Assembly (NCBI GenBank): GCA_000708835.1
Contig: DF236964.1
Span: 1 to 64,000, forward strand
DNA from: Klebsormidium nitens
Taxonomy: Eukaryota; Plantae; Klebsormidiophyceae
Length of the DNA: 64,000 nucleotides
Direction: 5' to 3'
The translations under genes were made by a program, and so were the position numbers. How positions within the stretch are numbered: position 1 is the stretch's first letter; each line of letters starts with the position of its first letter. This document shows, one piece after another, positions 1 through 64,000 of this stretch. The notes under the pieces are model-generated. The model had not been told where the DNA came from. It saw nothing but the letters and a program-made list of their open reading frames with translations, and did no database searches.

Positions 1-940
1 GCTGAACGACGAAGGACTGACGCGGGATGCCGGTTTTGTTCTGCGTTACGCGGAAAGTTATTAGCGCCTTCCCACTGTACAGCCGAGAGTAAATCTCGAC
101 CTCTGTAACGGCCCAAGAACAACGGCAGTGAAGCTGGTAGGGCTAATTGAGTCGGACAGTGCTGTATCAGTATCTACAGTGTACACTGTTGACACAATGT
201 CTTGGAAGTTGTCATCTGCTTTGGCAGTTCTCCTTTGGAAACTGCCAGAACATGCACAGCAACGGCGAAAAACAAAGGCGACTTTGAATTTTTATCTACC
301 TAAGTAATTGAAAGGCTGCCTTGAATGCAGGCATTGCAAATAGATATCCGCCAGCGGAAGCAGCTTGTAAGAAATGTGGTGCAAAGACTTAACGATGGCA
401 CTTATGTCGGCGCAGGTGGCATGCCCCGACAGAAGAGCCACAACTTAGAATTACGGAAGGAGACGCGGGGAAGACGCAATTGCGGGGCCGAGTTTTCCGA
501 ACCTTTCAAGTCGCATGCATTGTCATCAGTCACCAAGATCATTTTAGAACCCCTGTGGAACCAAATTAGGCTCACATGCGAGCGCTGTGTCTCTAACGAT
601 TTGTGATCAGAATGGTAAATGAGGACGAGCCGCACCGCTTCTCGGCAGGGTATGGCTGGCAAAGTGGGAGCGAGCCGCATCTGGACAAGCGAGCGGTGCA
701 TCCGCTTGCAGCAGTCACCGAGATGAGAGGTCAGCCGGAGCTCCCGAGAAACTGATTCCTTTGTGGCAAGCCGATCCAATATCAAAGTCGGACTTGGCCG
801 AAAGGTTGGTCAGCTTTCAGCGAGACTCGACCAATATGTTGGAGCAAGAAAAGGGAAACCAGCTTTGGTGGTGGATGGTTTCTCCAGCATTATGGGAAGT
901 CTTTTTAAAATGGCTCTGATTGAGCTATGTGTGTCAGACT

Positions 941-1131
941 TCATCGGTCGGCCCTGGCTGACAATCATTCCCCACAAGGCCTAGCCTAGTCTCCGCACAG
1001 TCTACCTGCTTAGCTTGAGTGGCTTCTTCACTTCAAAGTCATCGGTCGGCCCTGGCTGACAATCATTCCCCACAAGGCCTAGCCTAGTCTCCGCACAGTC
1101 TACCTGCTTAGCTTGAGTGGCTTCTTCACTT
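941..1131. repeat. Perfect 93-bp tandem direct duplication (period 98 bp)
   Basis: 941-1033 and 1039-1131 are identical (TCATCGGTCGGCCC...CTTCTTCACTT), separated by CAAAG. Confidence 0.95.
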
Positions 1132-2488
1132 TTTCCATGGGACACCAAGCTCAAGCAACCTCATTGTCGAGTCTCTTTCAGCAATCATCAAAAGCTTCCT
1201 CTGACTTTGATTTTCTTGCGGCATCTCAGTCTGTCAAGAGTCTCCATTCCATAGCCCCTCACACTTGTATGGAGGCAAGGAGCGTTTCAGTGCACCACTC
1301 AGACCAGAGGACCGATGTGTGCAGCAAATGCAATACGCACTCAGAAAAGCTCTACTTCAGAATTGATTGGTGCACTTGCCCTTCTGATCATGCTTCTGTT
1401 GCTTCTGATCATGCTCTCTGTTGGTATTATCCATGGGGGAAGCGACATTGTTCTGAAACGACAACCTTACTCAAAATGCTCCTGCAAATTGTCCAATCCT
1501 GCGGTCCAAAGAAGGCTCACTTTGACCTGGAGGCCAAGGCTGTTCGCAAGAGACAGCCGATGCCCTTCCTTCGATGACACACTTTCATGTCGTAAGTACC
1601 CACTTAGTACTGTTAGACGCCCTGGTGTCAGCTGTTTAGCGCCTCGCGGGTCGATTCTGCTTCTAAAGCTTTTGCACTTGAAACCTGACCTGCACTGCAT
1701 GTGTTTCCTGCCAGCCCCCTGTATCCCCCAGAAGCACGGTCGCCAAGTCTGCACCCCCCCAACCAAGGAGTCGACAAGAAGGTGAGTTTCACTTACTTCT
1801 AAGTTTGCTGCTTCATTACTTAGAGAGCAGAGTTCCATGGGTTTAACACCGAAGTTCAGCTTGGTGCATCAGCTGAAAGCTTAGAGCTCGCACAACTCAG
1901 CAAATTGCAGAAGGCAACCAAAGCAGACACGAGTCAGGTGCAGCAACTTTCCGAGAGATTCAGTGTGCTTTACAATCTCGAATGTGTGATGCAGGAAGGG
2001 TTCCATTAGCACAGATGCGCAGGGCTTCTTATCATTGCAAGAGGCATTGACATTACCTGGTTATCGTTAGGACCCTTGTCTTCAAGTGAGACAGTTCCCT
2101 ATGTCAAATCCGTCAGAAGCATGTACACTCAACCGCCCTCACAGTACCTTTTACCTGATGCGTTATCCCCGGCTCATCTTTGAGCTCGATGACGTCATGT
2201 TGACCACCCGCTGACTCAATCTGGCCTCCTGCCATATCGTCTGTAGCAACCCCAACCCGAGCGCAGAGATCGACCAGCCAGCTACGCAGCACCTATGAAA
2301 GCTTCGCTAACGCTCACTTTCTGCTCAAGCTGACACCACACGATGACGTCAGACTGACTGCTCGGGTGCACTCAAAGCAGCGCCCCTCATCCGAGCGCGG
2401 CGGTCGGTGGCCCAGCTGATGCGGCACTCGCATTTAATTGTCCCAATAACGTCATGCTGACGTCACCTTGTCCTGGACTGGTATGCAG

Positions 2489-5400
2489 TCCCGCCGACTC
2501 GAGCGCCGCGGTCGACGGTCCAGCTGACGCGGCAGCTGGAAAGACTGACGGGCAGTTTCCGGACTCTTCCCGATGGCGTTGGCGCGTCCACAGTGATCGA
2601 GAGGGACAAAGCGGAGCTGCTGGAGCGACAGGAGGATCGGATCAGAAGTAAACTCTCACAATCTGCTTCGGTATCTGACCAGCCGGGATTCGCAAACCCG
2701 GACCGGTTAAAGAGGTTGGAGATCAACACACCCCGGCAGGCCTTGTGGCATTGGGGCCTGGACTACGCCTCCTCGGACTTCACACTGATGTCATGGCCGA
2801 TGTCCGGCCTCTCGCCGTTCTCGTTGCTGACGTCACCCCTGTCAAACCTCCGTTGCGCGGCTTGGTTGTGGCTGCTCTTCTTTCTCTGCTCGAGCGATGG
2901 GCGAGCATCTGTACTTCAGATGAGGGGCTGGTCATTCGGGAGCTGCAAAAAAAGCGACGGAACGGATTCAGATGTGAGTTGCAAACGTACTCTACAGAGA
3001 AATTTCTGTCCAATATATCAAAGCAATATACTGAGCAATCGCGCTCTTGTGAGAAAGGTACTGGGAGTGAGGATTCCAAGGGGAGAAGATGCGGAGCTTC
3101 GGCATCTTGTGCAAGACCAGTGCTGGTTTCCTTTTGGAGGCACACGATGTAGGAACGTAGGCTTAAGCGCACCACTTGCTGATAACAATAACTTCTTTCA
3201 TTACTTGATGCCTCGAAGGCGCGTCTTCACTTATTAAAATTGACAGAGGTGTGGAGCTCGTACGACGGCTCATGACACTGTGCGCGCCCCAATCCTAGGT
3301 TGTGAACTCAAATCCGAAGTAAATATCTAAGCATCTTTCTTGTGTTCAGAGTTCAACGCGCTCGGAGTTTTCAAGCCACACGTCAGCATCGTGCGCGCCC
3401 GGGCCATCTATCATGTGGAGCTCGCAAAGAGGTAAGCAGAAAGTTGACGTTAACAGTTCGTCACGTACCCTAAGAATCCGGACGGGAGCTTGAAGGAACC
3501 CAGGACGCTGTTCCCCAGCGGCACTCACAACTCAAATTGAGCAATTCGTTTCTGCTCGTTGTAAACAAAGTAGTGGTGTAAGGCTTGCAAGTGGAACCGG
3601 AAAAGGCGTTTGAGGACTCTAATCGTGTGACCCTAGCCTGCACGGTGGGATGAAACAAAAAAGTTAAGGCTACGAACGGAAAGGTCGGTAGGAAAGGATC
3701 ACCACACACTGGATATCCATCCCTCAACTTTCAACGGTCCCTAGGTGGACTGCGCACTGTGTCTCCAGGAGGATAACATAGTTAAGCAGATCCGCATGAA
3801 AGAAATTAGGAACGGCCTCGAGTTTCCAGCGACAATGTCCCGAATGAACTGTTTGGTTGTTCCAGCAACCCGCCTCCCTTGTTTGGATCGTCGAGAATAG
3901 TTCCTTCAATCAACTATCAATAATCGATGATCGACAACCATTGATCGATCATCAATCATCAATAACCGATAATACTACATCAACAATCAATATTCAACAA
4001 TTATTCATCAATCAACAACCATTATAATCAATGATCAATAACATCAAACCAGATTTCGTTCCGCTCCCGCAGGCTCAAGTTAAAGCAGTCACGCGACTCC
4101 GAAGCCGGAGCTCAAAGCGGAAAAGCAGGCTTCCGTTGTGGCTCCACCGCCTCCTCCCCCGGGCCTACACAACAAACTCGACAGGATCCTCAATGTGAGT
4201 ACCCCGGCTTTCTTTCTCTCAAATGGCAATTTAGAGTATAAAGTATAAAGTAAGGGTTGCAACCAATCCCGCACAAATTGAGGGTCTCCACGGTCGTCAA
4301 TCAAAGGCATAAGTTGTCAGGATTATTCGAAGAATGCCAGATTTATTACTCTGCTTGGAAGAAATTGCTTTTCGCGCACACAACTGTCACCGAAATACGA
4401 GGGTTCACGAAGAGGGCCTGGGCTGACGCGTCCGCTTGGGCGACTCCTTCGCACCAAAGAGACCACAAACGGTCGCCCTGCAGAACTGAGTGAGTTTATT
4501 TGCAGCAACCCGGGGAGAACGTGTAGTGCTCTGGTGCGTCGCCAATATAAGATTGCTCTGACGCCCTCTTTACTTATTCATGCATTCACCGCGGTCATCT
4601 ATTCCTTCTTCCTCAGGACGACACGCTTGCGTCACCTCCAAACGCGACGCTCTGGCTGACATCACAGCGCCGGCTCACGCGCCGCGCGACAATGCGGCGG
4701 CTGACGTAGCGGAAGACGGTGCTGACGTCACAGCCGTCGAAGTTGGACCTGCTGACGTCGGAGAGGACGCGGGCGCTTGCGGAGAAGGTGCACGGTAAGG
4801 TGTGCCAGCCTTTTCTAGCGTGTGACGTCAGCACTCGTAATCCGGGCGGTGCAAAGCCAGGACGAGAGCGCTTGGAGATATAAGCATACGCGACAGACGT
4901 CCGCGAATGTTTTTGGTCTGAATAAGGATCATTCTGAATTCTGACCACACCCAACTTTCGAATAGAAACCGGCAACTCTAGGTCGCAAACGGCGTGTCAG
5001 CTGGAATGCAAGACAAGGCGACGGTAGAGCTGGGTTTGATTGTCGCCACGACTGTCTATGTGGCAAGTGAATCTTTTCGGCGATCGGGGAAGGAGGCCTC
5101 GGATTGTTGAAGTTGCCTTTTGAGGCACCTTAGACTCAGTGCGTACGTCCGGACTGACCAGTTATATGTGGAAGGGGTATGCGAACCGGGGTTGTGCCAT
5201 GACAAGGCACATACTGATAGAATCCGATCGAAGTTCTTTCGCAATTGTTTATGATTTTTGGAGGCAAAAGAGGAGCAAGCTCGGTATAGCTCTCCGCCTT
5301 TAAGGGGGCGTCTACCCCATGTGGCTCGCGGCGACATCTAGATAACGGGCAGCAACTGCCCGTCACTACTCACGTGGCTTTCGCGAGCGACTGCGAAAGT

Positions 5401-7064
5401 CGAACTCATCGCCACTGGTCGCCGTGTGGGACTTGTCCAACAACGTTCTCTTTAAAACTTTCTCTTCTTGTAACGATCCACTTCGTATCGGAAGGCCCCA
5501 GAGTTCAACACACGGCATATGCGCAAATCCAGGTCATTGCAACTCAGCTGCAAGTCTACTTGTGCTGACAGTACCGCAAATTTCCGTGACGCAGAACAAA
5601 CGGAGGAGGCCGCGCGTTGGGCCAACGCCGAGATTGTGGCGCGCGTCCAAGCGACAGAGGGAGAGGTGTTGGCGCGCGTGGAAGCGACGCAGCTCGCGCG
5701 TTTCGTGCGCGGCTACCGGGCGGCGGCGGAAGAGGGTTTGGAGGGTTTGCATGGCGCGAGCGGGGCGGAAGCGGCGTCCGTTTGGCAAAACGGAAGGGTT
5801 ATGAGGGGTTTGGGAAGGGGAGGGCGGGTTAGGACGTTTAACCGGGGGTTTGCGAAGCGACGCGGAAGCGCTAGCGGGCATTCCTGCAGCGGGCGAACGG
5901 GAGACCGGACGGGCGAACGGAACGGAGAACGGAACGAAACCGAAAGATGCTGAGAAGAGTACAGGCGGGTCGCGGTCCAAAGTTCAAGTTCACGATTCGA
6001 AAAGAGCTCCTTGTCGCGGCAGAAAAGCGGCTCGCGAGGGCGACACGGAGAGAGGCGGGCGAGCCTCGGGCGTCGCTCTTCCAGGGAAGAAGAAGCTCTG
6101 CGAGTGGACGTGGCTGCTGACCTTATCGACCGCGCTGGAAAGGTGATTTTTCATGCTCTCAGATGGTCTTCTGATTGACATACCGGTGTCAATAGGCAGG
6201 CGTCTCGCGGAACGGTTTTGCGCGAGAGTTTGAGATCTACTTGTTCGCCACGTCAATGTCATTAAGACACTGTCAAGGGGTTGTACACAATTTGCCTGCT
6301 CGGGTTACTCTAGAAATATTCCGCTGAGTCATCGTCTTTAAATAAGTACTCGTTTGAAATCAGCAGTACCGTATTTGCGAGGATCAGGCATTGGCATCAT
6401 ATATGTGCTCCAAAGGCGGCTCTGCGGTTACTTCACGCTGTCAAAGACTTCGTGCTTGCTTTCTTTATTCGAAGGTCCAGAGAGAGAATTTCTACTTTCG
6501 AAATCAGATCACATCGGTATCCAGATGTTGGTTGTTCTGGAGAGTGCTGGCAGTACAAGCAAGAGTTGGGTTTCTGGAAGACCGGGAATCGTTCAGTCTC
6601 CAGCCTCGTGTATCCAATCCGACTAAATGCATGTTTACTAACGCTCTATACCTGTCATGTTCAACTGAAGCACGTGACTTGTTCGAGCGTCGCGTTGATT
6701 CAGAAGAATTCAAATGGGCCCTCGATTTTTGCGGATATTGCTGCAAACCGTTTCTCTCTTGCTGCAGCTTGCGAACAAAGAGGAGCAAGTGGCCGCGCTC
6801 CAGCGAAACCGGAAGGAAACGGAAGCCGGAACAAGCGGAACGCAACCGCCGTGCTATCGAGCTCGCACCGCGCAGGGCTGGGCGGCTTTGAAGAGCAGCC
6901 TCTTGTCCGCACGTCTGACCTTCGCGACGGAAAATGATTCCGCCGGAACAGTCGCAGAGGAGTCCGAACCCACTCCTTCTGCTGCTGAAAGCAGCGGAAT
7001 CGCCGGCGAGGGGCTTCTGGGGCGCCGGACGGCTTTGACACCAGAGAAAGTTTTGCGGACTTAG
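2489..7064 (+). CDS. Multi-exon hypothetical protein (coiled-coil/low complexity); may extend further 5'
   Basis: Protein-like segments bounded by splice signals: ~2489-2648 (..QLTRQLERLTG..IERDKAELLERQEDRIR), ~2741 (ALWHWGLDYASSDF), ~3350-3431 (EFNALGVFKPHVSIVRARAIYHVELAK), ~4618-4795, ~5570-5800, ~6040-6143, and a terminal segment 6714-7064 (..LANKEEQVAALQRN..TPEKVLRT*). No family recognised; exon joins not fully resolved. Confidence 0.5.
3900..4046. repeat. G-poor ATC/AAT low-complexity tract, probably intronic
   Basis: Degenerate TCAAT/ATCAA/GATC units with very few G on the + strand. Confidence 0.7.
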
Positions 7065-8393
7065 AAGAGGACGTCGCGATCGGAGAAGGGTGAAACGAAG
7101 AGACGAAGTTGGAGCTGCTTGCGCGTATTGATGTATGCTTATTGCTGTGCGCGGTAAACGGACAGGATGGATTTGAGCACGACGTTGGGGGTATTGACTG
7201 ACAACAGTAGGAAAGAGAATGTTGCAGGAATGTTTCTTGTGTCGAACCAAGAGCGTCTACAACTTCTGGAAGTTAGGCGGCATAGCTTAAGCATATGAAG
7301 CATGCGTGCAATTTGATCAGCAAGCCTCTTTTGACAATATCCAAGTTTTGCCTTGATCGGTACGCCAATGCCTTCGCGTAACATCGTGCCAAAGTAGCTA
7401 TCAGCGCCATGGGTACGATCCTTCGTCTTCGTATCTTCACTTCGCCATTCTTTATCACAACCAATCTTTGCTCAACGACGTGTGACAACTGTGTATATTA
7501 ACAAGAGGGTAACACGCGTCGTTTATGTTTGCAACTGTAAGGCACATCGATCATTTTACGAGTGCTGGTCGTATGCGTCACCGTGCGCAGTACCAATTTA
7601 ATGTGCTGCAGTGTGAAACCCCCGTTTAGTACATGCGAGTTGCAGCGCCAATCGTCCCTCATTTCATAGAATATACTGTCGAGTGCGCCGAACCGGACTC
7701 TCGTCTTTGTTTACTAAGATGATTACGATCACGCACAAACCCGAAGATGCAAAATTGGCCTAGAGAGAGAAACGCGCGACATCCTCTATTGCAGTGTAAC
7801 AAAAGTGTCCTAGTTTCCCTAGCTCCACCCTAGCTGGATGTCGATCTGACGGTCGAAGTACTATGGTTCAACCTTAAGGTTACTTTCAACAAATATGGCA
7901 GGTGGGTAGCGTGAGATCCTAGCTTACTAGGGGTAAGTTACTAGGGTAAGTCACTACGGGTAAGTTACCCCTAGCTTCAACTTACTCAAGGGGCGTGTAT
8001 ATCATGTACTCAAACGGAGGCGCATGCTGATGAACAATGAATGGCAAACTTAAAACGGCACATGTGAACGCCATTCCAGAATACTTGACTCATCATATAT
8101 TTAGTGACAACATTATAACTCTACGTGAAAACTTTTAGAAACGCAAATTACTTCCAAAATTGTCCCTGTCCAACTTAACATCAACACGTCTAAGTAGAGT
8201 GGCGCTCTCAATTGGCAAAGCTTACTGACTACATTCGAGTTACAGGCAGAAGTCAACCAGTCGGAAGCTTATGAACTCACTGTGGGACTACCTATAGTTT
8301 GGGGGGATGTTGCGAACCTTGGAAGTCTTTTCCTGCTTGGGGTTTATGATTCGTCATCATGCCAGCTGGTGCCAATCCCGGGCCTCCTAATAC

Positions 8394-10242
8394 TCAAACG
8401 AGTCGCTCGAGCAAGACTTCAAGGTCTTCCAGCAGGTTATCACCAATAGCGGATCCGTAGCGATCTCCGTTTTTGTATACGATGACCATAGGCACGTGAA
8501 CTACGTTGGCGAAGCTCACAATGTCCTGTGTACACAGTAGATCTAGTCAGCCACTTATGTGCTTTCAACTCTGAAGTAACACAGTGTCCCGTACGGCGTA
8601 GGAGAAGGAAGCATTCTCGAGAATCACTCACAGCAGAACGGTATTTTCTCGGACATTAGCTCGTCTTGGGATTCAGATGAGCCTAGGATGGTCTTTGAAA
8701 CGCAAGATCTTTCATCAAGAATTCTGAAAGACACGAGTTGAGAGTTGCTTTAGAGACCGCAAGACAGTCGCAAGTGTCACTTTCCGTTGTAACCTGTAAA
8801 CCTGTATAAGTGGGTAAGGTTACTCAGATCATCATTGGGGAAACAGGTTAGCAGGTATACGTCTTGAGTGTAAAACCCAACGGCCCACCTGAATCTGCGG
8901 TGCTTGTATCCTCCAGCCAACGTGAAGCAATCAACACTACGTTCTTGGGAGGATCATCATCGTCATAGGAAGGGCGAGCACTTACCCTCTCGGCATAGGC
9001 GTCGACATTGTAGAAGGCCATCCCGCGACCCGCGTAATGGTTGCACATTCCTTCGAAAACACTGTCAATATAACCACAGCCCTCGTCACACCCCGTGAAC
9101 AAGACCACCACCTGTAAGAAAGAAGCTTCAAATCATTGTGGACACAAGGGTGGAACGAGAGTGCCAAGTTGACGAAAGTGAGTGCAGTGCGCTTGCTTAA
9201 CCGACTCTCAAACCTGGCACTTTCAATCCAGAAGATATTTTGAATGCATGAGAGGCGTACGTCAAACTTGAGTGACGGTGTGGACTGGGTAACACCATCA
9301 GGGGTCAGGCTGAACCTTTTGTTTCCATGCATCCTGAGTGTGTGCACTTGCCTTCTTTTCTGTGCTGAGGACCTGTTTGTAGTTATCCAAGCCAGACAGC
9401 TCCTTAACGTCGCTCGCCCGTAGGTCCGGTGCACTGATGTTAAGCAAACTCTCAATGGCCTCCATAGCGTCTGTCAGCGCAGAGACAGCCTGGTTGGCAG
9501 CCGAAGCCAAGAGCCCTGTCAAGAAGGACACAACGTTTTGAAGGGGCCAGACCATACCGCGTTGCTTTATGAATCAAACAGACAAACATGATGTCACATG
9601 TCGATTCAAGACAATTTGCGTAGAAAACTCTTATCTCGCCTACTTGTATATCACTTTTGAACAGGGGTAAAATCCTGTCAAAGAGTAAATGCTGCATGCA
9701 GCTTCATTTGTAATCCTGTTTCAGGTGATCATTCGTATATGTCACACAATGCAAGCAACACCACGAAGAAAAGACAAGTGTGCATGCAAGTGTCACACAC
9801 TAACACCATCCCTCCTCAAAATTTCTGATATGCGGCCAGATGACCAGTAACCTATTAGATATAACAGATCGGGGCCATCAAAATCTCCATGCTTTTAAGC
9901 TGGGCATAACTGACATAACACTTCTGAAAGCTTGGACATGTTCATTGTAATCCATCCATGGCCCAATCCATCCAACGGAATGCCACTAGTGCAGTGCTAG
10001 AAATTTGTCAGGACCCAGTAAGGAAATGCAAACAGAGTCTGCCATTGATCAGCACATTAAGAACTTTAATCAGTAGTCTCTCCTCTCAGCTTTTGGCACA
10101 CTCACCGTCTGACCCTCCATTCAGCACCTTGCGCGGCGCACTCGCGGCTGTCGTGATGTCAAAGGCCTTCGTCAGCGTGCGCAAAGGCAGCAGTTGCCGC
10201 TGACAGCAGGAGGAGCGCGAGGAAGAAGCGCGCAGCAGCCAT
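8394..10242 (-). CDS. Secreted thioredoxin-fold protein with atypical CDEGC motif; apparent frameshift in exon 1
   Basis: Signal peptide MAAARFFLALLLLSAATAAFA. Spliced Trx-like core VKELSGLDNYKQVLSTEKK|VVVLFTGCDEGCGYIDSVFEGMCNHYAGRGMAFYNVDAYAER|DIVSFANVVHVPMVIVYKNGDRYGSAIGDNLLEDLEVLLERLV*, matching the thioredoxin pattern (VVV-F..C..C, F..VD, cis-Pro VP, KNG). Exons between exon 1 and ~9564 not resolved. Confidence 0.65.
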
Positions 10243-10584
10243 GGCTGATTGATCGAGAGTCTTTGGAGGAGGCCGGTCGCTCAGGTCAGGAGGACCTTTG
10301 CAAATGGATGTGAAGGGATATGAGATTCGGTATAGGCGCTGGGAAGATCACTTTGCTTGAAGTACCGTATGGTACTGCCTATAGTAGGACCTAGTTACTT
10401 CTGCTGGGGTTCTGCTTCACCGAGCATCAAACTATCTTTGACAAATTCAGCTGGAATCCGTATCTCGATCACGCCACGAGGTAATGCCATCAATGTCATC
10501 ATTCATCTACTGACCTACTGCACTGAATCCTGATCTACTGATCTACCGATCTGCTGACGAATACACTGGCAGCCTGGGGCAAAC

Positions 10585-11170
10585 CTAGCCGGCCGGGAAG
10601 GGACCCCGGCCGAATTGAGGCACCCCGCCGGCTGCTCAGCCGGCAGAAAGTGCTCACGCTTGCTGTGCCCATGGCCGGCCGCTAAAGCTAGGAACCGACT
10701 ACAGCGCCGGCAGGACCGAGACGGGCGTGGGAACTCGCTCTAGCTACTGGACCGCGTAGGCGATGCTAATGGACACAAGGACTTGAGTGGCCGTTGACTA
10801 GGCGTGTGAGTCGTGACTGAAGATTCATGTACCCCGACCAAACAAACCAAATATACTAACCTGAATAATCACGCGCTCCACACCCAACCAACCCAAATCA
10901 CCCGCCTAACCCCACCCGTCCCCCGGGCGCCTTTCTTAAGTCATACGGCTCTTAGGTCACACTTGCGTTACCAGCAGTGCTTGCCACGAACCGGTGTTTC
11001 AGCTGGACCTGGCCGGCAGAAATGACAGATCAACCGGTGCCGAAGGCACCCCACCGGCTCGACAGCCGGCAAAAAATGCTGAGCGAATAGGCAAAACCGG
11101 CGCCCGGTGCTTCAGCCTGTGTTGCCAGCCGGTAGAAATGTAGGAGGGCCGGTAGACAGCCGGCACCGGT
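10585..11170. repeat. Degenerate CCGG-rich internally repetitive segment
   Basis: GGCACCCC(G/A)CCGGCT..CAGCCGGCA(G/A)AAA at ~10619 and ~11045. GCCGG(C/T)AGAAATG at ~11012 and ~11128. Inverted ACCGGTGCCG/CGGCACCGGT at ~11033/11161. Confidence 0.45.
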
Positions 11171-12529
11171 GAAAGTTGGTGGCAAGCCCTGGTTACCAGA
11201 GTGGAGTACCGTACCGGTAGTCGCCAGACTCCAGAGTCTCGAGTCGGTTGTATGGAACCTGCAGCACGCGCCAGAGATTTGGACTTGAGTCGGTTGTTTC
11301 CAGAAATTCGTTGCATTTACTGCTTCAATGATTGCCGCAGTGCCGGGCGCCTTGGCGGCCGCGGGGACCCGGCCGCGCAGCCGGCCCGGGCTCACCGACC
11401 GACGCGCGAATCGACTGAGAGATTGGCGAGGAGCGGCCGCGCCGCCAAGCTTTGTGCCTAACTTGTGCTTGCATTGTCCATTGCATGATAGAGCTACAAG
11501 TATGTACTACAAGGGCCGACGCATTTGTGGCGAATTCTTTCAATCTCAACCGAATAAAATTTGAAGCTGCTAACAGCCAGCCTCGGCAACCGTACCATTA
11601 ATTGCCATTTGCATGACTCCAGTACTAGCACTTACTTGCCTCAAAAAAAATTCGATAACGTGTCCACTGCCATAGGAAGCAAAATTAATTCTTTTGAGGT
11701 GCTATATTTTCTTTCCAGGTGCCGGCCATTGGTGGTGTTCCAGGTGTCTTATTCCAGCTGGAAATGACCTCCTTCAAATCACTTGAATATATAGCCTGCC
11801 ATAAAGCTAGCCACTCGGGCGAACGGTTCAAGATCTAAGACAAGTATGCACCGTACTATCATGATCAATTCGTCCTGTACCGAAGTCGATGATCAATACA
11901 AGGCCCTAGAAATATCTTGGGGCATGAGAAGCCGGCCCAAGACAATTGAAAAGGGGACTCGGTTTGCATATCACGCTCACTGCCAACACGTGATGCCTGA
12001 GAGGTCCATAATATAAAACTTCGTCTGATTTCAACCTCCCAATAATTGGTGACATGCTTCGACTTAAGTAAGGCAATTGCGACTGCCGACACGGCCTCTG
12101 CAGCGTGCATAAAACTCGTCGATTGCATCCGACGAACATGTAGCAAGGACTACCCTCTGATGGCTTGATGGAACGCACAAAGACTCCTCTCAATGTGCCA
12201 GGGTTTGCGGGCTCCCTGGGCCTCAGTGCGAGTGACTACTCTGTCCGGCCGAGAGCCGGTTCATGTTGCTAGAGCTACCAAACTTCATAAGCGTAATTGG
12301 ACTGAACGAAAAGTTACATGACTGCGCCGACGCCTACACTTTCGCGAGCAAATTTCACTAGTGACCAGCATTTAATAGATTGCGGCCGACGGCGTCTCTG
12401 ACGGCTTCAGGGGCCTACGTTTATAAGCGTCACACGTGTTCTTCCTACCAAAACCAAGCGTGCTTAAATCTCAAAGCCGCAATTTTACATCGTTAACCAG
12501 TGACTGACAGCGTGTCCTCCCTGCCGATA

Positions 12530-12573
12530 CCAAACCTTCAGCCATAAGTTGGGTCTTATGGCTGAAGGTTTGG
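12530..12573. other. Perfect 19-bp-stem hairpin (6-nt loop) just 3' of the cyclase stop codon
   Basis: CCAAACCTTCAGCCATAAG-TTGGGT-CTTATGGCTGAAGGTTTGG. Confidence 0.9.
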
Positions 12574-12633
12574 GATGACTGACACCGACGGAAGTCATTG
12601 ATCGATTACTATGCCGCTGACGTCAGCGCGACG

Positions 12634-15600
12634 TCAGAAGCGGTGCAGCCACGTGTCGGCGGTGCTGTGCAGTGTCCACATGGACATGTTGGCTGCTTGC
12701 GTCACCGTCTCTCGGAACTGGTCGCGCGCTCGCCTGTGCTTGCCGGCGGCCCACAATAGGCGCGCCTCGAAGTACTTTTGGTACACCCGCGCAAACACTG
12801 CGGCAGCACGGGAAACTATCATATAAGCTCACGTGTCGAGCTGAATCTTGCCGGGGTTTCTTTCCAGCCTTTCGGCTCCAAATCGGCTCACGCGTTCTAC
12901 TTCCGCTCCAGTATATGTGACTGAATAGGACTTCTGTGACCATTACTCAAAGAAACGCAGTCAAGTGATCGACCGATTTGGTCGATTTGAAAATCTGAAG
13001 CGTTGAGAATACTAAGGGCGGGGTCTACGCAAATCTGGACTCCTCGCAGGTCCTTCGCAAATCTCCTTTTAGAAGAGTGACTAAGTGGTAGGGAAAACCA
13101 CACTTCCGGGGTCTCGAATTATGCTTCGAACGATTTTTTTCATTGTGGATAAGTTTGTCTTTCTTCCTTGGGCATCCGGCTTCACTGCCAACTTCTGTGA
13201 GATACACTCTGACCCAGGCGGATAAAAACGTGCGCCCTAAAGGCTTGGGAGCTCGTTTCGACGGCTTACCCATCCGCCGACAGACGAAGTTGAAGTGCTT
13301 CGTCAGTGTCGCAATCTGATCCTCCCGGGCGGTCCTTGTGGCGCCACTTGGCAGCTCCACGAGCGAGTCCAGCAAAACCTCCATAACCGCGCAGGTCGCA
13401 GCAGGGGTGAGCGGGCAGAGCGGCGTCCCGCTCGCGAAGCGCGGCAGGAGCGCGGCCGCCCACTCGAGTGCGCGCACGCGTGCGCCCTGGCGCAGCAGCG
13501 CCTCGCAGGCGAAAGCCTTCGCCTGTAATCAACGAGCGCAATCAGTTTCATCAGTTTGCTTGCTGCGTGGAAGAGAATAAGTCATCTATTGTCAAGTTGG
13601 AATGCCCGAAAATAAAAGCGCGGGTAGAGTTTCAAATTGGTTTGATATCCACTCGGCTTACATCTGTCGTGGCGCTAGAAAAACACGCATCCAGTCACCT
13701 TATCCATCCTCCCAGAACTGATGGTTTCAGCTTCTTCATCCTTGCAACCAATCATAATCCAATTTCCCATCTACTTTATGAATTTTCAAGCCGCTACGAA
13801 GGAGCAGCGCCTACCTGCAAGCTGAGGTACTCGGCGACCTTCTCTTTGTGGTTCTGCTCTTCATACGTCGCCTCCATCTCCTCGTATATCCGTAATACCT
13901 CGTCATGTTCGCCGAGCGCCGCGGCCGCGGCCGCGGCTAAACAGGAGCCCCAAAGGTGCAACTCAGGATGATCCCTTCGAGCCTCGATCATGCGCGTGCC
14001 TTCTTGGAAGCAGAAGTTGGACTTGCCCTGACAAGCCAACGAAGAAATGTCAGCTACAGGCGCTAGAACTGTCCTGTGATAGTGAAAGGAAAGGCGTTCT
14101 GTATGATTTTAGAATCTTACAGAACGCGACGACGCGAAGGCACAGAGATTAGACGATGCACTTGAGGTCAGAACAAGAACGTGATGGGTGGTGACGTCTA
14201 GCGTGCTTGCAAGGAAAAGTTGCTGAAGGCCTGGAAACGAAAGGTCAAAGCAGATTCAGGCAATCCAGATTCTCCAAGAAGATGAAGCATTGTAACAGGT
14301 CACGGCCTTTCAGGAGAATAGAATTCTAACCAAGGCAAAGAAGAGACGACGTGGGAAAGCAGATTACCAGAGGCTACAGTTGAAGTACTCCAGTCAGAAG
14401 ATAATGGAGGAAATGAACACGAAGGGACGTACGAAGGAGCCAGGGCCGCCAAGGAACGACGCAGCTCCGCAGCCGGTTCATAATGGGAAACGATACTTGA
14501 AAAAAGGCAAGATTCCAGGTAAGTAGAAGATTGAAGGACACTAGTAAAGAAGGTGACTGTCGCTCTGAAAGATGCTTATTTGGGGACAGCTACTCAGAGA
14601 AACACGAACAAGTTGCAAAGGAGAGAGCTGAAATTTCTGCCGGCCGAACCTGGTAGAGGAAGATCATGGCTCGACAGCAGTTGCAGAGGTCGACCTCCCG
14701 CTGACCCTGGCACAGCTCAAACACGTCCGCCGCATCGCACGCGTACTTATCCGCTTGGATCCACTGACCTGCGGTTAGAAGGGGGGTAAAGCCGGGTTAA
14801 CAGCGGATCTATGATTTGAAATTCGGTCCGTGACAAGCGGTTTCACAGCCAAACACTTCCGCCGCATCGCAGGTATACTTATCCGAGGGAATGACCTGCG
14901 GTTAGAAGGCGGGTTAAGGCGGGTTAGGGCGGGTTAGCAGGTGGTTGATGGCCCGAAATCTCGGTCCTTGAGAAGGGGACCCAGTAACTAGGTTCTGTTC
15001 GAATGCGTCCACTGCGTAACGTGCGAACTTTCGGCCTGACCGCTGTAACCCTGAATGTCAAGGTCGGATTAGCGGCCGAGAACTAGGGTGGGAAGTCAAT
15101 TGTCGTGGGAGTCAGTCTGTGACGGCTCTGCTTCGTTGAAGGCGCTTCAGTATTGACGAGAAGAGGGCAGAGACATCTGCGCTCGACGTCCTTCAGCCGC
15201 ACCGCCTTTTCACACGTGGCGCGCCGCCTTTTCTCGCCTCCGAAAGTTTCTCCTTTCCTCAACCGCAGAAGCTTCCTCAAAAAGCGCGCCAGAAGCCAGG
15301 ACCCCAAAGAGGAGAACGCGCATCCTTGCCAATGCAGACATTGTACGTAGTCGACACAGCCCTTGGCTTCCAACCTGGCACAAGCTTTCCGTTTCCGGAG
15401 CACCGTTGCTGATCCTGGGCGGTTCGATGCTCCCAAAATCCGAATCGTGCGGCTCTAAGGTTGCGTACCGGAGCTTGACCTTCAGATTGGGAAAATGGAT
15501 ACCGGCGTGTGCTAAACAACCCTTTTCAGTATCCGGAAAAGCGAACCAGCCAATGTAAAAGTTCAGAGTAAAGGCGCTGAGAGCCGATTCTCACCGTGGT

Positions 15601-18600
15601 ACAGCGCGGTCAACGCGACGTTGTAGAAGATCTCCGCCGCTTGGACACGTGGCGTGGCCATCTCCGATTGACACTTCTCCAGCACCGCCATGCACTGGCT
15701 CATGCTCGACTCGGCCTCGTCGGGCGCGGCCGCGAGCACCGCGCACAGCGAGTACGCGCGCGCGACGTCGATCTTGAGCGCGGTCGTTGACGTCAGCACG
15801 CAGGTGAGGGCCTGCTTGCTCGCGTACATCGCGACCGCCAGGTCGTTCTGCGCGCGCGGAGAGGGGAAGAGATTAGCTGCCTTCAAATCTGACCCCCTTG
15901 TGACGTGAGCTGATAAGGTTCAACGGGGAGGCCGGTGGGACTCTGAAAACTTGCTGCTCAATACGACAATTCTCGGATCAATTGTCGTCTCTGGCCGGTA
16001 TAAGAATGTCAAAAGTAAGCAGAGACCAAGTGAGAAACAAACCTTACGACAAATCCTTCAAAGCGGAGAATGGCACGAGGCAGTCTGGACTGAGTAATTC
16101 ACGCAACAAAGATGACGACTTCCGTGGATCTGCAGAATGAAGGCCAGCAACGGTTCAAAGACCCTTGACAGCCGTCTGCAACAGACTTTCTCGGCCAATC
16201 AAAGAGAGGACGGAAGAGGGGTAACGGTACGCACCGACGAGGCCGCCAGGCTGCCCAGCTGGTAGAACACGTGGCTCTTGAGCAGCTGCATGCCGGCGAG
16301 TGACGTCAGGTTCTCCATCGTGCCCTTGCGCGCCTCAGAAACCTTCTTCAGCGACTTCTGGGCTTCCAGGAACTTGCGCGGCACGATGTGCTTCAGCCCC
16401 GCGCCGCGGCACCCGCAGAACCGCCAAACCCTGAACCTTCGCGCGCGGAACGACGCGACGCGGGGCCAGGCGGCGGGGACGTGGACGCCGATCTCCTGCA
16501 GGCCACAGGATCGGGATCTCAGGGACTCACGGTTTTACGAGTTTCTCAGCCGTGAACGAACCGGAATCAGTAGTGTTAGAAGTTAAGGTAGAGAAGATAG
16601 CCCTCTTTGGTCGGATGCTCTGATAATGTGTCCGTGCATCTCTCCTTTCGAAGCACTGGGTTTCTAAGCGGCCCCACACACTCGCTAAGCTGTATATCTA
16701 GTGGACCAAGACGCCCATCGGTTTTCGATCTGCTCTTTTATGACTTGCAAACAGTATTTCTTGCAAGAAATTGCCTGGAGTATGCCGTGCCTTAACCGTC
16801 ATCCAACCGCACCGTTATGCACTTCAGCTGTAACTGCGACAGACAGACAGACAGACTCCAAAGAGCCGAACACAAAGAAGGTCCAAAGAAGGGGTCGACC
16901 TCGCTTTTAAGAGCCCACCTGCAAGGAACGCTTCAAATGTTCCATGCTGGAATCCAGCTCGCCCAGCGCCGCATGCGCATAAGCGATGTGCCGGTGCCAC
17001 GTGCCGCGCTGCGTTTGGTCCACGCGGTCCATCTGCCCCATCGTATTACTCAGATGCAGCGCCTCCTCGTAATAGCGTATGGCCGTCCGGTACTGTCCGA
17101 ACTTGAACAGCGCGTCGCGCGCCGCGCGCTCCCAGTAGAACACGGCGTTGTCCGTAACGTCGCACTCTAGATCCTCCACGTCTTTGCAGGCTTGCGTGTA
17201 GTGATGCGCGATGCTGACGCACAGCAAGTCCAACTCGGATTCGCGGGCGACCAGCTCTTGGGCGACGTCCAAGTGGATCGTGCGGCGCTGCTTTGACGGG
17301 AGCATCGACGCCGTAACCTCCATCGTAACCTGCGGGTTAACGCAAGACTTTTTGAGTTTTCAAGTTCGAGTCTTTGCAGTGGCCGGTATTTGGGCGACGT
17401 CTCTGAGTGGATTGTTCAGCGCTTTTTCGAGACGCCTTCACCTGCTCTGGATTTCCACGGTCAGGCTATCTGTGTAATCCAATCGGCTTAAGGGCGTCAT
17501 CTTTTCGGCGGCGTCTCTTCGAGAGTTGCAAGTTTCGAGTTCGATTTTGTCGAAAACCAAAGAGACACGTTCTAGCCTGAATGGAGCCAAAGATGCACAA
17601 CTTCGAAACTCGTTCAGCGACACTTTACTCCGAAGGCTGAGTCTGAGCACATCCCGCGGCAATCTTAGCGAAGTGGTTCGCTCAATCGCTTCAAAAGCCT
17701 CACCGAATTGCTGAAGTGGTACGTCTTGCCGTTCTCCGCCTTTCGGACCGTCAGGAAGTTGAGGTGGTCCAAGTCGTCCAGCGTCCGCAGCAGCTGCTCG
17801 CGTGTGATCGCGGTCAGGCCGTCGCGCACCAGGTGTGACGTCAGCACCGCGAGCAGCAGGTCCGCGTCGAAGTCCATGCCGATCACGCTCGCGAGCTGCG
17901 CGCGCGCAAGGAATGTGGGGGATAAGAAACTGCTTTGACTAGATACGCTGCGTGCATTCACGAACAGTCGCTAACGCCCGAATATCGGATGAGAAAACCG
18001 GGAGAAAGTTCATAAATGTGTACACGCCTCGTGAGGGAAGGAAAGCTGTCGGAGGACGAGAGTTCCGAGCAGGTCTTTGGGTCACGTCAATCGCTTGTAG
18101 CCCATAAGATAGGCATTGTAACGGTGCCTTTCTCGAAACAATATCTTTGGCCAAACCTCATTCTTTGCGTCTGTAACGCCCTTCAGAGGTAGAATATGTC
18201 TCCAGATGCGAAACGTCAGGTCTTCGAAGACGCCAAGAGGGGCCCGCGCGCGCGCGCGCGCGCGCGCTCACCTTCAGCACGTTCGTCTGCAGGGGCGCGA
18301 GCAGATCGACCCTGCTGGTGATGAGCGCTTCCACGGAGTAGCTGAAGCTGTACGTGTCGAGATCGAACTCCTTGCTGACGTGGCACGCGCCGTCGGCCGC
18401 CACGCGGATGATGCCCTTCTCCAGCATGGCGCCCGTCATCTGCTCCACGAACAGGGGGTGACCCTGCAGGGGCAAAAAGAAGGGGGGGTTTGGTGTGAAT
18501 GTGGTCAACGATCAGCCTCAAAAGGGAAAGAGGGCCCCAAATTTGATTGGATCGGTACCTGAAGTCTTGGGATGACTGCGCATAGCTACCATGGGAGTCT

Positions 18601-21600
18601 TGGGAACACAATCCGCTTCTAACAAAGGCACGACGCCGCGTTGCAGCACGTAAATGGATTTTGCGAGCGCCGGAAAATTTATCCATCAACCTTGCTGGAG
18701 TAATTTGTGCACACGACTCTCAGTCAAAGACCACAATGTTGCTCTGAGCCAGTAAAAACCGCTGACGTCCCAGACCCGCCCCGCTTACGTGCGTCTTGCT
18801 GTAGATTGCGTCGAAGACGCTCTCAGGGATCCCCCGGGGCTTCTCCGTCGGGCACACGCGCTTGCAGATCAGCGCACGCGTGTCGCTCGCGGACATCTCG
18901 CGCAGGAAGATCTCGGTAGTGCTGGGTGACGCCACCACGGCCTGGTAGTCGCGCGCGCCGCGCGCGTCGGGCGCGAGCGGCCGGCTCGCGAGCACGCAGA
19001 GCACGCCGCTCGCGGGCTCTTCGCTGATGGCTTTCAGGACCGACCAAGACGGCTCGTCCATTGCCTGCGGGGTTTGAGGGTTTTAGGATTTTAAAACAAG
19101 TTGCAATCATTCACAGGAACATTTGTATGCCCATCAATAGCTTGATTGAATCAACTTTGGGGAGACTTTTTGTTAGGTAGGATTCCGATCGTCCCTTTCA
19201 GTGTTTAGCGGTTTTGGTACGAGGCCCGCGGTTGGCTGCAGGCTGGATGTTCAAGGGTTCGGGGAATGTACTAATACTTTGAGGGTTGAACCTCGCGAAA
19301 ACATGTGGAGCCTTACAATCTCTGCGTGGGCATTGTGGAAACGCTTCAAGAAGTTTGCGTTGAGCGATCCAGCGGGAAGTATCTTCCAAAAATGGTCACG
19401 GAAATGCTGGGTCGCGGTACTAGTTGGAACAGTGCATCCCGAACAAGGCCTTCATTCATTTTACACGCGGCTGATTCTCTTCGTACGAAGTCTCACTGCA
19501 GTGCCATTGGTTCCGTGCCATCTGTTCTTTTTGACCCGTCATTTTTGGAGCAGGCTCGGATTCAAACCGACCTCTTCTGGGGCGCCTGACCAGCGATAAA
19601 GTGGGTCAGAGCAAATAACAGTAGGATAACTGGCTCGTGCAAGTTGCCGATAGCAAGCAGGGTGCCTTCAATGACCTCGCGAACGAAGCAGACCACAATC
19701 CCAAGCATCAAAAGAACATAAAAAGGTCCAATCGAAAGTATTCACGACGGAGATCACCTTCGCTTCTTGGAAGACGAGCACGCAGCGAAGCCAATCTGCG
19801 AAGCAGTCGAGGGATGCGTGGATCGATCAAGACAACATTTTTGTTCGAATCGAAGGCTTTTTCCGGGAAACTCACGTGCGCGTCTTCGACGACGAGCACG
19901 CAAGGCGCCTTGATGAGCGCGAGCACGAGGTGCTTGAGCAGCGTGCACATCTTCTGCGCGCGCAGCTCCGCGGACGCCACCTCCTGCACCGGGGCGATCT
20001 TGAGCAGCCGCTCCACCCGGGTCACGTGGCCGTCCGGCCCGGACTCCTGCGGACAGAATCCGGATCATGAAGTTCGTCCGCATTGTCCGGTTCGGTGTTT
20101 GAAAAGAGATTTCAGGGAATCCGATTGTGAGCAGCCGCTTCTCCGCCGCGGTCACGTGGCTGGAGAAGCGGCTGTTCGCTGTTTGTGCGCGCGCCCAGGC
20201 GCACATCTGCGGACGGATGTTGAATATGTTCTGTCCGAATCGATGCCGTTTTGAACTTCGAGAACACTTCTGCGATTTGGAACTATCGACGGAAGAAACA
20301 AGTCAAATACGAGACCTGCGGACGGAATGCCCAACCAATCCGCTTTGGTGTCATGGAAACAACTTTGTGACTTCAATACGTCGATATAAAGAGCGAGTCA
20401 ATCTTCGGCACCCGATCCACGGGGTTCACGTAGCTGTGCGCGTGCGCACAGCTGCGGCAAAGTGCGCGCGCACGAGGCAATAGCCGTTCAAAAAACTTCC
20501 GGAAAACTCAAACGGGAAAATTTGATCCCCCGACCAGACCTATGTTGTCGATTGAACAGGCGCTGATCTTGTCTCAACACCCTTGTGAATGATCGCCGGC
20601 GGTCTGATCCACCGGATCAGACCCAAGAGCGCATCCCTCGAGGAGTGCAACAGATTTTACTCACCTCACGGATCGTTTGCCCCGGTCCAAACCGCAAGCC
20701 ATCTTTGAGACCGGGACTAGCCCCCCCCGCGTGCGTCATGAACCGTGACCCGCGCCGTCCCCGCACCGGGGCCTCGTCTTCCAACAAATCAGGGGTGTTT
20801 CCCGCAGAGATTTCAACCCGGGGGGGTGCGATCTCGGTGTGGTCATACCCCCCCTCGGCCATGGTGGAGTACCGAGCCCCCCGCCGAGAATTCATCCTAA
20901 GCGCAGCGCCGCTTAACCTGGGAGTACCGGCATCGGATGAGTGTCCCTCCCATTCGGGGGTCTCGATTACAGTGCCCGGTAGCGGTGGTAAGCCCCCCGG
21001 GGGGATGTTTTCAGGGTCGGGACTGTCCCCCCCCCCGGGCATGGACATGCGCCTTAAGGGCCCCCGCAGGTTTTGCAACTCGGACTCAAGCAGGCTCATG
21101 CCGCGCCCTCTGCGCTTCAGCGACGCTTTTCGTGAGAACCTCCGCTTGCCACGTTGCCGCTGGTCGTCCGTCGGATCGTCTCCCGGCGCGCCCGCGGGCG
21201 TCGGAGGCTCGTCGGCAATCGGGGGAAATCGCCCGAGCAGATTCATAAGGGCCGGGGCGTTGTGCTGAGGCGTGGGGGCGTGACTCACACTCGGAGTTTC
21301 GCTCGCATTAAAGTCGCGCCCAGTGCGGGACGGACTGTTCGGTGTGACGCTCTGCGGGGCGCTCATTTTGAGAGCGTCGTTCAGGAAGTAAGCTTGACTC
21401 TGTAGCAGACTAGGTAGGTGCTTGACCACGGCTTGCCCCCGCTGCTCAGGGGAAAGCTCCGGGGGCAGCTCCAATGCGCTGAGCACTAACCGGATCCACG
21501 GCCCGAGCACTTGCTGACCCAACCCGCCAGAACCTCCTGACGTCATCACGACCTGCACCTCCGGGTTCTGCGCCTCGACCTGCGCGCGCATCATGCTGAT

Positions 21601-24600
21601 GAGGCTCGACTTCCCGATCCCCGCCTGGCCCAGGATCAGCACCACGCCCGCGAGCGTCGCCGCTGACGTCATCGCGCGCGCGGTCGGGCTCGCCGGCTGC
21701 GCGAAGCTCTGCGCGCGCGGCGTCGGCCGCAGCGCGCCGTCGCGCGAGGGCTCCATGCTGGGCGACTTGAGAGGGGCGAGCACCAGCTTGTGTTTCGCCC
21801 GAAAGGACTGCCCCGGGTCCTCCATCGCACTTCCGCTGATCAACGATCCGTAATCCGCAATGGTTCCGGAGGACTCGTCCTGGGCGGTGGACCGCCGGAT
21901 TTTCCGGCCGCTGGTCGAGCCGCGGTCGCGTTTCAAGAGGGTTTTGAGGCGAGAAACTTTGGCCAAGAGAAGCGTGAGCTCTTCCTTGCGGCCGACTAAG
22001 AGGAGTTGAGAGAGGGACTCCGTTCCCAGGAATGAGGAATTCTGGGTCAGGGCGTGACCCTTCTTGCCGTCTCGGCCCTTCAGACCTGCGCGAATGAAGA
22101 GGGTTTCGTAAGCTGCGGCAATCGGAAGCACGTGAAGGGCACAATAAAAAGGCCCAAGCGATCCGTGCGCTGAAAAGAACCTTTAGAAAGAAGTGACAGC
22201 AGATCTTGGTGTTCGATCAAGCAGCGCCTCCATCGAGCGCCTTCTTCGACCGCAGTTCGACCAACCTCAAAAAGAACCTCAGAAGATCAACATGACAATC
22301 TTAAAAAGACGGGCTATGCGCTGCAGTTTGTCTGAGCAATTTGAGAACCTCAACGGGGGTCGCTGCCGCTGAGGGCACCTACCAATCTGGCCGACAATTC
22401 GCAAAATAGATGTTACTAGCGGCTGAGAATTTGGACACGGAGAGCCTAGCGTCTCCGATACGTACCGACGGGTCTGTACACGTCCAGCGGTTGCTTCTTC
22501 CCTTTCACGGCCATCGGAGGCAGTGCCACGTACTCTATCGCTGTGTTGGTGGCATCGTAAGTGGCCGAGTCAATCAATACCTGCAGAACGTGCAATGAGA
22601 ACCTGACATTACTGCCTCGCAATTTTATCCCGATGGTTTCTGTACGCCGCCTCTCTGTCAAAGTTGAAGAACACATGGAACAATTTCTGATCCAACGGAG
22701 AGGGAGGCCGTGTTTGTTGCACGGAGGGTCTGGTTTAGCGTGTGACAACGATAGATATGGATGGGCAATTCAAAATGATGATACAAAATCGCCCAAAAGG
22801 TGACAGCGAAACAAGAAAAAATCAATAAGGCTCTAGAAAAAGGTCCTACATTGTAGCACGGACAGCAGATTCGAGCTTGACAACCAGCAAAACAATTACA
22901 GGTGCCAAAACGTCATTTCTCAGAGCGAAGAAACGAGCGCATATTCCTGAGTGAAAGAGTATCTATCAAACTTTTACTGTGGCCTTCCGTTCCAAAGTCC
23001 GCTCCCTCGGTTTGGAGTCTCCAAGACCAGTCATATATATGTGCAACATTATAAGGGGCATCCCTCACCTCGTCCGTTGCTTTCTTCATCAGCCGCGCGC
23101 TCAGGTTGATCGAGTCGCCGTACACCGTGTATTCACACCGCCTCCGGCCGCCCACTGTCGCGCACAGCAGCTTGCCGGTGGTAACACCCGCGACGCCCAT
23201 CTCCCCTATCGCCTTGAGCTTATCGCGTATGGTCAGCGCCGTTTTGACGCCCCGCAGGGGGTCGTCCTGGTGAGTGTTTCCGGGCAGGCCAAACGCGGCG
23301 ATCATGAGGTAGCCTGCACAGCGCAGATCATGGCCGTTGGATATCGGTATTAGACGGATCGTTCAGATGCTCAGGAGGGGGCCGTCGCTTGTACTTATCG
23401 ATGGCAAGAGAGTAGATAAGACAGGGTCCCGGCCAGGGAGGTTGAGATTATTTTTGCGGAAACAGAAACTTAGATGTTGGAACCCAATTTTCATGACAAC
23501 TCAGTGGATCTTTCGCAGAGGTCGAGAGCGGGAACAATCTCGCAAAGGCCTTTCTGTTATGCGCTGGGTTCTGCTTCAAGAAAAAGACGAGAACCGTTTT
23601 CCTCTGCAGTCACCGTTACGGATTGCTAAAGCACTGATGCATCGTACTGAAACGCTGGCCCGCTGACACTTGGATCAATCGATAACATTGATCGGTTTTG
23701 TTGTTTCGTCAAAAAACACCCCGCCTGGCGACCGTGAAGAAACGACCTGCCGGACAAGCTCTGGGTCGACCATAGAGCAATCTCAACTTCCCACTTTACA
23801 CTAAAATTAACCCACCTTTCTCGTCCATCCGCATCTGCAGGAGGCAGCCATCCGTCGCCGCTAGGCACTGCTGCACCGTCGTCAGCACCGTCTGGACACG
23901 TGTCAGCTGCGGGGGCCCGCCAAGTGGCCCCGGGTCCGACAAACTCGGGAGCCCCAGAAAGAGGCACGTGCAGCGCCTGATCTCGGCGAGGGCCGTTGTG
24001 CTGCTGCTGCTGGCCTGGTTATGGAGCAACCGTGTGTATACGCTATCCGGGATGTACGTCCGGAGGCCGCGCACGATCGCGGCCGCGACATCCGGCTGGG
24101 CAGAGAAAACGCGCGAGAGATTTGAAGCTTGTTACCAAATACATGATAAGATTCACGCATTCGTATAAAATGCAGGGAATCTTCCTAGCAACAATTACCG
24201 AACTTTCCTGAGAAGCAAAAGCCAAACCTTCCGTTATGAAGAAATATGCGTTCCGGATTTGCTGTTCCGATCCTATACGACCATCACATTGGACTCGAAT
24301 GCTGACTGCAAGTTCAAGTTAATATCAAGACTCAGCTTCCTCTTCCACATCTCACTGTCCGCGATAGTTTTGAAAATGACAAACAGCAGACCTATCAACG
24401 AATGCGCAGAACGGAAAATACATGTGGTTTAAGAATGCTGGAGTTATCCGCAAAGCTCGAGTTCTTACCTGGTTAAACTCCAGGATCTTCTTCTGTTCTG
24501 GAATCACGATCCGACCCAGCACCCGATTCAGCCGTATAAACCCGTGCTCTAAAACCTCCCCATCGCACTCTTTCCCAATTAGCGCCCACACTTCAGGGGA

Positions 24601-27600
24601 CAAGATGACGTTGCCCGACGTGGCAAAGTGGTCGCACCCCTTGACCTGATCCATCGGCTGACGCAAGACGACGTCAGGGGCGGTAGGATCTTGAGGGGGG
24701 TCCGCCATAAAGTACTCCCAGCGGGGGATGCCGGACTTCAGCTGTGGCTCCCCCCCAACATTCAGGATGCGCACCTGAATTTAGATCAAAGATTTGTTAG
24801 GACCTGGTAACCAGGAATTCCTTGTTTAAAAGGGAATTTTCAACAAAGAATCTCTTCCTTAACCCTAGACTTGACAAGTGAAAGCCATGTTGTTTGATCT
24901 GCACAATATAGTTTGTTTCCATCGATCGAGACAGTCCACTGTCACCACTCTAGAAGTGAATGAACACGCTTTCTTACACTCGTCATTTGCCGCCTCCAAA
25001 CAAGCATCGGATCCAGAGCTTGACGCGAAACACCGGTACCAAGAGGGTTTCGCTTGGTCAAAAAAACACTACCTCCCCAACCCCGACCATCACTTTGAGC
25101 GACAGAGTCAGCGGCGCTGCGATCTCTTGGCTTGTGGCCACAGTGGTCTCCCGCGACTTGCTGATACTGCGCGGCAAAGAGAGAGGAGACGCGTTCAATG
25201 GTGTCATGAGCTGACAGACTAGCTCTGATCATAGCGACCTCGGCTTCAATCCGCACAAACGGCCGCTGAACCGACACAATGACGCGCCAAAGATTCCTCC
25301 GCCGCGAACGGCGAATCGAAAGAAACGACGATTTTGTCCCCCAACCGAACTCTTGCCAAAGGAAGGCCCAGCAATCTATACAGTCTGCTTACCTCATCGT
25401 TTTCGGAAGGGGAAACGTCTTCCCCAGATTCAACCCCCTCGTTTGGCGCGTGGCCTTCGACTTCACGATGGTCACCAGCTGGGCCATCGTGATTGGCTTC
25501 ATGAGGAAGCCGTCCATCCCCGCGTCTAAACAGCCCTTTTTCGCCTGGTCCTCGAGCTGAGCGGTGACCTGTCGCACGAAGAATTAGAATTTTTGAAGTT
25601 TTGTTTCTATAAGAGTATATTTATTTATTCTGAATTTACTCGTATCTCTTAAATTGAGAACCCGGGCTGATAATGATAAGTGTTCCACCGCCGCATTGAA
25701 ACAGTTCTTCTTGGCCTCGTCCTCCAACCGCGCTGTTACCTGACAGCAAGAGGTTCCTAGTCCTGTTTTGCGATTCTCGCTCTTGGGTGACATAGTGGCT
25801 CAAACAATTACTTTGTGCGGAATCCCCTAGTGTTTCCTATCAGCCAATGCTTGCCCCAATCATCCAACTGCACTCTTATCAGTGGATTCATTGGATTCAA
25901 AGCAGCAGAAGCCCGCACACTCAGTCTTCCATGCGCTAGAAACTAGGTAAGGCTGAAATATCTCACCGCAGAGATGAACGTCGGGCGCGCCTGTGGGTCT
26001 TCCAGCTTCCGGATCTCCCGCGTCGCTTCGTACCCGTCCATGACCGGCATCAGCAAATCCATGAAAATCAGCGGAAAGTCGTTCTTCGAAAAAGCCTCCA
26101 CCGCTTCCTTCCCGTTGTTCGCGTGAACCACTTCGCACCCCAGTTTCGTGAGCATCTTGGACAGCACGACCCGGTTGAGAACGATGTCGTCTACTACCAG
26201 GACCTTCATCGCTTGGTCGGCTTTGTTGAGAGTGGACGCGGGGCGGAACGCACCGATCGTGCTGCTCATGTCTTCGTGGCTGCTGTGATCGGTGTCGCCG
26301 TAACCCCCAAGCTGTTACAGGACGGGTTAGGGCAAATTAGCTTCATTACGACGGTCATTCATGCTTATTCGAGAAGGAAAAGCTTCTTTAGAGACGCATG
26401 TACTTGTTTCACGTGTGACTGCTATTGTCTGCCGATCTCTTTGCAGCTGTTGTAAAACGGACAATTGTACGCATCCTGCGGATCGAAAGGACAAACGGAG
26501 GGAAGTGCAGAAACCCGTTTAGAATTTTTGCCGTGCCGGCGCTGCTTCATAACGCCTTAGCTGCCGCAACTGAAGATGCGGCGTTTATATTCAGAGCGTT
26601 AAGCTGTTTTCGTCTTTCTCTCTTCCTTTCAATCCCTTGTCTCCAACCTTTGCTAAGCTCTGGCCAGTTGAACTTGAACATCTGATCCTACTCCAAACAG
26701 TTGCTTGTAGTGTGTCGATCCAAAACGAACCCTGCCAGCTTTGAAAAAGTGTCTGCTTGGCGTATCAAGAGCTTTCCTTTCCTGCGTGACAAAACGCACA
26801 GGAAGCTCACCTGGGGAGTATAGGCGCCAAGCGTGGAAACCAGATCGAACCCGCACGCTGCCGCTCGCAAAGTACAGGCCTCCGGAGTCTGCACAAGGAT
26901 TCAAACAGGTGAGGTATAGTGTAAGTTTCTCGTTATGCCCTTCGAAACGCGGGTTTCATTCCGAGAATCTGTCAGCAGGCCCTTCTTTCAGATACTCCGA
27001 AGCAACTTTCCAAACCCTTCTGATAATTGCTGTGGAAAATGAGTGCGCTTCAAGGTGAATTCAGACCCGATTGGCAGACGCAAAAGCTAGCGGGTTGCTT
27101 GATGTAGGCTGTAGCTCATGAGCTCTGCACGTCAACACCGCAGGACAAAGTCTTGTGAGGCTGTATCACGTCTCTGGTGGACGAATACATGCATCTCGAG
27201 TACAGAAAAAAGTTATCAAATCACAGTAGGAACGGATTGACAGCATTTCTGCAGGAGGGAAGAGTCGGCGAGCAGAGCAAATGCAAAAGATCAGCAGACA
27301 TTGACAGGTCGGGTGTTCAGTCGTTCAGAGGACAGCGATATGCACGTGCGATGTTCGCATAGCGCTTACCTCCTTGGCAGCTCTGTTGACCGGGAATGCA
27401 ACTATCAGGGAGTCCCCTGCAAACTGCACAGACCAAGGTGACAGGGTTTTCGTGAGGAAGCCGAGCATGTGGGGTGATTAGATAGTGAGCCAAAGGCACA
27501 GCGATTGTAGCTCCAGCCGAGAAGTGAACTGTTTTCATCGCAAGTGAACGGCTGTCCACTTGCTAGTCTCGAAAACGGCTGAAACGCAAAACAGTGAAGC

Positions 27601-29442
27601 CTGCTAGTTGAGCTTACCATGATGTTATCGCCTCAATAGTGTCGATGGCCTTGTCAAAAGTACTTGTTCCTGCAACTTAAAATTTTCCAACGTATAGTTC
27701 TACCATAGGATTCTTAAACACTCTGGAACTTCTGGATCTTAGAGCTTGAATCTATCGCGTACATCCTTCAACCCTCACCTTGATGATGTCGCCGCCATAG
27801 TCAAAGACCATGTCAATGGCCTCGTTGAAGTAGTTGTTCATGCACACCGTCAGCTCCTCCACCAGCTCCGTGCCCCGCTTCGACGTCAGCGCGCGCTCCG
27901 TCAGCGGCGTGAAGCCGGTGACGTCAGCAATCATGATGGCGGCCATGAACGAGTTGACCGTTGCCCGGCTGCTGAACGCCTCTGTTTGAAGTGAGGGCAA
28001 TCCTTTAGTGCGGGCGCGTTTTCCGACTCTCTTCTTCTTATAGGTTTTCTGCGTCAATGGCATGCAAGCCGCCGGGCTTCCCTGAAGCTTATGGGGGCGT
28101 GCGGAAACGGGAATCGCAAGGTGGACGAATCCATTTGCAACTCACGAGCTCAGCCTGAGAACGCCAGCTGCGTTGGAAAGGTCATCAAGCATGTGTTCAA
28201 AGTCGCGCACTTGAACGCAGCCCGCTGGCACTTTGAGACTCGGCCTTCAACTGTACAACCGTGCTGTGATTTCAAGTCTTCTTAACAAGTGGACTCCTCT
28301 CGAAACGACGAGCTTGCAAGCGTGGGGCACAGGACTCTGTTCGAATCACTTACTGTCCTTCTCGATAGAAGAAGGACATCGGGGCAACGTTCGGCGTAAG
28401 TCATCTGAAAGAAGGTCGCCTGAATATATCTCATCTAAACAGTCCATGAAGCACTCATTGGTTTACTTGGAGTGCGCAGTCCTCTCACGGTCTCCCAATT
28501 GAAGAATTGGTTCATTTTGACCTTCCAGAAGGGAGACTCTGAACGCGTGCTTGCACGGCTTAGAAACACAATGGATTGATTGATAAGCCAGATATACCGC
28601 AAGCACTGAGCTGATCAGTCAGCCAACTTCGACAGATGCTTACCTGGCTCACTGGCAGCTGCCTGGAGCAGCAGCTTTGGGACGAATGACGAGAGCAACC
28701 GGAGCATGTCCCCCGGGTTTGCAAGCTGCTCTGTGTCAAGACCCGCCAACCGCCCGGTAGTCCCATCCGCCCATCCAGTCGACGAGGCGCTCGACCGTGA
28801 TTGACTTCGTTCCAGAATGCTGATCTGCGAGTCCCGAGACAACACCTTCTCCAATCCTACCGAGCTGCGGGAACCTGCTCTCTCTGCACCGCCTGCTGGT
28901 TCTACTGCTCTTGGCGCTGCTTCTGACGGACCAGTTGAGACCTCAAACACTTTGACGGCCGCAGCGCCTGGAGAGTCTAGGGCGGAGCTGTTCTGGCGCG
29001 AGAGTGCAGCGGACGGACCAGGGACTGATTGCGTCATCGACGATGTGCGCCGAGAGCCGTACTCAGACTCGCCACCGATTGATATGCTTTGGCTGAAGTC
29101 CGAATACCGGCTAGAGTCTGACGCTCCGTCTGACGTTCGTTTGGCTGGGAGCGGCTGGCCGTCGATATCTGGCGAGGAGCTTTGTGGAATGTTGATGAGA
29201 TCAATCTCCAGCACAGCTCCATTCAGAGCTGAGCTAAGTGCACGGCTATATTTATCTCCATCCCTAGATGCTGTCTGCGCACTCTCTGCTGCCTGTGTCT
29301 CTGCATAGGGGAAGATTTGGCCTTGCTTTGCACCCTTCAGTCCATCTTTGATCGCCGCCTCTGCTGGATTACCGCTGACTGGAAAGTAGTCATAATCCTC
29401 GCTGGCCTCTATATCCATCTTAGCGGACGCTTTTGGAGTCAT
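12634..29442 (-). CDS. Soluble adenylyl cyclase (ADCY10/sAC)-like class III cyclase: C1 (with inserted receiver domain), C2, STAND P-loop NTPase, TPR-like C-terminus; >20 exons
   Basis: C1: IADVTGFT..GGDIIK|FAGDS..LSLKVMVGVGE|VRILNVGG..RWEYF..VILSPEVW. C2: YIP..AEIRRCTCLF..MDEKGYLMIAAFGLPG..GVTTG..EYTVYGDSINLSARLM..VKGK. NTPase: LVGRKEEL, Walker A GQAGIGKS, Walker B VLVVEDAH, GHPLF..SRVD.L..LASVIG. TPR-like: AIRYYEEALHL..AYAHAALGELDSSMEHLKRSL. Splice phases checked for the C1/receiver region. Confidence 0.92.
25393..26311 (-). other. Response-regulator receiver (REC) domain exons inside the cyclase C1 domain
   Basis: Exons 26311-25967 and 25568-25393 encode MKVLVVDD..LIFMDLLMPVMDGYEA..SAVTA..MDGFLMKP, with the acidic pair, phosphoacceptor Asp, Thr and Lys-Pro all intact. 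Confidence 0.93.
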
Positions 29443-30467
29443 GGTGGACCAATTCGGTGCGCCAAGTGCTTAATAGCTGCTGAGGGCTTATAAGCTGTGA
29501 GGTGCGTTTTAGTCCCCGTGTGCTCATCAGCCCCTGCCAATAAACCCCATGCCAGTATGTTTACCCTGCCCCTATGCTGTTCCATGTAGTTAGGATGTGT
29601 CAGCTATGATTGCAGGGTAATGTAAGATAAGCTTGATGGTCCAGAAGATCAATCAGCCTGCATCCCTCTTGTCCTTGCTTCTAAAGCAGGCACAGCGGAT
29701 GAAATCAGCGATCAGAACTACCCTGAAGAGTCTCCACTTCAAGTAAACTGTTATGGTCATCCCCTCAGCAAACTTGCATTGCTTGCATGATCAAGTACAC
29801 CCACCCAACTGATTCGATTGGTCGCAACTCCCTTCTACTAAACTAACTCTGCAGTCATCCTTCATGCAAACCTTTTCTCCGCTTCACTTTCCTCCTTGAT
29901 TGATCAGTTTCCTTAGCGTTGGCAAAATTCTCTGCGCTGATCTTCCGCCATAGCCTTCCACCATTCGCCTTCTCAGATATCTTTTGAAAGTTGCCTTCGA
30001 AGTATGGAACATGGAAAGAGGATGGGGGCGATCGCGCAGCTGAAACCACTTTGCAAGTACCCCAAATGCGCCACCTTTGCAAGTCACAAGCCTGATTTCG
30101 GCGATCCTGCATCGATCAGCAAATCGTACCGGACACCCATTGTTAATTGCGACACACTTGAGAGCATAATCATCACTATAGAGAAGCTCCGCAGTTGCAA
30201 CCACCATGCGACAACCTTCTTCATAAATTTCTCACATGTGAGCTGAGCTGCGGCTGACGTTTCAAATTCTTCTGACACCGCCAGCTAGCGGGGATGTCGG
30301 CGCCCTTGCGACGAGAGACCGCCATGTCAGAGTCACGTGGGCGTCGTGCAGAGAGCTCACAAACTAAGCTGGGCCTCTAGTTTCAACTGAAATGTACTCG
30401 GTTCATTGTATTTTGAATAGCCTAGCTCAGCTGCTGCAAACTGTGTTTCACTAACGAAACCGGCGAA

Positions 30468-30475
30468 AAACCCTA
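30468..30475. promoter_or_regulatory. Telo-box-like AAACCCTA in the divergent cyclase/methyltransferase intergenic region
   Basis: Exact AAACCCTA between two divergent start codons (29442 and 31110). Function is inferred from plant promoters only. Confidence 0.3.
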
Positions 30476-31109
30476 GGTAATCTACCTCACACGCCACTTT
30501 GCACTCTTAAACCACTTTAACCCAAGCATTCGACCCTTTGTTTTTTCCGGCCGCTCATGCTAGCATGATTGGTTGTTGAAGTGTACTGCCAGAAGGAGGT
30601 CCAGTGCGCACAATGCGGCGACAGCTTCGGTACTGACGGATGCAGGATCTGCTGCACGCAAGCGAAATGATGCACTGGCATATCTCCGAAACCGTATTAC
30701 GTTAAACGGCCAATGCGCGCGCAGATGTAACGGTGGAGCTTGCAACCGTACGATCCATTTCAGACATTACCTTGAGCCGTACGATGAGCAAGAAGACTCT
30801 CCAACTGTTGCTAGGCACGTTTCGCGAGGAAGCAGGCAGCTAGCCAGCAAATTGCAGCTCACGAACATTGCTGAGCTAGCAGGCCTAGCGCTGTAGTAGG
30901 CACCGAAACGAAGAGCTCAGCCGTGGGAAGCCTTGAGGTTCTCTGCCGATTCTGCTTGTCAAGTAGCTCCTTTCTTGAAGAGCAGCAACGGGTGGAGGCA
31001 CCAAATAGCTCCTCAAGGTAGTGGGCCTTGTGCTCTGCTCTGATGTTCTTCAGCTGGATTCCAGAGCTTCATCCTTCAGTAGCAGAGGCAAAGAACTCCA
31101 CGCCCCAAC

Positions 31110-34100
31110 ATGATGAAGGGTGCGAGCAGCTCAAAGGGCTACAGCCCCACCCCCCTGAAGTTCATGTTCTCAGACTCCAAGTATGCACGCCAATCAAAAT
31201 ACTCGCTAGCTGGTACGTTTTTGCTGGGGATAGTCTGTGGATTCTTCATAAGCTGGCACAGATCTCCAGCTCTAGTCTCGGGTCCAGCTCAGATCGCTCT
31301 GGGGTCTTCCGTAGCGTCCAACATCAGGGTTCTAGACGATGAGCTCTTTCTGGGGCCCCAGGAAGGCGATCAGCGGCCGGCACGTTTGGCGAAGTGAGGG
31401 CTTTCTGCATCCGTATTTTGCAAGCAGGCGTTTTGCGGACATTTCAGGGAGAATTTGACAAATGCGAATGCAAGCAGAGTGAAGGAGTGCAGCTTCCTTG
31501 CTTCCAATGAGTGCAGCTCATAAGGCCGCTCGAATATGAATTCCGGTGAAATTAATAGCCGAAGGTAAGAAATGTCACAAATGGGCCTCAAACCAAAAGA
31601 AAGGCCATATAAGCAGGGCTGGAATTAGTCTCAATGTCTATTAGACAGCCATCTTTAAAGTCTCCCTACAAAATCCATGAAATGCCTGTCAAGAGGCCCC
31701 AGGTTTATAGAGGCCTGGGGCGATGCACTTGACAAACATTGCAATGAGCACCTTTCCTACTCAAGCTTCCGGCCTGCAGAACATGGTCAGTAGTTGTTGT
31801 TTAAAGGGTTGGATTAACCTGACACTGGTCCTCTTTACTTGTGAGCTGCGAACCTCAACACAGTCGAGACGTGTACCGCTCCGAAATATAGTTCACGCTT
31901 CCAGGTACGAGCTCAAAGCATCCGCGTACACCACCATTTGTGCACAAGAACAAAGATGCCTCTCCACCCAGAGTAAACCTCTGACGAGAAGTCGAAGTCC
32001 ACGCGAGCAATGATCCAACGCGCTTTTTGTTTCAGGTACGAGCTTAAAGTCCCCGACTACCAGCACGTGTACGACAAGTCGTGGCTCGACGGCGGCTACC
32101 CCAAGGCAAGCTGCTGGGGCTGCCGCTTCGCCGCTGACGTCATCGCCCGCATTCCCGCGCACACGATCCTCGACGCCGGGGCCGGGAACGGAGTGTTGCT
32201 GCGCCAGCTTCGCGCGCACGGGAAAAGCGCGTGGGGGATCGAACTGAGCCAAGCAGTGCTCGACGCTGACTGCCCGGATCTGCTGGAAAGCGGGATCGTC
32301 AAACAGGGCAGTTTGACGAACCTGCCGTACGAGGATAACCAGTTCGATCTGGTTTTCTCCGCGGACGTTTTGGAGCACATCCGGCCGTCCGAGGTGGACC
32401 GCGTTGTCCAGGAGCTGGTGCGAGTCAGCCGGCGCCACCTGTTCTTAAGTATCAGTCTCAAGGGACACACAAAGGTGCGTATTTTGTTGTCAGCATAAAA
32501 GTGCAGCTTTACTGGTGCATGCTAATGGCTCGAATCACATTCAGCGTTGATGTTGCCATCTGCAATCCAAAAGAACAACCTTCTTTTCATTCAAACTACT
32601 TAACTCTAAGCCCATGCTGACGACTTTCAAAGGTCGGGTCACTTCGCCAGGGGTGAATGGTTTTAGAAGTCAGTTTGAGTTACAATCAAGTGGCGACGTC
32701 GACAGCATGCCGATCTCAGAATTTTTGGGCTCGTCAAAAGTTCGCATCGATCAACGCTAACGCCACTCCTTATGCCAATCATTGCAAAACACGCAGTCCT
32801 CGCTCAACGAATCACTCGCCGTCAGACACCCACCTGCAGGCCACCAATCCCTCATTCGTCCCGAAAAGACTGGAGAAACGAATATTTGCCACATTGAAGG
32901 CTTGTCACCGGTCGAACTAGAGCCGTGCATATGCTTTCCAGGTGCGCGGCCGGTAGAAAAGCGGAGTAATCATCCATTCCGGTAATCACTCGCTACCCCA
33001 AAACCTCTTTCCAGGCCGAACTTCCCTTCTTCGCCAAAGACGACTGGATGAAACGAAACCTGCCAAAGTAAAGGCTTGTCGGCCGTTGAATGAAAGCCCG
33101 GCATATGCCTCACAGGTGCGCGCTGGCAGTAATGAGGAGGCCAACCGGCACACGATGCTGCGGCCACGTCACTGGTGGGAGGCCAAGTTCCGGGAGCACG
33201 GCGCGGTGCTGAACCGGGAACTAGTATGGGCGCTCCAGGAGAGAGACGGGCACTTCACCGATAAAGATGTGAGGGCCTCTGTTGTTCTTTTAAGTTGTGA
33301 CAATACTTTCTGGGCGGTACTGGTATGATCCTGCTAAGAAATGGATGGGATCTCAAGCGGAGACTTGTGTAGATAACGTCTCTTGACGGAGTAAAGTCAT
33401 AAATTGCAAGGAGAGCGACGGGCACTTTAGCGTTTGATAGGAAAGGATCCTCAAATTTAAGCGGAGAATGCCCTGTTGACGGCTGTACTTTGCTTTCGTC
33501 GCTACAGAAAGGGCGCTCGGTCTGGTGCTGCATGAGAATCGTATGGTGACCGACCTTACAGACCAATAAAATGAAGCTGGACGTCTCGTGGGATCGGAGA
33601 TGAAGGAACTAGGTGGCGTAGGTGTAGATTTACGTGATCTCAAACCTTATGTTCCCTAGAAAGGTCCTTGAAACATCATTCTTTTGAATGTCAATTAAAG
33701 GGACGACACTCTGACTTTCTGCGGTAACCCCTCCGAGCGAGCAAGGGGGAACTTTTGGCCATTTCCTTCGCTTCCAAAAGATTGAAATACCGTCATCTGC
33801 CGTTTAGTTTCTCGAGCCGAGGGGCAAAAAGAGGAACCACTTTCCGCTTCGTACGCTCCATTATCTACACAGTTGAATATTCTCAATTCGTCTCGCAAAA
33901 ACGGTTTCCGGTTCCGTTTGCAGATGAGGGACTGCCGGACGGAAGGCGTTGCGGACGACGGTGGGAACTACCGGGTGTGCGTTGTGGACAGTCCGTGGCT
34001 GGTGGGCAGCCGTGATCAGGTGAGCCAGCACTTTGACGCGGCGACACCAGCAGTGACGCGCATTGCATATGGTCGCCCTCCTTACAATCCTGGTAACACC

Positions 34101-34535
34101 CATTTGTCAGCGGAGTCGTGAAAAGACTCGTCAATCAAGAGGGCACATCCTCCTCCCTAGGCGCGCATCGCACGTTTGATTTGATTGCCGATCCTGCCAC
34201 ATAAGCTCGTTACAAATCTGACGCGACCTGTCTGTAATCTCGAGTTTTTTTAGACATCGTCTCTTTGACGAATTTTCAACGGCCCACCACGATCTAAGCA
34301 ACTGAACTCAAAGTTACGAGCGTTACGACTTGTGAAGAGGCCACAAGCAATTGCCGCCCCTCGATCAGGTGTTCGTGTGCGTTGCCGGAGAGCCCTAGAC
34401 GCTCAACTGAGTGCGAAGGAGTGACTCGAAATGCATGGTATCCCGTTGCAGGAGAATCTGCGCAAGGACCGGTGCATCACTCCGGACAACGGGGAACTCG
34501 AGCCCTGGTTCTTCGCCTTCCGGAAGCTCAGGTAG
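31110..34535 (+). CDS. Type II membrane-anchored class I SAM-dependent methyltransferase (5 exons)
   Basis: N-terminal TM segment (LAGTFLLGIVCGFFISW). Exon from 32036: ILDAGAGNG (motif I), WGIELS, GSLTNLPYEDNQFDLVFSADVLEH. Later exons HTMLRPRHWWEAKF, MRDCRTEG.., and ENLRKDR..WFFAFRKLR*. Confidence 0.85.
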
Positions 34536-35462
34536 CCAGACGAAGCGGTAATCGAACTTTGGAGGACTGTCAAACTGTGTTGGGATACATCTCAGTGCTT
34601 GGGCCCGGCGCGCGGGGATTGGAAAAATCAGAGCCGTCCAGGTGTGTAACATGTATCATTGCCAAGCTCGTTGGTTTTGTATCGTCCACCCGGTGTCTAG
34701 AGATTCCATGTTTTATGGTCACGATGATGCCGGTATGTATCGTTTTTAGAGCTAGTGCAGGTCAGATACTATTCCAAAGGTCTCAATGCTGTTCAAGCGC
34801 AGTGCTCGTACAGTCTATAACCTGAGGCACGATTTGAATCTATATCGCGATCGTTAATGCTGTGGTTTACATGCCTGCCGCCAACACCGCACGCGGTCAT
34901 TGTGCGATCTAGTTAGTGCCCGGCCGCCACCCTCCTCCCTAGCTGATTGCGCCATGCAGCTGAGTTATCGAGTTGATTGCATGAGTTGGGCGACGTACCA
35001 GCCGCCGTGCACTGCATCTGCAGAGACTGATGCCTTATATAAATAGATGTGAGGCCGGCACTGAATCCGTTTCGGCCACACGACGTAGCCTGAGTCTGAG
35101 TACTGGTGGTTCATGCAACTAAACCATTTGATCATTCAAATTGGTTGAGCCCTCTATCATTAGCTCAGCTTACTAAGATCGAAGCCCGGTTTGGGCGGCC
35201 TTGTTGATCTATGAGTGATTTGGAAATCCTATGGAAGCAGATATAGAAGAACTTAACTTGCTGAGCAAACCGAAGTACTTAAAAAGCGCGGTGTCCCGTC
35301 AGGCAGGCTTCAACGACTTGCTCATTAACTCCAGAACTAAGAAATATAATCCTTATTTATAACGTCAACCGATACGTGCACCCTATGACTGATTCACACA
35401 ACGTTATCGATAGAAACACAAATAATCGTTCCTCTATGCAAGATACCCTATGGCTATGGTTC

Positions 35463-38400
35463 TTAACCCGGGTACGGCCGGCTGCCCAGCTGCGCCGTCA
35501 GCGGCTCAAGCTGGTCCCTAAGAAAGGCATATGCCGCGTCCGTACTTCCCGCCACAAACCGGACCACTAACGCTTCCCCTCCGGCGACCTTGCTAAATGA
35601 AAGAGACAAAAGGCCCTGTACACTAGCGTCCGCAGCCTCCGCTTTCGGACGACTCCCCACCGGTCCGTTCGTTCCGCCGGACGCCCTACTGCTATTGACG
35701 AACGAGCCGTTTGTTCCGCCGGAAGGACCCTCCGTTCCGCCTGAAACTCCAATCTTTCCGCTGGAAGGTCTATCCCTTTCGCTGGACGCTCCGTCCTGTC
35801 CTCCAGACGCTCCGTTGTTTCCGCCGGACGGCTGTTCCGTTCCGCCGGACGATGGAAGTGCTTTGCCGGACGTTCCGCTCGTTAGGCCGGACGCTCCAAC
35901 CATTCCGCTGTGGGCGGCACGTGCCGCAGCGAGGGCTCTGCTTTTCTGGAGGGCGACCATGCGCACTGGAAGTTGGTGCTCCAGTCGCCGTATCGTTTCT
36001 TTCACACGGGGCCTGCACGAATCAAAAACGGGAGATCAGAATCTTTCGTCAGGCGTAGCATGCTAGAAGGGTTACAACGTCTGATTCGTTTCGTAAGACC
36101 CGCGGGAAATTTTTAAAAAGCTGACTTTTACAACTAGGCTGGGCCCACTCGGAAACACTTTAGTCCGAGGACTTGCAATGTTTCGAAGAAGCGTGCCAAC
36201 ACCTTCATGGGCGACAAAGGATACGTCACGACCTACCGCTGCAAACCCACATAATCCAGAACAGATTCATTTCCTACTACCACTTCCCTTTGACTAGTTC
36301 TTTGCTCAGAACCCTTGATTTTATGCCGACGCTCAGCCGGATAATGACACGTGGCGCAGCACCGCTCACCCGATCAGCAGCATCATGCCAAGCACGTGCG
36401 CTCCCGCCATCCGATTCTTGACAGAGAGCCCCCGCCCGTTTTCCAGTCGCAGCTGCAAGACAACGGTGAGAGTGCGAGGACTGAGGACGATTGGCTTTTC
36501 AAGGAAACGAGGACCCTTGCGATTGCATTTTGGCTGCGGCAATGAGTGCGGAAGAACGGAAAGACAGCAAATGCGTGATTGAGTAGGAAAGAGAAGTGCA
36601 GGTTTACATTAGTCAGGTTGCGATCAAATGTGGAACGATGTGCGAGAAACATTTCGATGTCTTTCGACTGCGTGCACTCGATACTCATCTAAGAAGCCAG
36701 AGTTTGCGAGCGAAGAGAACACGCTGAAGGCTGAACCTCTTCAATCCACATTGGGATAACCCCCTCGCAAGCCGCGCGTTTGTCTACATCAGAATCCATT
36801 GCTACCTCACCCTAACGTACTCCTCATGAGCCCTCCTTTTCAGCTTCAGACCCACTTTACCCAGCCATAGGGATTCCCTTCGATTCATCCGTTCTGCCGC
36901 TTCGATCGAGCAAACGTCAACCAAAAAAACCAATACTCTGCTCTGGCAATCTCTCACTCTTACGCCCGAGGATTTACCTTATCCAGTAGCACGGGTTTCC
37001 CGTCCCGGTAGATCCGGTTCGCCGTCTCGAACGTGCTAAACCCCCAAACCTCGTCGCGCTGCCGGCGGCCGCTCGTCATCCAGTCGACGAGAACTAGACT
37101 CGCGTCTTTTTCCAGGTGGAAGGTTTGCTTTTGAACGTACTGGCTCCGTGCGAAGGGCGTGACGGGGTCCGGGAGCAGGGCGAACAGTGAGCCGGGGGCC
37201 AGGGTCACCTGTCGCCGAAAACTTGACACTGTCAGCTTGTTTCCAACTACTTTTGATCCGGGTAGTGCGACTTGAATTCCAAGATTCATATGCAAGTGCG
37301 CTCTGCTCCGTAAGCAATTGCTCCCATCTGCACGGCTCTGGAACAGCCGCTACATACATGTGTCCTCTTGGGATTTGACCACGGCATATTAAGGGCGCAC
37401 AGCATGGAACAGACAATCCGTTCTAGACCCCCTTGATTTATTGCGTCTGTCAGAAAGATTGTTGCTTTTCCCAACGGTTCTTGGGGGACGTCTGTTAGTG
37501 CTACTGGCAATTCCAACCTTCTCTAAAACGGCCGAAGTACAACGGGAAGGAGCAACGTTGGGAACAAACGAGAAGCCGATAGAAGGGCGTGTGCCCAAGA
37601 GTTCTCGAATCCCTCTTGAAGGGGTCTTTCATCCCGTACTTTCAAACAAAATGCACAGCGAGAATCCGACTTCACCTCCATGATTTGCTGCGAAGTTCTT
37701 CCCCCGTTTGAATGGTACACCTTGGAGGACGCTTGAGTGGTCAGGACTGCCGTGCAGGCCGCCCCGACGTCAACCCGGAAAGCGATGACGTCACCCTGCA
37801 AGGATGCGGCCTCAAGGGTCAGCTTAGATTTGAGAACTGTATTCTTCGGCATGAAAACAAACCACGCTTCCCAGAATCGCCCAGAACAATTCAGCGCTCA
37901 ACTCGGCCAGGTACAGAATCCCTTGGGAATTCGTTGGGTATCGTTCCGAACGAAGCTTTTTAACAAACAGAAAAAGGTTCACTAACTTCTTCGGAGAGGA
38001 TGGACTAACCGACAATTTCGCGAAAGGTACAATTGAAAAAGCCGAAGTTGGTTTGATTTGTCATACCAACGAGCCTTGACCTCCAAACCCGCAAACAACT
38101 TTGGGAGATGAAAGGACAAAATAGGAGCTTAGCAAATGATTCCGTTCACTTTCTGGAACGTTCATTTCTCAACTGCCTGACTTGAAAAGATGTACCACAT
38201 GTCAACTGAAGCCGACCAGACTATCACAAGCCCGCCGGGTCTGGCCCTGATGACGACACCGCTTTGCAAAGCATATTTGCAAGGCGCCAATGCAGTAGAG
38301 GTAAAATGGGAAGAAAATCTTGAGAAGAGGGAGCGTACCGCCACAATTCCTCCCCCATACTGCAGCATGTACACCCACACGGCATCCACCGATGCAGTTG

Positions 38401-38931
38401 CCACCTGTAGCAAACCAGCCATTGTGAGGAAATGCACGTGGAGAGTTTTTGCGTCAGAAAAAGGAGGGAAGCCAATACTTGAGCCTACGCAAGCTAGACC
38501 TTCTAAGTTTACATCGTGGTCTGCCTCTGAAACACCTTTCTTGCATGGAAGTAAGAAGGAAACCACATCATGCTTCGCCTCAAAATAACAGCGCGTACAA
38601 GGGCGCGAGAAGATGATCGTGGATAAGGATGCCACACAGAACTGAGGTCGGAAAGTCAAGTTGGAAAATAGCCACCGCTTTCTTTCTATTCTTTACTTTA
38701 CTCCTAGAGAACACATTGCGCAGCAAACTGAGAAGCGGGACGCAAAGTGCTTCCAACCTCGGCTGAAGTAAAGGACGACTCAGCAAATCGAGAGACGTGT
38801 TAAGAGTAACGGGTAGTGCGTACCTTGGTCGGGACCATGAACTTGAGGGGGATCGTTGCGAACACCCTCGCCGCGACAGTCTTCCCGCCCTCCCGGCTAA
38901 AGGCCAACTGGCCCCACTGCGGCCCTGCCAT
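35463..38931 (-). CDS. ureD: Urease accessory protein UreD (6 exons)
   Basis: MAGPQWGQLAF..ATIPLKFMVPTK|..VWVYMLQYGGGIVA|GDVI..CTAVLTTQASSKVY|..LLPDPVTPFARSQYVQKQ..LVLVDWMTSGR..|..RM..VLGMMLLIG|..VVRFVAGSTDAAYAFLRDQL..LGSRPYPG*, characteristic of plant UreD. Confidence 0.93.
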
Positions 38932-39136
38932 CTTTTCCGGCGACCTACTACTCTTTCCGCCCCTTTACAGGTCGCCCACAAGCGGGTTAGCGCGGACAAA
39001 CCCTCCTCCTAACCCTGGAATGTACCACCAACCGATGTCAACCGGCGAACTGAGACGAGTAGATCTCAAACCTTTCCCGGAGAAGCGGCCAACTCGCTCA
39101 AAGACTTGCTGAACCCTGTTATCGTCCCAAACCCTT

Positions 39137-42100
39137 TTAACTCCGGAAGAGGCGCGAGAAGAGGCGGTCCTGACCCCCTTGAACGATGTCGAGCAGAGGG
39201 GCGGTCTGACGTGCGTCCTCGATAGGGCGGTCTGAGTAGAGGGCGGCGAAGGCTTCGGCTTGCGGAAAGAGCGCACCCTGCAGGAAATGACGTCAGACGA
39301 TGAGATGAGGCTTGATGAAAGCGGAGTACATTATGAAGCCGTTTGAAGAACGGGGCAGTCATTGAGATACGACACCAGCGGACGCATGAACCCCCTAAAA
39401 GCGGCCCAAGACACCGGGAGTCTGCACCGCTCTGCGCATCGAATTGGTGTATGGATGCAAGGGCCTTTAAGTCTCCGGCGCTCCGGCGGCAAAACGAGGA
39501 GTGTTCCGCCCTTAGACCAAGACGTATAGCAGTCCATCATGAAGAATCTGCAAAATGGGACCCTGGATTGATACAAGCTCCCCGCAGCACAATCTCTCCC
39601 GTCCATCTGCTCAAGACAGACCGACTGTCTTTAGGATTTCTGCTTTCTGAATCGCTTCAAGAGTCCGCGGCCTTACCTGCAGGATGGCCGCCTCGAGGGG
39701 CCCAATGAGGTTCAGCCGAGTCGCCGCTGACGTCATGTCGCGCAGCGCCATAAACAGATATGCCCTCTGCTCAGGAGATGGTGTGATTGATTCAAGGTCA
39801 CTTTCTGACAATGCACGAGACTGCATAACCTTCCTTAGTAAAGCACGCCACATGCGATACCTTTTCGTACGTTTCATGCACCTCCAGGCATTGGTTTTGA
39901 TAGAACAGAGAGCTTGCGGCGAGCTGGGAAAAGCTCTTGTTCGCATAGTGCAGTTGCCGCTTTGCAACTTGATTCTGAATCAGATACCTCATAGTATTCT
40001 GCTACTCACTTCGTGGTTGTCAGCAAAGATTTTCGCTTGACAAAGTCAACGGCAGAGACTATGCAACAGCCCACCATAATCAGATCGGACTTTACCAGAA
40101 GCTTCCAATCGTCCTCTGCGGTTACACATCTTCAAAAACCTCTTTGTCGGCCTTTCTGGAACTCTGCATGCAGTCTGTTTGCATGTAATTTACCAACTGA
40201 CCAGGCGTGTTGGCAAGACTGGTTGAAGCCGAAGCAGTGTGGGGGTAATCGAACAAACGCGTCGGGAACCAGCTGTCCTACCTGGGCTGTGGCGGAGCTT
40301 ATTCCCACCCGGCTGCAAACCACCCCAAAGACCGGCGCGTGGTGACTGCGGGCGCCGTGCGAAGCGCGGGTGTGAACGCGCATCTCCTATAGAGCAGGAC
40401 AAAACGTTTTCAGGGCAAATGGAAAAAGCTTCCGCCCTGACGGACGCATCGCCTGCTCTCAAGGCTTACCGTTCCAGAACTTTTGCGTTTCCTTACGACG
40501 CTTGCAATATGGGCGCAGTGCAAGCATCCGCTACTGCCTGGACATGGTATCGAACAAACACTTTTCCTCATGCTCACATGTTCGCAAGATTGAACCAACG
40601 AACCTCAAGATACGAATAAGGGATCACAAGAACTCCCGGATAATTTGAACCAGAAGGTGTTCGCCTGAAGCCTTTCTCATCTCCAAATCTTGACACCTGC
40701 CATTATGTCGAACTAACGCTGTAAGGCCGATGCATCGCCTAGTCGAATTCAGATCCCAGAACCTGAAACTCGCTTGATCCGTCCGTCCTGTGGAAATACT
40801 CGCCGAGGCGCACCTTGAAGAACGCAATGCCTTGGTGAACACCTGCCACCACTCTCAGCAGCGCGGCCCCCTGCGTGGCGGACGCTTCGTTTGCCACGTG
40901 GTTGGACAGCGTGGCATCCATCGCAGCGTCCAATTCCTCCCACTCCGAGATCGAGCCCACCTTCAGGGAGCAAGCAAAAGGAGTTTCAAATCACGCCAGA
41001 AATCTGCGCTGACTGTTGCGATGCGAACAATAAAATAGAAAGCATGAAAAAGCCAATGTGAAATGCTTCAAGCCGACCTTGCAAATGAAAGAAAAACCAA
41101 AAAATATAGGTCCAGAGTTGCACGTGGTTCTTCTTGAGCCACTCTCAACTCGCTAGAAGAGAAACGACGACGATGTCTGCTCGGATCCGAGGATCTGCAT
41201 GAGAGTCTGCAAGGAAAGACTGGCTTCACATCGGCCTTGATGAAACATTCCATGGGGAGGAACTGAGACGAATTGCGCAAGAAAGCCCCCTCGCCCCGTG
41301 CTTGCAAGCTTGCAGGTCTTGGTCGTTTTGTAGAGCGTGAGTTCTTCTCTGAGTCCCAAAATGCTACAGCGAAACACTGTAAATAGTGCCACCTCTCAGT
41401 CTTCCATGTACGATTGAAGTGGTCTCAGAAGTGGGTTAACTTCTGCTTGCGCATCTTCCTAAATGGCTCCTTACCTGGTACCCTGCATAAACAAACGGCA
41501 GCAGCAGTGCGCCAACGTTCTCCAAGCTGCTGACCAGAAAGTCCCTGAGACCGGACGGTCCGCGCAACAGCCCCGCCTGCTGTGCTGCCTGCAAGGGCGC
41601 ATGGATGACGTCAGCGGCAGAACGCCGTGCTGGCTTTGAGCACCGTGAAGAGGATGTCAGCGGCAAATGTCAGGCTGCTTTCGAAGCAACGTCAAGAACT
41701 TCATCATACAATCCTTCGCAGCAGAGTTTATGGGGTGCTCACGATTGCACTGAGCAAAAGGTCATTCACTCGGTTAAGTCGACTAGATGTTTAGGCATGG
41801 GGCAAACTAGGTGCGAGCTTCAGTGACACGCTGGCAGCAACCTGAGAGCTTATGCAGAATAGCGAAGAACATCCGAAGGGGCTTTTGAGTGTGTTGGAGC
41901 GGAAACAGAGGCGGAAGCTACCCGAGACGAACGGCGTATTTAGTGCAACAATGAAGGAACTCGGGGTTGAAACGGCTCAGTCTCAGAGCAAGGAAATTGC
42001 TGGGCCACCCTATTGGCGACCTTTGCCAGGAAAAGGCCGAACAATCAATGTTTTCAGAACCTATAGAAGCCATGTAGGATCCGCAACAGTCTTAGGGACT

Positions 42101-42389
42101 TGGGCTTCGAAGAGCAAAAGCATACCCAAAGCTATCCATCTTGAACCTGTCGAACCAAAGCTTACTTCCTCGAACCGAGTGAAACACCACTTACCTCCAC
42201 TCCCAAGGAGTGCGCGAACCCGCCCGTCGGCAGCAGCGAGTCGACCAGCTGCCACGTCAGCCAATCATTGGAACTGGGCCCCGGAGCTGACACGTGTCCC
42301 CCCAGTCCTGGTTCCGACCCCACGCTTCCGCCTTCTTCCTGCGCTTCCGTCACTGTAGCCCCATCTTTTAGAATTTCCGCGTCCCCCAT
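39137..42389 (-). CDS. ureF: Urease accessory protein UreF (6 exons)
   Basis: WQLVDSLLPTGGFAHSLGVE|..LLLPFVYA..|LDAAMDATLSNHVANEASATQGAALLR|HHAPVFGVVC|AYLFMALRDMTSAATRLNLIGPLEA|..QTAPLLDIVQGGQDRLFSRLFRS*. Confidence 0.95.
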
Positions 42390-42516
42390 CAGAAGATTCC
42401 TTTCTGCCCGTCAGTCACTTTTGACCGTTCCCTTTACTTGCGCTCCTCAGGTGACGTTACTGCCTTTTAATTGTTGCATTCGATTTGGATCCCGCTGCCC
42501 TACGAAACCCGCTGTT

Positions 42517-43173
42517 TCATGGGTGCTGGTAACCAAACACCCTGCAGAACGCCCGCATGCTCTCCCTCATGACGTCATCGAACCTCACTTCCGCGCCGCC
42601 GGTCTCCCTCTCAAGTGACGTCACCTCCTTGTCCGCGATCCCGCATGGCACGATGTGCTCGAACCACCCCAGGTCAACCGTCGCGTTTAGCGCTAACCCA
42701 TGGCTCGTAACCCCCCGCGAGATCCTCACACCCACCGCCCCAATCTTCCGGTCTTCGACCCAGACCCCCGTTTCCGCGGGCACTTTCCCGCGCGCTTTTA
42801 CCCCCCAAACCCCGGCAGTTTGCACCATAACCTCCTCTAAACCCTCCACGTAAGCCCGCGCGCCGATCTTGGCTTCATGCAGGTTAAGGATGGGGTAGAG
42901 GATGACCTGGCCCGGCCCGTGGAACGTGACGTCACCCCCTCTGGAGATGTGGAAAACTTCGGCACCTAGCGCGTTGAGCTCCTCCGGGGTTTTGAGCAGG
43001 TTATGGACGGTTTGCCGCTTGCCGACCGTGTAAACGGGGGGATGTTCGAGTGCCAACAAAGTGTCGGGGACCGACTTTTGGGTACGGAGGGAGAAAAGCG
43101 TTTCCTGGATGCGGAGCCCGGCACCATAGGGTATGCGCCCCAGGCGCATGATCTGGAGGGCCTTGTGCGCCAT
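42517..43173 (-). CDS. lipB: Lipoyl(octanoyl) transferase LipB/LIP2, intronless
   Basis: 218-aa ORF with LEHPPVYTVGKR, RGGDVTFHGPGQVILYPI, RKIGAVGVRI, SHGLALN and IVPCGI motifs. Confidence 0.96.
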   Translation of the reverse strand: MAHKALQIMRLGRIPYGAGLRIQETLFSLRTQKSVPDTLLALEHPPVYTVGKRQTVHNLLKTPEELNALGAEVFHISRGGDVTFHGPGQVILYPILNLHEAKIGARAYVEGLEEVMVQTAGVWGVKARGKVPAETGVWVEDRKIGAVGVRISRGVTSHGLALNATVDLGWFEHIVPCGIADKEVTSLERETGGAEVRFDDVMRESMRAFCRVFGYQHP

Positions 43174-43341
43174 CTTGCTATGCTAAAATCCGTTTCCTAA
43201 CAATTCAATGGAGCTTACGCTTGAATTTACTAACTGGGGACTCCCGGCTCCTGTCGGAAGTGTAGTTCGCCGGGCCTGCTAGCTGACGAGAGCTGTTGCT
43301 TACCGCTCCAAATACGGAAGTACTCGTCATGTTTCCCAACC

Positions 43342-43349
43342 AAACCCTA
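43342..43349. promoter_or_regulatory. Telo-box-like AAACCCTA in the urease-lipB gap
   Basis: Exact AAACCCTA about 170 bp upstream of the lipB ATG. Confidence 0.3.
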
Positions 43350-43455
43350 GGTTACGTGAGCAATTTTCCCCGTGTGGATGTCTATCAGAAAGAGTATTTC
43401 AATTGAAGATATCTGCGCTACTTGTACCACTATTCACTACTGCACTGAACAGTGC

Positions 43456-46400
43456 TCAGAAGAGGAAGTAGTTCTGCGCCAGTGGCAGCTTCTCTGCCGG
43501 GAGACACGTGAGGGGGACGCCGTCCGCTGTGACTGAGTACGTTTCCGGGTCGACCTTGATCACAGGCAGCGCCGAGTTGAACTTCATGTCCTGTAAGGAA
43601 TACGAAACGCAACTGGATTCAGAAAGTGGGCAGCGAAAGCTGTTTGGTGAGGAGCAGAATCGATTTGAGTCCCGAGTGTACAGAGCGCTTGCCCATGGAA
43701 CGATTGAAGTACATCCGACAGAGACGATGAGAGGAGCAACTACTCTCAGACGAGCCTCTTGAACTTGGTCGGTCCAAGATTGGAGTGCCCTGCTTTCTGC
43801 AAACTCTCGATATACAACGAGTCGCAAGACCAATTGAGCTTTCTCGCCTAGCACCTGCTACGCTACAAGATTTCCATTGCGTCGACGGACGAAGCTCGAA
43901 ATCTGCAAGAATCGTCTTTCCCCACTTTCCGTTTGGACATGATGCAGAATTTGACAAGTGCAACCAATGATTCCTTGTCAATCCTCACCAAAGCAAAACG
44001 TCCAGATACGCCCGAGCGAACCAACAGAAGCAAAATTAACGTTAAGTAAACGTCCGAATCAGCTCACCTTCTTCGTGATTGTCCGACAGCCTTGGACTGC
44101 GACCGCCTCCTTCTCCAGTCCGTACTCTTTAGGCTTCCCCTTCTCGATCGCAGCCTGGCTCATGAACGCGAGTGACGTGGCGCCGACCGCCTTGCCCATC
44201 GCGCCGTACATCGGCCGCATCGCCATCTGCGACCGGTGTGAATGCGCTCGTCAGGGTGGTGTGAAGAAGCTCGTCAAGAAAGTGGAAACTGCTATTTCGG
44301 GAAGTTTCCTTGATTTTGCCTCAATTTTCTCGGAAAGGGATGCACTAAGCAGCAGGAATGATGAGCGGTAAGTGGGGAAACATAGACGACCGACCGACCG
44401 ACAGCCCAGGTCAGTTACACTTTCCGCAAAAAAGCAATTCTCACCGGCTGGGGGGTAGGAATGCTGGCGTTTGCATCCCCCATCTGCGCCCACGCGATGA
44501 TCCCGCCCTTGATCACCATCTCCGGTTTGGCGCCAAAGAAGGCCGGCCGCCACAGCACCAGATCGGCCAGCTTCCCGACCTGCGGACATTGACACCGGAG
44601 TTGAGGAAAGGCCTTGCGGAACGGGCTCAACACGGCCTTGGTGTCAAAGAAGAATTGCAACCATCCTGGATTTGGCGCCAGAGAAGGCCGGCCACAGCAC
44701 GAGATCGGCCAGCTTGCCGACCTGTGAATGTTGACACGGTCCAAGTCTAGCGAAAGCTTTTTGAACACGCTGAAGACGGCCTTAGTGTCAGAAGAAGGAT
44801 GTTGACCTTTTGAAGTTGACCCCTGAAAGAAGGCCGGCAGCCTTGGCGCAAAGGCCGCCAGCTTATTGACATCCAAAAGTAAGGCCAGCATACTTGTATC
44901 CCCTATTTCCAATGGTGAGGCTGTTGACTTTCACAGAACTTCGACACTTCAAGACTTACGACGAAAATTCAACAAAAGCTGGCTGTCAAAAGCTGCACGC
45001 CGAACCGCAGAACTTTCAATTCCAACCAAGAAACATCCCCAAGTCCATCAGCCCTAACACCCTAAAATCTCAAACCCCTAAGAATTCTAAGAAGCGCCAT
45101 ACTTCAGAGGACGACAATCCTGCAAAACCTTCTTCTTACTTCGGCAAAGCGGACGACGTAAACAACTTGGGTCATTCGCATCAGGTCGAAGGTGGGCTTT
45201 GACACGTACACTTGACACGTGGACACGAACCTAAGATTTTTAAACCCCCACACTGAGAATCTCAGAATCTTAAAGTGAAGGAATCAAACCCCTACCTCAA
45301 CAGAGCCGATGACGTGAGCAACCCCGTGCATGAGCGCCGGGTTGATGGTGTATTTGGACACGTAGCGCTTGACCCGGAAGTTGTCGTTGCCATGGTCCGC
45401 ATCTTCGGACAGCGCCCCGCGCTGGACCTTCATCTTGTCCGCAGTCTGCCACGTGCGAGTCACGACCTGCGTGGGCGAAAAACGGGCTTGCTTAGCGGCA
45501 GGAACGCTTACAGGGTCCAAGTTTCAGAGGCTTTCAATCTCTTCTTGCTGCACCCAAAGGTCTGAAAGGCCTGTTCGAGACCGCCGCAAGTCAGGGGCTA
45601 AAGCCCAGTCAGTCGTGCATTGCTTCATTAGGCAATTTTGATGGTCGTGTGAAGCTTTCGCTCCACAACCCGTTCAACTGAAAGCTTTGTCCAGATTGGG
45701 ATCTCAGGGAAGCTGGATTCAAGTACAGTTATACAGGCAAGACTTGGGATTGTTCCATAGACACAGATATAGTATGTCGTCAGAGTCTGGGGGCTTTTGA
45801 CTGGCACCGCTCAAGGTAGCTACCCGTACTACTTCCGGACTCCGTCCACATATAGATGTAAAGCTAGACCTTAGTCCGTTTGTTTCAACAAGGCCTGATC
45901 TTCCGCGATCGGTCATGTACTGTCAGCACTGGGAATGATATACGGACTGCAGCGGGTAAAGCAGGAGCGTATTCTCACCTCGCCGATGCGGCCCATAGCT
46001 TGAGAGTCCGACGACATGGTGGAAATCGCCCCCAGGTCGTGCAGGATATCCTCTGCGGCGATCGTCTCCCCACGGATCCGAGACTCGGCGAATGCGACGT
46101 CCTCTTTGGTGTTCTTGTCGAGGTGATGACACACCATCTGCGTCAAATTAGGCGTGAAAGTTCGTAAGGGGAGCTTCGTCATTGAACAATCACCCCAAGT
46201 TATGAAACTGAAGCCGTAAAATCCTAAAATCCTAGACCTTTAAAACCCTACAACCCCAAAGCCCTAGAACCCTAGAGCTGGTTGTGCAAGCGTCTGCGTC
46301 AGAATCCGTACAAAGACTCCTGAGGTGAAAGTTTTGTGCGAAGATCTGAATGACGTGTCGCAAAAGACAAGGTCCAAGCGGGAAAGTTCAGAAACTCCTG

Positions 46401-49400
46401 TGAAAATAGGCCCAGCAGCTCTCCTATAGACACTCTCAAGATTGCCGCAGATCGCAGACTAGGTAGATTGTCGACATTTAAGGCCCCGTTCTGATACGTT
46501 GTTGGGCAAGTACTTGTAGGCTCCAAAGCCCCTCGGCTTCCATTTGAAACCACAATGAAAGCACAAAATCACCTCCGTTTCTGAGCGGCTCAACCGCCGA
46601 AGCGCCTCGCATCAAGAGGCTTCAAGGCACACCGAGATTTTAGACACAACTCAGAAAGGGGTCTTTAGCTGCAATTGACGATGGACAACAAAGCGCCTAG
46701 TTCTAAGACTCGCTCACCAGCATGTCGAGGTGCTCGTCGATGGTGTTCTTGGTGTACGGACGGGTGGGGTTCGTGGACGACGGCAGCACGTTTGCCTGTC
46801 CGCACACGGTGATGATGTCAGGAGCATGGCCCCCACCGGCGCCCTCGCTGCAAAAACGTGTTTCATAGCTTTGTCAGTCCCAAGTCAGGGGTGCTTCGGT
46901 ATTTGAGTTCGCTGGGGTCTCAATCAAGTTTTACGATTGGTCCGCACAGGATGAGGATGCTGTGAGCGTGAGCTCCGCCAATCTGCTCACTAGGACTCGA
47001 ATCTGGGGTTCAGTATACTGCAGATCCCCAACAATCTAAAAGCGCAGTCCCTGATTGAGTTCCTACTGTTTGCTCGAAAAGGGCAAAACGACACTTAGGC
47101 CAAGACGCTGGCACCTGTGTTGGATGAAAATCAAGAGCCTTTTCCTTGAAGCAACTTTCGGAGGGCTTGAGGGACTTTGGTTCCAAAGTTCTGACGGCTT
47201 CAGAGTCCGCGGTGTCCGACATCCAGGAGAACTTCTGTATTGGAATATGGAAACTCAAAACATGGCTCTCCAAAATCTGTTGATTTATCCGTTGCAAGAA
47301 GGCCTGAATGAAGCAAAGCAAGCAAACAAAAACAATTTCCACCTGGCTTGCAAGAATCTGCACTCTTCCTCCAATCCGCGTACCTGTGGTAGGTGTGAAT
47401 GGTCCGTCCCTTGAACGCCTTAATCGTCCCTTCGACCACGGACGACTCGTTCAGCGTGTCTGTGTGTATCGTCACCTGCAAGCGAAGAGCCAGCAAATCA
47501 TCATACTATACAATAATGATTGATTTGGGTGCTGCCTCTCTTGTTTTACGAACCTTGATTCGGAACCCCCGAGCCCAGTTGTTTTCCTCAGCTTGCATGT
47601 GGAACATTGAGCAGGCTACCTCTCCTCTTCAAGAAGCTGCAGAAAAGTCAGAGGCCGTGCTTCACCAACATCTTGACACGGAATTAGTGCGAACACCAGC
47701 ATAATACTCTGTTGGAACGAAGCTTGGAATTCACATAGTATGTTTGTTGCTTCGCCGTGCCTACCTTCGTTTCAGTCGCTTGGACCAACCCCAACAACTT
47801 CCCAGACTGCTTCTGGAAATCAGTCTGAGCCCTTCGCCGGCCATCAAGCAAGCTCCTTCTCGGAGAGGACATCGTGCGCTTTTCCCACAATTCATCTTAC
47901 AGAAGATCGAGTAAGACAAAATGCCGCCGCTGGACCATTGCCATACACGCCACAAAGCCACTGGCACAAGAACTAAATACAGTGTTTTCAAGCATCCTGC
48001 CGATTGCAGATAGAGAAGATACTTTGGATTCTAGACGCCGAAGTCGATCAAGTCTGAGACTCATCTAGCAAAACTAGAACTAAGTTTTAAGCTTCCCTCC
48101 CTGATCGAAAGGGGCAGGTCGATTGCAAAGAGCTGTAAGAAAAAAGAAAAGGAATAAGACTAACAAAAGGGGAATGGGCTCCCACCTGGATGTCGAACTT
48201 ATCAGCGACGGTCAGGCAGTTGTCGATGGCCGCTGGCGTCGTGCCCCAATCCTCGTGCAGCTTCAGCCCGATCGCGCCCGCCTCGATGATGTCAGCAAGC
48301 CCCTCCGGCTTCGCCGTGTTGCCCTGCCACGTGGCAGCATGTAACCGTTAAACACTGCCGCGACAACGTTTTTCGACAAGCTTTTCATGGGGGCCCGCCA
48401 CGCAACTGAATGGACTTGTTTGAAGTATACACCAAGCGTCCTTGTTCATCCTTTCAGCTTCTCTCTTCCGGCTCCTTAAGACGTTGAAACCAAGCTTGGA
48501 TAATGGGTTATAGCCAAAGCGGCTGAGCAAGTTGAATAGAGCCAAACATGAGAGGACACTCTTGTCCAGTTGTTCCGTCCACTCAGGTCGGCGTTGGTAT
48601 GCTTGATTGATCAAAAAGCTAAGAGAACAACATTGGGGTACGTCGATACGTTTTGACTCGGACCTGAAAAATTCAGGAAGTACACAAAAAGCAAGATTAC
48701 CTTTCTTTGGTAGATACGAGCACTCAAAAATAAGAAGAGGCCGATGATAGATCGTTCTCTCCGTCGACCAATCAACCGAGACCACCAGTAAAGAGTCGCT
48801 TCAAAAATCATATAGGTTCAAAGTCGCAGCGACGAATGTCGATGCCTCTTACCTGAAGGTGGCCGGCATCCACGCAGCACACTTTCTCCTCTAATTAAAA
48901 CGAGTCAGCTCAGTCTCGGCTCACCTTGCCCGTGAAGCCGATGTTGAGCGGCTGCGTGTCCGTCGCTTGCAGCATAACTTTCATCTGATGGGGGGCGGGA
49001 GTACACGTTGTAGCACAGGTGCCGGAAGCTGGGCCGGTACCCCCCCCGATGAGAGTGGTCACACCTGTACGTTTCATTCGTGTGTGAGGATTCTCAGCAG
49101 AAGGTCCTTTCAGAAAGAGCTCTGAAAGGACCTTCATCTAGTGGGGGATAGGAGGACGTTGTGGCACATATGAGTGAAGCCGGGCCGGTGCCCCCCCGCT
49201 GAGAGTGGTCACACCTGTCAAACATCAAGTCTCGTCAAAAGGATGGGAGACAGGAAGCTGCGTGGTACTGGAAAACAATGACGAAATTTGTAAGCTGGCG
49301 CAAGGAGAAGACTCGCGGTTCTGGCACATGCGCTGGAAGCGCCGTCGGCACACCTCAAATTCGCAATTGCCCAACAGTGGCTTGTGAGGGTCGAAAGCGA

Positions 49401-52400
49401 AAAGAGAAGCTGGGTTAGACGAGGAAGGAGATTGCTCGTATGTCCGAATGACTTTCTTTTCTATCCCTGCGGGGAGTGCTCGTTCTTTCTTCAACTCTTC
49501 CACTGGAATCCAATTTGGGGACTAGAAGAAGTCTTAGTCAAGTTGTTCAAGAAAGGGGCACAACATCCAGGACCAAACTTTCTTCAGACTCCTGTAGTCG
49601 AGCCAATACTCCTAGCATTTGATGTTTCAATGAACTTCGTCATTGTGACGATTGAAAGGCGAGGCCAACCCACAGAACCGAGCTCAAACTCCGAGGCTTA
49701 CCGCTTGCGATGGCCTCGTCCGCTTGCTGGGGGCAGATGAAGTGGATGTGCGTGTCGATGCCTCCTGCGGTAAGGATCATACCCTCCCCAGCAATCGCTT
49801 CAGTGTTCACCTGCAGTAGCGGGCGCAATCTTATACGAATTTACTCGAGAGGCTCTCGCTTTTTGAGCGTGATTGTGGGCAGACGCGTTCCAACGCCTCT
49901 AAACGAGCTTTCCGGTCACCGCTGATTTGACCCCGCGAACCGTCGCAGAGCATTTTAAGGCCCAAGCTTCTGCTTCGTACTTGCCAGATGGCCTAAGCCC
50001 GTAAAACCTTGTCCAAACATCAAAACGACAGTGGGTCCGCCCACATGTCGCAGTGGGCGCATGAGACGTTAGTGTGAAAGCGCCTGCAGCGTTCCTCAAA
50101 GAATGCGTAGGATCCGATCGTTCGCGGCAGAACAGACTTTTCCGAATCACCTTCGGTGACGTCTTTGCTCAGCAGTTGCTACAAATAGAACTCAAGCCCA
50201 TAATCACCGTTCCACTTCTCAAAAAGATTGGGCAAAGAAAAGGGAACGAGCGCTCTTTTTCCCGGAACAAAAGTGGAGCGTCGTTACAAGACACTACAAG
50301 GTGTTTGGACTCACTCCCACGATCATGCCCTCTGTGACGCCTTCCATGACGTCAGGGTTGCCAGCCTTGCCGATGGCGCTGATCTTGGAGCCCTTGATGC
50401 CCACGTCAGCCTGCGAAGGGAGGAGAATCGGTTCCCAAACCAAGCCAAAATTCACTGATCGAAGTTTTGTCAAACCGACTATTTCATGGAGACGCTGCGA
50501 CCTCCTCTATCTGCAGTCTGTCGGGTTGGCCGTACAAGATTTCGATAGAGGCCGACGCCTAGCAGCGGTCGCAGTCAACAGATCCGTATTCAAACGCACA
50601 GAACGATGGGTTTGGAAGATTAGTTGCGTCACAGCACATATCGCTGACCCGAGAGGAAGTCGAGGCTTCCTTATGATGTGCAGCAAACTGTTCAGATCTC
50701 AGCCATCTATTACTCTCCGAAATGCCGTCTGCATACAAAGAAAACGCCAACCAAGCAAGCCAGTCAAATAGGGAATTTAAAAAGGAGCTTTGCGCACCTT
50801 GTAGATGCCGGAGTAGTCGACAATAAGCGCGTTGACGATCACGGTGTCCAGGACATCAGCCGCGCCGACGCCCGCCATCTGCAGTCAACAGCACTGCCAT
50901 TATCATTACACCAGGTAAGCTTCTTGTAAAGGCGTGCGTTGTATACTCCAGAAAATGACAACAGGGATGAATACAAGAAACGGACATCTGCATCGCACAG
51001 CGGACGACTTCGTGAAGGAATGTACAGAAAAGTGCGCTGTCTCGGTCATGATCACAAAGTGGAGGCTTTCAAAGGAAGGAGAAGTCGTTTCGATGTGCAT
51101 GCCCGTAGTAAAGTGTGGCCAATGGTCCACGAGTTGGGAGCTTTGGGTCCCCTTAATCGCAGCCACGCCATTCATCAGAGGCGGGTACAAAAGGAAGACC
51201 GGGAACTAGCTCTGCGGATTCAGATATGGTCCTCTCAATTCCTGCGTCGACCATGAACCTTTTGAATCTAGTTCTAATCGGGGCTTCCACCAAGAAGGCC
51301 GACTCATTCTAAGTCAGCGCAATGACCTGAAGCCCTAAAACCTTAAACCGGAAAAACGCATCCTTGAAAGTACAAGCACGCACCTGGCCCATGCCCTCGC
51401 GCAACACCTTTCCGCCGCCAAACTTGCACTCATCGCCGTAGTGGGTCAGGTCACGCTCAACCTGCAGACGATTAATGCAACGCTCAACCCAATTTCAAGC
51501 GGCGATATGCAGCTCTCCAGCACACGTCAGCAATCTTCTTACAGTGCTAGCTTGATGTCGTACTCTCCGGCGGCCTGTTATTTGAAAGCAGCGGTTTGAG
51601 ACACAACCCGAGCCAACTTCAGGAGCTTGTATCGGTTTGTGGTCAGGACAATCATACACTGAGCAAGGACTTCAATCCTTATTTCGAAACTTAACGGAAG
51701 ATCTTTTTCGAACTAATGGCGAAGCTCGGGAATGCGCAGTTGTATCGTTGAGGACGTCAGGTTGAATTGACGTCTTCTCACCTCCAACACAAGATTCGTG
51801 TCCCCCAGCTTGACCTTGTCTCCAACGGTCGGTCCGTAAGTGTTGGCGTAGTGCTCTTTGGGGATGCTGCACGACAGACATTTTAGGTTGGGTAAAGAGT
51901 GAAAGCGATCCGAATGAGAATTGGTGCGTCCCTTGCCATGCTTTTGCTGCTCGCGGGTAGACACACGGTCTGTGTTGAGATGAACGCTGCGTTTCTGGGG
52001 AGTCTTTTTCTTGCATGTCAGGAAGCTGCTGGCTTTTCAAAACAGAGGAGAAGCAAAGGAGCTAGCAAACAGGTTGTTTCCAGCTCCTTCATCTGATTTG
52101 CTTTGCCGCACAAGTTTCAAAGCGATGGCGCTCGTACTCACACTAAGACACAAGGTAGCCTGAGTTTTTACGTTAGCAGTGGTAGAATTCCCGCTATCTC
52201 TGAGGATAACTTTAGTTGGGGACATGCAGACTTGTTGAAACGTCGTTCAGTATGGATTGGCTGGGCCCTACCTGACGGTGTGATGCGCAGTCTGCCCAAC
52301 GATGCCCTTTCTGCATCAGAGGTACCGACAGCGATTGAGTGATTCCATTGAAGGCCGGTTACTTCTTTCAACGAGCGAGATAGAAAGAACGCCTCATCGT

Positions 52401-55400
52401 TTGCAGGCACTTGTTGCAGAAGGGATAGCGAAAACGAAATAAAACCGAAGCACCTCAAAATGAGCGTCTCCAAGTAGCAACTGCTGAAAGCATCCGAGTC
52501 ACACGATCGGAGTGACTGTCAAGGTGCAATTCTGTAAAGCGTGTTTCGTTTCTAGTCCCGCATATTCGAAATCCGACCCTTGCTCAAAACATGACGGCCT
52601 TTCCATTCAAGCCAAAAGACACATTGTGGTGGCTCCGCGAAACATCATCGCAACAAAAGTCTACAAATTCCTGCTTCTTGAAAACTCACACTGCTGTCCC
52701 CTGCTCCATATGACCAAATCCTTGGGCCTTGACTTTCTCTATAACTCCCGCCAGTCTCTCCGCGTTCACAGGCCCGTCGACCAGGGAGTTGCCGCCGCGG
52801 ATGACCTTGTTACCGCCGATTGACACTAGCACCACGGACTTACTCTCGCCAGGCTGCAGAATTGCAGGGAAAGCGGTCGCTTCTTTAGATGGTGTCATAA
52901 GTCGCAGATGGAGCTAAAATCAACTGTATTTCTCCGTTTCTTCTGGGTGGACGGACAAGGTTGATCGACTGGATAGCGGAACGAAACTTGAGTCAGAGTT
53001 TTAGGCAACCATCTGAAACTTCGAAGGTCGCAAAAGCTCCAACAGAGGTGCGAGCAGCCGAGCATTCTAAGGACCACAGAGAGACGCACTTCACCTCCGT
53101 TTCGCTAAGCTGCAGTTTGCGACATAAAAGTGAGCCTGCAAGCACGGCTCGAAGCATCCGTTCCGCAACGACCCTATCATATACGGCAATCCGACAAGAG
53201 TCAAGTTGCGGGAGGAGGCGTTTGACCAGCTTGCACAGGGCTCCATAGCTTCCCGTTACTTTTGTATATATGTTGTACGCACCTCGAAGCGGACCGCAGT
53301 TCCAGCCGCAATGTTGAGCCGCATGCCGTACGCGGCCGCTCGGTCGAACACCAGGAAGGGGTTCGTCTCGATGAAGTGGTAGTGACTCCCGACCTGCAAC
53401 AACGTCAGGAGTGTCTTAGCGAGCGCTAACTGCTTCCTCGCACCTCTTGGGGCTTTTCCGCGAGAGGAAACGCATACAGGATACCCCGTTTGACCGTACT
53501 CGACTGTAAGCATCCAAGCGAAGAATCTCTTTTAACCTCTTTCCTTAATCCTTTTCATCTCACCTTTACATGCAGAAAGCATAGATTCCCGTACTCGAGA
53601 AGGAGGCCATGACTACTCAGCAAGATTGATGTCTTCTCAGCTGGGACGTCCTTCAGCCCTTCGAATTCTGTGCTCAACCCCAACTCACAGCCTTCCTCAG
53701 CCTCTAATCGGCACCACTCAAGCGACTGCTTGTAAGCTTCGCACATCTAAATCTCTTGACACTGCAAACTCTCCCTCTAATCGCAGTCATCGTTTTGTGT
53801 CACGGGGCCCTTGCCTGGATTGGGCGATCGCACTTGCTGGTGACCGTCAGTTTCACAGTGAGTCTGCCCGCGTTGAGAACGACGGATCCGGCGGCTGTGG
53901 TGACCTTGCCAGGCGCCTCGCTCTCCTCTTCGAGCGGCGGGAATGCGTCGACGTCCGGAACTGTGAAACAAGCACGAAGATGATTATGGAAAGGGCAATC
54001 GGCTTATAGTTGTCGATTCGATCTTGGCAAGGTTATATAAGTTCGTTTTGCAGCGGGTGCAGCATCGAGGTGGCAGGCGCTATCTGCTGAGAAACGATTT
54101 GGGTCCAGCCTTTGACACGATCATCGATCTTTTCCACTTCGCATCGACTAATGCGGGTTGCGGCTTGATCAGGCGGGATGGTTGTTCCTACAAACGAATC
54201 TAACGCCCAATTTCGTCACATTCGCAATCACATCAAGGATCCACCAGATTATTCCAACGTGCGAGATCAAGAGTTGGATCTCTTGACGAGCGCGACAGCC
54301 AAGAGAGGGTCGCATATCTGTGCTTCGAGCCGTTCAGATTCTTAGCAAGAATCTAGTAACTCCGTCAACCGAGCAGTCGAATGAAGCTTCACATGCTCGC
54401 AACTTGGCTGGGCCCCATTGAACGGTTCTAGACAGTCCACAGGTAGACGAAAGTCAGGCGCATTCGAACCTTTCCAAAAGAATAAACATGATACTAAAGA
54501 GGAAGGCGTCGGGCATTACCAGGGAAGAAAGAACCATGCAGGGCCAGTTTTAGGTCCCCGTTCTCCAGCGAGATGGGCGAGTGAACGGTGACCAGCTTTG
54601 TGCCGTCCGGAAAGGTGCCCTCGATCTGGACCTCGTCCAACAGGTGAGCAACAGCTGGCAACACCTGGCGCCTGCATAGGCGGAGCAAGATTAGCCAAGA
54701 TCGGAGATAGACGCAAATAGCGCGTGCATCTGCAGAGGCTCATTGGCGGAGCGAGCATGATTAAAGATAATCAGAAACAACGTGCTAGAAATCGTAACCT
54801 AAGAAAGTGTACGCTAAAGAGAAGTTGACGACTTCAACTTGACACTGCTGTCACTGCAGATCAATGGGTCTTTGGTACCATTTTGCAACAAGCATGGATG
54901 GACCTTATATATCTTAGGAGTTCGCATCTTGCCATTGAGCAAAAGGACGAGACCATGCAAAGGCAAAGCGACAATGTCGAGGTTCCTTTCGGGATTCAAA
55001 GCAAGGACTCACTTTCCCAGCAGTTGTCGCCCCAAGTCCATCAGCTCTGCAACCGACTTGCCCTCCCGAATGAACTCCAAGATCTGCAGAAACACAAGTC
55101 GAGCCTGAGAAGAGATTGAAAGAAAACGAGTCCCAATCTCGATATGTAGATATGTTCCTACCTTCTGAATGCTTGTTGCTTTCCTCAGTGAGCATCTGAA
55201 GAGCAAAGAGTCAATTCCCAACCCTCGCTTTAACAGTATCCTTGGTGGCCGCCTCTTTTGTCCAGCAACGCCCAATGAGGGTGCAGTTATGATTATCTCT
55301 TGTGACAGAAGCTCACCTGTGTTGCGATGAGGGCGATGGCCTCCGGGTGGTTAAGCCTAACCCCTCTCGCTAACCGCTTCTGCGCCAGCACCCCCGCCTG

Positions 55401-55442
55401 GTGCAGCCGCAGCTTATCGAACTCCCTGGGAGCGAGCTTCAT
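43456..55442 (-). CDS. URE: Urease, single-chain plant-type (gamma-beta-alpha fused), about 21 exons
   Basis: [20 protein letters not shown]; [14 protein letters not shown]; [12 protein letters not shown]; [14 protein letters not shown]; GGIDTHIHF; GLKLHEDWG; IHTDTLNES; [16 protein letters not shown]; MVCHHL; [12 protein letters not shown]; KYTINPA; PLAQNYFLF*. Nickel ligands and the carbamylated Lys motif are intact. Confidence 0.98.
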
Positions 55443-57569
55443 CTTGCTGGTTAACCTAACCCGCTAGCCAACCCAATCCTAACACGGTGCTTGCTTTGGC
55501 TAGAATGAGGGGGGTGGTAAGCTCGTGTGTGATCTTTCCGTGTAAGTCAAAGCTTAGCTAACGAGTCTGGTGTTAGGCGTGGTTTGTAGAACCCGAAACT
55601 TGTAACCCAGGTACAAAGGGACCTTAACGAGCTAGCTGCGCCGAGAAGAACCGACCGCACCGCTTCAGAGGCGGTACTAATGACAGCTTGCAGATATGAG
55701 GACGCGCGTACCGCTTCTAAAGCTGTTGCCGGAGTGTCAACTGAGCGAAGCGAAGGAGAACTACCAGGGCCTAGTTCAGAGAAGGAAATGTCGGTTACAG
55801 TTTCACAGGAGGTTGCGGTGGTTGGAACCGTGGATTTCAAGACCTTAGGAATACAAGCAACTGGGGCTGCTAGGGGACTGAGAGAGAGCTTGAGGAAGAT
55901 GAATGGGGAGGCTGAGGGGGCACCCGCCCGTGACGTTGCCTGCAGTCAATGGTTTGAATCAGCTCCCAAAGAGATGCCTCATGGGGAACGAGGCAAGGTT
56001 TCAATAATTAGCGGGTTCAAGAAGCTGCTCTCATGGACTTGTCAAGAAGGACTTGCCTACCAATTAGAATAATAGTGGATCCTGGAATGTGGAACCAAGT
56101 ATCTATAGACCCACATTGCGATCTTGGACAAGGGCCTGACAATGCAAAGAAGGGGGCATTGATTCGTTCATGTGTTAGAGATACGGTGCTCGTTGCTTAA
56201 GCTCGCAAACTGATTCAGGACAACAAGTGAAAACTTTCTCATAAAACGAATTGGGACAACTGTAGAGCAGTTGGACAGCCTTTTGTTACATACACTCACC
56301 GCTGTTGAAGGGGAGGCCTTGGGCGCACTCCTCTGGTTCTTCCTTCCAGACCTAAGCTTTCTCTTTGCGCCTCTTCTTCTGGCCTTCCTACTTGTCTGCT
56401 TGCGAGAGCTGCAACTTTCCTGCCCTATCAATGTGGGGGGACGATGATTTGGCAAAGCGGGGAACTCTGTGGAAGTAAGAAGAAAGGCCCGCTGTTGCGG
56501 GTCTTCTTCTTCACGCTGCAAAAGAGAGGGGATGGAATGGATTGAACAACGGAAAGGTATGGAAAGGGAGGAATCAAGGCTTCTTACATTGACAGAGGAA
56601 CATCGAAGAAGTAGAGGAAAGATAGGATATGCTCCAAATTGAAGCTGAGGGATTGAAGAAGACGTTTGAGCTTATGCTCTGTCGCAATGCCCCCACTGCT
56701 AGCTTTGGGCCTTTGGGCCAATCTGGGGCTCACAACAAGTTTGGCACACCAATTGGCTGCCGCTTGATTGACGGAACTTTGGTGGTCAGTCCTTTGTCTC
56801 AATGTGGTTCAAACGCACGTCAATGCCCTGTGCCTTTACTTTGAAGACTTGATAGAATGAAGAAGATTTTGTAAAGGCATGATGGTTCTCAGAGACAAGC
56901 AGACCAAAGTTATGCAATGCTGTGACCACACATCAAGTGACTTGTCGAAGGGCGTCCCCTGAGCAACTCACTGATGCAATGAGTCCCGCTCCTCTCACCT
57001 CCAGAGAGTCCGAGCTGATGTAAGCGCAACCGTGTTTGGCTGAGAAGGAGCGAAGGAAGTCCCCAAGTCGAAGCTTCAGAGCCATCAAAGTTCTATCTCT
57101 TATTTCAAAGTAATCAGGACTCCCATGGAACCTCTGCGTTCCTGTAATGCAGCATTTGCAGCATTGGCAGATCAAAGTTCAGTACTATCAAGGTGCCAAT
57201 TGACTCAAACTTAGCTGGCACCAGCTAGCAGTAGCAATGGCAGCAGAAGCACCAAATCATGCAAATGAGCTGAGACTCTGTGAGAGCTCTGAACAAAAGG
57301 AGATCAATGCACTTTGACTCTCGCAAGCAGGAAGCGCAAGTAGGGCAATACTAATAGGTGATGCGGAGAATAGTACCTCGTGTCAGTGTAAAACGGCAAT
57401 CTGTACCTGTTCACATGAGGCTCACCGTGCACAGATTCCGAGGTGTGAACAAACTCGTTCTTTAGCAGCTTTAGCATATGCAATTATTGTATTGCATTTT
57501 GCAAGGAGGCTTTGCATGCACATGATAGTTCTCTTGAAGCCTGTTCAACCAATTCAACATCAATTGCAG

Positions 57570-59429
57570 AGGCCAAGGCGCTTTTTTATCTTCGCAAAGA
57601 GCCCATCAAGGACTGGTCGGCGCAACGATGCGGATTGAGAGAGGTTTCGAAGTGGCTCGATGGAAGAAGCAGCATTTGGCTAGTGATATGGGGTCAGCAT
57701 TCGGGCAACAAGCGATTGATTCGAGCTGGTGCGGAGGCATGGGCGGTGAACAGGATCGACCAGAGCCACTTCTTGGCGGTGCGGACCTGAGTGGCAGCAT
57801 TGCGTGGCTAGAAAACTGTTTGCAAGCTGAAGTCAAGCGGTGGAATGCTGAAATGGCCCTTCGGCAGGCTGCGGAAGCAAATGCAGCGGCGGTCAGCAAG
57901 AGGGCTCTCGTTCTTGAAATGGAGTTGGCGCAACTAAGGCGGTCACTGCTTGAGAAGGACTATGCTCTAGACAAAGCAGAGGCGAGAGCGGCAGTATTTG
58001 AGCGGGCGTTGGCGCAGATAAGGGGGAATGCGGATGCAGTGCTGGCAGACGCGAAAGGAGGCGAGATCTTTAAAGAGCAGGCGGAGAAAGTAGCGTGCGC
58101 GGGGGAAGGCGACAGGCCTTCGAAACATGCTTCGGAGGGCGTCACATTGGGAGAACATGTACTTACGAGTGGTGATTCTGCTGAGAAGCTACTAGAGGGC
58201 CAGAAGGATACAACGCCTGCAGTCAAAGGTGAGTCGGTTCTCTTGATCCCTGCTGATCTGTCAGTGTCTGATTGGCAAGGCTGGCAATCATAGGGTAAGG
58301 GCATTCAATTTACTGCATCTGGGAAGAAGAAAGGGGACTATCACCAGAGGGCACACAAGTACCCGTCCACTTGGATGCACATGCTTGAGCCCAAAGGTGA
58401 TGCCCTTGCATAGAATGAAGGATAGCAAAGGAAACTGATCACTGAAGATCCTAAAATAGCAGTCTAAATATCCCAGGTAGTTCAGGACTGGCAGGTGTGC
58501 TCGGTGGAAACAAATAATCGGCGCACTCCAACTTTGCCCTTGCCTTTATACTGCAGCACCCGGCAAGGAAAGCTGTATGATCCTTCTCAATTAAATCTGC
58601 AGGGGGGAGGGGAAAGCGTGTTCGATGTAGTAACAAAAGTGCTTGGGCCACCATCGGTGCATTGCTGCAAGCTGCACCAGACACTTCAAATGTCCTTGGT
58701 GCAACTACAGCGCCAACAGATGACGTGCCGAATGTGGGAGAAGGGGATGAAGAAGAGGCCTCTCTCACACGAACACGGTCGCTTTGGGAGGTTCTCAAGT
58801 GCTCGGAGAGTTGCGCAGAAAGGCGCCCCACAAAGGAGATGCCTTGCCAAAAGGGGTCTGGGAAGCGGTGCACCGATTGCGGGGCAACAGAGGCAAGGCG
58901 ATGGTATGGGGCGTCGCTGGGAAAACGCATATGCAGTATATGCTATGATTGTGTTCATAGAAAGCATACAAAAGCGCAGCCGAAGGACACTACAATGGAG
59001 ACAGCGGCTCCTTGTGGTAAGCAAACAGCAAGAAAAGAAGGTGGCGCTGCAGCCCCTTCTGGTCTTGCAAGGAGTGGGGCAAAACGGAAGCGAGAGACAG
59101 TTTGTTGGGGCAGAGCAGAAGTCCCTAATCATAAGAAGCCCACATTGGTGGCCTTGTCCGAGCCCAAACGTGGACATTGCGCAGATTGCGGGAGGAGAGG
59201 TGCAACCAAGTTCCGTAGTGGCATCAAAGTACTCAAGCCTCTGTGCCGTAGATGCTCCGATTGGAAGTTGGGGGGCCTTTGCCACCTTTGTGGGACTACG
59301 AGTACCTGCACATGGTATCGAGGTCCTGAAGGCGCGAGCAGAACCACTTGCAGCAAATGCTACTGCAGGCACTTCAAGCTAAGAAAGAGAAGGGCTTTCA
59401 AAGCCTCGGAGCGAGAAAACGCAACGTAG
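57570..59429 (+). CDS. Coiled-coil protein with three GATA-like C4 zinc fingers (5' exons uncertain)
   Basis: Exon 57570-58228 (coiled coil ..LEMELAQLRRSLLEKDYALDKAEARA..) splices in phase 1 (GTGAGT..CTGCAG) to exon 58603-59429, which carries CTDC-x17-CSIC, CADC-x18-CRRC and CHLC-x19-CSKC followed by a basic tail. Confidence 0.7.
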
Positions 59430-60560
59430 TCTCTTCCCCGCTGTCCCAGCCGGTGTGACCAAGGATGGCTCCGTGGTCATATCTAAAAGGTAACCACGTC
59501 CGATAAAGAACAGTCGAACCTTGTGTGCCATGGCACACAAGATCATGCATTGAAGCAAGATTTGCATTGAAGCTTGATTGGATTTTCAACCCCTTTCTAC
59601 TCGCGTCCGTTTGTGCCCGTGATGCCTTACTCACTCAGTTAATACCAACTTGAAGCTACTGCAATGAGCCCCGGCCCTGCATGGCCTCGCACGATACTTC
59701 AGGCCGGATCACTTACTTGAAGGTTGTCAGCATGTTGGACATGTATACAATAAGCTAAGCAACTGATTGGCGGACGTACGTACGTAATGATTATGTATGA
59801 TCATGTACTAAAATAAGTACCTATATATGAAGGCTGCGGAGTGATATGGTGGCCAATTAACCAATCGATCGTACCCGGCAATCTTTTGCCATACTATTAT
59901 CATCATGCCCGCTTGGATCGCTCCATTTCAAAATTGGCCGAGTCGGCCTTGAAGAATATCAAATCTTGCAAATGTGCGCAATGACGTAGTTTCGACTTCT
60001 CAATCGGGTGCATAGCTGCATGGTCCGGTCAGTTCAACCATATACTAGAAATGCACCTGAGAGCTGTCGGAAGTATCTGGGACCATCATTGCGCCACAAC
60101 GGTACGAACAGCAGTATCATGCCATTTTATAGTTACTTCCAGTATTGGACCATTTCAAGTTTGCCTCATCTCATGCAGCCTGGCAGCACAGGCTCTATCC
60201 GAACCACAAAGACAATGATGGTTACTAATGGTTGAGTCTGTTCCCATCATCTCAGATGGCTGATTGCCAGTGACGGCGGCAAGAAGTGACCGCAATGTAC
60301 AGCCATTGACTCAACATGGGACAGCCGTCCTTTACTTCTGGCACACCCAAGCTCGAAAAGTGGATGCAAGTTCAAGCTGACCAGCTCGACTCGTTTGACC
60401 TGGCCTGACTCACCCTACGGCATCATCTTATTATGGCAATGTAAGATTTTGGACTGGAAAAATCCTGCACCCAGCTCATAATCAGCGCGGCCTACCCCAG
60501 ACAGGACCGTGCTCGCAACTGCGTAGTACTGGATACTTGCGGCCATGCGTACCATTCACA

Positions 60561-63532
<2,972 letters not shown>

Positions 63533-63782
63533 TTATTGGCTGTGCTACCAGGGAATACCCAGATTTCACTATATTCTGAGATTATAGCCTGGCGAAAAAA
63601 TCACAGAAGGATTGTACAAGATCTTCTTAGCAGAAGATCGTAGCCGCACTAAGATCGCTCGATTTGAATCTTCAGAGTTGTCTTAGAAAGAGGAGGGGCA
63701 GTAAAAGCTCCCAACTGCTTAGGATGTTGAGGTGGCGGGCCTCTGATTACCTGCTCAGGGCTAGGCTATTAGGCGTGCAGTG

Positions 63783-63828
63783 CAAGACATGTAAGACTTT
63801 CCCCCCAAGACATGTAAGACTTTCCCCC
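63783..63828. repeat. 23-bp perfect tandem duplication (intronic)
   Basis: CAAGACATGTAAGACTTTCCCCC occurs twice in tandem. Confidence 0.9.
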
Positions 63829-64000
63829 TCAAGAAACCCTCCTGCAGCCTACTTTTCAGCTGTTGGTTCACTTACTTTAATGTTTCTGACTACCATGTTT
63901 CGTCTCCAATAGCAGAGCGAGATACCAAACGATGCAATCAACGTACAGCCTTGACAAATCACAACCACTTATTATCGCTTCCCGATTCCTGTCGATGCAC

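What the first reader, a model, noticed from the sequence alone, without database searches (positions are those of the whole stretch)
25073..27423. Two-component receiver domain inserted inside the cyclase C1 catalytic domain
The exon chain FAGDSLIVAF (27423-27370) | TPEACTLRAAACG (26888-26811) | REC-1 (26311-25967) | REC-2 (25568-25393) | ..LTLSLKVMVGVGE (25166-25073) joins in frame (phases 0,0,0,2,0). About 190 aa, including an intact phospho-accepting receiver, therefore split the C1 fold. Receivers usually sit N- or C-terminal to cyclases. An internal insertion suggests a His-Asp phosphorelay switch acting directly on catalytic-domain conformation, linking plant-type two-component signalling to cAMP (inference). 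I know of no description of this architecture.
Basis: partly seen in the sequence, partly recalled or inferred. Interest (0 to 1): 0.8.

Follow-up and report, generated by a model that had tools for sequence, protein, structure and literature searches.

The report
Receiver domain inside a soluble-type adenylyl cyclase
An intron-rich algal gene for a soluble-type (sperm-type) adenylyl cyclase carries a complete two-component receiver domain spliced into a surface loop of its first catalytic half, and the same layout is conserved from the alga Mesostigma to liverworts, so cAMP synthesis in this plant lineage is probably controlled by His-Asp phosphorelay in an undescribed way.

Summary
One contig joins cyclase exons A, B and C directly to the first receiver exon. 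Only the junction from the second receiver exon to the next cyclase exon (25393 to 25166) was not covered. It is supported by conserved splice sites and phase in a close relative and by contiguous orthologous proteins.

The gene is a soluble-adenylyl-cyclase-type enzyme (C1-C2, P-loop, TPR). The family profile matches human sAC residues 17-465 at E=8e-84. All catalytic residues I checked are present.

The receiver has the DD, D, T, F and K residues. It sits in the alpha3-beta4 loop of C1, between two long linkers that are predicted disordered in the Mesostigma orthologue.

The same layout occurs in Mesostigma, Marchantia (Mp3g24330) and Riccia. In both liverworts the annotation cuts off the first half of C1. 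Chlorophyte homologues carry domain-less inserts at the same loop.

I found no published description. Regulation by phosphorylation is inferred, not shown. Verdict: a new variant of a known kind. The scan has no other follow-up of this gene.

The parts
28644..29442 (-). N-terminal exon. It is low in complexity and ends ...FVPKLLLQAAASEP. The start codon is not verified.
   Evidence: The 72-nt loose end of contig X1 record 4 maps to 28647-28676, next to a GTAAGC donor. The exon is 38% identical to L002.
27779..27984 (-). Exon A: C1 beta1-alpha1-alpha2-beta2. First metal-binding Asp at 27923-27925 (IADVTGF). Lys of GGDIIK at 27779-27781, equivalent to human sAC K95. The true 5' end is probably 27981, because the CAG is shared with the acceptor.
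   Evidence: human sAC residues 34-96, E=1e-3; joint 27779|27423.
27370..27423 (-). Exon B: FAGDSLIVAF, C1 beta3. Second metal-binding Asp at 27412-27414.
   Evidence: joints on both sides; profile alignment to human D99.
26811..26888 (-). Exon C: C1 helix alpha3 (TPEACTLRAAACGFDLVSTLGAYTPQ). This is the last cyclase element before the insert.
   Evidence: joints 27370|26888 and 26811|26311. 81% identical to Mesostigma. Corresponds to helix 112-130 of the AF2 model.
25967..26311 (-). REC-1 exon: conserved LGGYGDT junction motif, a linker of about 36 aa, then receiver beta1-alpha3. Acidic pair DD at 26186-26191. Phospho-acceptor Asp at 26057-26059 (IFMDLLMP).
   Evidence: Pfam PF00072 E=1.4e-16. 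Spliced to exon C in X1 record 4 and X4 record 14. 85% aa identity to L002, with 25 synonymous and 8 non-synonymous codon changes in the receiver part. Residue coordinates.
25393..25568 (-). REC-2 exon: receiver beta4-alpha5. Thr at 25563-25565, aromatic switch Phe at 25506-25508, Lys at 25497-25499. The start of the C-side linker follows.
   Evidence: Pfam PF00072 profile positions 76-110. Joint 25967|25568. 57 codons compared with L002: 31 synonymous and 1 non-synonymous change.
25073..25166 (-). Exon F: rest of the linker, then C1 strand beta4 (PLTLSLKVMVGVGE).
   Evidence: Joint 25073|24774. The acceptor and phase are conserved in L002. Aligns to LxLK..G.G of uninserted homologues and to human sAC residues 139-151.
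24469..24774 (-). Exon G: C-terminal half of C1 (VRILNVGG...RWEYF...NVILSPEVW...).
   Evidence: Joints 25073|24774 and 24469|24095. Homologues.
23816..24095 (-). Exon H: C1-C2 linker and the start of C2, including the purine-binding Lys (MDEK).
   Evidence: Joint 24469|24095; translation; tblastn.
23067..23313 (-). Exon I: C2 core with EYTVYGDSINLSARLM, which carries the Thr, Asn and Arg of the active site.
   Evidence: Pfam Guanylate_cyc. Contigs end at 23067 with loose ends. Translation.
20617..22131 (-). Large exon with the P-loop (GQAGIGKSS) of the STAND/AAA_16 module. The exon ends are approximate (ORF limits).
   Evidence: Collinear with Mesostigma residues 858-980.
13755..19974 (-). Further C-terminal exons (STAND arm and TPR region). 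Limits are approximate and come from tblastn only.
   Evidence: collinear hits to Mesostigma residues 1207-1909.

Best explanation
The minus-strand gene at about 29442-13755 encodes a soluble-adenylyl-cyclase-type class III cyclase: C1 and C2 in one chain, followed by a P-loop STAND module and TPR repeats.

Two dedicated exons place a canonical phospho-accepting receiver (REC) domain in the surface loop between helix alpha3 and strand beta4 of C1. The receiver is flanked by long flexible linkers. C1 still folds from its two halves, and the receiver hangs off it as a separate globular domain.

This is an old, selected feature of streptophytes. It is present in Mesostigma, in this Klebsormidium-like alga and a close relative, and in the liverworts Marchantia and Riccia.

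Most likely mechanism (inferred):
1. A histidine kinase/HPt relay phosphorylates the receiver Asp (codon 26057-26059).
2. The Thr/Phe switch remodels the alpha4-beta5-alpha5 face of the receiver.
3. The tethered receiver then docks on or releases the catalytic core next to the C1 alpha2/alpha3 helix pair, or dimerises. That helix pair is where Gi-alpha is proposed to act on membrane cyclases.
4. This changes C1-C2 closure and so changes cAMP output.

Shown here: the transcript structure (all but one junction), the domain identities, the catalytic and phospho-acceptor residues, conservation and purifying selection. Inferred: enzyme activity, phosphorylation, and the direction and mechanism of regulation.
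For: RNA: six exact GT-AG joints, including cyclase exon C to REC-1 within a single 507-nt contig.

Domains:
- PF00072 in both receiver exons; 1e-23 and 4e-23 in the full orthologues.
- Family profile against human sAC 4clf residues 17-465, E=8e-84.
- AF2 model of Mesostigma P0218:90-800: pLDDT 76.5, pTM 0.69. Both C1 halves, C2 and the receiver are confident; linkers 136-168 and 289-350 are below 50.
- The top 24 Foldseek hits are all human sAC, target TM 0.76-0.83.

Insertion site: P0218 residues 198-441 replace 27 residues of an uninserted homologue (alignment).

Residues: both metal Asps, the K95 equivalent, and the C2 Lys, Thr, Asn and Arg are present. The receiver DD, D, T, F and K are present and are conserved in Mesostigma, Marchantia and Riccia.

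Conservation:
- Collinear exons in Riccia L001, Marchantia L003 and the close relative L002.
- Only exons align at the DNA level.
- REC-2 has 31 synonymous and 1 non-synonymous codon changes; the E/F splice sites and phase are conserved.

The helix pair in C1 as the proposed Gi-alpha site: PMC7563791.
Against: - No contig covers the REC-2 to exon F junction. If that intron were retained in this species, a TAA follows at once.
- The runs are only guessed to be RNA, and depth is low (2-6).
- No enzymatic, phosphorylation or genetic data exist for any member.
- The linkers are long and poorly conserved, so coupling to catalysis may be weak or absent.
- The same loop holds large domain-less inserts in chlorophytes, so an insert there need not regulate anything.
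- The position of the receiver relative to the core in the model could not be examined.
- The R176 equivalent of the bicarbonate site is Lys here, Ser in Mesostigma and Arg in the liverworts (by-eye alignment).
Confidence: 0.6

Rival explanations
1. The receiver is real and phosphorylatable, but it is not an allosteric switch of catalysis. It serves as a docking or localisation module that recruits the cyclase to a histidine-kinase/HPt complex, or as a phosphate sink. It is placed in a loop that simply tolerates insertions.
For: The linkers are long and predicted disordered. The same loop carries 187-830 aa inserts without any Pfam domain in chlorophyte homologues. Linker sequences differ widely between species.
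Against: The receiver is under purifying selection at least as strong as the catalytic exons. The insertion point has been kept across very deep divergences. Neither fact excludes this reading.
Confidence: 0.2
2. The protein is a pseudo-cyclase. The C1-C2 unit no longer makes cAMP, and the protein works as a STAND/TPR signalling scaffold with a receiver input. Kasahara et al. noted missing catalytic residues in the Marchantia protein Mapoly0178s0022.
For: PMC5159850 states that several conserved catalytic residues are missing in Mapoly0178s0022. Pfam barely detects C1.
Against: The missing residues are explained by truncated models. The Marchantia annotation starts at a Met inside YAGDAMIICFP. 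The exon carrying the first metal Asp (MIADITGF) lies about 1.4 kb upstream, inside a separately called 244-aa gene. The same holds for Riccia. The window and Mesostigma P0218 have both Asps and the C2 Lys, Thr, Asn and Arg.
Confidence: 0.08
3. The receiver exons are not part of the main product. They are cassette exons skipped in the dominant isoform, or the mRNA that includes them ends at the TAA in the retained intron after REC-2 and yields a truncated or degraded product.
For: The junction 25393|25166 is not covered. TAA follows the donor in the window. X4 record 14 retains part of an intron. Marchantia has annotated isoforms that begin inside REC-2.
Against: No joint skipping the receiver exons was seen in four runs. 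One contig links exons A-C to REC-1. In L002 the donor, acceptor and phase are conserved and the stop is not. The Mesostigma, Marchantia and Riccia proteins read through. A truncated product would not explain 31 synonymous against 1 non-synonymous change in REC-2.
Confidence: 0.05

Closest known systems
Mammalian soluble adenylyl cyclase (ADCY10, sAC)
   Same: Tandem C1-C2 catalytic core in one chain, followed by a P-loop STAND module and TPR region. The profile match covers human residues 17-465 (E=8e-84) and the fold match has target TM about 0.8. The metal Asps, the K95 equivalent, and the C2 Lys, Thr, Asn and Arg are conserved.
   Different: Human sAC has a short alpha3-beta4 loop (about residues 131-139) and no receiver. 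Here about 190 aa, including a full receiver, are inserted there. The R176 equivalent of the bicarbonate site is Lys here. There is also an N-terminal low-complexity extension of about 265 aa.
Receiver-linked class III cyclases: cyanobacterial CyaC, Dictyostelium ACR, two-component cyclase opsins (2c-Cyclop; KnRh1/2 in Klebsormidium)
   Same: A His-Asp receiver and a class III cyclase in one polypeptide, so phosphorelay input and cyclic-nucleotide output are combined. ACR is documented in PMC3009899 (listed). KnRh1/2 are reported in earlier scan notes.
   Different: In those proteins the receiver lies N-terminal to a homodimeric cyclase domain, usually with a histidine kinase in the same chain. 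Here there is no kinase domain. The cyclase is the pseudo-heterodimeric sAC type, and the receiver interrupts the catalytic domain itself.
G-protein regulation of membrane adenylyl cyclases (Gs-alpha on the C2 helix pair, Gi-alpha proposed on the quasi-symmetric C1 helix pair)
   Same: The receiver is attached at the C-terminal end of C1 helix alpha3. This is one of the two helices of the C1 groove that is proposed to bind Gi-alpha (PMC7563791; topology).
   Different: The regulator would be a covalently tethered receiver, not a separate G protein. Whether it docks in that groove is pure inference.
Chlorophyte sAC-like proteins (Trebouxia, Micractinium, Chlamydomonas, Volvox, Bryopsis)
   Same: The same family (E of 1e-50 to 1e-66 against Mesostigma) with an insertion at the same C1 loop.
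   Different: Their inserts are 187-830 aa and contain no receiver or any other Pfam domain.
REC-GGDEF diguanylate cyclases (PleD, WspR)
   Same: Receiver phosphorylation controls a nucleotide cyclase of a related fold, through dimerisation (own knowledge; PleD appears among the receiver hits).
   Different: The receiver is N-terminal rather than inserted, and the product is c-di-GMP.

Membership tests
sAC-type class III adenylyl cyclase (ADCY10-like) | Two class III catalytic domains (C1, C2) in tandem in one chain, homologous to sAC over both | tested here: met
   Exon A matches human sAC residues 34-96. The profile of the family, including the orthologues, matches 4clf residues 17-465 at E=8e-84. 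The AF2 model of the orthologue has human sAC as its top 24 hits, target TM 0.76-0.83. Window exons are collinear with the orthologue.
sAC-type class III adenylyl cyclase (ADCY10-like) | Two metal-binding Asp residues in C1 | tested here: met
   IADVTGF (27923-27925) and FAGDS (27412-27414). These columns are nearly invariant (90% or more) in alignment A3.
sAC-type class III adenylyl cyclase (ADCY10-like) | C2 residues for purine recognition and the transition state (Lys, Thr, Asn, Arg) | tested here: met
   MDEK in exon H and EYTVYGDSINLSARLM in exon I, aligned to human DKG and EYTVIGQKVNLAARMM.
sAC-type class III adenylyl cyclase (ADCY10-like) | C-terminal P-loop STAND NTPase and TPR region | tested here: met
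   Weak AAA_16 and nSTAND hits on the 504-aa exon, which has the motif GQAGIGKSS. AAA_16 at 8e-13 plus TPR_12 in Mesostigma P0218 and Marchantia P0212. Collinear tblastn hits down to 13755.
sAC-type class III adenylyl cyclase (ADCY10-like) | Bicarbonate-site residues (human K95, R176) | tested here: inconclusive
   The K95 equivalent is present (GGDIIK). The R176 equivalent is Lys in the window (QVKGC), Ser in Mesostigma and Arg in the liverworts. This rests on a by-eye alignment.
sAC-type class III adenylyl cyclase (ADCY10-like) | cAMP synthesis | not testable with these tools
   No biochemical data. PMC5159850 states that the Marchantia protein is uncharacterised.
CheY-like receiver domain (PF00072) | Profile match over the whole domain | tested here: met
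   REC-1 matches profile positions 1-71 (E=1.4e-16) and REC-2 matches positions 76-110 (E=1.4e-4). The orthologues match positions 1-110 at 1e-23 and 4e-23.
CheY-like receiver domain (PF00072) | Acidic pair, phospho-acceptor Asp, Thr/Ser, aromatic switch residue, Lys | tested here: met
   VVDD, FMDLL, VTAQ and GFLMKP in the window. The same residues occur in Mesostigma, Marchantia and Riccia.
CheY-like receiver domain (PF00072) | (beta-alpha)5 fold | tested here: met
   AF2 model of the orthologue: five alternating strands and helices between residues 173 and 287, pLDDT about 80-90. The window protein itself was not folded.
CheY-like receiver domain (PF00072) | Phosphorylation by an HK/HPt relay | not testable with these tools
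   No data.
Hybrid kinase-receiver-cyclase proteins (CyaC, ACR, 2c-Cyclop) | Histidine kinase domain in the same chain and a receiver N-terminal to the cyclase | tested here: not met
   No HisKA or HATPase_c hit in P0218 or P0212, nor in the window pieces scanned. The receiver lies inside C1.

The most novel reading that the evidence does not exclude
The embedded receiver acts as a covalently tethered counterpart of a heterotrimeric G-protein alpha subunit. When phosphorylated, it docks into (or leaves) the C1 alpha2/alpha3 groove and sets the C1-C2 closure. This would give streptophytes, including land plants (liverworts), a direct His-Asp phosphorelay-to-cAMP switch. It would also be a previously unknown way of regulating a class III cyclase by domain insertion.
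Probability: 0.3. Interest if true: 0.85.

Novelty: new variant of a known kind. Interest (0 to 1): 0.66.

Why it matters
Receiver-controlled cyclases and sAC-type cyclases are each well known. A receiver inserted inside the catalytic domain of an sAC-type enzyme has not been described in anything I could find.

Three points give it weight:
- It is not a one-off. The layout is kept from Mesostigma through Klebsormidium-like algae to liverworts, and the receiver is under strong purifying selection.
- It bears on the long debate about cAMP signalling in plants. It indicates that Marchantia Mp3g24330 (Mapoly0178s0022) is probably a complete sAC-type cyclase. That gene was set aside in 2016 as lacking catalytic residues, but its first C1 half has simply been cut off by annotation. 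It can now be tested in a genetic model.
- For enzymologists, the insertion point next to the helix pair used by G proteins in animal cyclases suggests a natural design for switching cyclases through a tethered domain. Chlorophyte homologues show that the same loop is a hot-spot for insertions.

Tried and rejected
- Nested, separate receiver gene inside a cyclase intron: rejected, because one contig joins exons A-C to REC-1.
- The representative search with exon G found no full-length protein for the window's own gene. I therefore worked from orthologues.
- A word search that included the receiver region was swamped by bacterial hybrid kinases and missed true orthologues. Absence from these searches is weak evidence. 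No moss, hornwort or vascular-plant orthologue was retrieved, and that is weak too.
- The Chara braunii homologue P0140 begins in C2 and is fused to a retroelement, and its gene range is too long to fetch. Its receiver status is unknown.
- Degenerate receiver in the chlorophyte inserts: no Pfam signal.
- MAFFT alignments that included receiver fragments (A1, A2) misplaced the C1 N-halves onto the receiver and were discarded.
I left out the three named rows, plus P0194 and P0162 as the possible fourth, and did not send them anywhere else. Alignment A4 was accepted.
- Literature searches for the architecture, for Mp3g24330 and for Mapoly0178s0022 gave only the 2016 remark.
- I did not verify the organism myself.
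Full report
**1. What is in the sequence**

On the minus strand, 24469-27984 holds seven short exons with canonical GT-AG borders. Their translations are:
- Exon A (27984-27779): ...AAIMIADVTGFTPLTE...GGDIIK
- Exon B (27423-27370): FAGDSLIVAFPVNRAAKE
- Exon C (26888-26811): TPEACTLRAAACGFDLVSTLGAYTPQ
- REC-1 (26311-25967)
- REC-2 (25568-25393)
- Exon F (25166-25073): ...PLTLSLKVMVGVGE
- Exon G (24774-24469): VRILNVGG...RWEYF...NVILSPEVW

The lengths are 206, 54, 78, 345, 176, 94 and 306 nt, which keeps one frame throughout (the end of exon G was corrected). Pfam finds the receiver family PF00072 in REC-1 (E=1.4e-16, profile positions 1-71) and in REC-2 (E=1.4e-4, profile positions 76-110). Exon A matches human soluble adenylyl cyclase (ADCY10) residues 34-96.

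**2. Transcript evidence**

Four small public runs of the same organism hold spliced contigs. All lie on exons only, apart from one retained-intron stretch at 26889-26993, so they are cDNA-like even though the runs are only guessed to be RNA. The contigs give exact joints at:
- 27779|27423
- 27370|26888
- 26811|26311
- 25967|25568
- 25073|24774
- 24469|24095

X1 record 4 (507 nt) carries exons A, B, C and REC-1 in one molecule. That rules out a separate receiver gene nested in an intron.

The junction REC-2|F (25393|25166) is not covered; the contigs stop at 25404 and 25146. In the window an in-frame TAA follows that donor, so this junction needed other support (section 4).

**3. What the gene is**

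The gene continues upstream into a low-complexity exon (28644-29442). The loose end of the same contig maps there.

Downstream it runs through:
- C2 (exons at 24095-23816 and 23313-23067),
- a P-loop exon (about 22131-20617),
- further exons down to about 13755.

All are collinear with a 2034-aa Mesostigma protein.

A profile of the family matches human sAC over both catalytic domains (residues 17-465, E=8e-84). The following residues are present:
- the two C1 metal Asps (IADVTGF, FAGDS),
- the K95 equivalent,
- the C2 Lys (MDEK),
- the C2 Thr, Asn and Arg (EYTVYGDSINLSARLM).

By the residues I could check, this is a competent sAC-type class III cyclase with the usual STAND/TPR tail.

**4. Relatives with the same layout**

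*Mesostigma viride.* Mv16533-RA.1 (P0218) is a full model: C1 N-half, LGGYG, receiver (residues 263-372, Pfam 1e-23), linker, LTLTLKIMIGVGE, C1 C-half, C2, AAA_16, TPR.

*Marchantia polymorpha.* MARPO_0178s0022 / Mp3g24330 (P0212) has the same order but starts at a Met inside YAGDAMIICFP. The exon with MIADITGF lies about 1.4 kb upstream on the same strand, inside a separately called 244-aa gene.

*Riccia fluitans.* R1flu_004567 (P0002) starts at the receiver. Exons A, B and C and the LGGYGDT start of REC-1 lie upstream of the annotated gene, largely within a separately called 262-aa gene. The assembly was identified through PMC11923412.

*A close relative.* The metagenome contig L002 has all exons A-G.
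- Only the exons align at the DNA level (78-83% identity), not the introns.
- REC-1 is 85% and REC-2 is 98% identical in protein.
- REC-2 has 31 synonymous and 1 non-synonymous codon changes over 57 codons.
- The REC-2 donor, the exon F acceptor and the split AG|T Ser codon are conserved. The stop after the donor is not.

Together with the contiguous orthologous proteins, this makes the unobserved junction very likely real.

With the shared insertion point and the shared LGGYG(D)T junction motif, this points to a single ancient insertion. No phylogenetic tree was built.

**5. Where the insert sits**

Against an uninserted homologue, Mesostigma residues 198-441 replace 27 residues (alignment). 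In human sAC numbering this is the alpha3-beta4 loop of C1, about residues 131-139.

The AF2 model of P0218:90-800 has pLDDT 76.5 and pTM 0.69. Both halves of C1, C2 and the receiver (residues 170-288) fold confidently. The two linkers (136-168 and 289-350) have pLDDT below 50. The top 24 structural matches are all human sAC, target TM 0.76-0.83.

So C1 is split in sequence but not in fold. The receiver is a separate domain on long tethers.

Chlorophyte homologues carry 187-830 aa at the same loop with no Pfam domain. The bacterial-like homologues have nothing there. The loop is therefore a permissive hot-spot, and the receiver insert was found here only in streptophytes.

**6. How it probably works**

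The receiver has every residue needed for phosphorylation: DD, D, T, the aromatic switch residue F, and K. All are conserved in four species, and the domain most resembles receivers of hybrid histidine kinases.

The insertion point is the C-terminal end of helix alpha3. This is one of the two C1 helices that form the groove proposed to bind Gi-alpha in membrane cyclases; it is the quasi-symmetric partner of the Gs-alpha site on C2 (PMC7563791).

My best reading is that phosphorylation through an HK/HPt relay changes the alpha4-beta5-alpha5 face of the receiver. The tethered domain then docks on or leaves the core near that groove, or dimerises, and so modulates C1-C2 closure and cAMP output. 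This is inference.

Because the linkers are long and disordered, I consider direct mechanical strain on the fold unlikely.

**7. Rivals**

- The receiver may be only a docking or localisation module in a tolerant loop.
- The protein may be a pseudo-cyclase. This idea rests on the 2016 remark about Mapoly0178s0022 (PMC5159850), which the truncated gene models explain.
- The receiver exons may be skipped, or the transcript truncated. The data in sections 2 and 4 argue against this.

**8. Novelty**

Receiver-linked cyclases (CyaC, ACR, 2c-Cyclop) and sAC are known. An inserted receiver in the catalytic domain was not found in any search.

Public records hide the layout for two reasons. Pfam does not recognise the divergent split C1. 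Two of the three annotated orthologues lack the C1 N-half.

I rate it a new variant of a known kind.

**9. Limits**

- I did not verify the organism. Earlier scan notes call this genome Klebsormidium nitens. My data show only that the nearest relatives of this gene are streptophytes.

Noticed in passing
L003:7463-10039 (Marchantia polymorpha) and L001:2979-5627 (Riccia fluitans): In both liverworts the annotation splits this gene. A separately called upstream gene (244 aa in Marchantia, 262 aa in Riccia) contains the C1 exon with the first metal-binding Asp. The Marchantia main model starts at a Met inside YAGDAMIICFP, and the Riccia model starts at the receiver. This probably explains the published remark that Mapoly0178s0022 lacks catalytic residues.
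   Followed up: partly
P0137, P0138, P0141, P0142, P0143 (chlorophyte homologues); P0144 (Bryopsis): Chlorophyte sAC-like proteins have 650-830 aa (187 aa in Bryopsis) between the FAGD motif and the RWEF motif of C1. This is the same loop that holds the receiver here. No Pfam domain is detectable in these inserts.
   Followed up: partly
window 26889-26993: Contig X4 record 14 runs 105 nt into the intron upstream of exon C while being spliced from exon C to REC-1. This could be a partly processed transcript or an internal start. Mesostigma and Marchantia also have annotated isoforms that begin inside the gene.
   Followed up: no
window 26017-26051: In all four runs a contig of 684-688 nt with much higher depth (67-88) shares only 35 nt, with 3 mismatches, with REC-1 (the DGYEATREIR region). 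It probably comes from a different, strongly expressed receiver-containing transcript.
   Followed up: no
window 25387-25393: The REC-2 donor reads AG|GTAAG, so a retained intron would give an immediate in-frame TAA. In the relative L002 the donor reads AG|GTCAGT and there is no such stop.
   Followed up: yes
L002 (JGI metagenome 3300060285, contig Ga0590115_0003886): An environmental contig of 43.9 kb comes from a close relative of the window's organism: exons are 78-83% identical in DNA and introns cannot be aligned. It is useful for exon-level selection tests elsewhere in this genome.
   Followed up: partly
window 32010-32498 (+): A 162-aa ORF with an ILDAGAGNGVL motif that looks like a SAM-dependent methyltransferase. 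It lies upstream of the cyclase gene on the other strand.
   Followed up: no

Follow-up and report, generated by a model that had tools for sequence, protein, structure and literature searches.

Four genes, urease, lipB, ureF and ureD, lie head-to-tail in that order on the minus strand of contig DF236964.1 (GCA_000708835.1) of the streptophyte alga Klebsormidium nitens, which raises the question of whether they form an inherited nickel-enzyme unit, a true nuclear operon, or merely neighbors kept by chance. Our analysis of the window, the 64,000-nt stretch of this contig that holds the locus, confirms that the cluster is real. The urease start codon has its A at base 55442, the ureD stop codon ends at base 35463, and the GenBank annotation holds four CDSs at agreeing coordinates, with products of 838, 178 (lipB, mis-modelled), 263 and 385 aa. 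The four genes are thus contiguous and co-oriented as predicted. By our estimate, the probability that three of four urease-pathway genes become adjacent and co-oriented by chance in a genome of ~16,000 genes is of the order of 1e-7. Given this estimate and the recurrence of the order in other genomes, chance does not explain the cluster.

The linkage itself is not new. Foflonker & Blaby-Haas (Mol Biol Evol 38:650, 2020/21, PMC7826186) list kfl00015_0050, _0060 and _0080 in their SI file 1 as a neighborhood conserved with O. tauri and Bathycoccus, and summarize it as a known “urease assembly” cluster. The original prediction that such linkage had not been described in a streptophyte alga is therefore overturned, and its statement that urea-use genes cluster in prasinophytes agrees with the O. 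tauri and Bathycoccus entries. The bare gene neighborhood is already known and adds little, so that possible joint transcription alone would be new; the accessible portions of PMC7826186 do not discuss transcripts, spacers or lipB.

The urease gene (43456..55442, minus strand) encodes a single gamma-beta-alpha chain of 838 aa in 20 coding exons. A tblastn search with the full-length 838-aa urease (P0458) as query returned 20 collinear minus-strand blocks spanning residues 1-838, and the GenBank product of 838 aa carries PF00547, PF00699, PF00449 and PF01979, the composition of a eukaryotic single-chain urease. Exons 19 and 20 (44227-44067 and 43589-43456) and the intron between them, 43590-44066, were placed from RNA joints. 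A splice-site search for the exon edges gave many paths, one of them yielding 838 aa; because of this ambiguity, the upstream exons are given as approximate, homology-based blocks: 55442-55314, 55122-55012, 54679-54521, 53961-53797, 53396-53283, 52859-52689, 51886-51773, 51464-51354, 50881-50798, 50413-50309, 49810-49700, 49065-48925, 48332-48171, 47481-47386, 46855-46715, 46170-45964, 45469-45290 and 44582-44442. The exon translations contain the motifs [37 protein letters not shown] and end in NYFLF and a stop, and all nickel-site and catalytic motifs are present, namely, HxH, KLHEDWG (with the carbamylated Lys), [15 protein letters not shown], CHHL and DSQAMGR. In jack bean urease (3LA4/4G7E), residues 590-642 align with the exon at 45979-46137. 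A PDB search with a urease core exon gave equally good matches to plant and bacterial ureases and was uninformative about origin. Intron 17 holds a pseudo-exon (44659..44724, minus strand), a partial copy of the start of exon 18 that appears as a second tblastn block (residues 696-718, 65% identity; translation [16 protein letters not shown]). It is absent from L002, one of the two Klebsormidium-like genomic contigs described below, since both K. nitens copies map to one place there. Upstream of the start, a 539-nt ATG-free stretch (55443..55981, with the next minus-strand ATG at 55982) is the probable 5′ leader.

The two accessory genes are also interrupted. The ureF gene (39137..42389, minus strand) has six exons (42389-42194, 41587-41473, 40958-40813, 40385-40282, 39766-39676 and 39276-39137), whose edges, taken from RNA joints, are placed to within 1-2 nt. 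Their combined 792 nt encode 263 aa and a stop, and this protein matches both the GenBank product, which carries PF01730, and P0341, a record that bears the name “urease accessory protein F [Klebsormidium nitens]”. On single exons the Pfam UreF scores of 21.5 and 20.4 bits fall under the 23.3-bit cut-off; it is the 263-aa product that carries the domain, and it is 55% and 52% identical to two algal UreFs. The ureD gene (35463..38931, minus strand; 385 aa, one terminal stop in the model) also has six exons (38931-38822, 38402-38339, 37795-37676, 37208-36978, 36452-36370 and 36012-35463), the last of which contains a Gly/Ser-rich insert. RNA joints and a loose end define its first two junctions, and the remaining ones, placed by us, are all AG/GT. 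Pfam UreD (cut-off 27) is found in exon 4 (91.3 bits, 1e-25) and exon 3 (37.9 bits), and the 385-aa GenBank product has PF01774. The nearest UreD relatives are those of Spirogloea, a fern and other eukaryotes, with two bacterial UreDs, of Verrucomicrobiales and Phycisphaera, about equally near; UreD and UreF both group with streptophyte proteins. Among long UreD matches we looked for UreF-UreD fusions and found none, only fungal ankyrin-UreD and UreD-GNAT fusions.

The lipB gene (42517..43173, minus strand) is a single intronless ORF of 218 aa for a LIP2-type octanoyltransferase. It matches Pfam LplA-B_cat, PF21948, over residues 18-209 (E=2e-45, 155.5 bits, profile positions 4-199 of 200) and has the motifs RKIGAVG and PCG, including the conserved Lys of RKI and Cys of PCG. 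Its identity to mitochondrial LIP2 of land plants is 52-58%. RNA contigs have no joint inside lipB, which shows that the 178-aa GenBank model contains a false intron; the annotation should be corrected to the intact 218-aa ORF. Exact look-ups of the 218-aa and 210-aa LipB ORFs returned no record. The expectation of intron-rich urease (20 exons), ureF (6) and ureD (6) genes holds, lipB being the intronless member, and that of plant-like genes rather than recent bacterial transfers is supported by LipB resembling land-plant LIP2, by the fused single-chain urease and by the eukaryotic nearest relatives of UreD.

Around the cluster, no UreG motif occurs anywhere in the window, and Pfam searches of the flanking ORFs found no urea transporter, UreG or nickel transporter. 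These searches returned a weak ArfGAP match on the plus strand and a distant receiver domain, and nothing else. An Rfam search gave an antisense artefact only. The GC content of the cluster equals that of the remainder of the window.

Mapping the cluster in other genomes, we found that gene order is kept, with conservation at the exon level, in two Klebsormidium-like genomic contigs, L002 and L003, whose LipB proteins are 84% and 95% identical to that of K. nitens, respectively. Their urease-lipB, lipB-ureF and ureF-ureD spacers measure 333, 309 and 48 nt in L002 and 311, 131 and 219 nt in L003. In a second alga, spliced RNA contigs (SRR8128903, -05, -06 and -07; L005/L007) show urease > ureF > ureD without lipB, in the order urease (838 aa), 313 nt, UreF (354 aa), 248 nt, UreD (345 aa). 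One of them, L005, starts in a retained intron at a K. nitens exon boundary, indicating that the contigs represent RNA and that the genome behind them contains introns. The UreD tree places this alga beside Mesotaenium and Spirogloea (supports 84/77 and 95/92), and with moderate support from that one gene tree it appears to be Zygnematophyceae-like. Taking the published list together with L002, L003 and L005/L007, orthologues of urease, UreD and UreF lie only a few genes apart in at least three species, as expected of a conserved green-algal urease-assembly neighborhood. Elsewhere the genes are found apart: UreF of the liverwort Calypogeia sits between Kinase-PPPase and Coq4, and neither urease nor UreD lies within 10 kb of it, and seven AT-rich metagenome contigs carry a lone single-exon UreF without urease or UreD for up to 10 kb on each side. 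The UreD of Chrysoparadoxa stands alone, and we found no record of a Diphasiastrum UreD. The original prediction had left the choice between an ancestral and a re-assembled unit, and the ancestral origin fits, since urease > ureF > ureD is also found in the alga that groups with Zygnematophyceae. No cluster outside Klebsormidium contains lipB, and lipB is therefore probably a lineage-specific passenger and not part of the nickel-enzyme unit; its missing introns only suggest a retrogene origin.

Is the cluster also transcribed as a unit? Spliced RNA contigs of 6.9-7.4 kb from four studies cross the unbroken blocks 42194-43589 and 38822-39276. The first block contains the urease-lipB spacer (43174..43455, minus strand, 282 nt) and the lipB-ureF spacer (42390..42516, minus strand, 127 nt), and the second contains the ureF-ureD spacer (38932..39136, minus strand, 205 nt), so that all three spacers occur in mature RNA. 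However, the contigs were built from 31-letter words, which indicate presence in RNA and neither single molecules nor amounts, and a few read-through reads or overlapping untranslated regions would suffice to join the genes. Moreover, the K. nitens contigs run 1.0-3.3 kb past the urease ATG, beyond the ATG-free leader, and probably enter the divergent plus-strand neighbor; if so, contig joining is not specific to the cluster. The term “operon-like” is consequently not borne out, as RNA contigs span the genes but cannot prove a single transcript. A literature search found no published long-read transcriptomes of K. nitens.

The spacers are depleted of ATG. The urease-lipB spacer has one ATG versus 5.1 expected and the ureF-ureD spacer none versus 3.6 expected. 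Depletion is weak in the lipB-ureF spacer, which has one versus 2.2 expected, at -90 from the ureF start, and whose L002 counterpart has five versus 5.1. Over 12 spacers, 14 ATGs were observed versus 49.2 expected, while introns and 3′ flanks are normal, and the urease leader of the zygnematophyte-like RNA contig L007 has none in 773 nt versus 11.7 expected. The ATG-free stretches before the urease, lipB, ureF and ureD starts measure 539, 156, 89 and 405 nt, the last reaching ~200 nt into the ureF coding sequence. Within the ORFs themselves, ATG is not scarce (11 in lipB versus 8.4 expected and 9 in ureF versus 8.9 expected), and strong contexts surround three of the four start codons (AAGATGG/A; AAGATGG for lipB and AAGATGA for urease). 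No spacer contains AATAAA, and the poly(A) consensus was otherwise uninformative: the lipB-ureF spacer has a single ATTAAA and the ureF-ureD spacer a single TGTAA. Spacer identity between K. nitens and L003 is 58-72% versus 56-59% for shuffles, with 72% versus 59% for lipB-ureF and no alignment above shuffle level for urease-lipB; as these values only marginally exceed shuffles, we dropped spacer conservation as evidence.

We consider it somewhat more probable than otherwise that this locus is the K. nitens copy of the conserved “urease assembly” neighborhood: an ancestral unit of streptophyte algae, transcribed in overlapping or read-through fashion, into which lipB came as an unrelated insertion. 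The strongest competitor to overlapping transcription would be a true nuclear operon, in which urease, lipB, ureF and ureD share a single primary transcript and, at least in part, a single mature polycistronic mRNA, the downstream ORFs being translated by reinitiation or another noncanonical route. Spliced contigs covering all ORFs and spacers in four studies, and urease-ureF-ureD likewise in four runs of the second organism, are what an operon would produce. The gaps of 127-282 nt, and the in-frame 48-nt gap between ureF and ureD in L002, lie within the range of proven chlorophyte polycistrons, the spacers are nearly ATG-free, a need of reinitiation, and none has AATAAA. However, single molecules are not demonstrable from contigs, and leaky scanning, the only established green-algal mechanism, requires a short, ATG-poor first ORF in weak context, whereas the upstream ORFs here are long (~2.5 kb for urease), not ATG-poor and mostly strong in start context. 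In eukaryotes, ribosomes reinitiate inefficiently once they have translated ORFs of 650-2,500 nt. The ATG-free zone 5′ of ureD also enters the ureF coding sequence, which an internal start site requires and reinitiation does not. On balance we regard a true operon as unlikely. The broader proposal that Klebsormidiophyceae and the Zygnematophyceae-like alga share a genuine urease-ureF-ureD nuclear operon (with lipB in Klebsormidium), expressed as one primary transcript and perhaps a polycistronic mRNA, whose ABC>F>D order is a relic of the bacterial ureABC-F-(G)-D operon broken up only in land plants, is likewise unlikely. If it were true, the long downstream ORFs would need a translation mechanism beyond the leaky scanning of chlorophytes.

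The neighbors could also have been kept by chance or low rearrangement, the spanning contigs being an assembly effect of a compact region without shared regulation. An unrelated lipB in the middle, contigs that appear to join the divergent neighbor too and spacers barely conserved between K. nitens and L003 would all fit such neutral linkage. Against it, order and orientation are retained at ~50% UreD/UreF divergence in an alga of another class, the prasinophyte genes are linked too while unrelated flanking genes differ, ATG depletion points to selection on the spacers, and adjacency of three pathway genes by chance is of the order of 1e-7, making this explanation rather improbable. Least credible is that a bacterial ure operon arrived recently by horizontal transfer and gained its introns later. 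In favor of this, urease > ureF > ureD matches the gene order of bacterial ureABC-F-G-D operons, of which the metagenome contig L019 (GC 0.65; ureB-ureC, 8 nt, ureF and ureG) is an example, its UreF being 42% identical to that of K. nitens. However, the urease is a fused single chain of eukaryotic type interrupted by 19 introns, UreD and UreF fall among streptophyte proteins, LipB is plant LIP2, and GC content is the same as in the window’s remainder. We therefore reject recent transfer; the gene order may conceivably still go back to an ancient operon rather than a recent event.

Under the ancestral-unit reading, the urease unit would have been inherited, not recently imported, and would already have existed in the ancestor shared by Klebsormidiophyceae and the Zygnematophyceae-like alga, with a looser form in prasinophytes and dispersal in land plants. 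By established homology to the Ure families, UreD and UreF, with UreG encoded elsewhere, build the complex that loads nickel into apo-urease, and co-location of urease, ureF and ureD would favor their co-expression. Transcription may be continuous or overlapping across the 127-282 nt spacers, with each ORF most probably having a separate mRNA for its translation, the ATG-free leader of which would start either within the spacer or within the 3′ end of the preceding gene. The lipB gene would be a Klebsormidium-specific insertion, possibly a retrogene, riding on local transcription. If the tight unit was kept as far as Zygnematophyceae and then dispersed in embryophytes, this would date the reorganization of a nickel-enzyme pathway to the origin of land plants. 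If the genes are co-transcribed, polycistronic expression would extend from chlorophytes to streptophytes and include long upstream ORFs that leaky scanning cannot handle.

Compared with known systems, the cluster resembles bacterial ureABC-(E)-F-G-D operons in having the structural genes first, followed by ureF and ureD, on one strand and with tight spacing. It differs in having a single 838-aa ORF in place of the three structural genes, 19+5+5 introns, no ureE or ureG in the window, proteins of eukaryote type and no possibility of Shine-Dalgarno-coupled translation. The accessory genes are orthologous to those of flowering plants, with 33-38% identity to seed plants for UreF of the L005 organism and 43-46% for Spirogloea UreD. 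In Arabidopsis, URE, UreD, UreF and UreG are unlinked (At1g67550, At2g35035, At1g21840 and At2g34470). In chlorophyte polycistrons (Gallaher et al. 2021, PMC7896298), the median inter-ORF distances are 212-260 nt, compared with ~3,300 nt between the genes of ordinary colinear pairs, and leaky scanning there involves short, ATG-poor upstream ORFs with weak start contexts (PMC11291117); the available text of these two papers mentions no streptophyte case. The K. nitens cluster is like them in its colinear ORFs ~100-300 nt apart (282, 127 and 205 nt) and RNA over the inter-ORF regions, but its upstream ORFs are not of the leaky-scanning type, and the chlorophyte cases are proven by Iso-Seq and proteomics, whereas K. 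nitens is known from assembled short-read contigs. The K. nitens locus itself belongs to the neighborhood listed in PMC7826186, which also joins urease, UreD and UreF in O. tauri (ostta15g01700, 01680 and 01720) and Bathycoccus. In O. tauri, the three genes are split by the unrelated ostta15g01690 and 01710, whereas in K. nitens they run directly head-to-tail, 127-282 nt apart, with a single inserted lipB.

Mapping the minus-strand genes between 55442 and 35463 of Klebsormidium nitens contig DF236964.1 (assembly GCA_000708835.1), whose record numbering coincides with that of the window, we found urease, lipB, ureF and ureD in this order on a single strand, as claimed in the original prediction, whose limits 35463-55442 are the exact CDS limits. 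The assignment is confirmed by ORFs and exons, RNA joints and the GenBank record, which holds four CDSs with ends and Pfam families matching those found here. Search queries were single exons or database proteins, and joined exon sequences served for length checks and ATG counts. All hallmarks of eukaryotic urease, DSQAMGR included, lie in minus-strand stop-free segments from 55442 to the terminal NYFLF and stop at 43456, and all residues (1-838) of a full-length database urease (P0458, 838 aa) are accounted for by 20 collinear alignment blocks; the gene encodes a fused single chain and has 19 introns. lipB (43173..42517, minus strand) is one uninterrupted ORF of 218 aa (Pfam LplA-B_cat, 2e-45). 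Its GenBank model includes an intron without RNA support and is therefore only 178 aa long; the longer ORF is intact, with homology from end to end and RNA contigs unspliced there, and the annotation should be corrected accordingly. With exons set by RNA joints, ureF encodes exactly 263 aa, and six exons yield exactly 385 aa for ureD, with AG/GT at every junction placed in this analysis. The UreG P-loop and ESGGDNL motif were not found in any frame of the window.

Within the last ureD exon (35463-36012, minus strand) lies a repetitive, Gly/Ser-rich insert roughly 100 aa long (...SGGTEQPSGGNNGASGG...SGGTEGPSGGTNG...), which accounts for the 385-aa protein compared to about 290-345 aa in relatives; a Klebsormidium-like contig, L003, matches this insert at two offsets. 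The beginning of urease exon 18 is partly duplicated inside intron 17 (44659-44724, minus strand), and this copy is absent from a second such contig, L002. On the strand opposite urease exon 11, Rfam reports 5_ureB_sRNA (49714-49852, plus strand, 57.7 bits). This match is most likely spurious, since the Helicobacter sRNAs of that family themselves lie antisense to conserved coding sequence of urease.

The genes are closely spaced, with inter-ORF gaps of 282 nt (urease-lipB), 127 nt (lipB-ureF) and 205 nt (ureF-ureD), and the exactly mapped introns of the cluster measure 357-606 nt. GC content is even across the window (~0.52), and the cluster forms no compositional island. A convergent methyltransferase is the next CDS, at a distance of 928 nt. 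Beyond the urease start, a divergent plus-strand neighbour (55590-59426) has a weak ArfGAP match at 58581-59426 (E=1e-4); the urease leader may overlap with the 5' end of this neighbour. Elsewhere in the window, a response-regulator receiver domain is found at 25946-26314 (minus strand; Pfam 1e-16).

The linkage had been thought undescribed in a streptophyte alga; in fact, it was already documented. Foflonker & Blaby-Haas (PMC7826186) summarise it as the known "urease assembly" cluster, and their supplementary file 1 includes Ostreococcus tauri ostta15g01680 (UreD), ostta15g01700 (urease) and ostta15g01720 (UreF) in one neighbourhood, together with Bathycoccus orthologues and K. nitens kfl00015_0050, kfl00015_0060 and kfl00015_0080, under its criteria 2 and 3. 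This numbering suggests that DF236964.1 corresponds to scaffold kfl00015 and that lipB would be kfl00015_0070.

Related arrangements were found in other organisms. The complete order is kept in two genomic contigs, L002 (JGI metagenome 3300060284; spacers of 333, 309 and 48 nt) and L003 (Logan SRR23617307; 311, 131 and 219 nt), in which exons are conserved and introns cannot be aligned with those of K. nitens; in L002, the 48 nt from ureF stop to ureD ATG are in frame. Contigs of a second, more distant organism (SRR8128903, -05, -06, -07; GC 0.42) carry an intron-free urease ORF of 838 aa, 313 nt, UreF of 354 aa, 248 nt and UreD of 345 aa, without lipB. One of its contigs opens with 136 nt foreign to the others and ending exactly at a K. 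nitens exon start, indicating a retained intron and hence that these contigs are spliced RNA; the urease>ureF>ureD arrangement exists at the RNA level in a second algal lineage. This organism is probably a zygnematophyte, since its UreD groups with those of Mesotaenium, Spirogloea and "Leptophrys" (support 84/77, inner node 95/92). The last sequence (P0131, EukProt Leptophrys vorax, a "vampyrellid") falls inside the Zygnematophyceae clade and may come from algal prey in the transcriptome. In a third organism (ERR12684107, GC 0.63), urease, 416 nt and UreF share one spliced contig, with no UreD found in the next 659 nt. Linkage is absent in the liverwort Calypogeia, where unrelated genes flank UreF, in seven AT-rich metagenome contigs with a solitary, single-exon UreF, and in Chrysoparadoxa, where UreD stands alone. 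On a eukaryote-like contig (L006, 2532-3560), UreD, in two ORF pieces, adjoins a NIPA-like magnesium transporter and Vac_ImportDeg, without UreF or urease.

Parts of the 6-kb stretch 38300-44299 occur in 20 public runs, and in those guessed to be RNA the proportion of its words present (0.34-0.45) roughly equals its exonic fraction. RNA contigs were placed on this stretch from four runs, representing four studies and two species labels. Each run has one contig of 6.9-7.4 kb spliced at seven GT..AG introns, and three of the four long contigs are unbroken through both 42194-43589 (minus strand; from the last urease exon across lipB and the spacers on both its sides to ureF exon 1) and 38822-39276 (minus strand; the last exon of ureF, the ureF-ureD spacer and the first exon of ureD). 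The long contig of the fourth run stops at 40282, and 38822-39276 is spanned there by another contig, 1,251 nt long. Thus, all three spacers are present in processed RNA, in contigs assembled from 31-letter words, for which rare read-through or overlapping UTRs suffice to join genes. Cluster-spanning contigs also reach 1.0-3.3 kb past the urease ATG, beyond its 539-nt ATG-free leader, and probably enter the divergent gene with the ArfGAP-like exon.

The spacers are depleted of ATG, with 14 compared to 49.2 expected from shuffles (12 spacers from five sources). Counts are normal in ureF introns (41 versus 39 expected) and in the flanks 3' of the last gene (7 versus 8.9, 7 versus 10.2 and 11 versus 8.9). 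The spacers thus behave as 5' leaders do, unlike 3' UTRs. Upstream of the start codons, the stretches free of ATG measure 539 nt (urease), 156 nt (lipB), 89 nt (ureF) and 405 nt (ureD) in K. nitens, and at least 773 nt (urease), 431 nt (ureF) and 282 nt (ureD) in the second organism; several extend into the coding sequence of the upstream gene. For chlorophyte polycistrons, translation by leaky scanning has been demonstrated (PMC11291117). This mechanism is inapplicable here, since the upstream ORFs are not ATG-poor (11 ATG in lipB, 9 in ureF) and start contexts are strong (lipB AAGATGG, urease AAGATGA, ureD AAGATGG). The ATG-free stretches fit start sites in or before the spacers, and with them overlapping tandem transcription units, better than a polycistron translated by cap-dependent scanning.

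As predicted, the genes are eukaryotic in type. A fused single-chain urease with 19 introns rules out recent bacterial import, and LipB resembles mitochondrial LIP2 of land plants (52-58% identity; 95% and 84% to two closer relatives). In the UreF tree, K. nitens and two algal sequences are separated from embryophytes with support of 99/97. Queried against the whole library, ureD exon 4 (77 aa) returned 945 relatives, the best being eukaryotic UreDs at 51-55% (Chrysoparadoxa, Adiantum, Spirogloea and fungi), with Verrucomicrobiales UreD about as close; Phycisphaera UreD was found using Spirogloea UreD as query. Two fungal UreDs are fusions, with ankyrin repeats in Rhizophlyctis rosea (P0224, 1085 aa) and with a GNAT acetyltransferase in Tulasnella (P0274, 501 aa).

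We infer that streptophyte algae inherited the urease unit from their common ancestor, that its genes became dispersed in embryophytes, and that transcription units within it overlap, with lipB a likely lineage-specific passenger, possibly retroposed. The urease-ureF-ureD order itself may date back to a bacterial operon. A GC-rich metagenome contig (L019, 1-3564; GC 0.65) carries a bacterial ureB-ureC-ureF-ureG operon with only 8 nt between ureC and ureF and a UreF 42% identical to that of K. nitens, which shows collinearity between this bacterial type and the ABC>F>D order of the algae.
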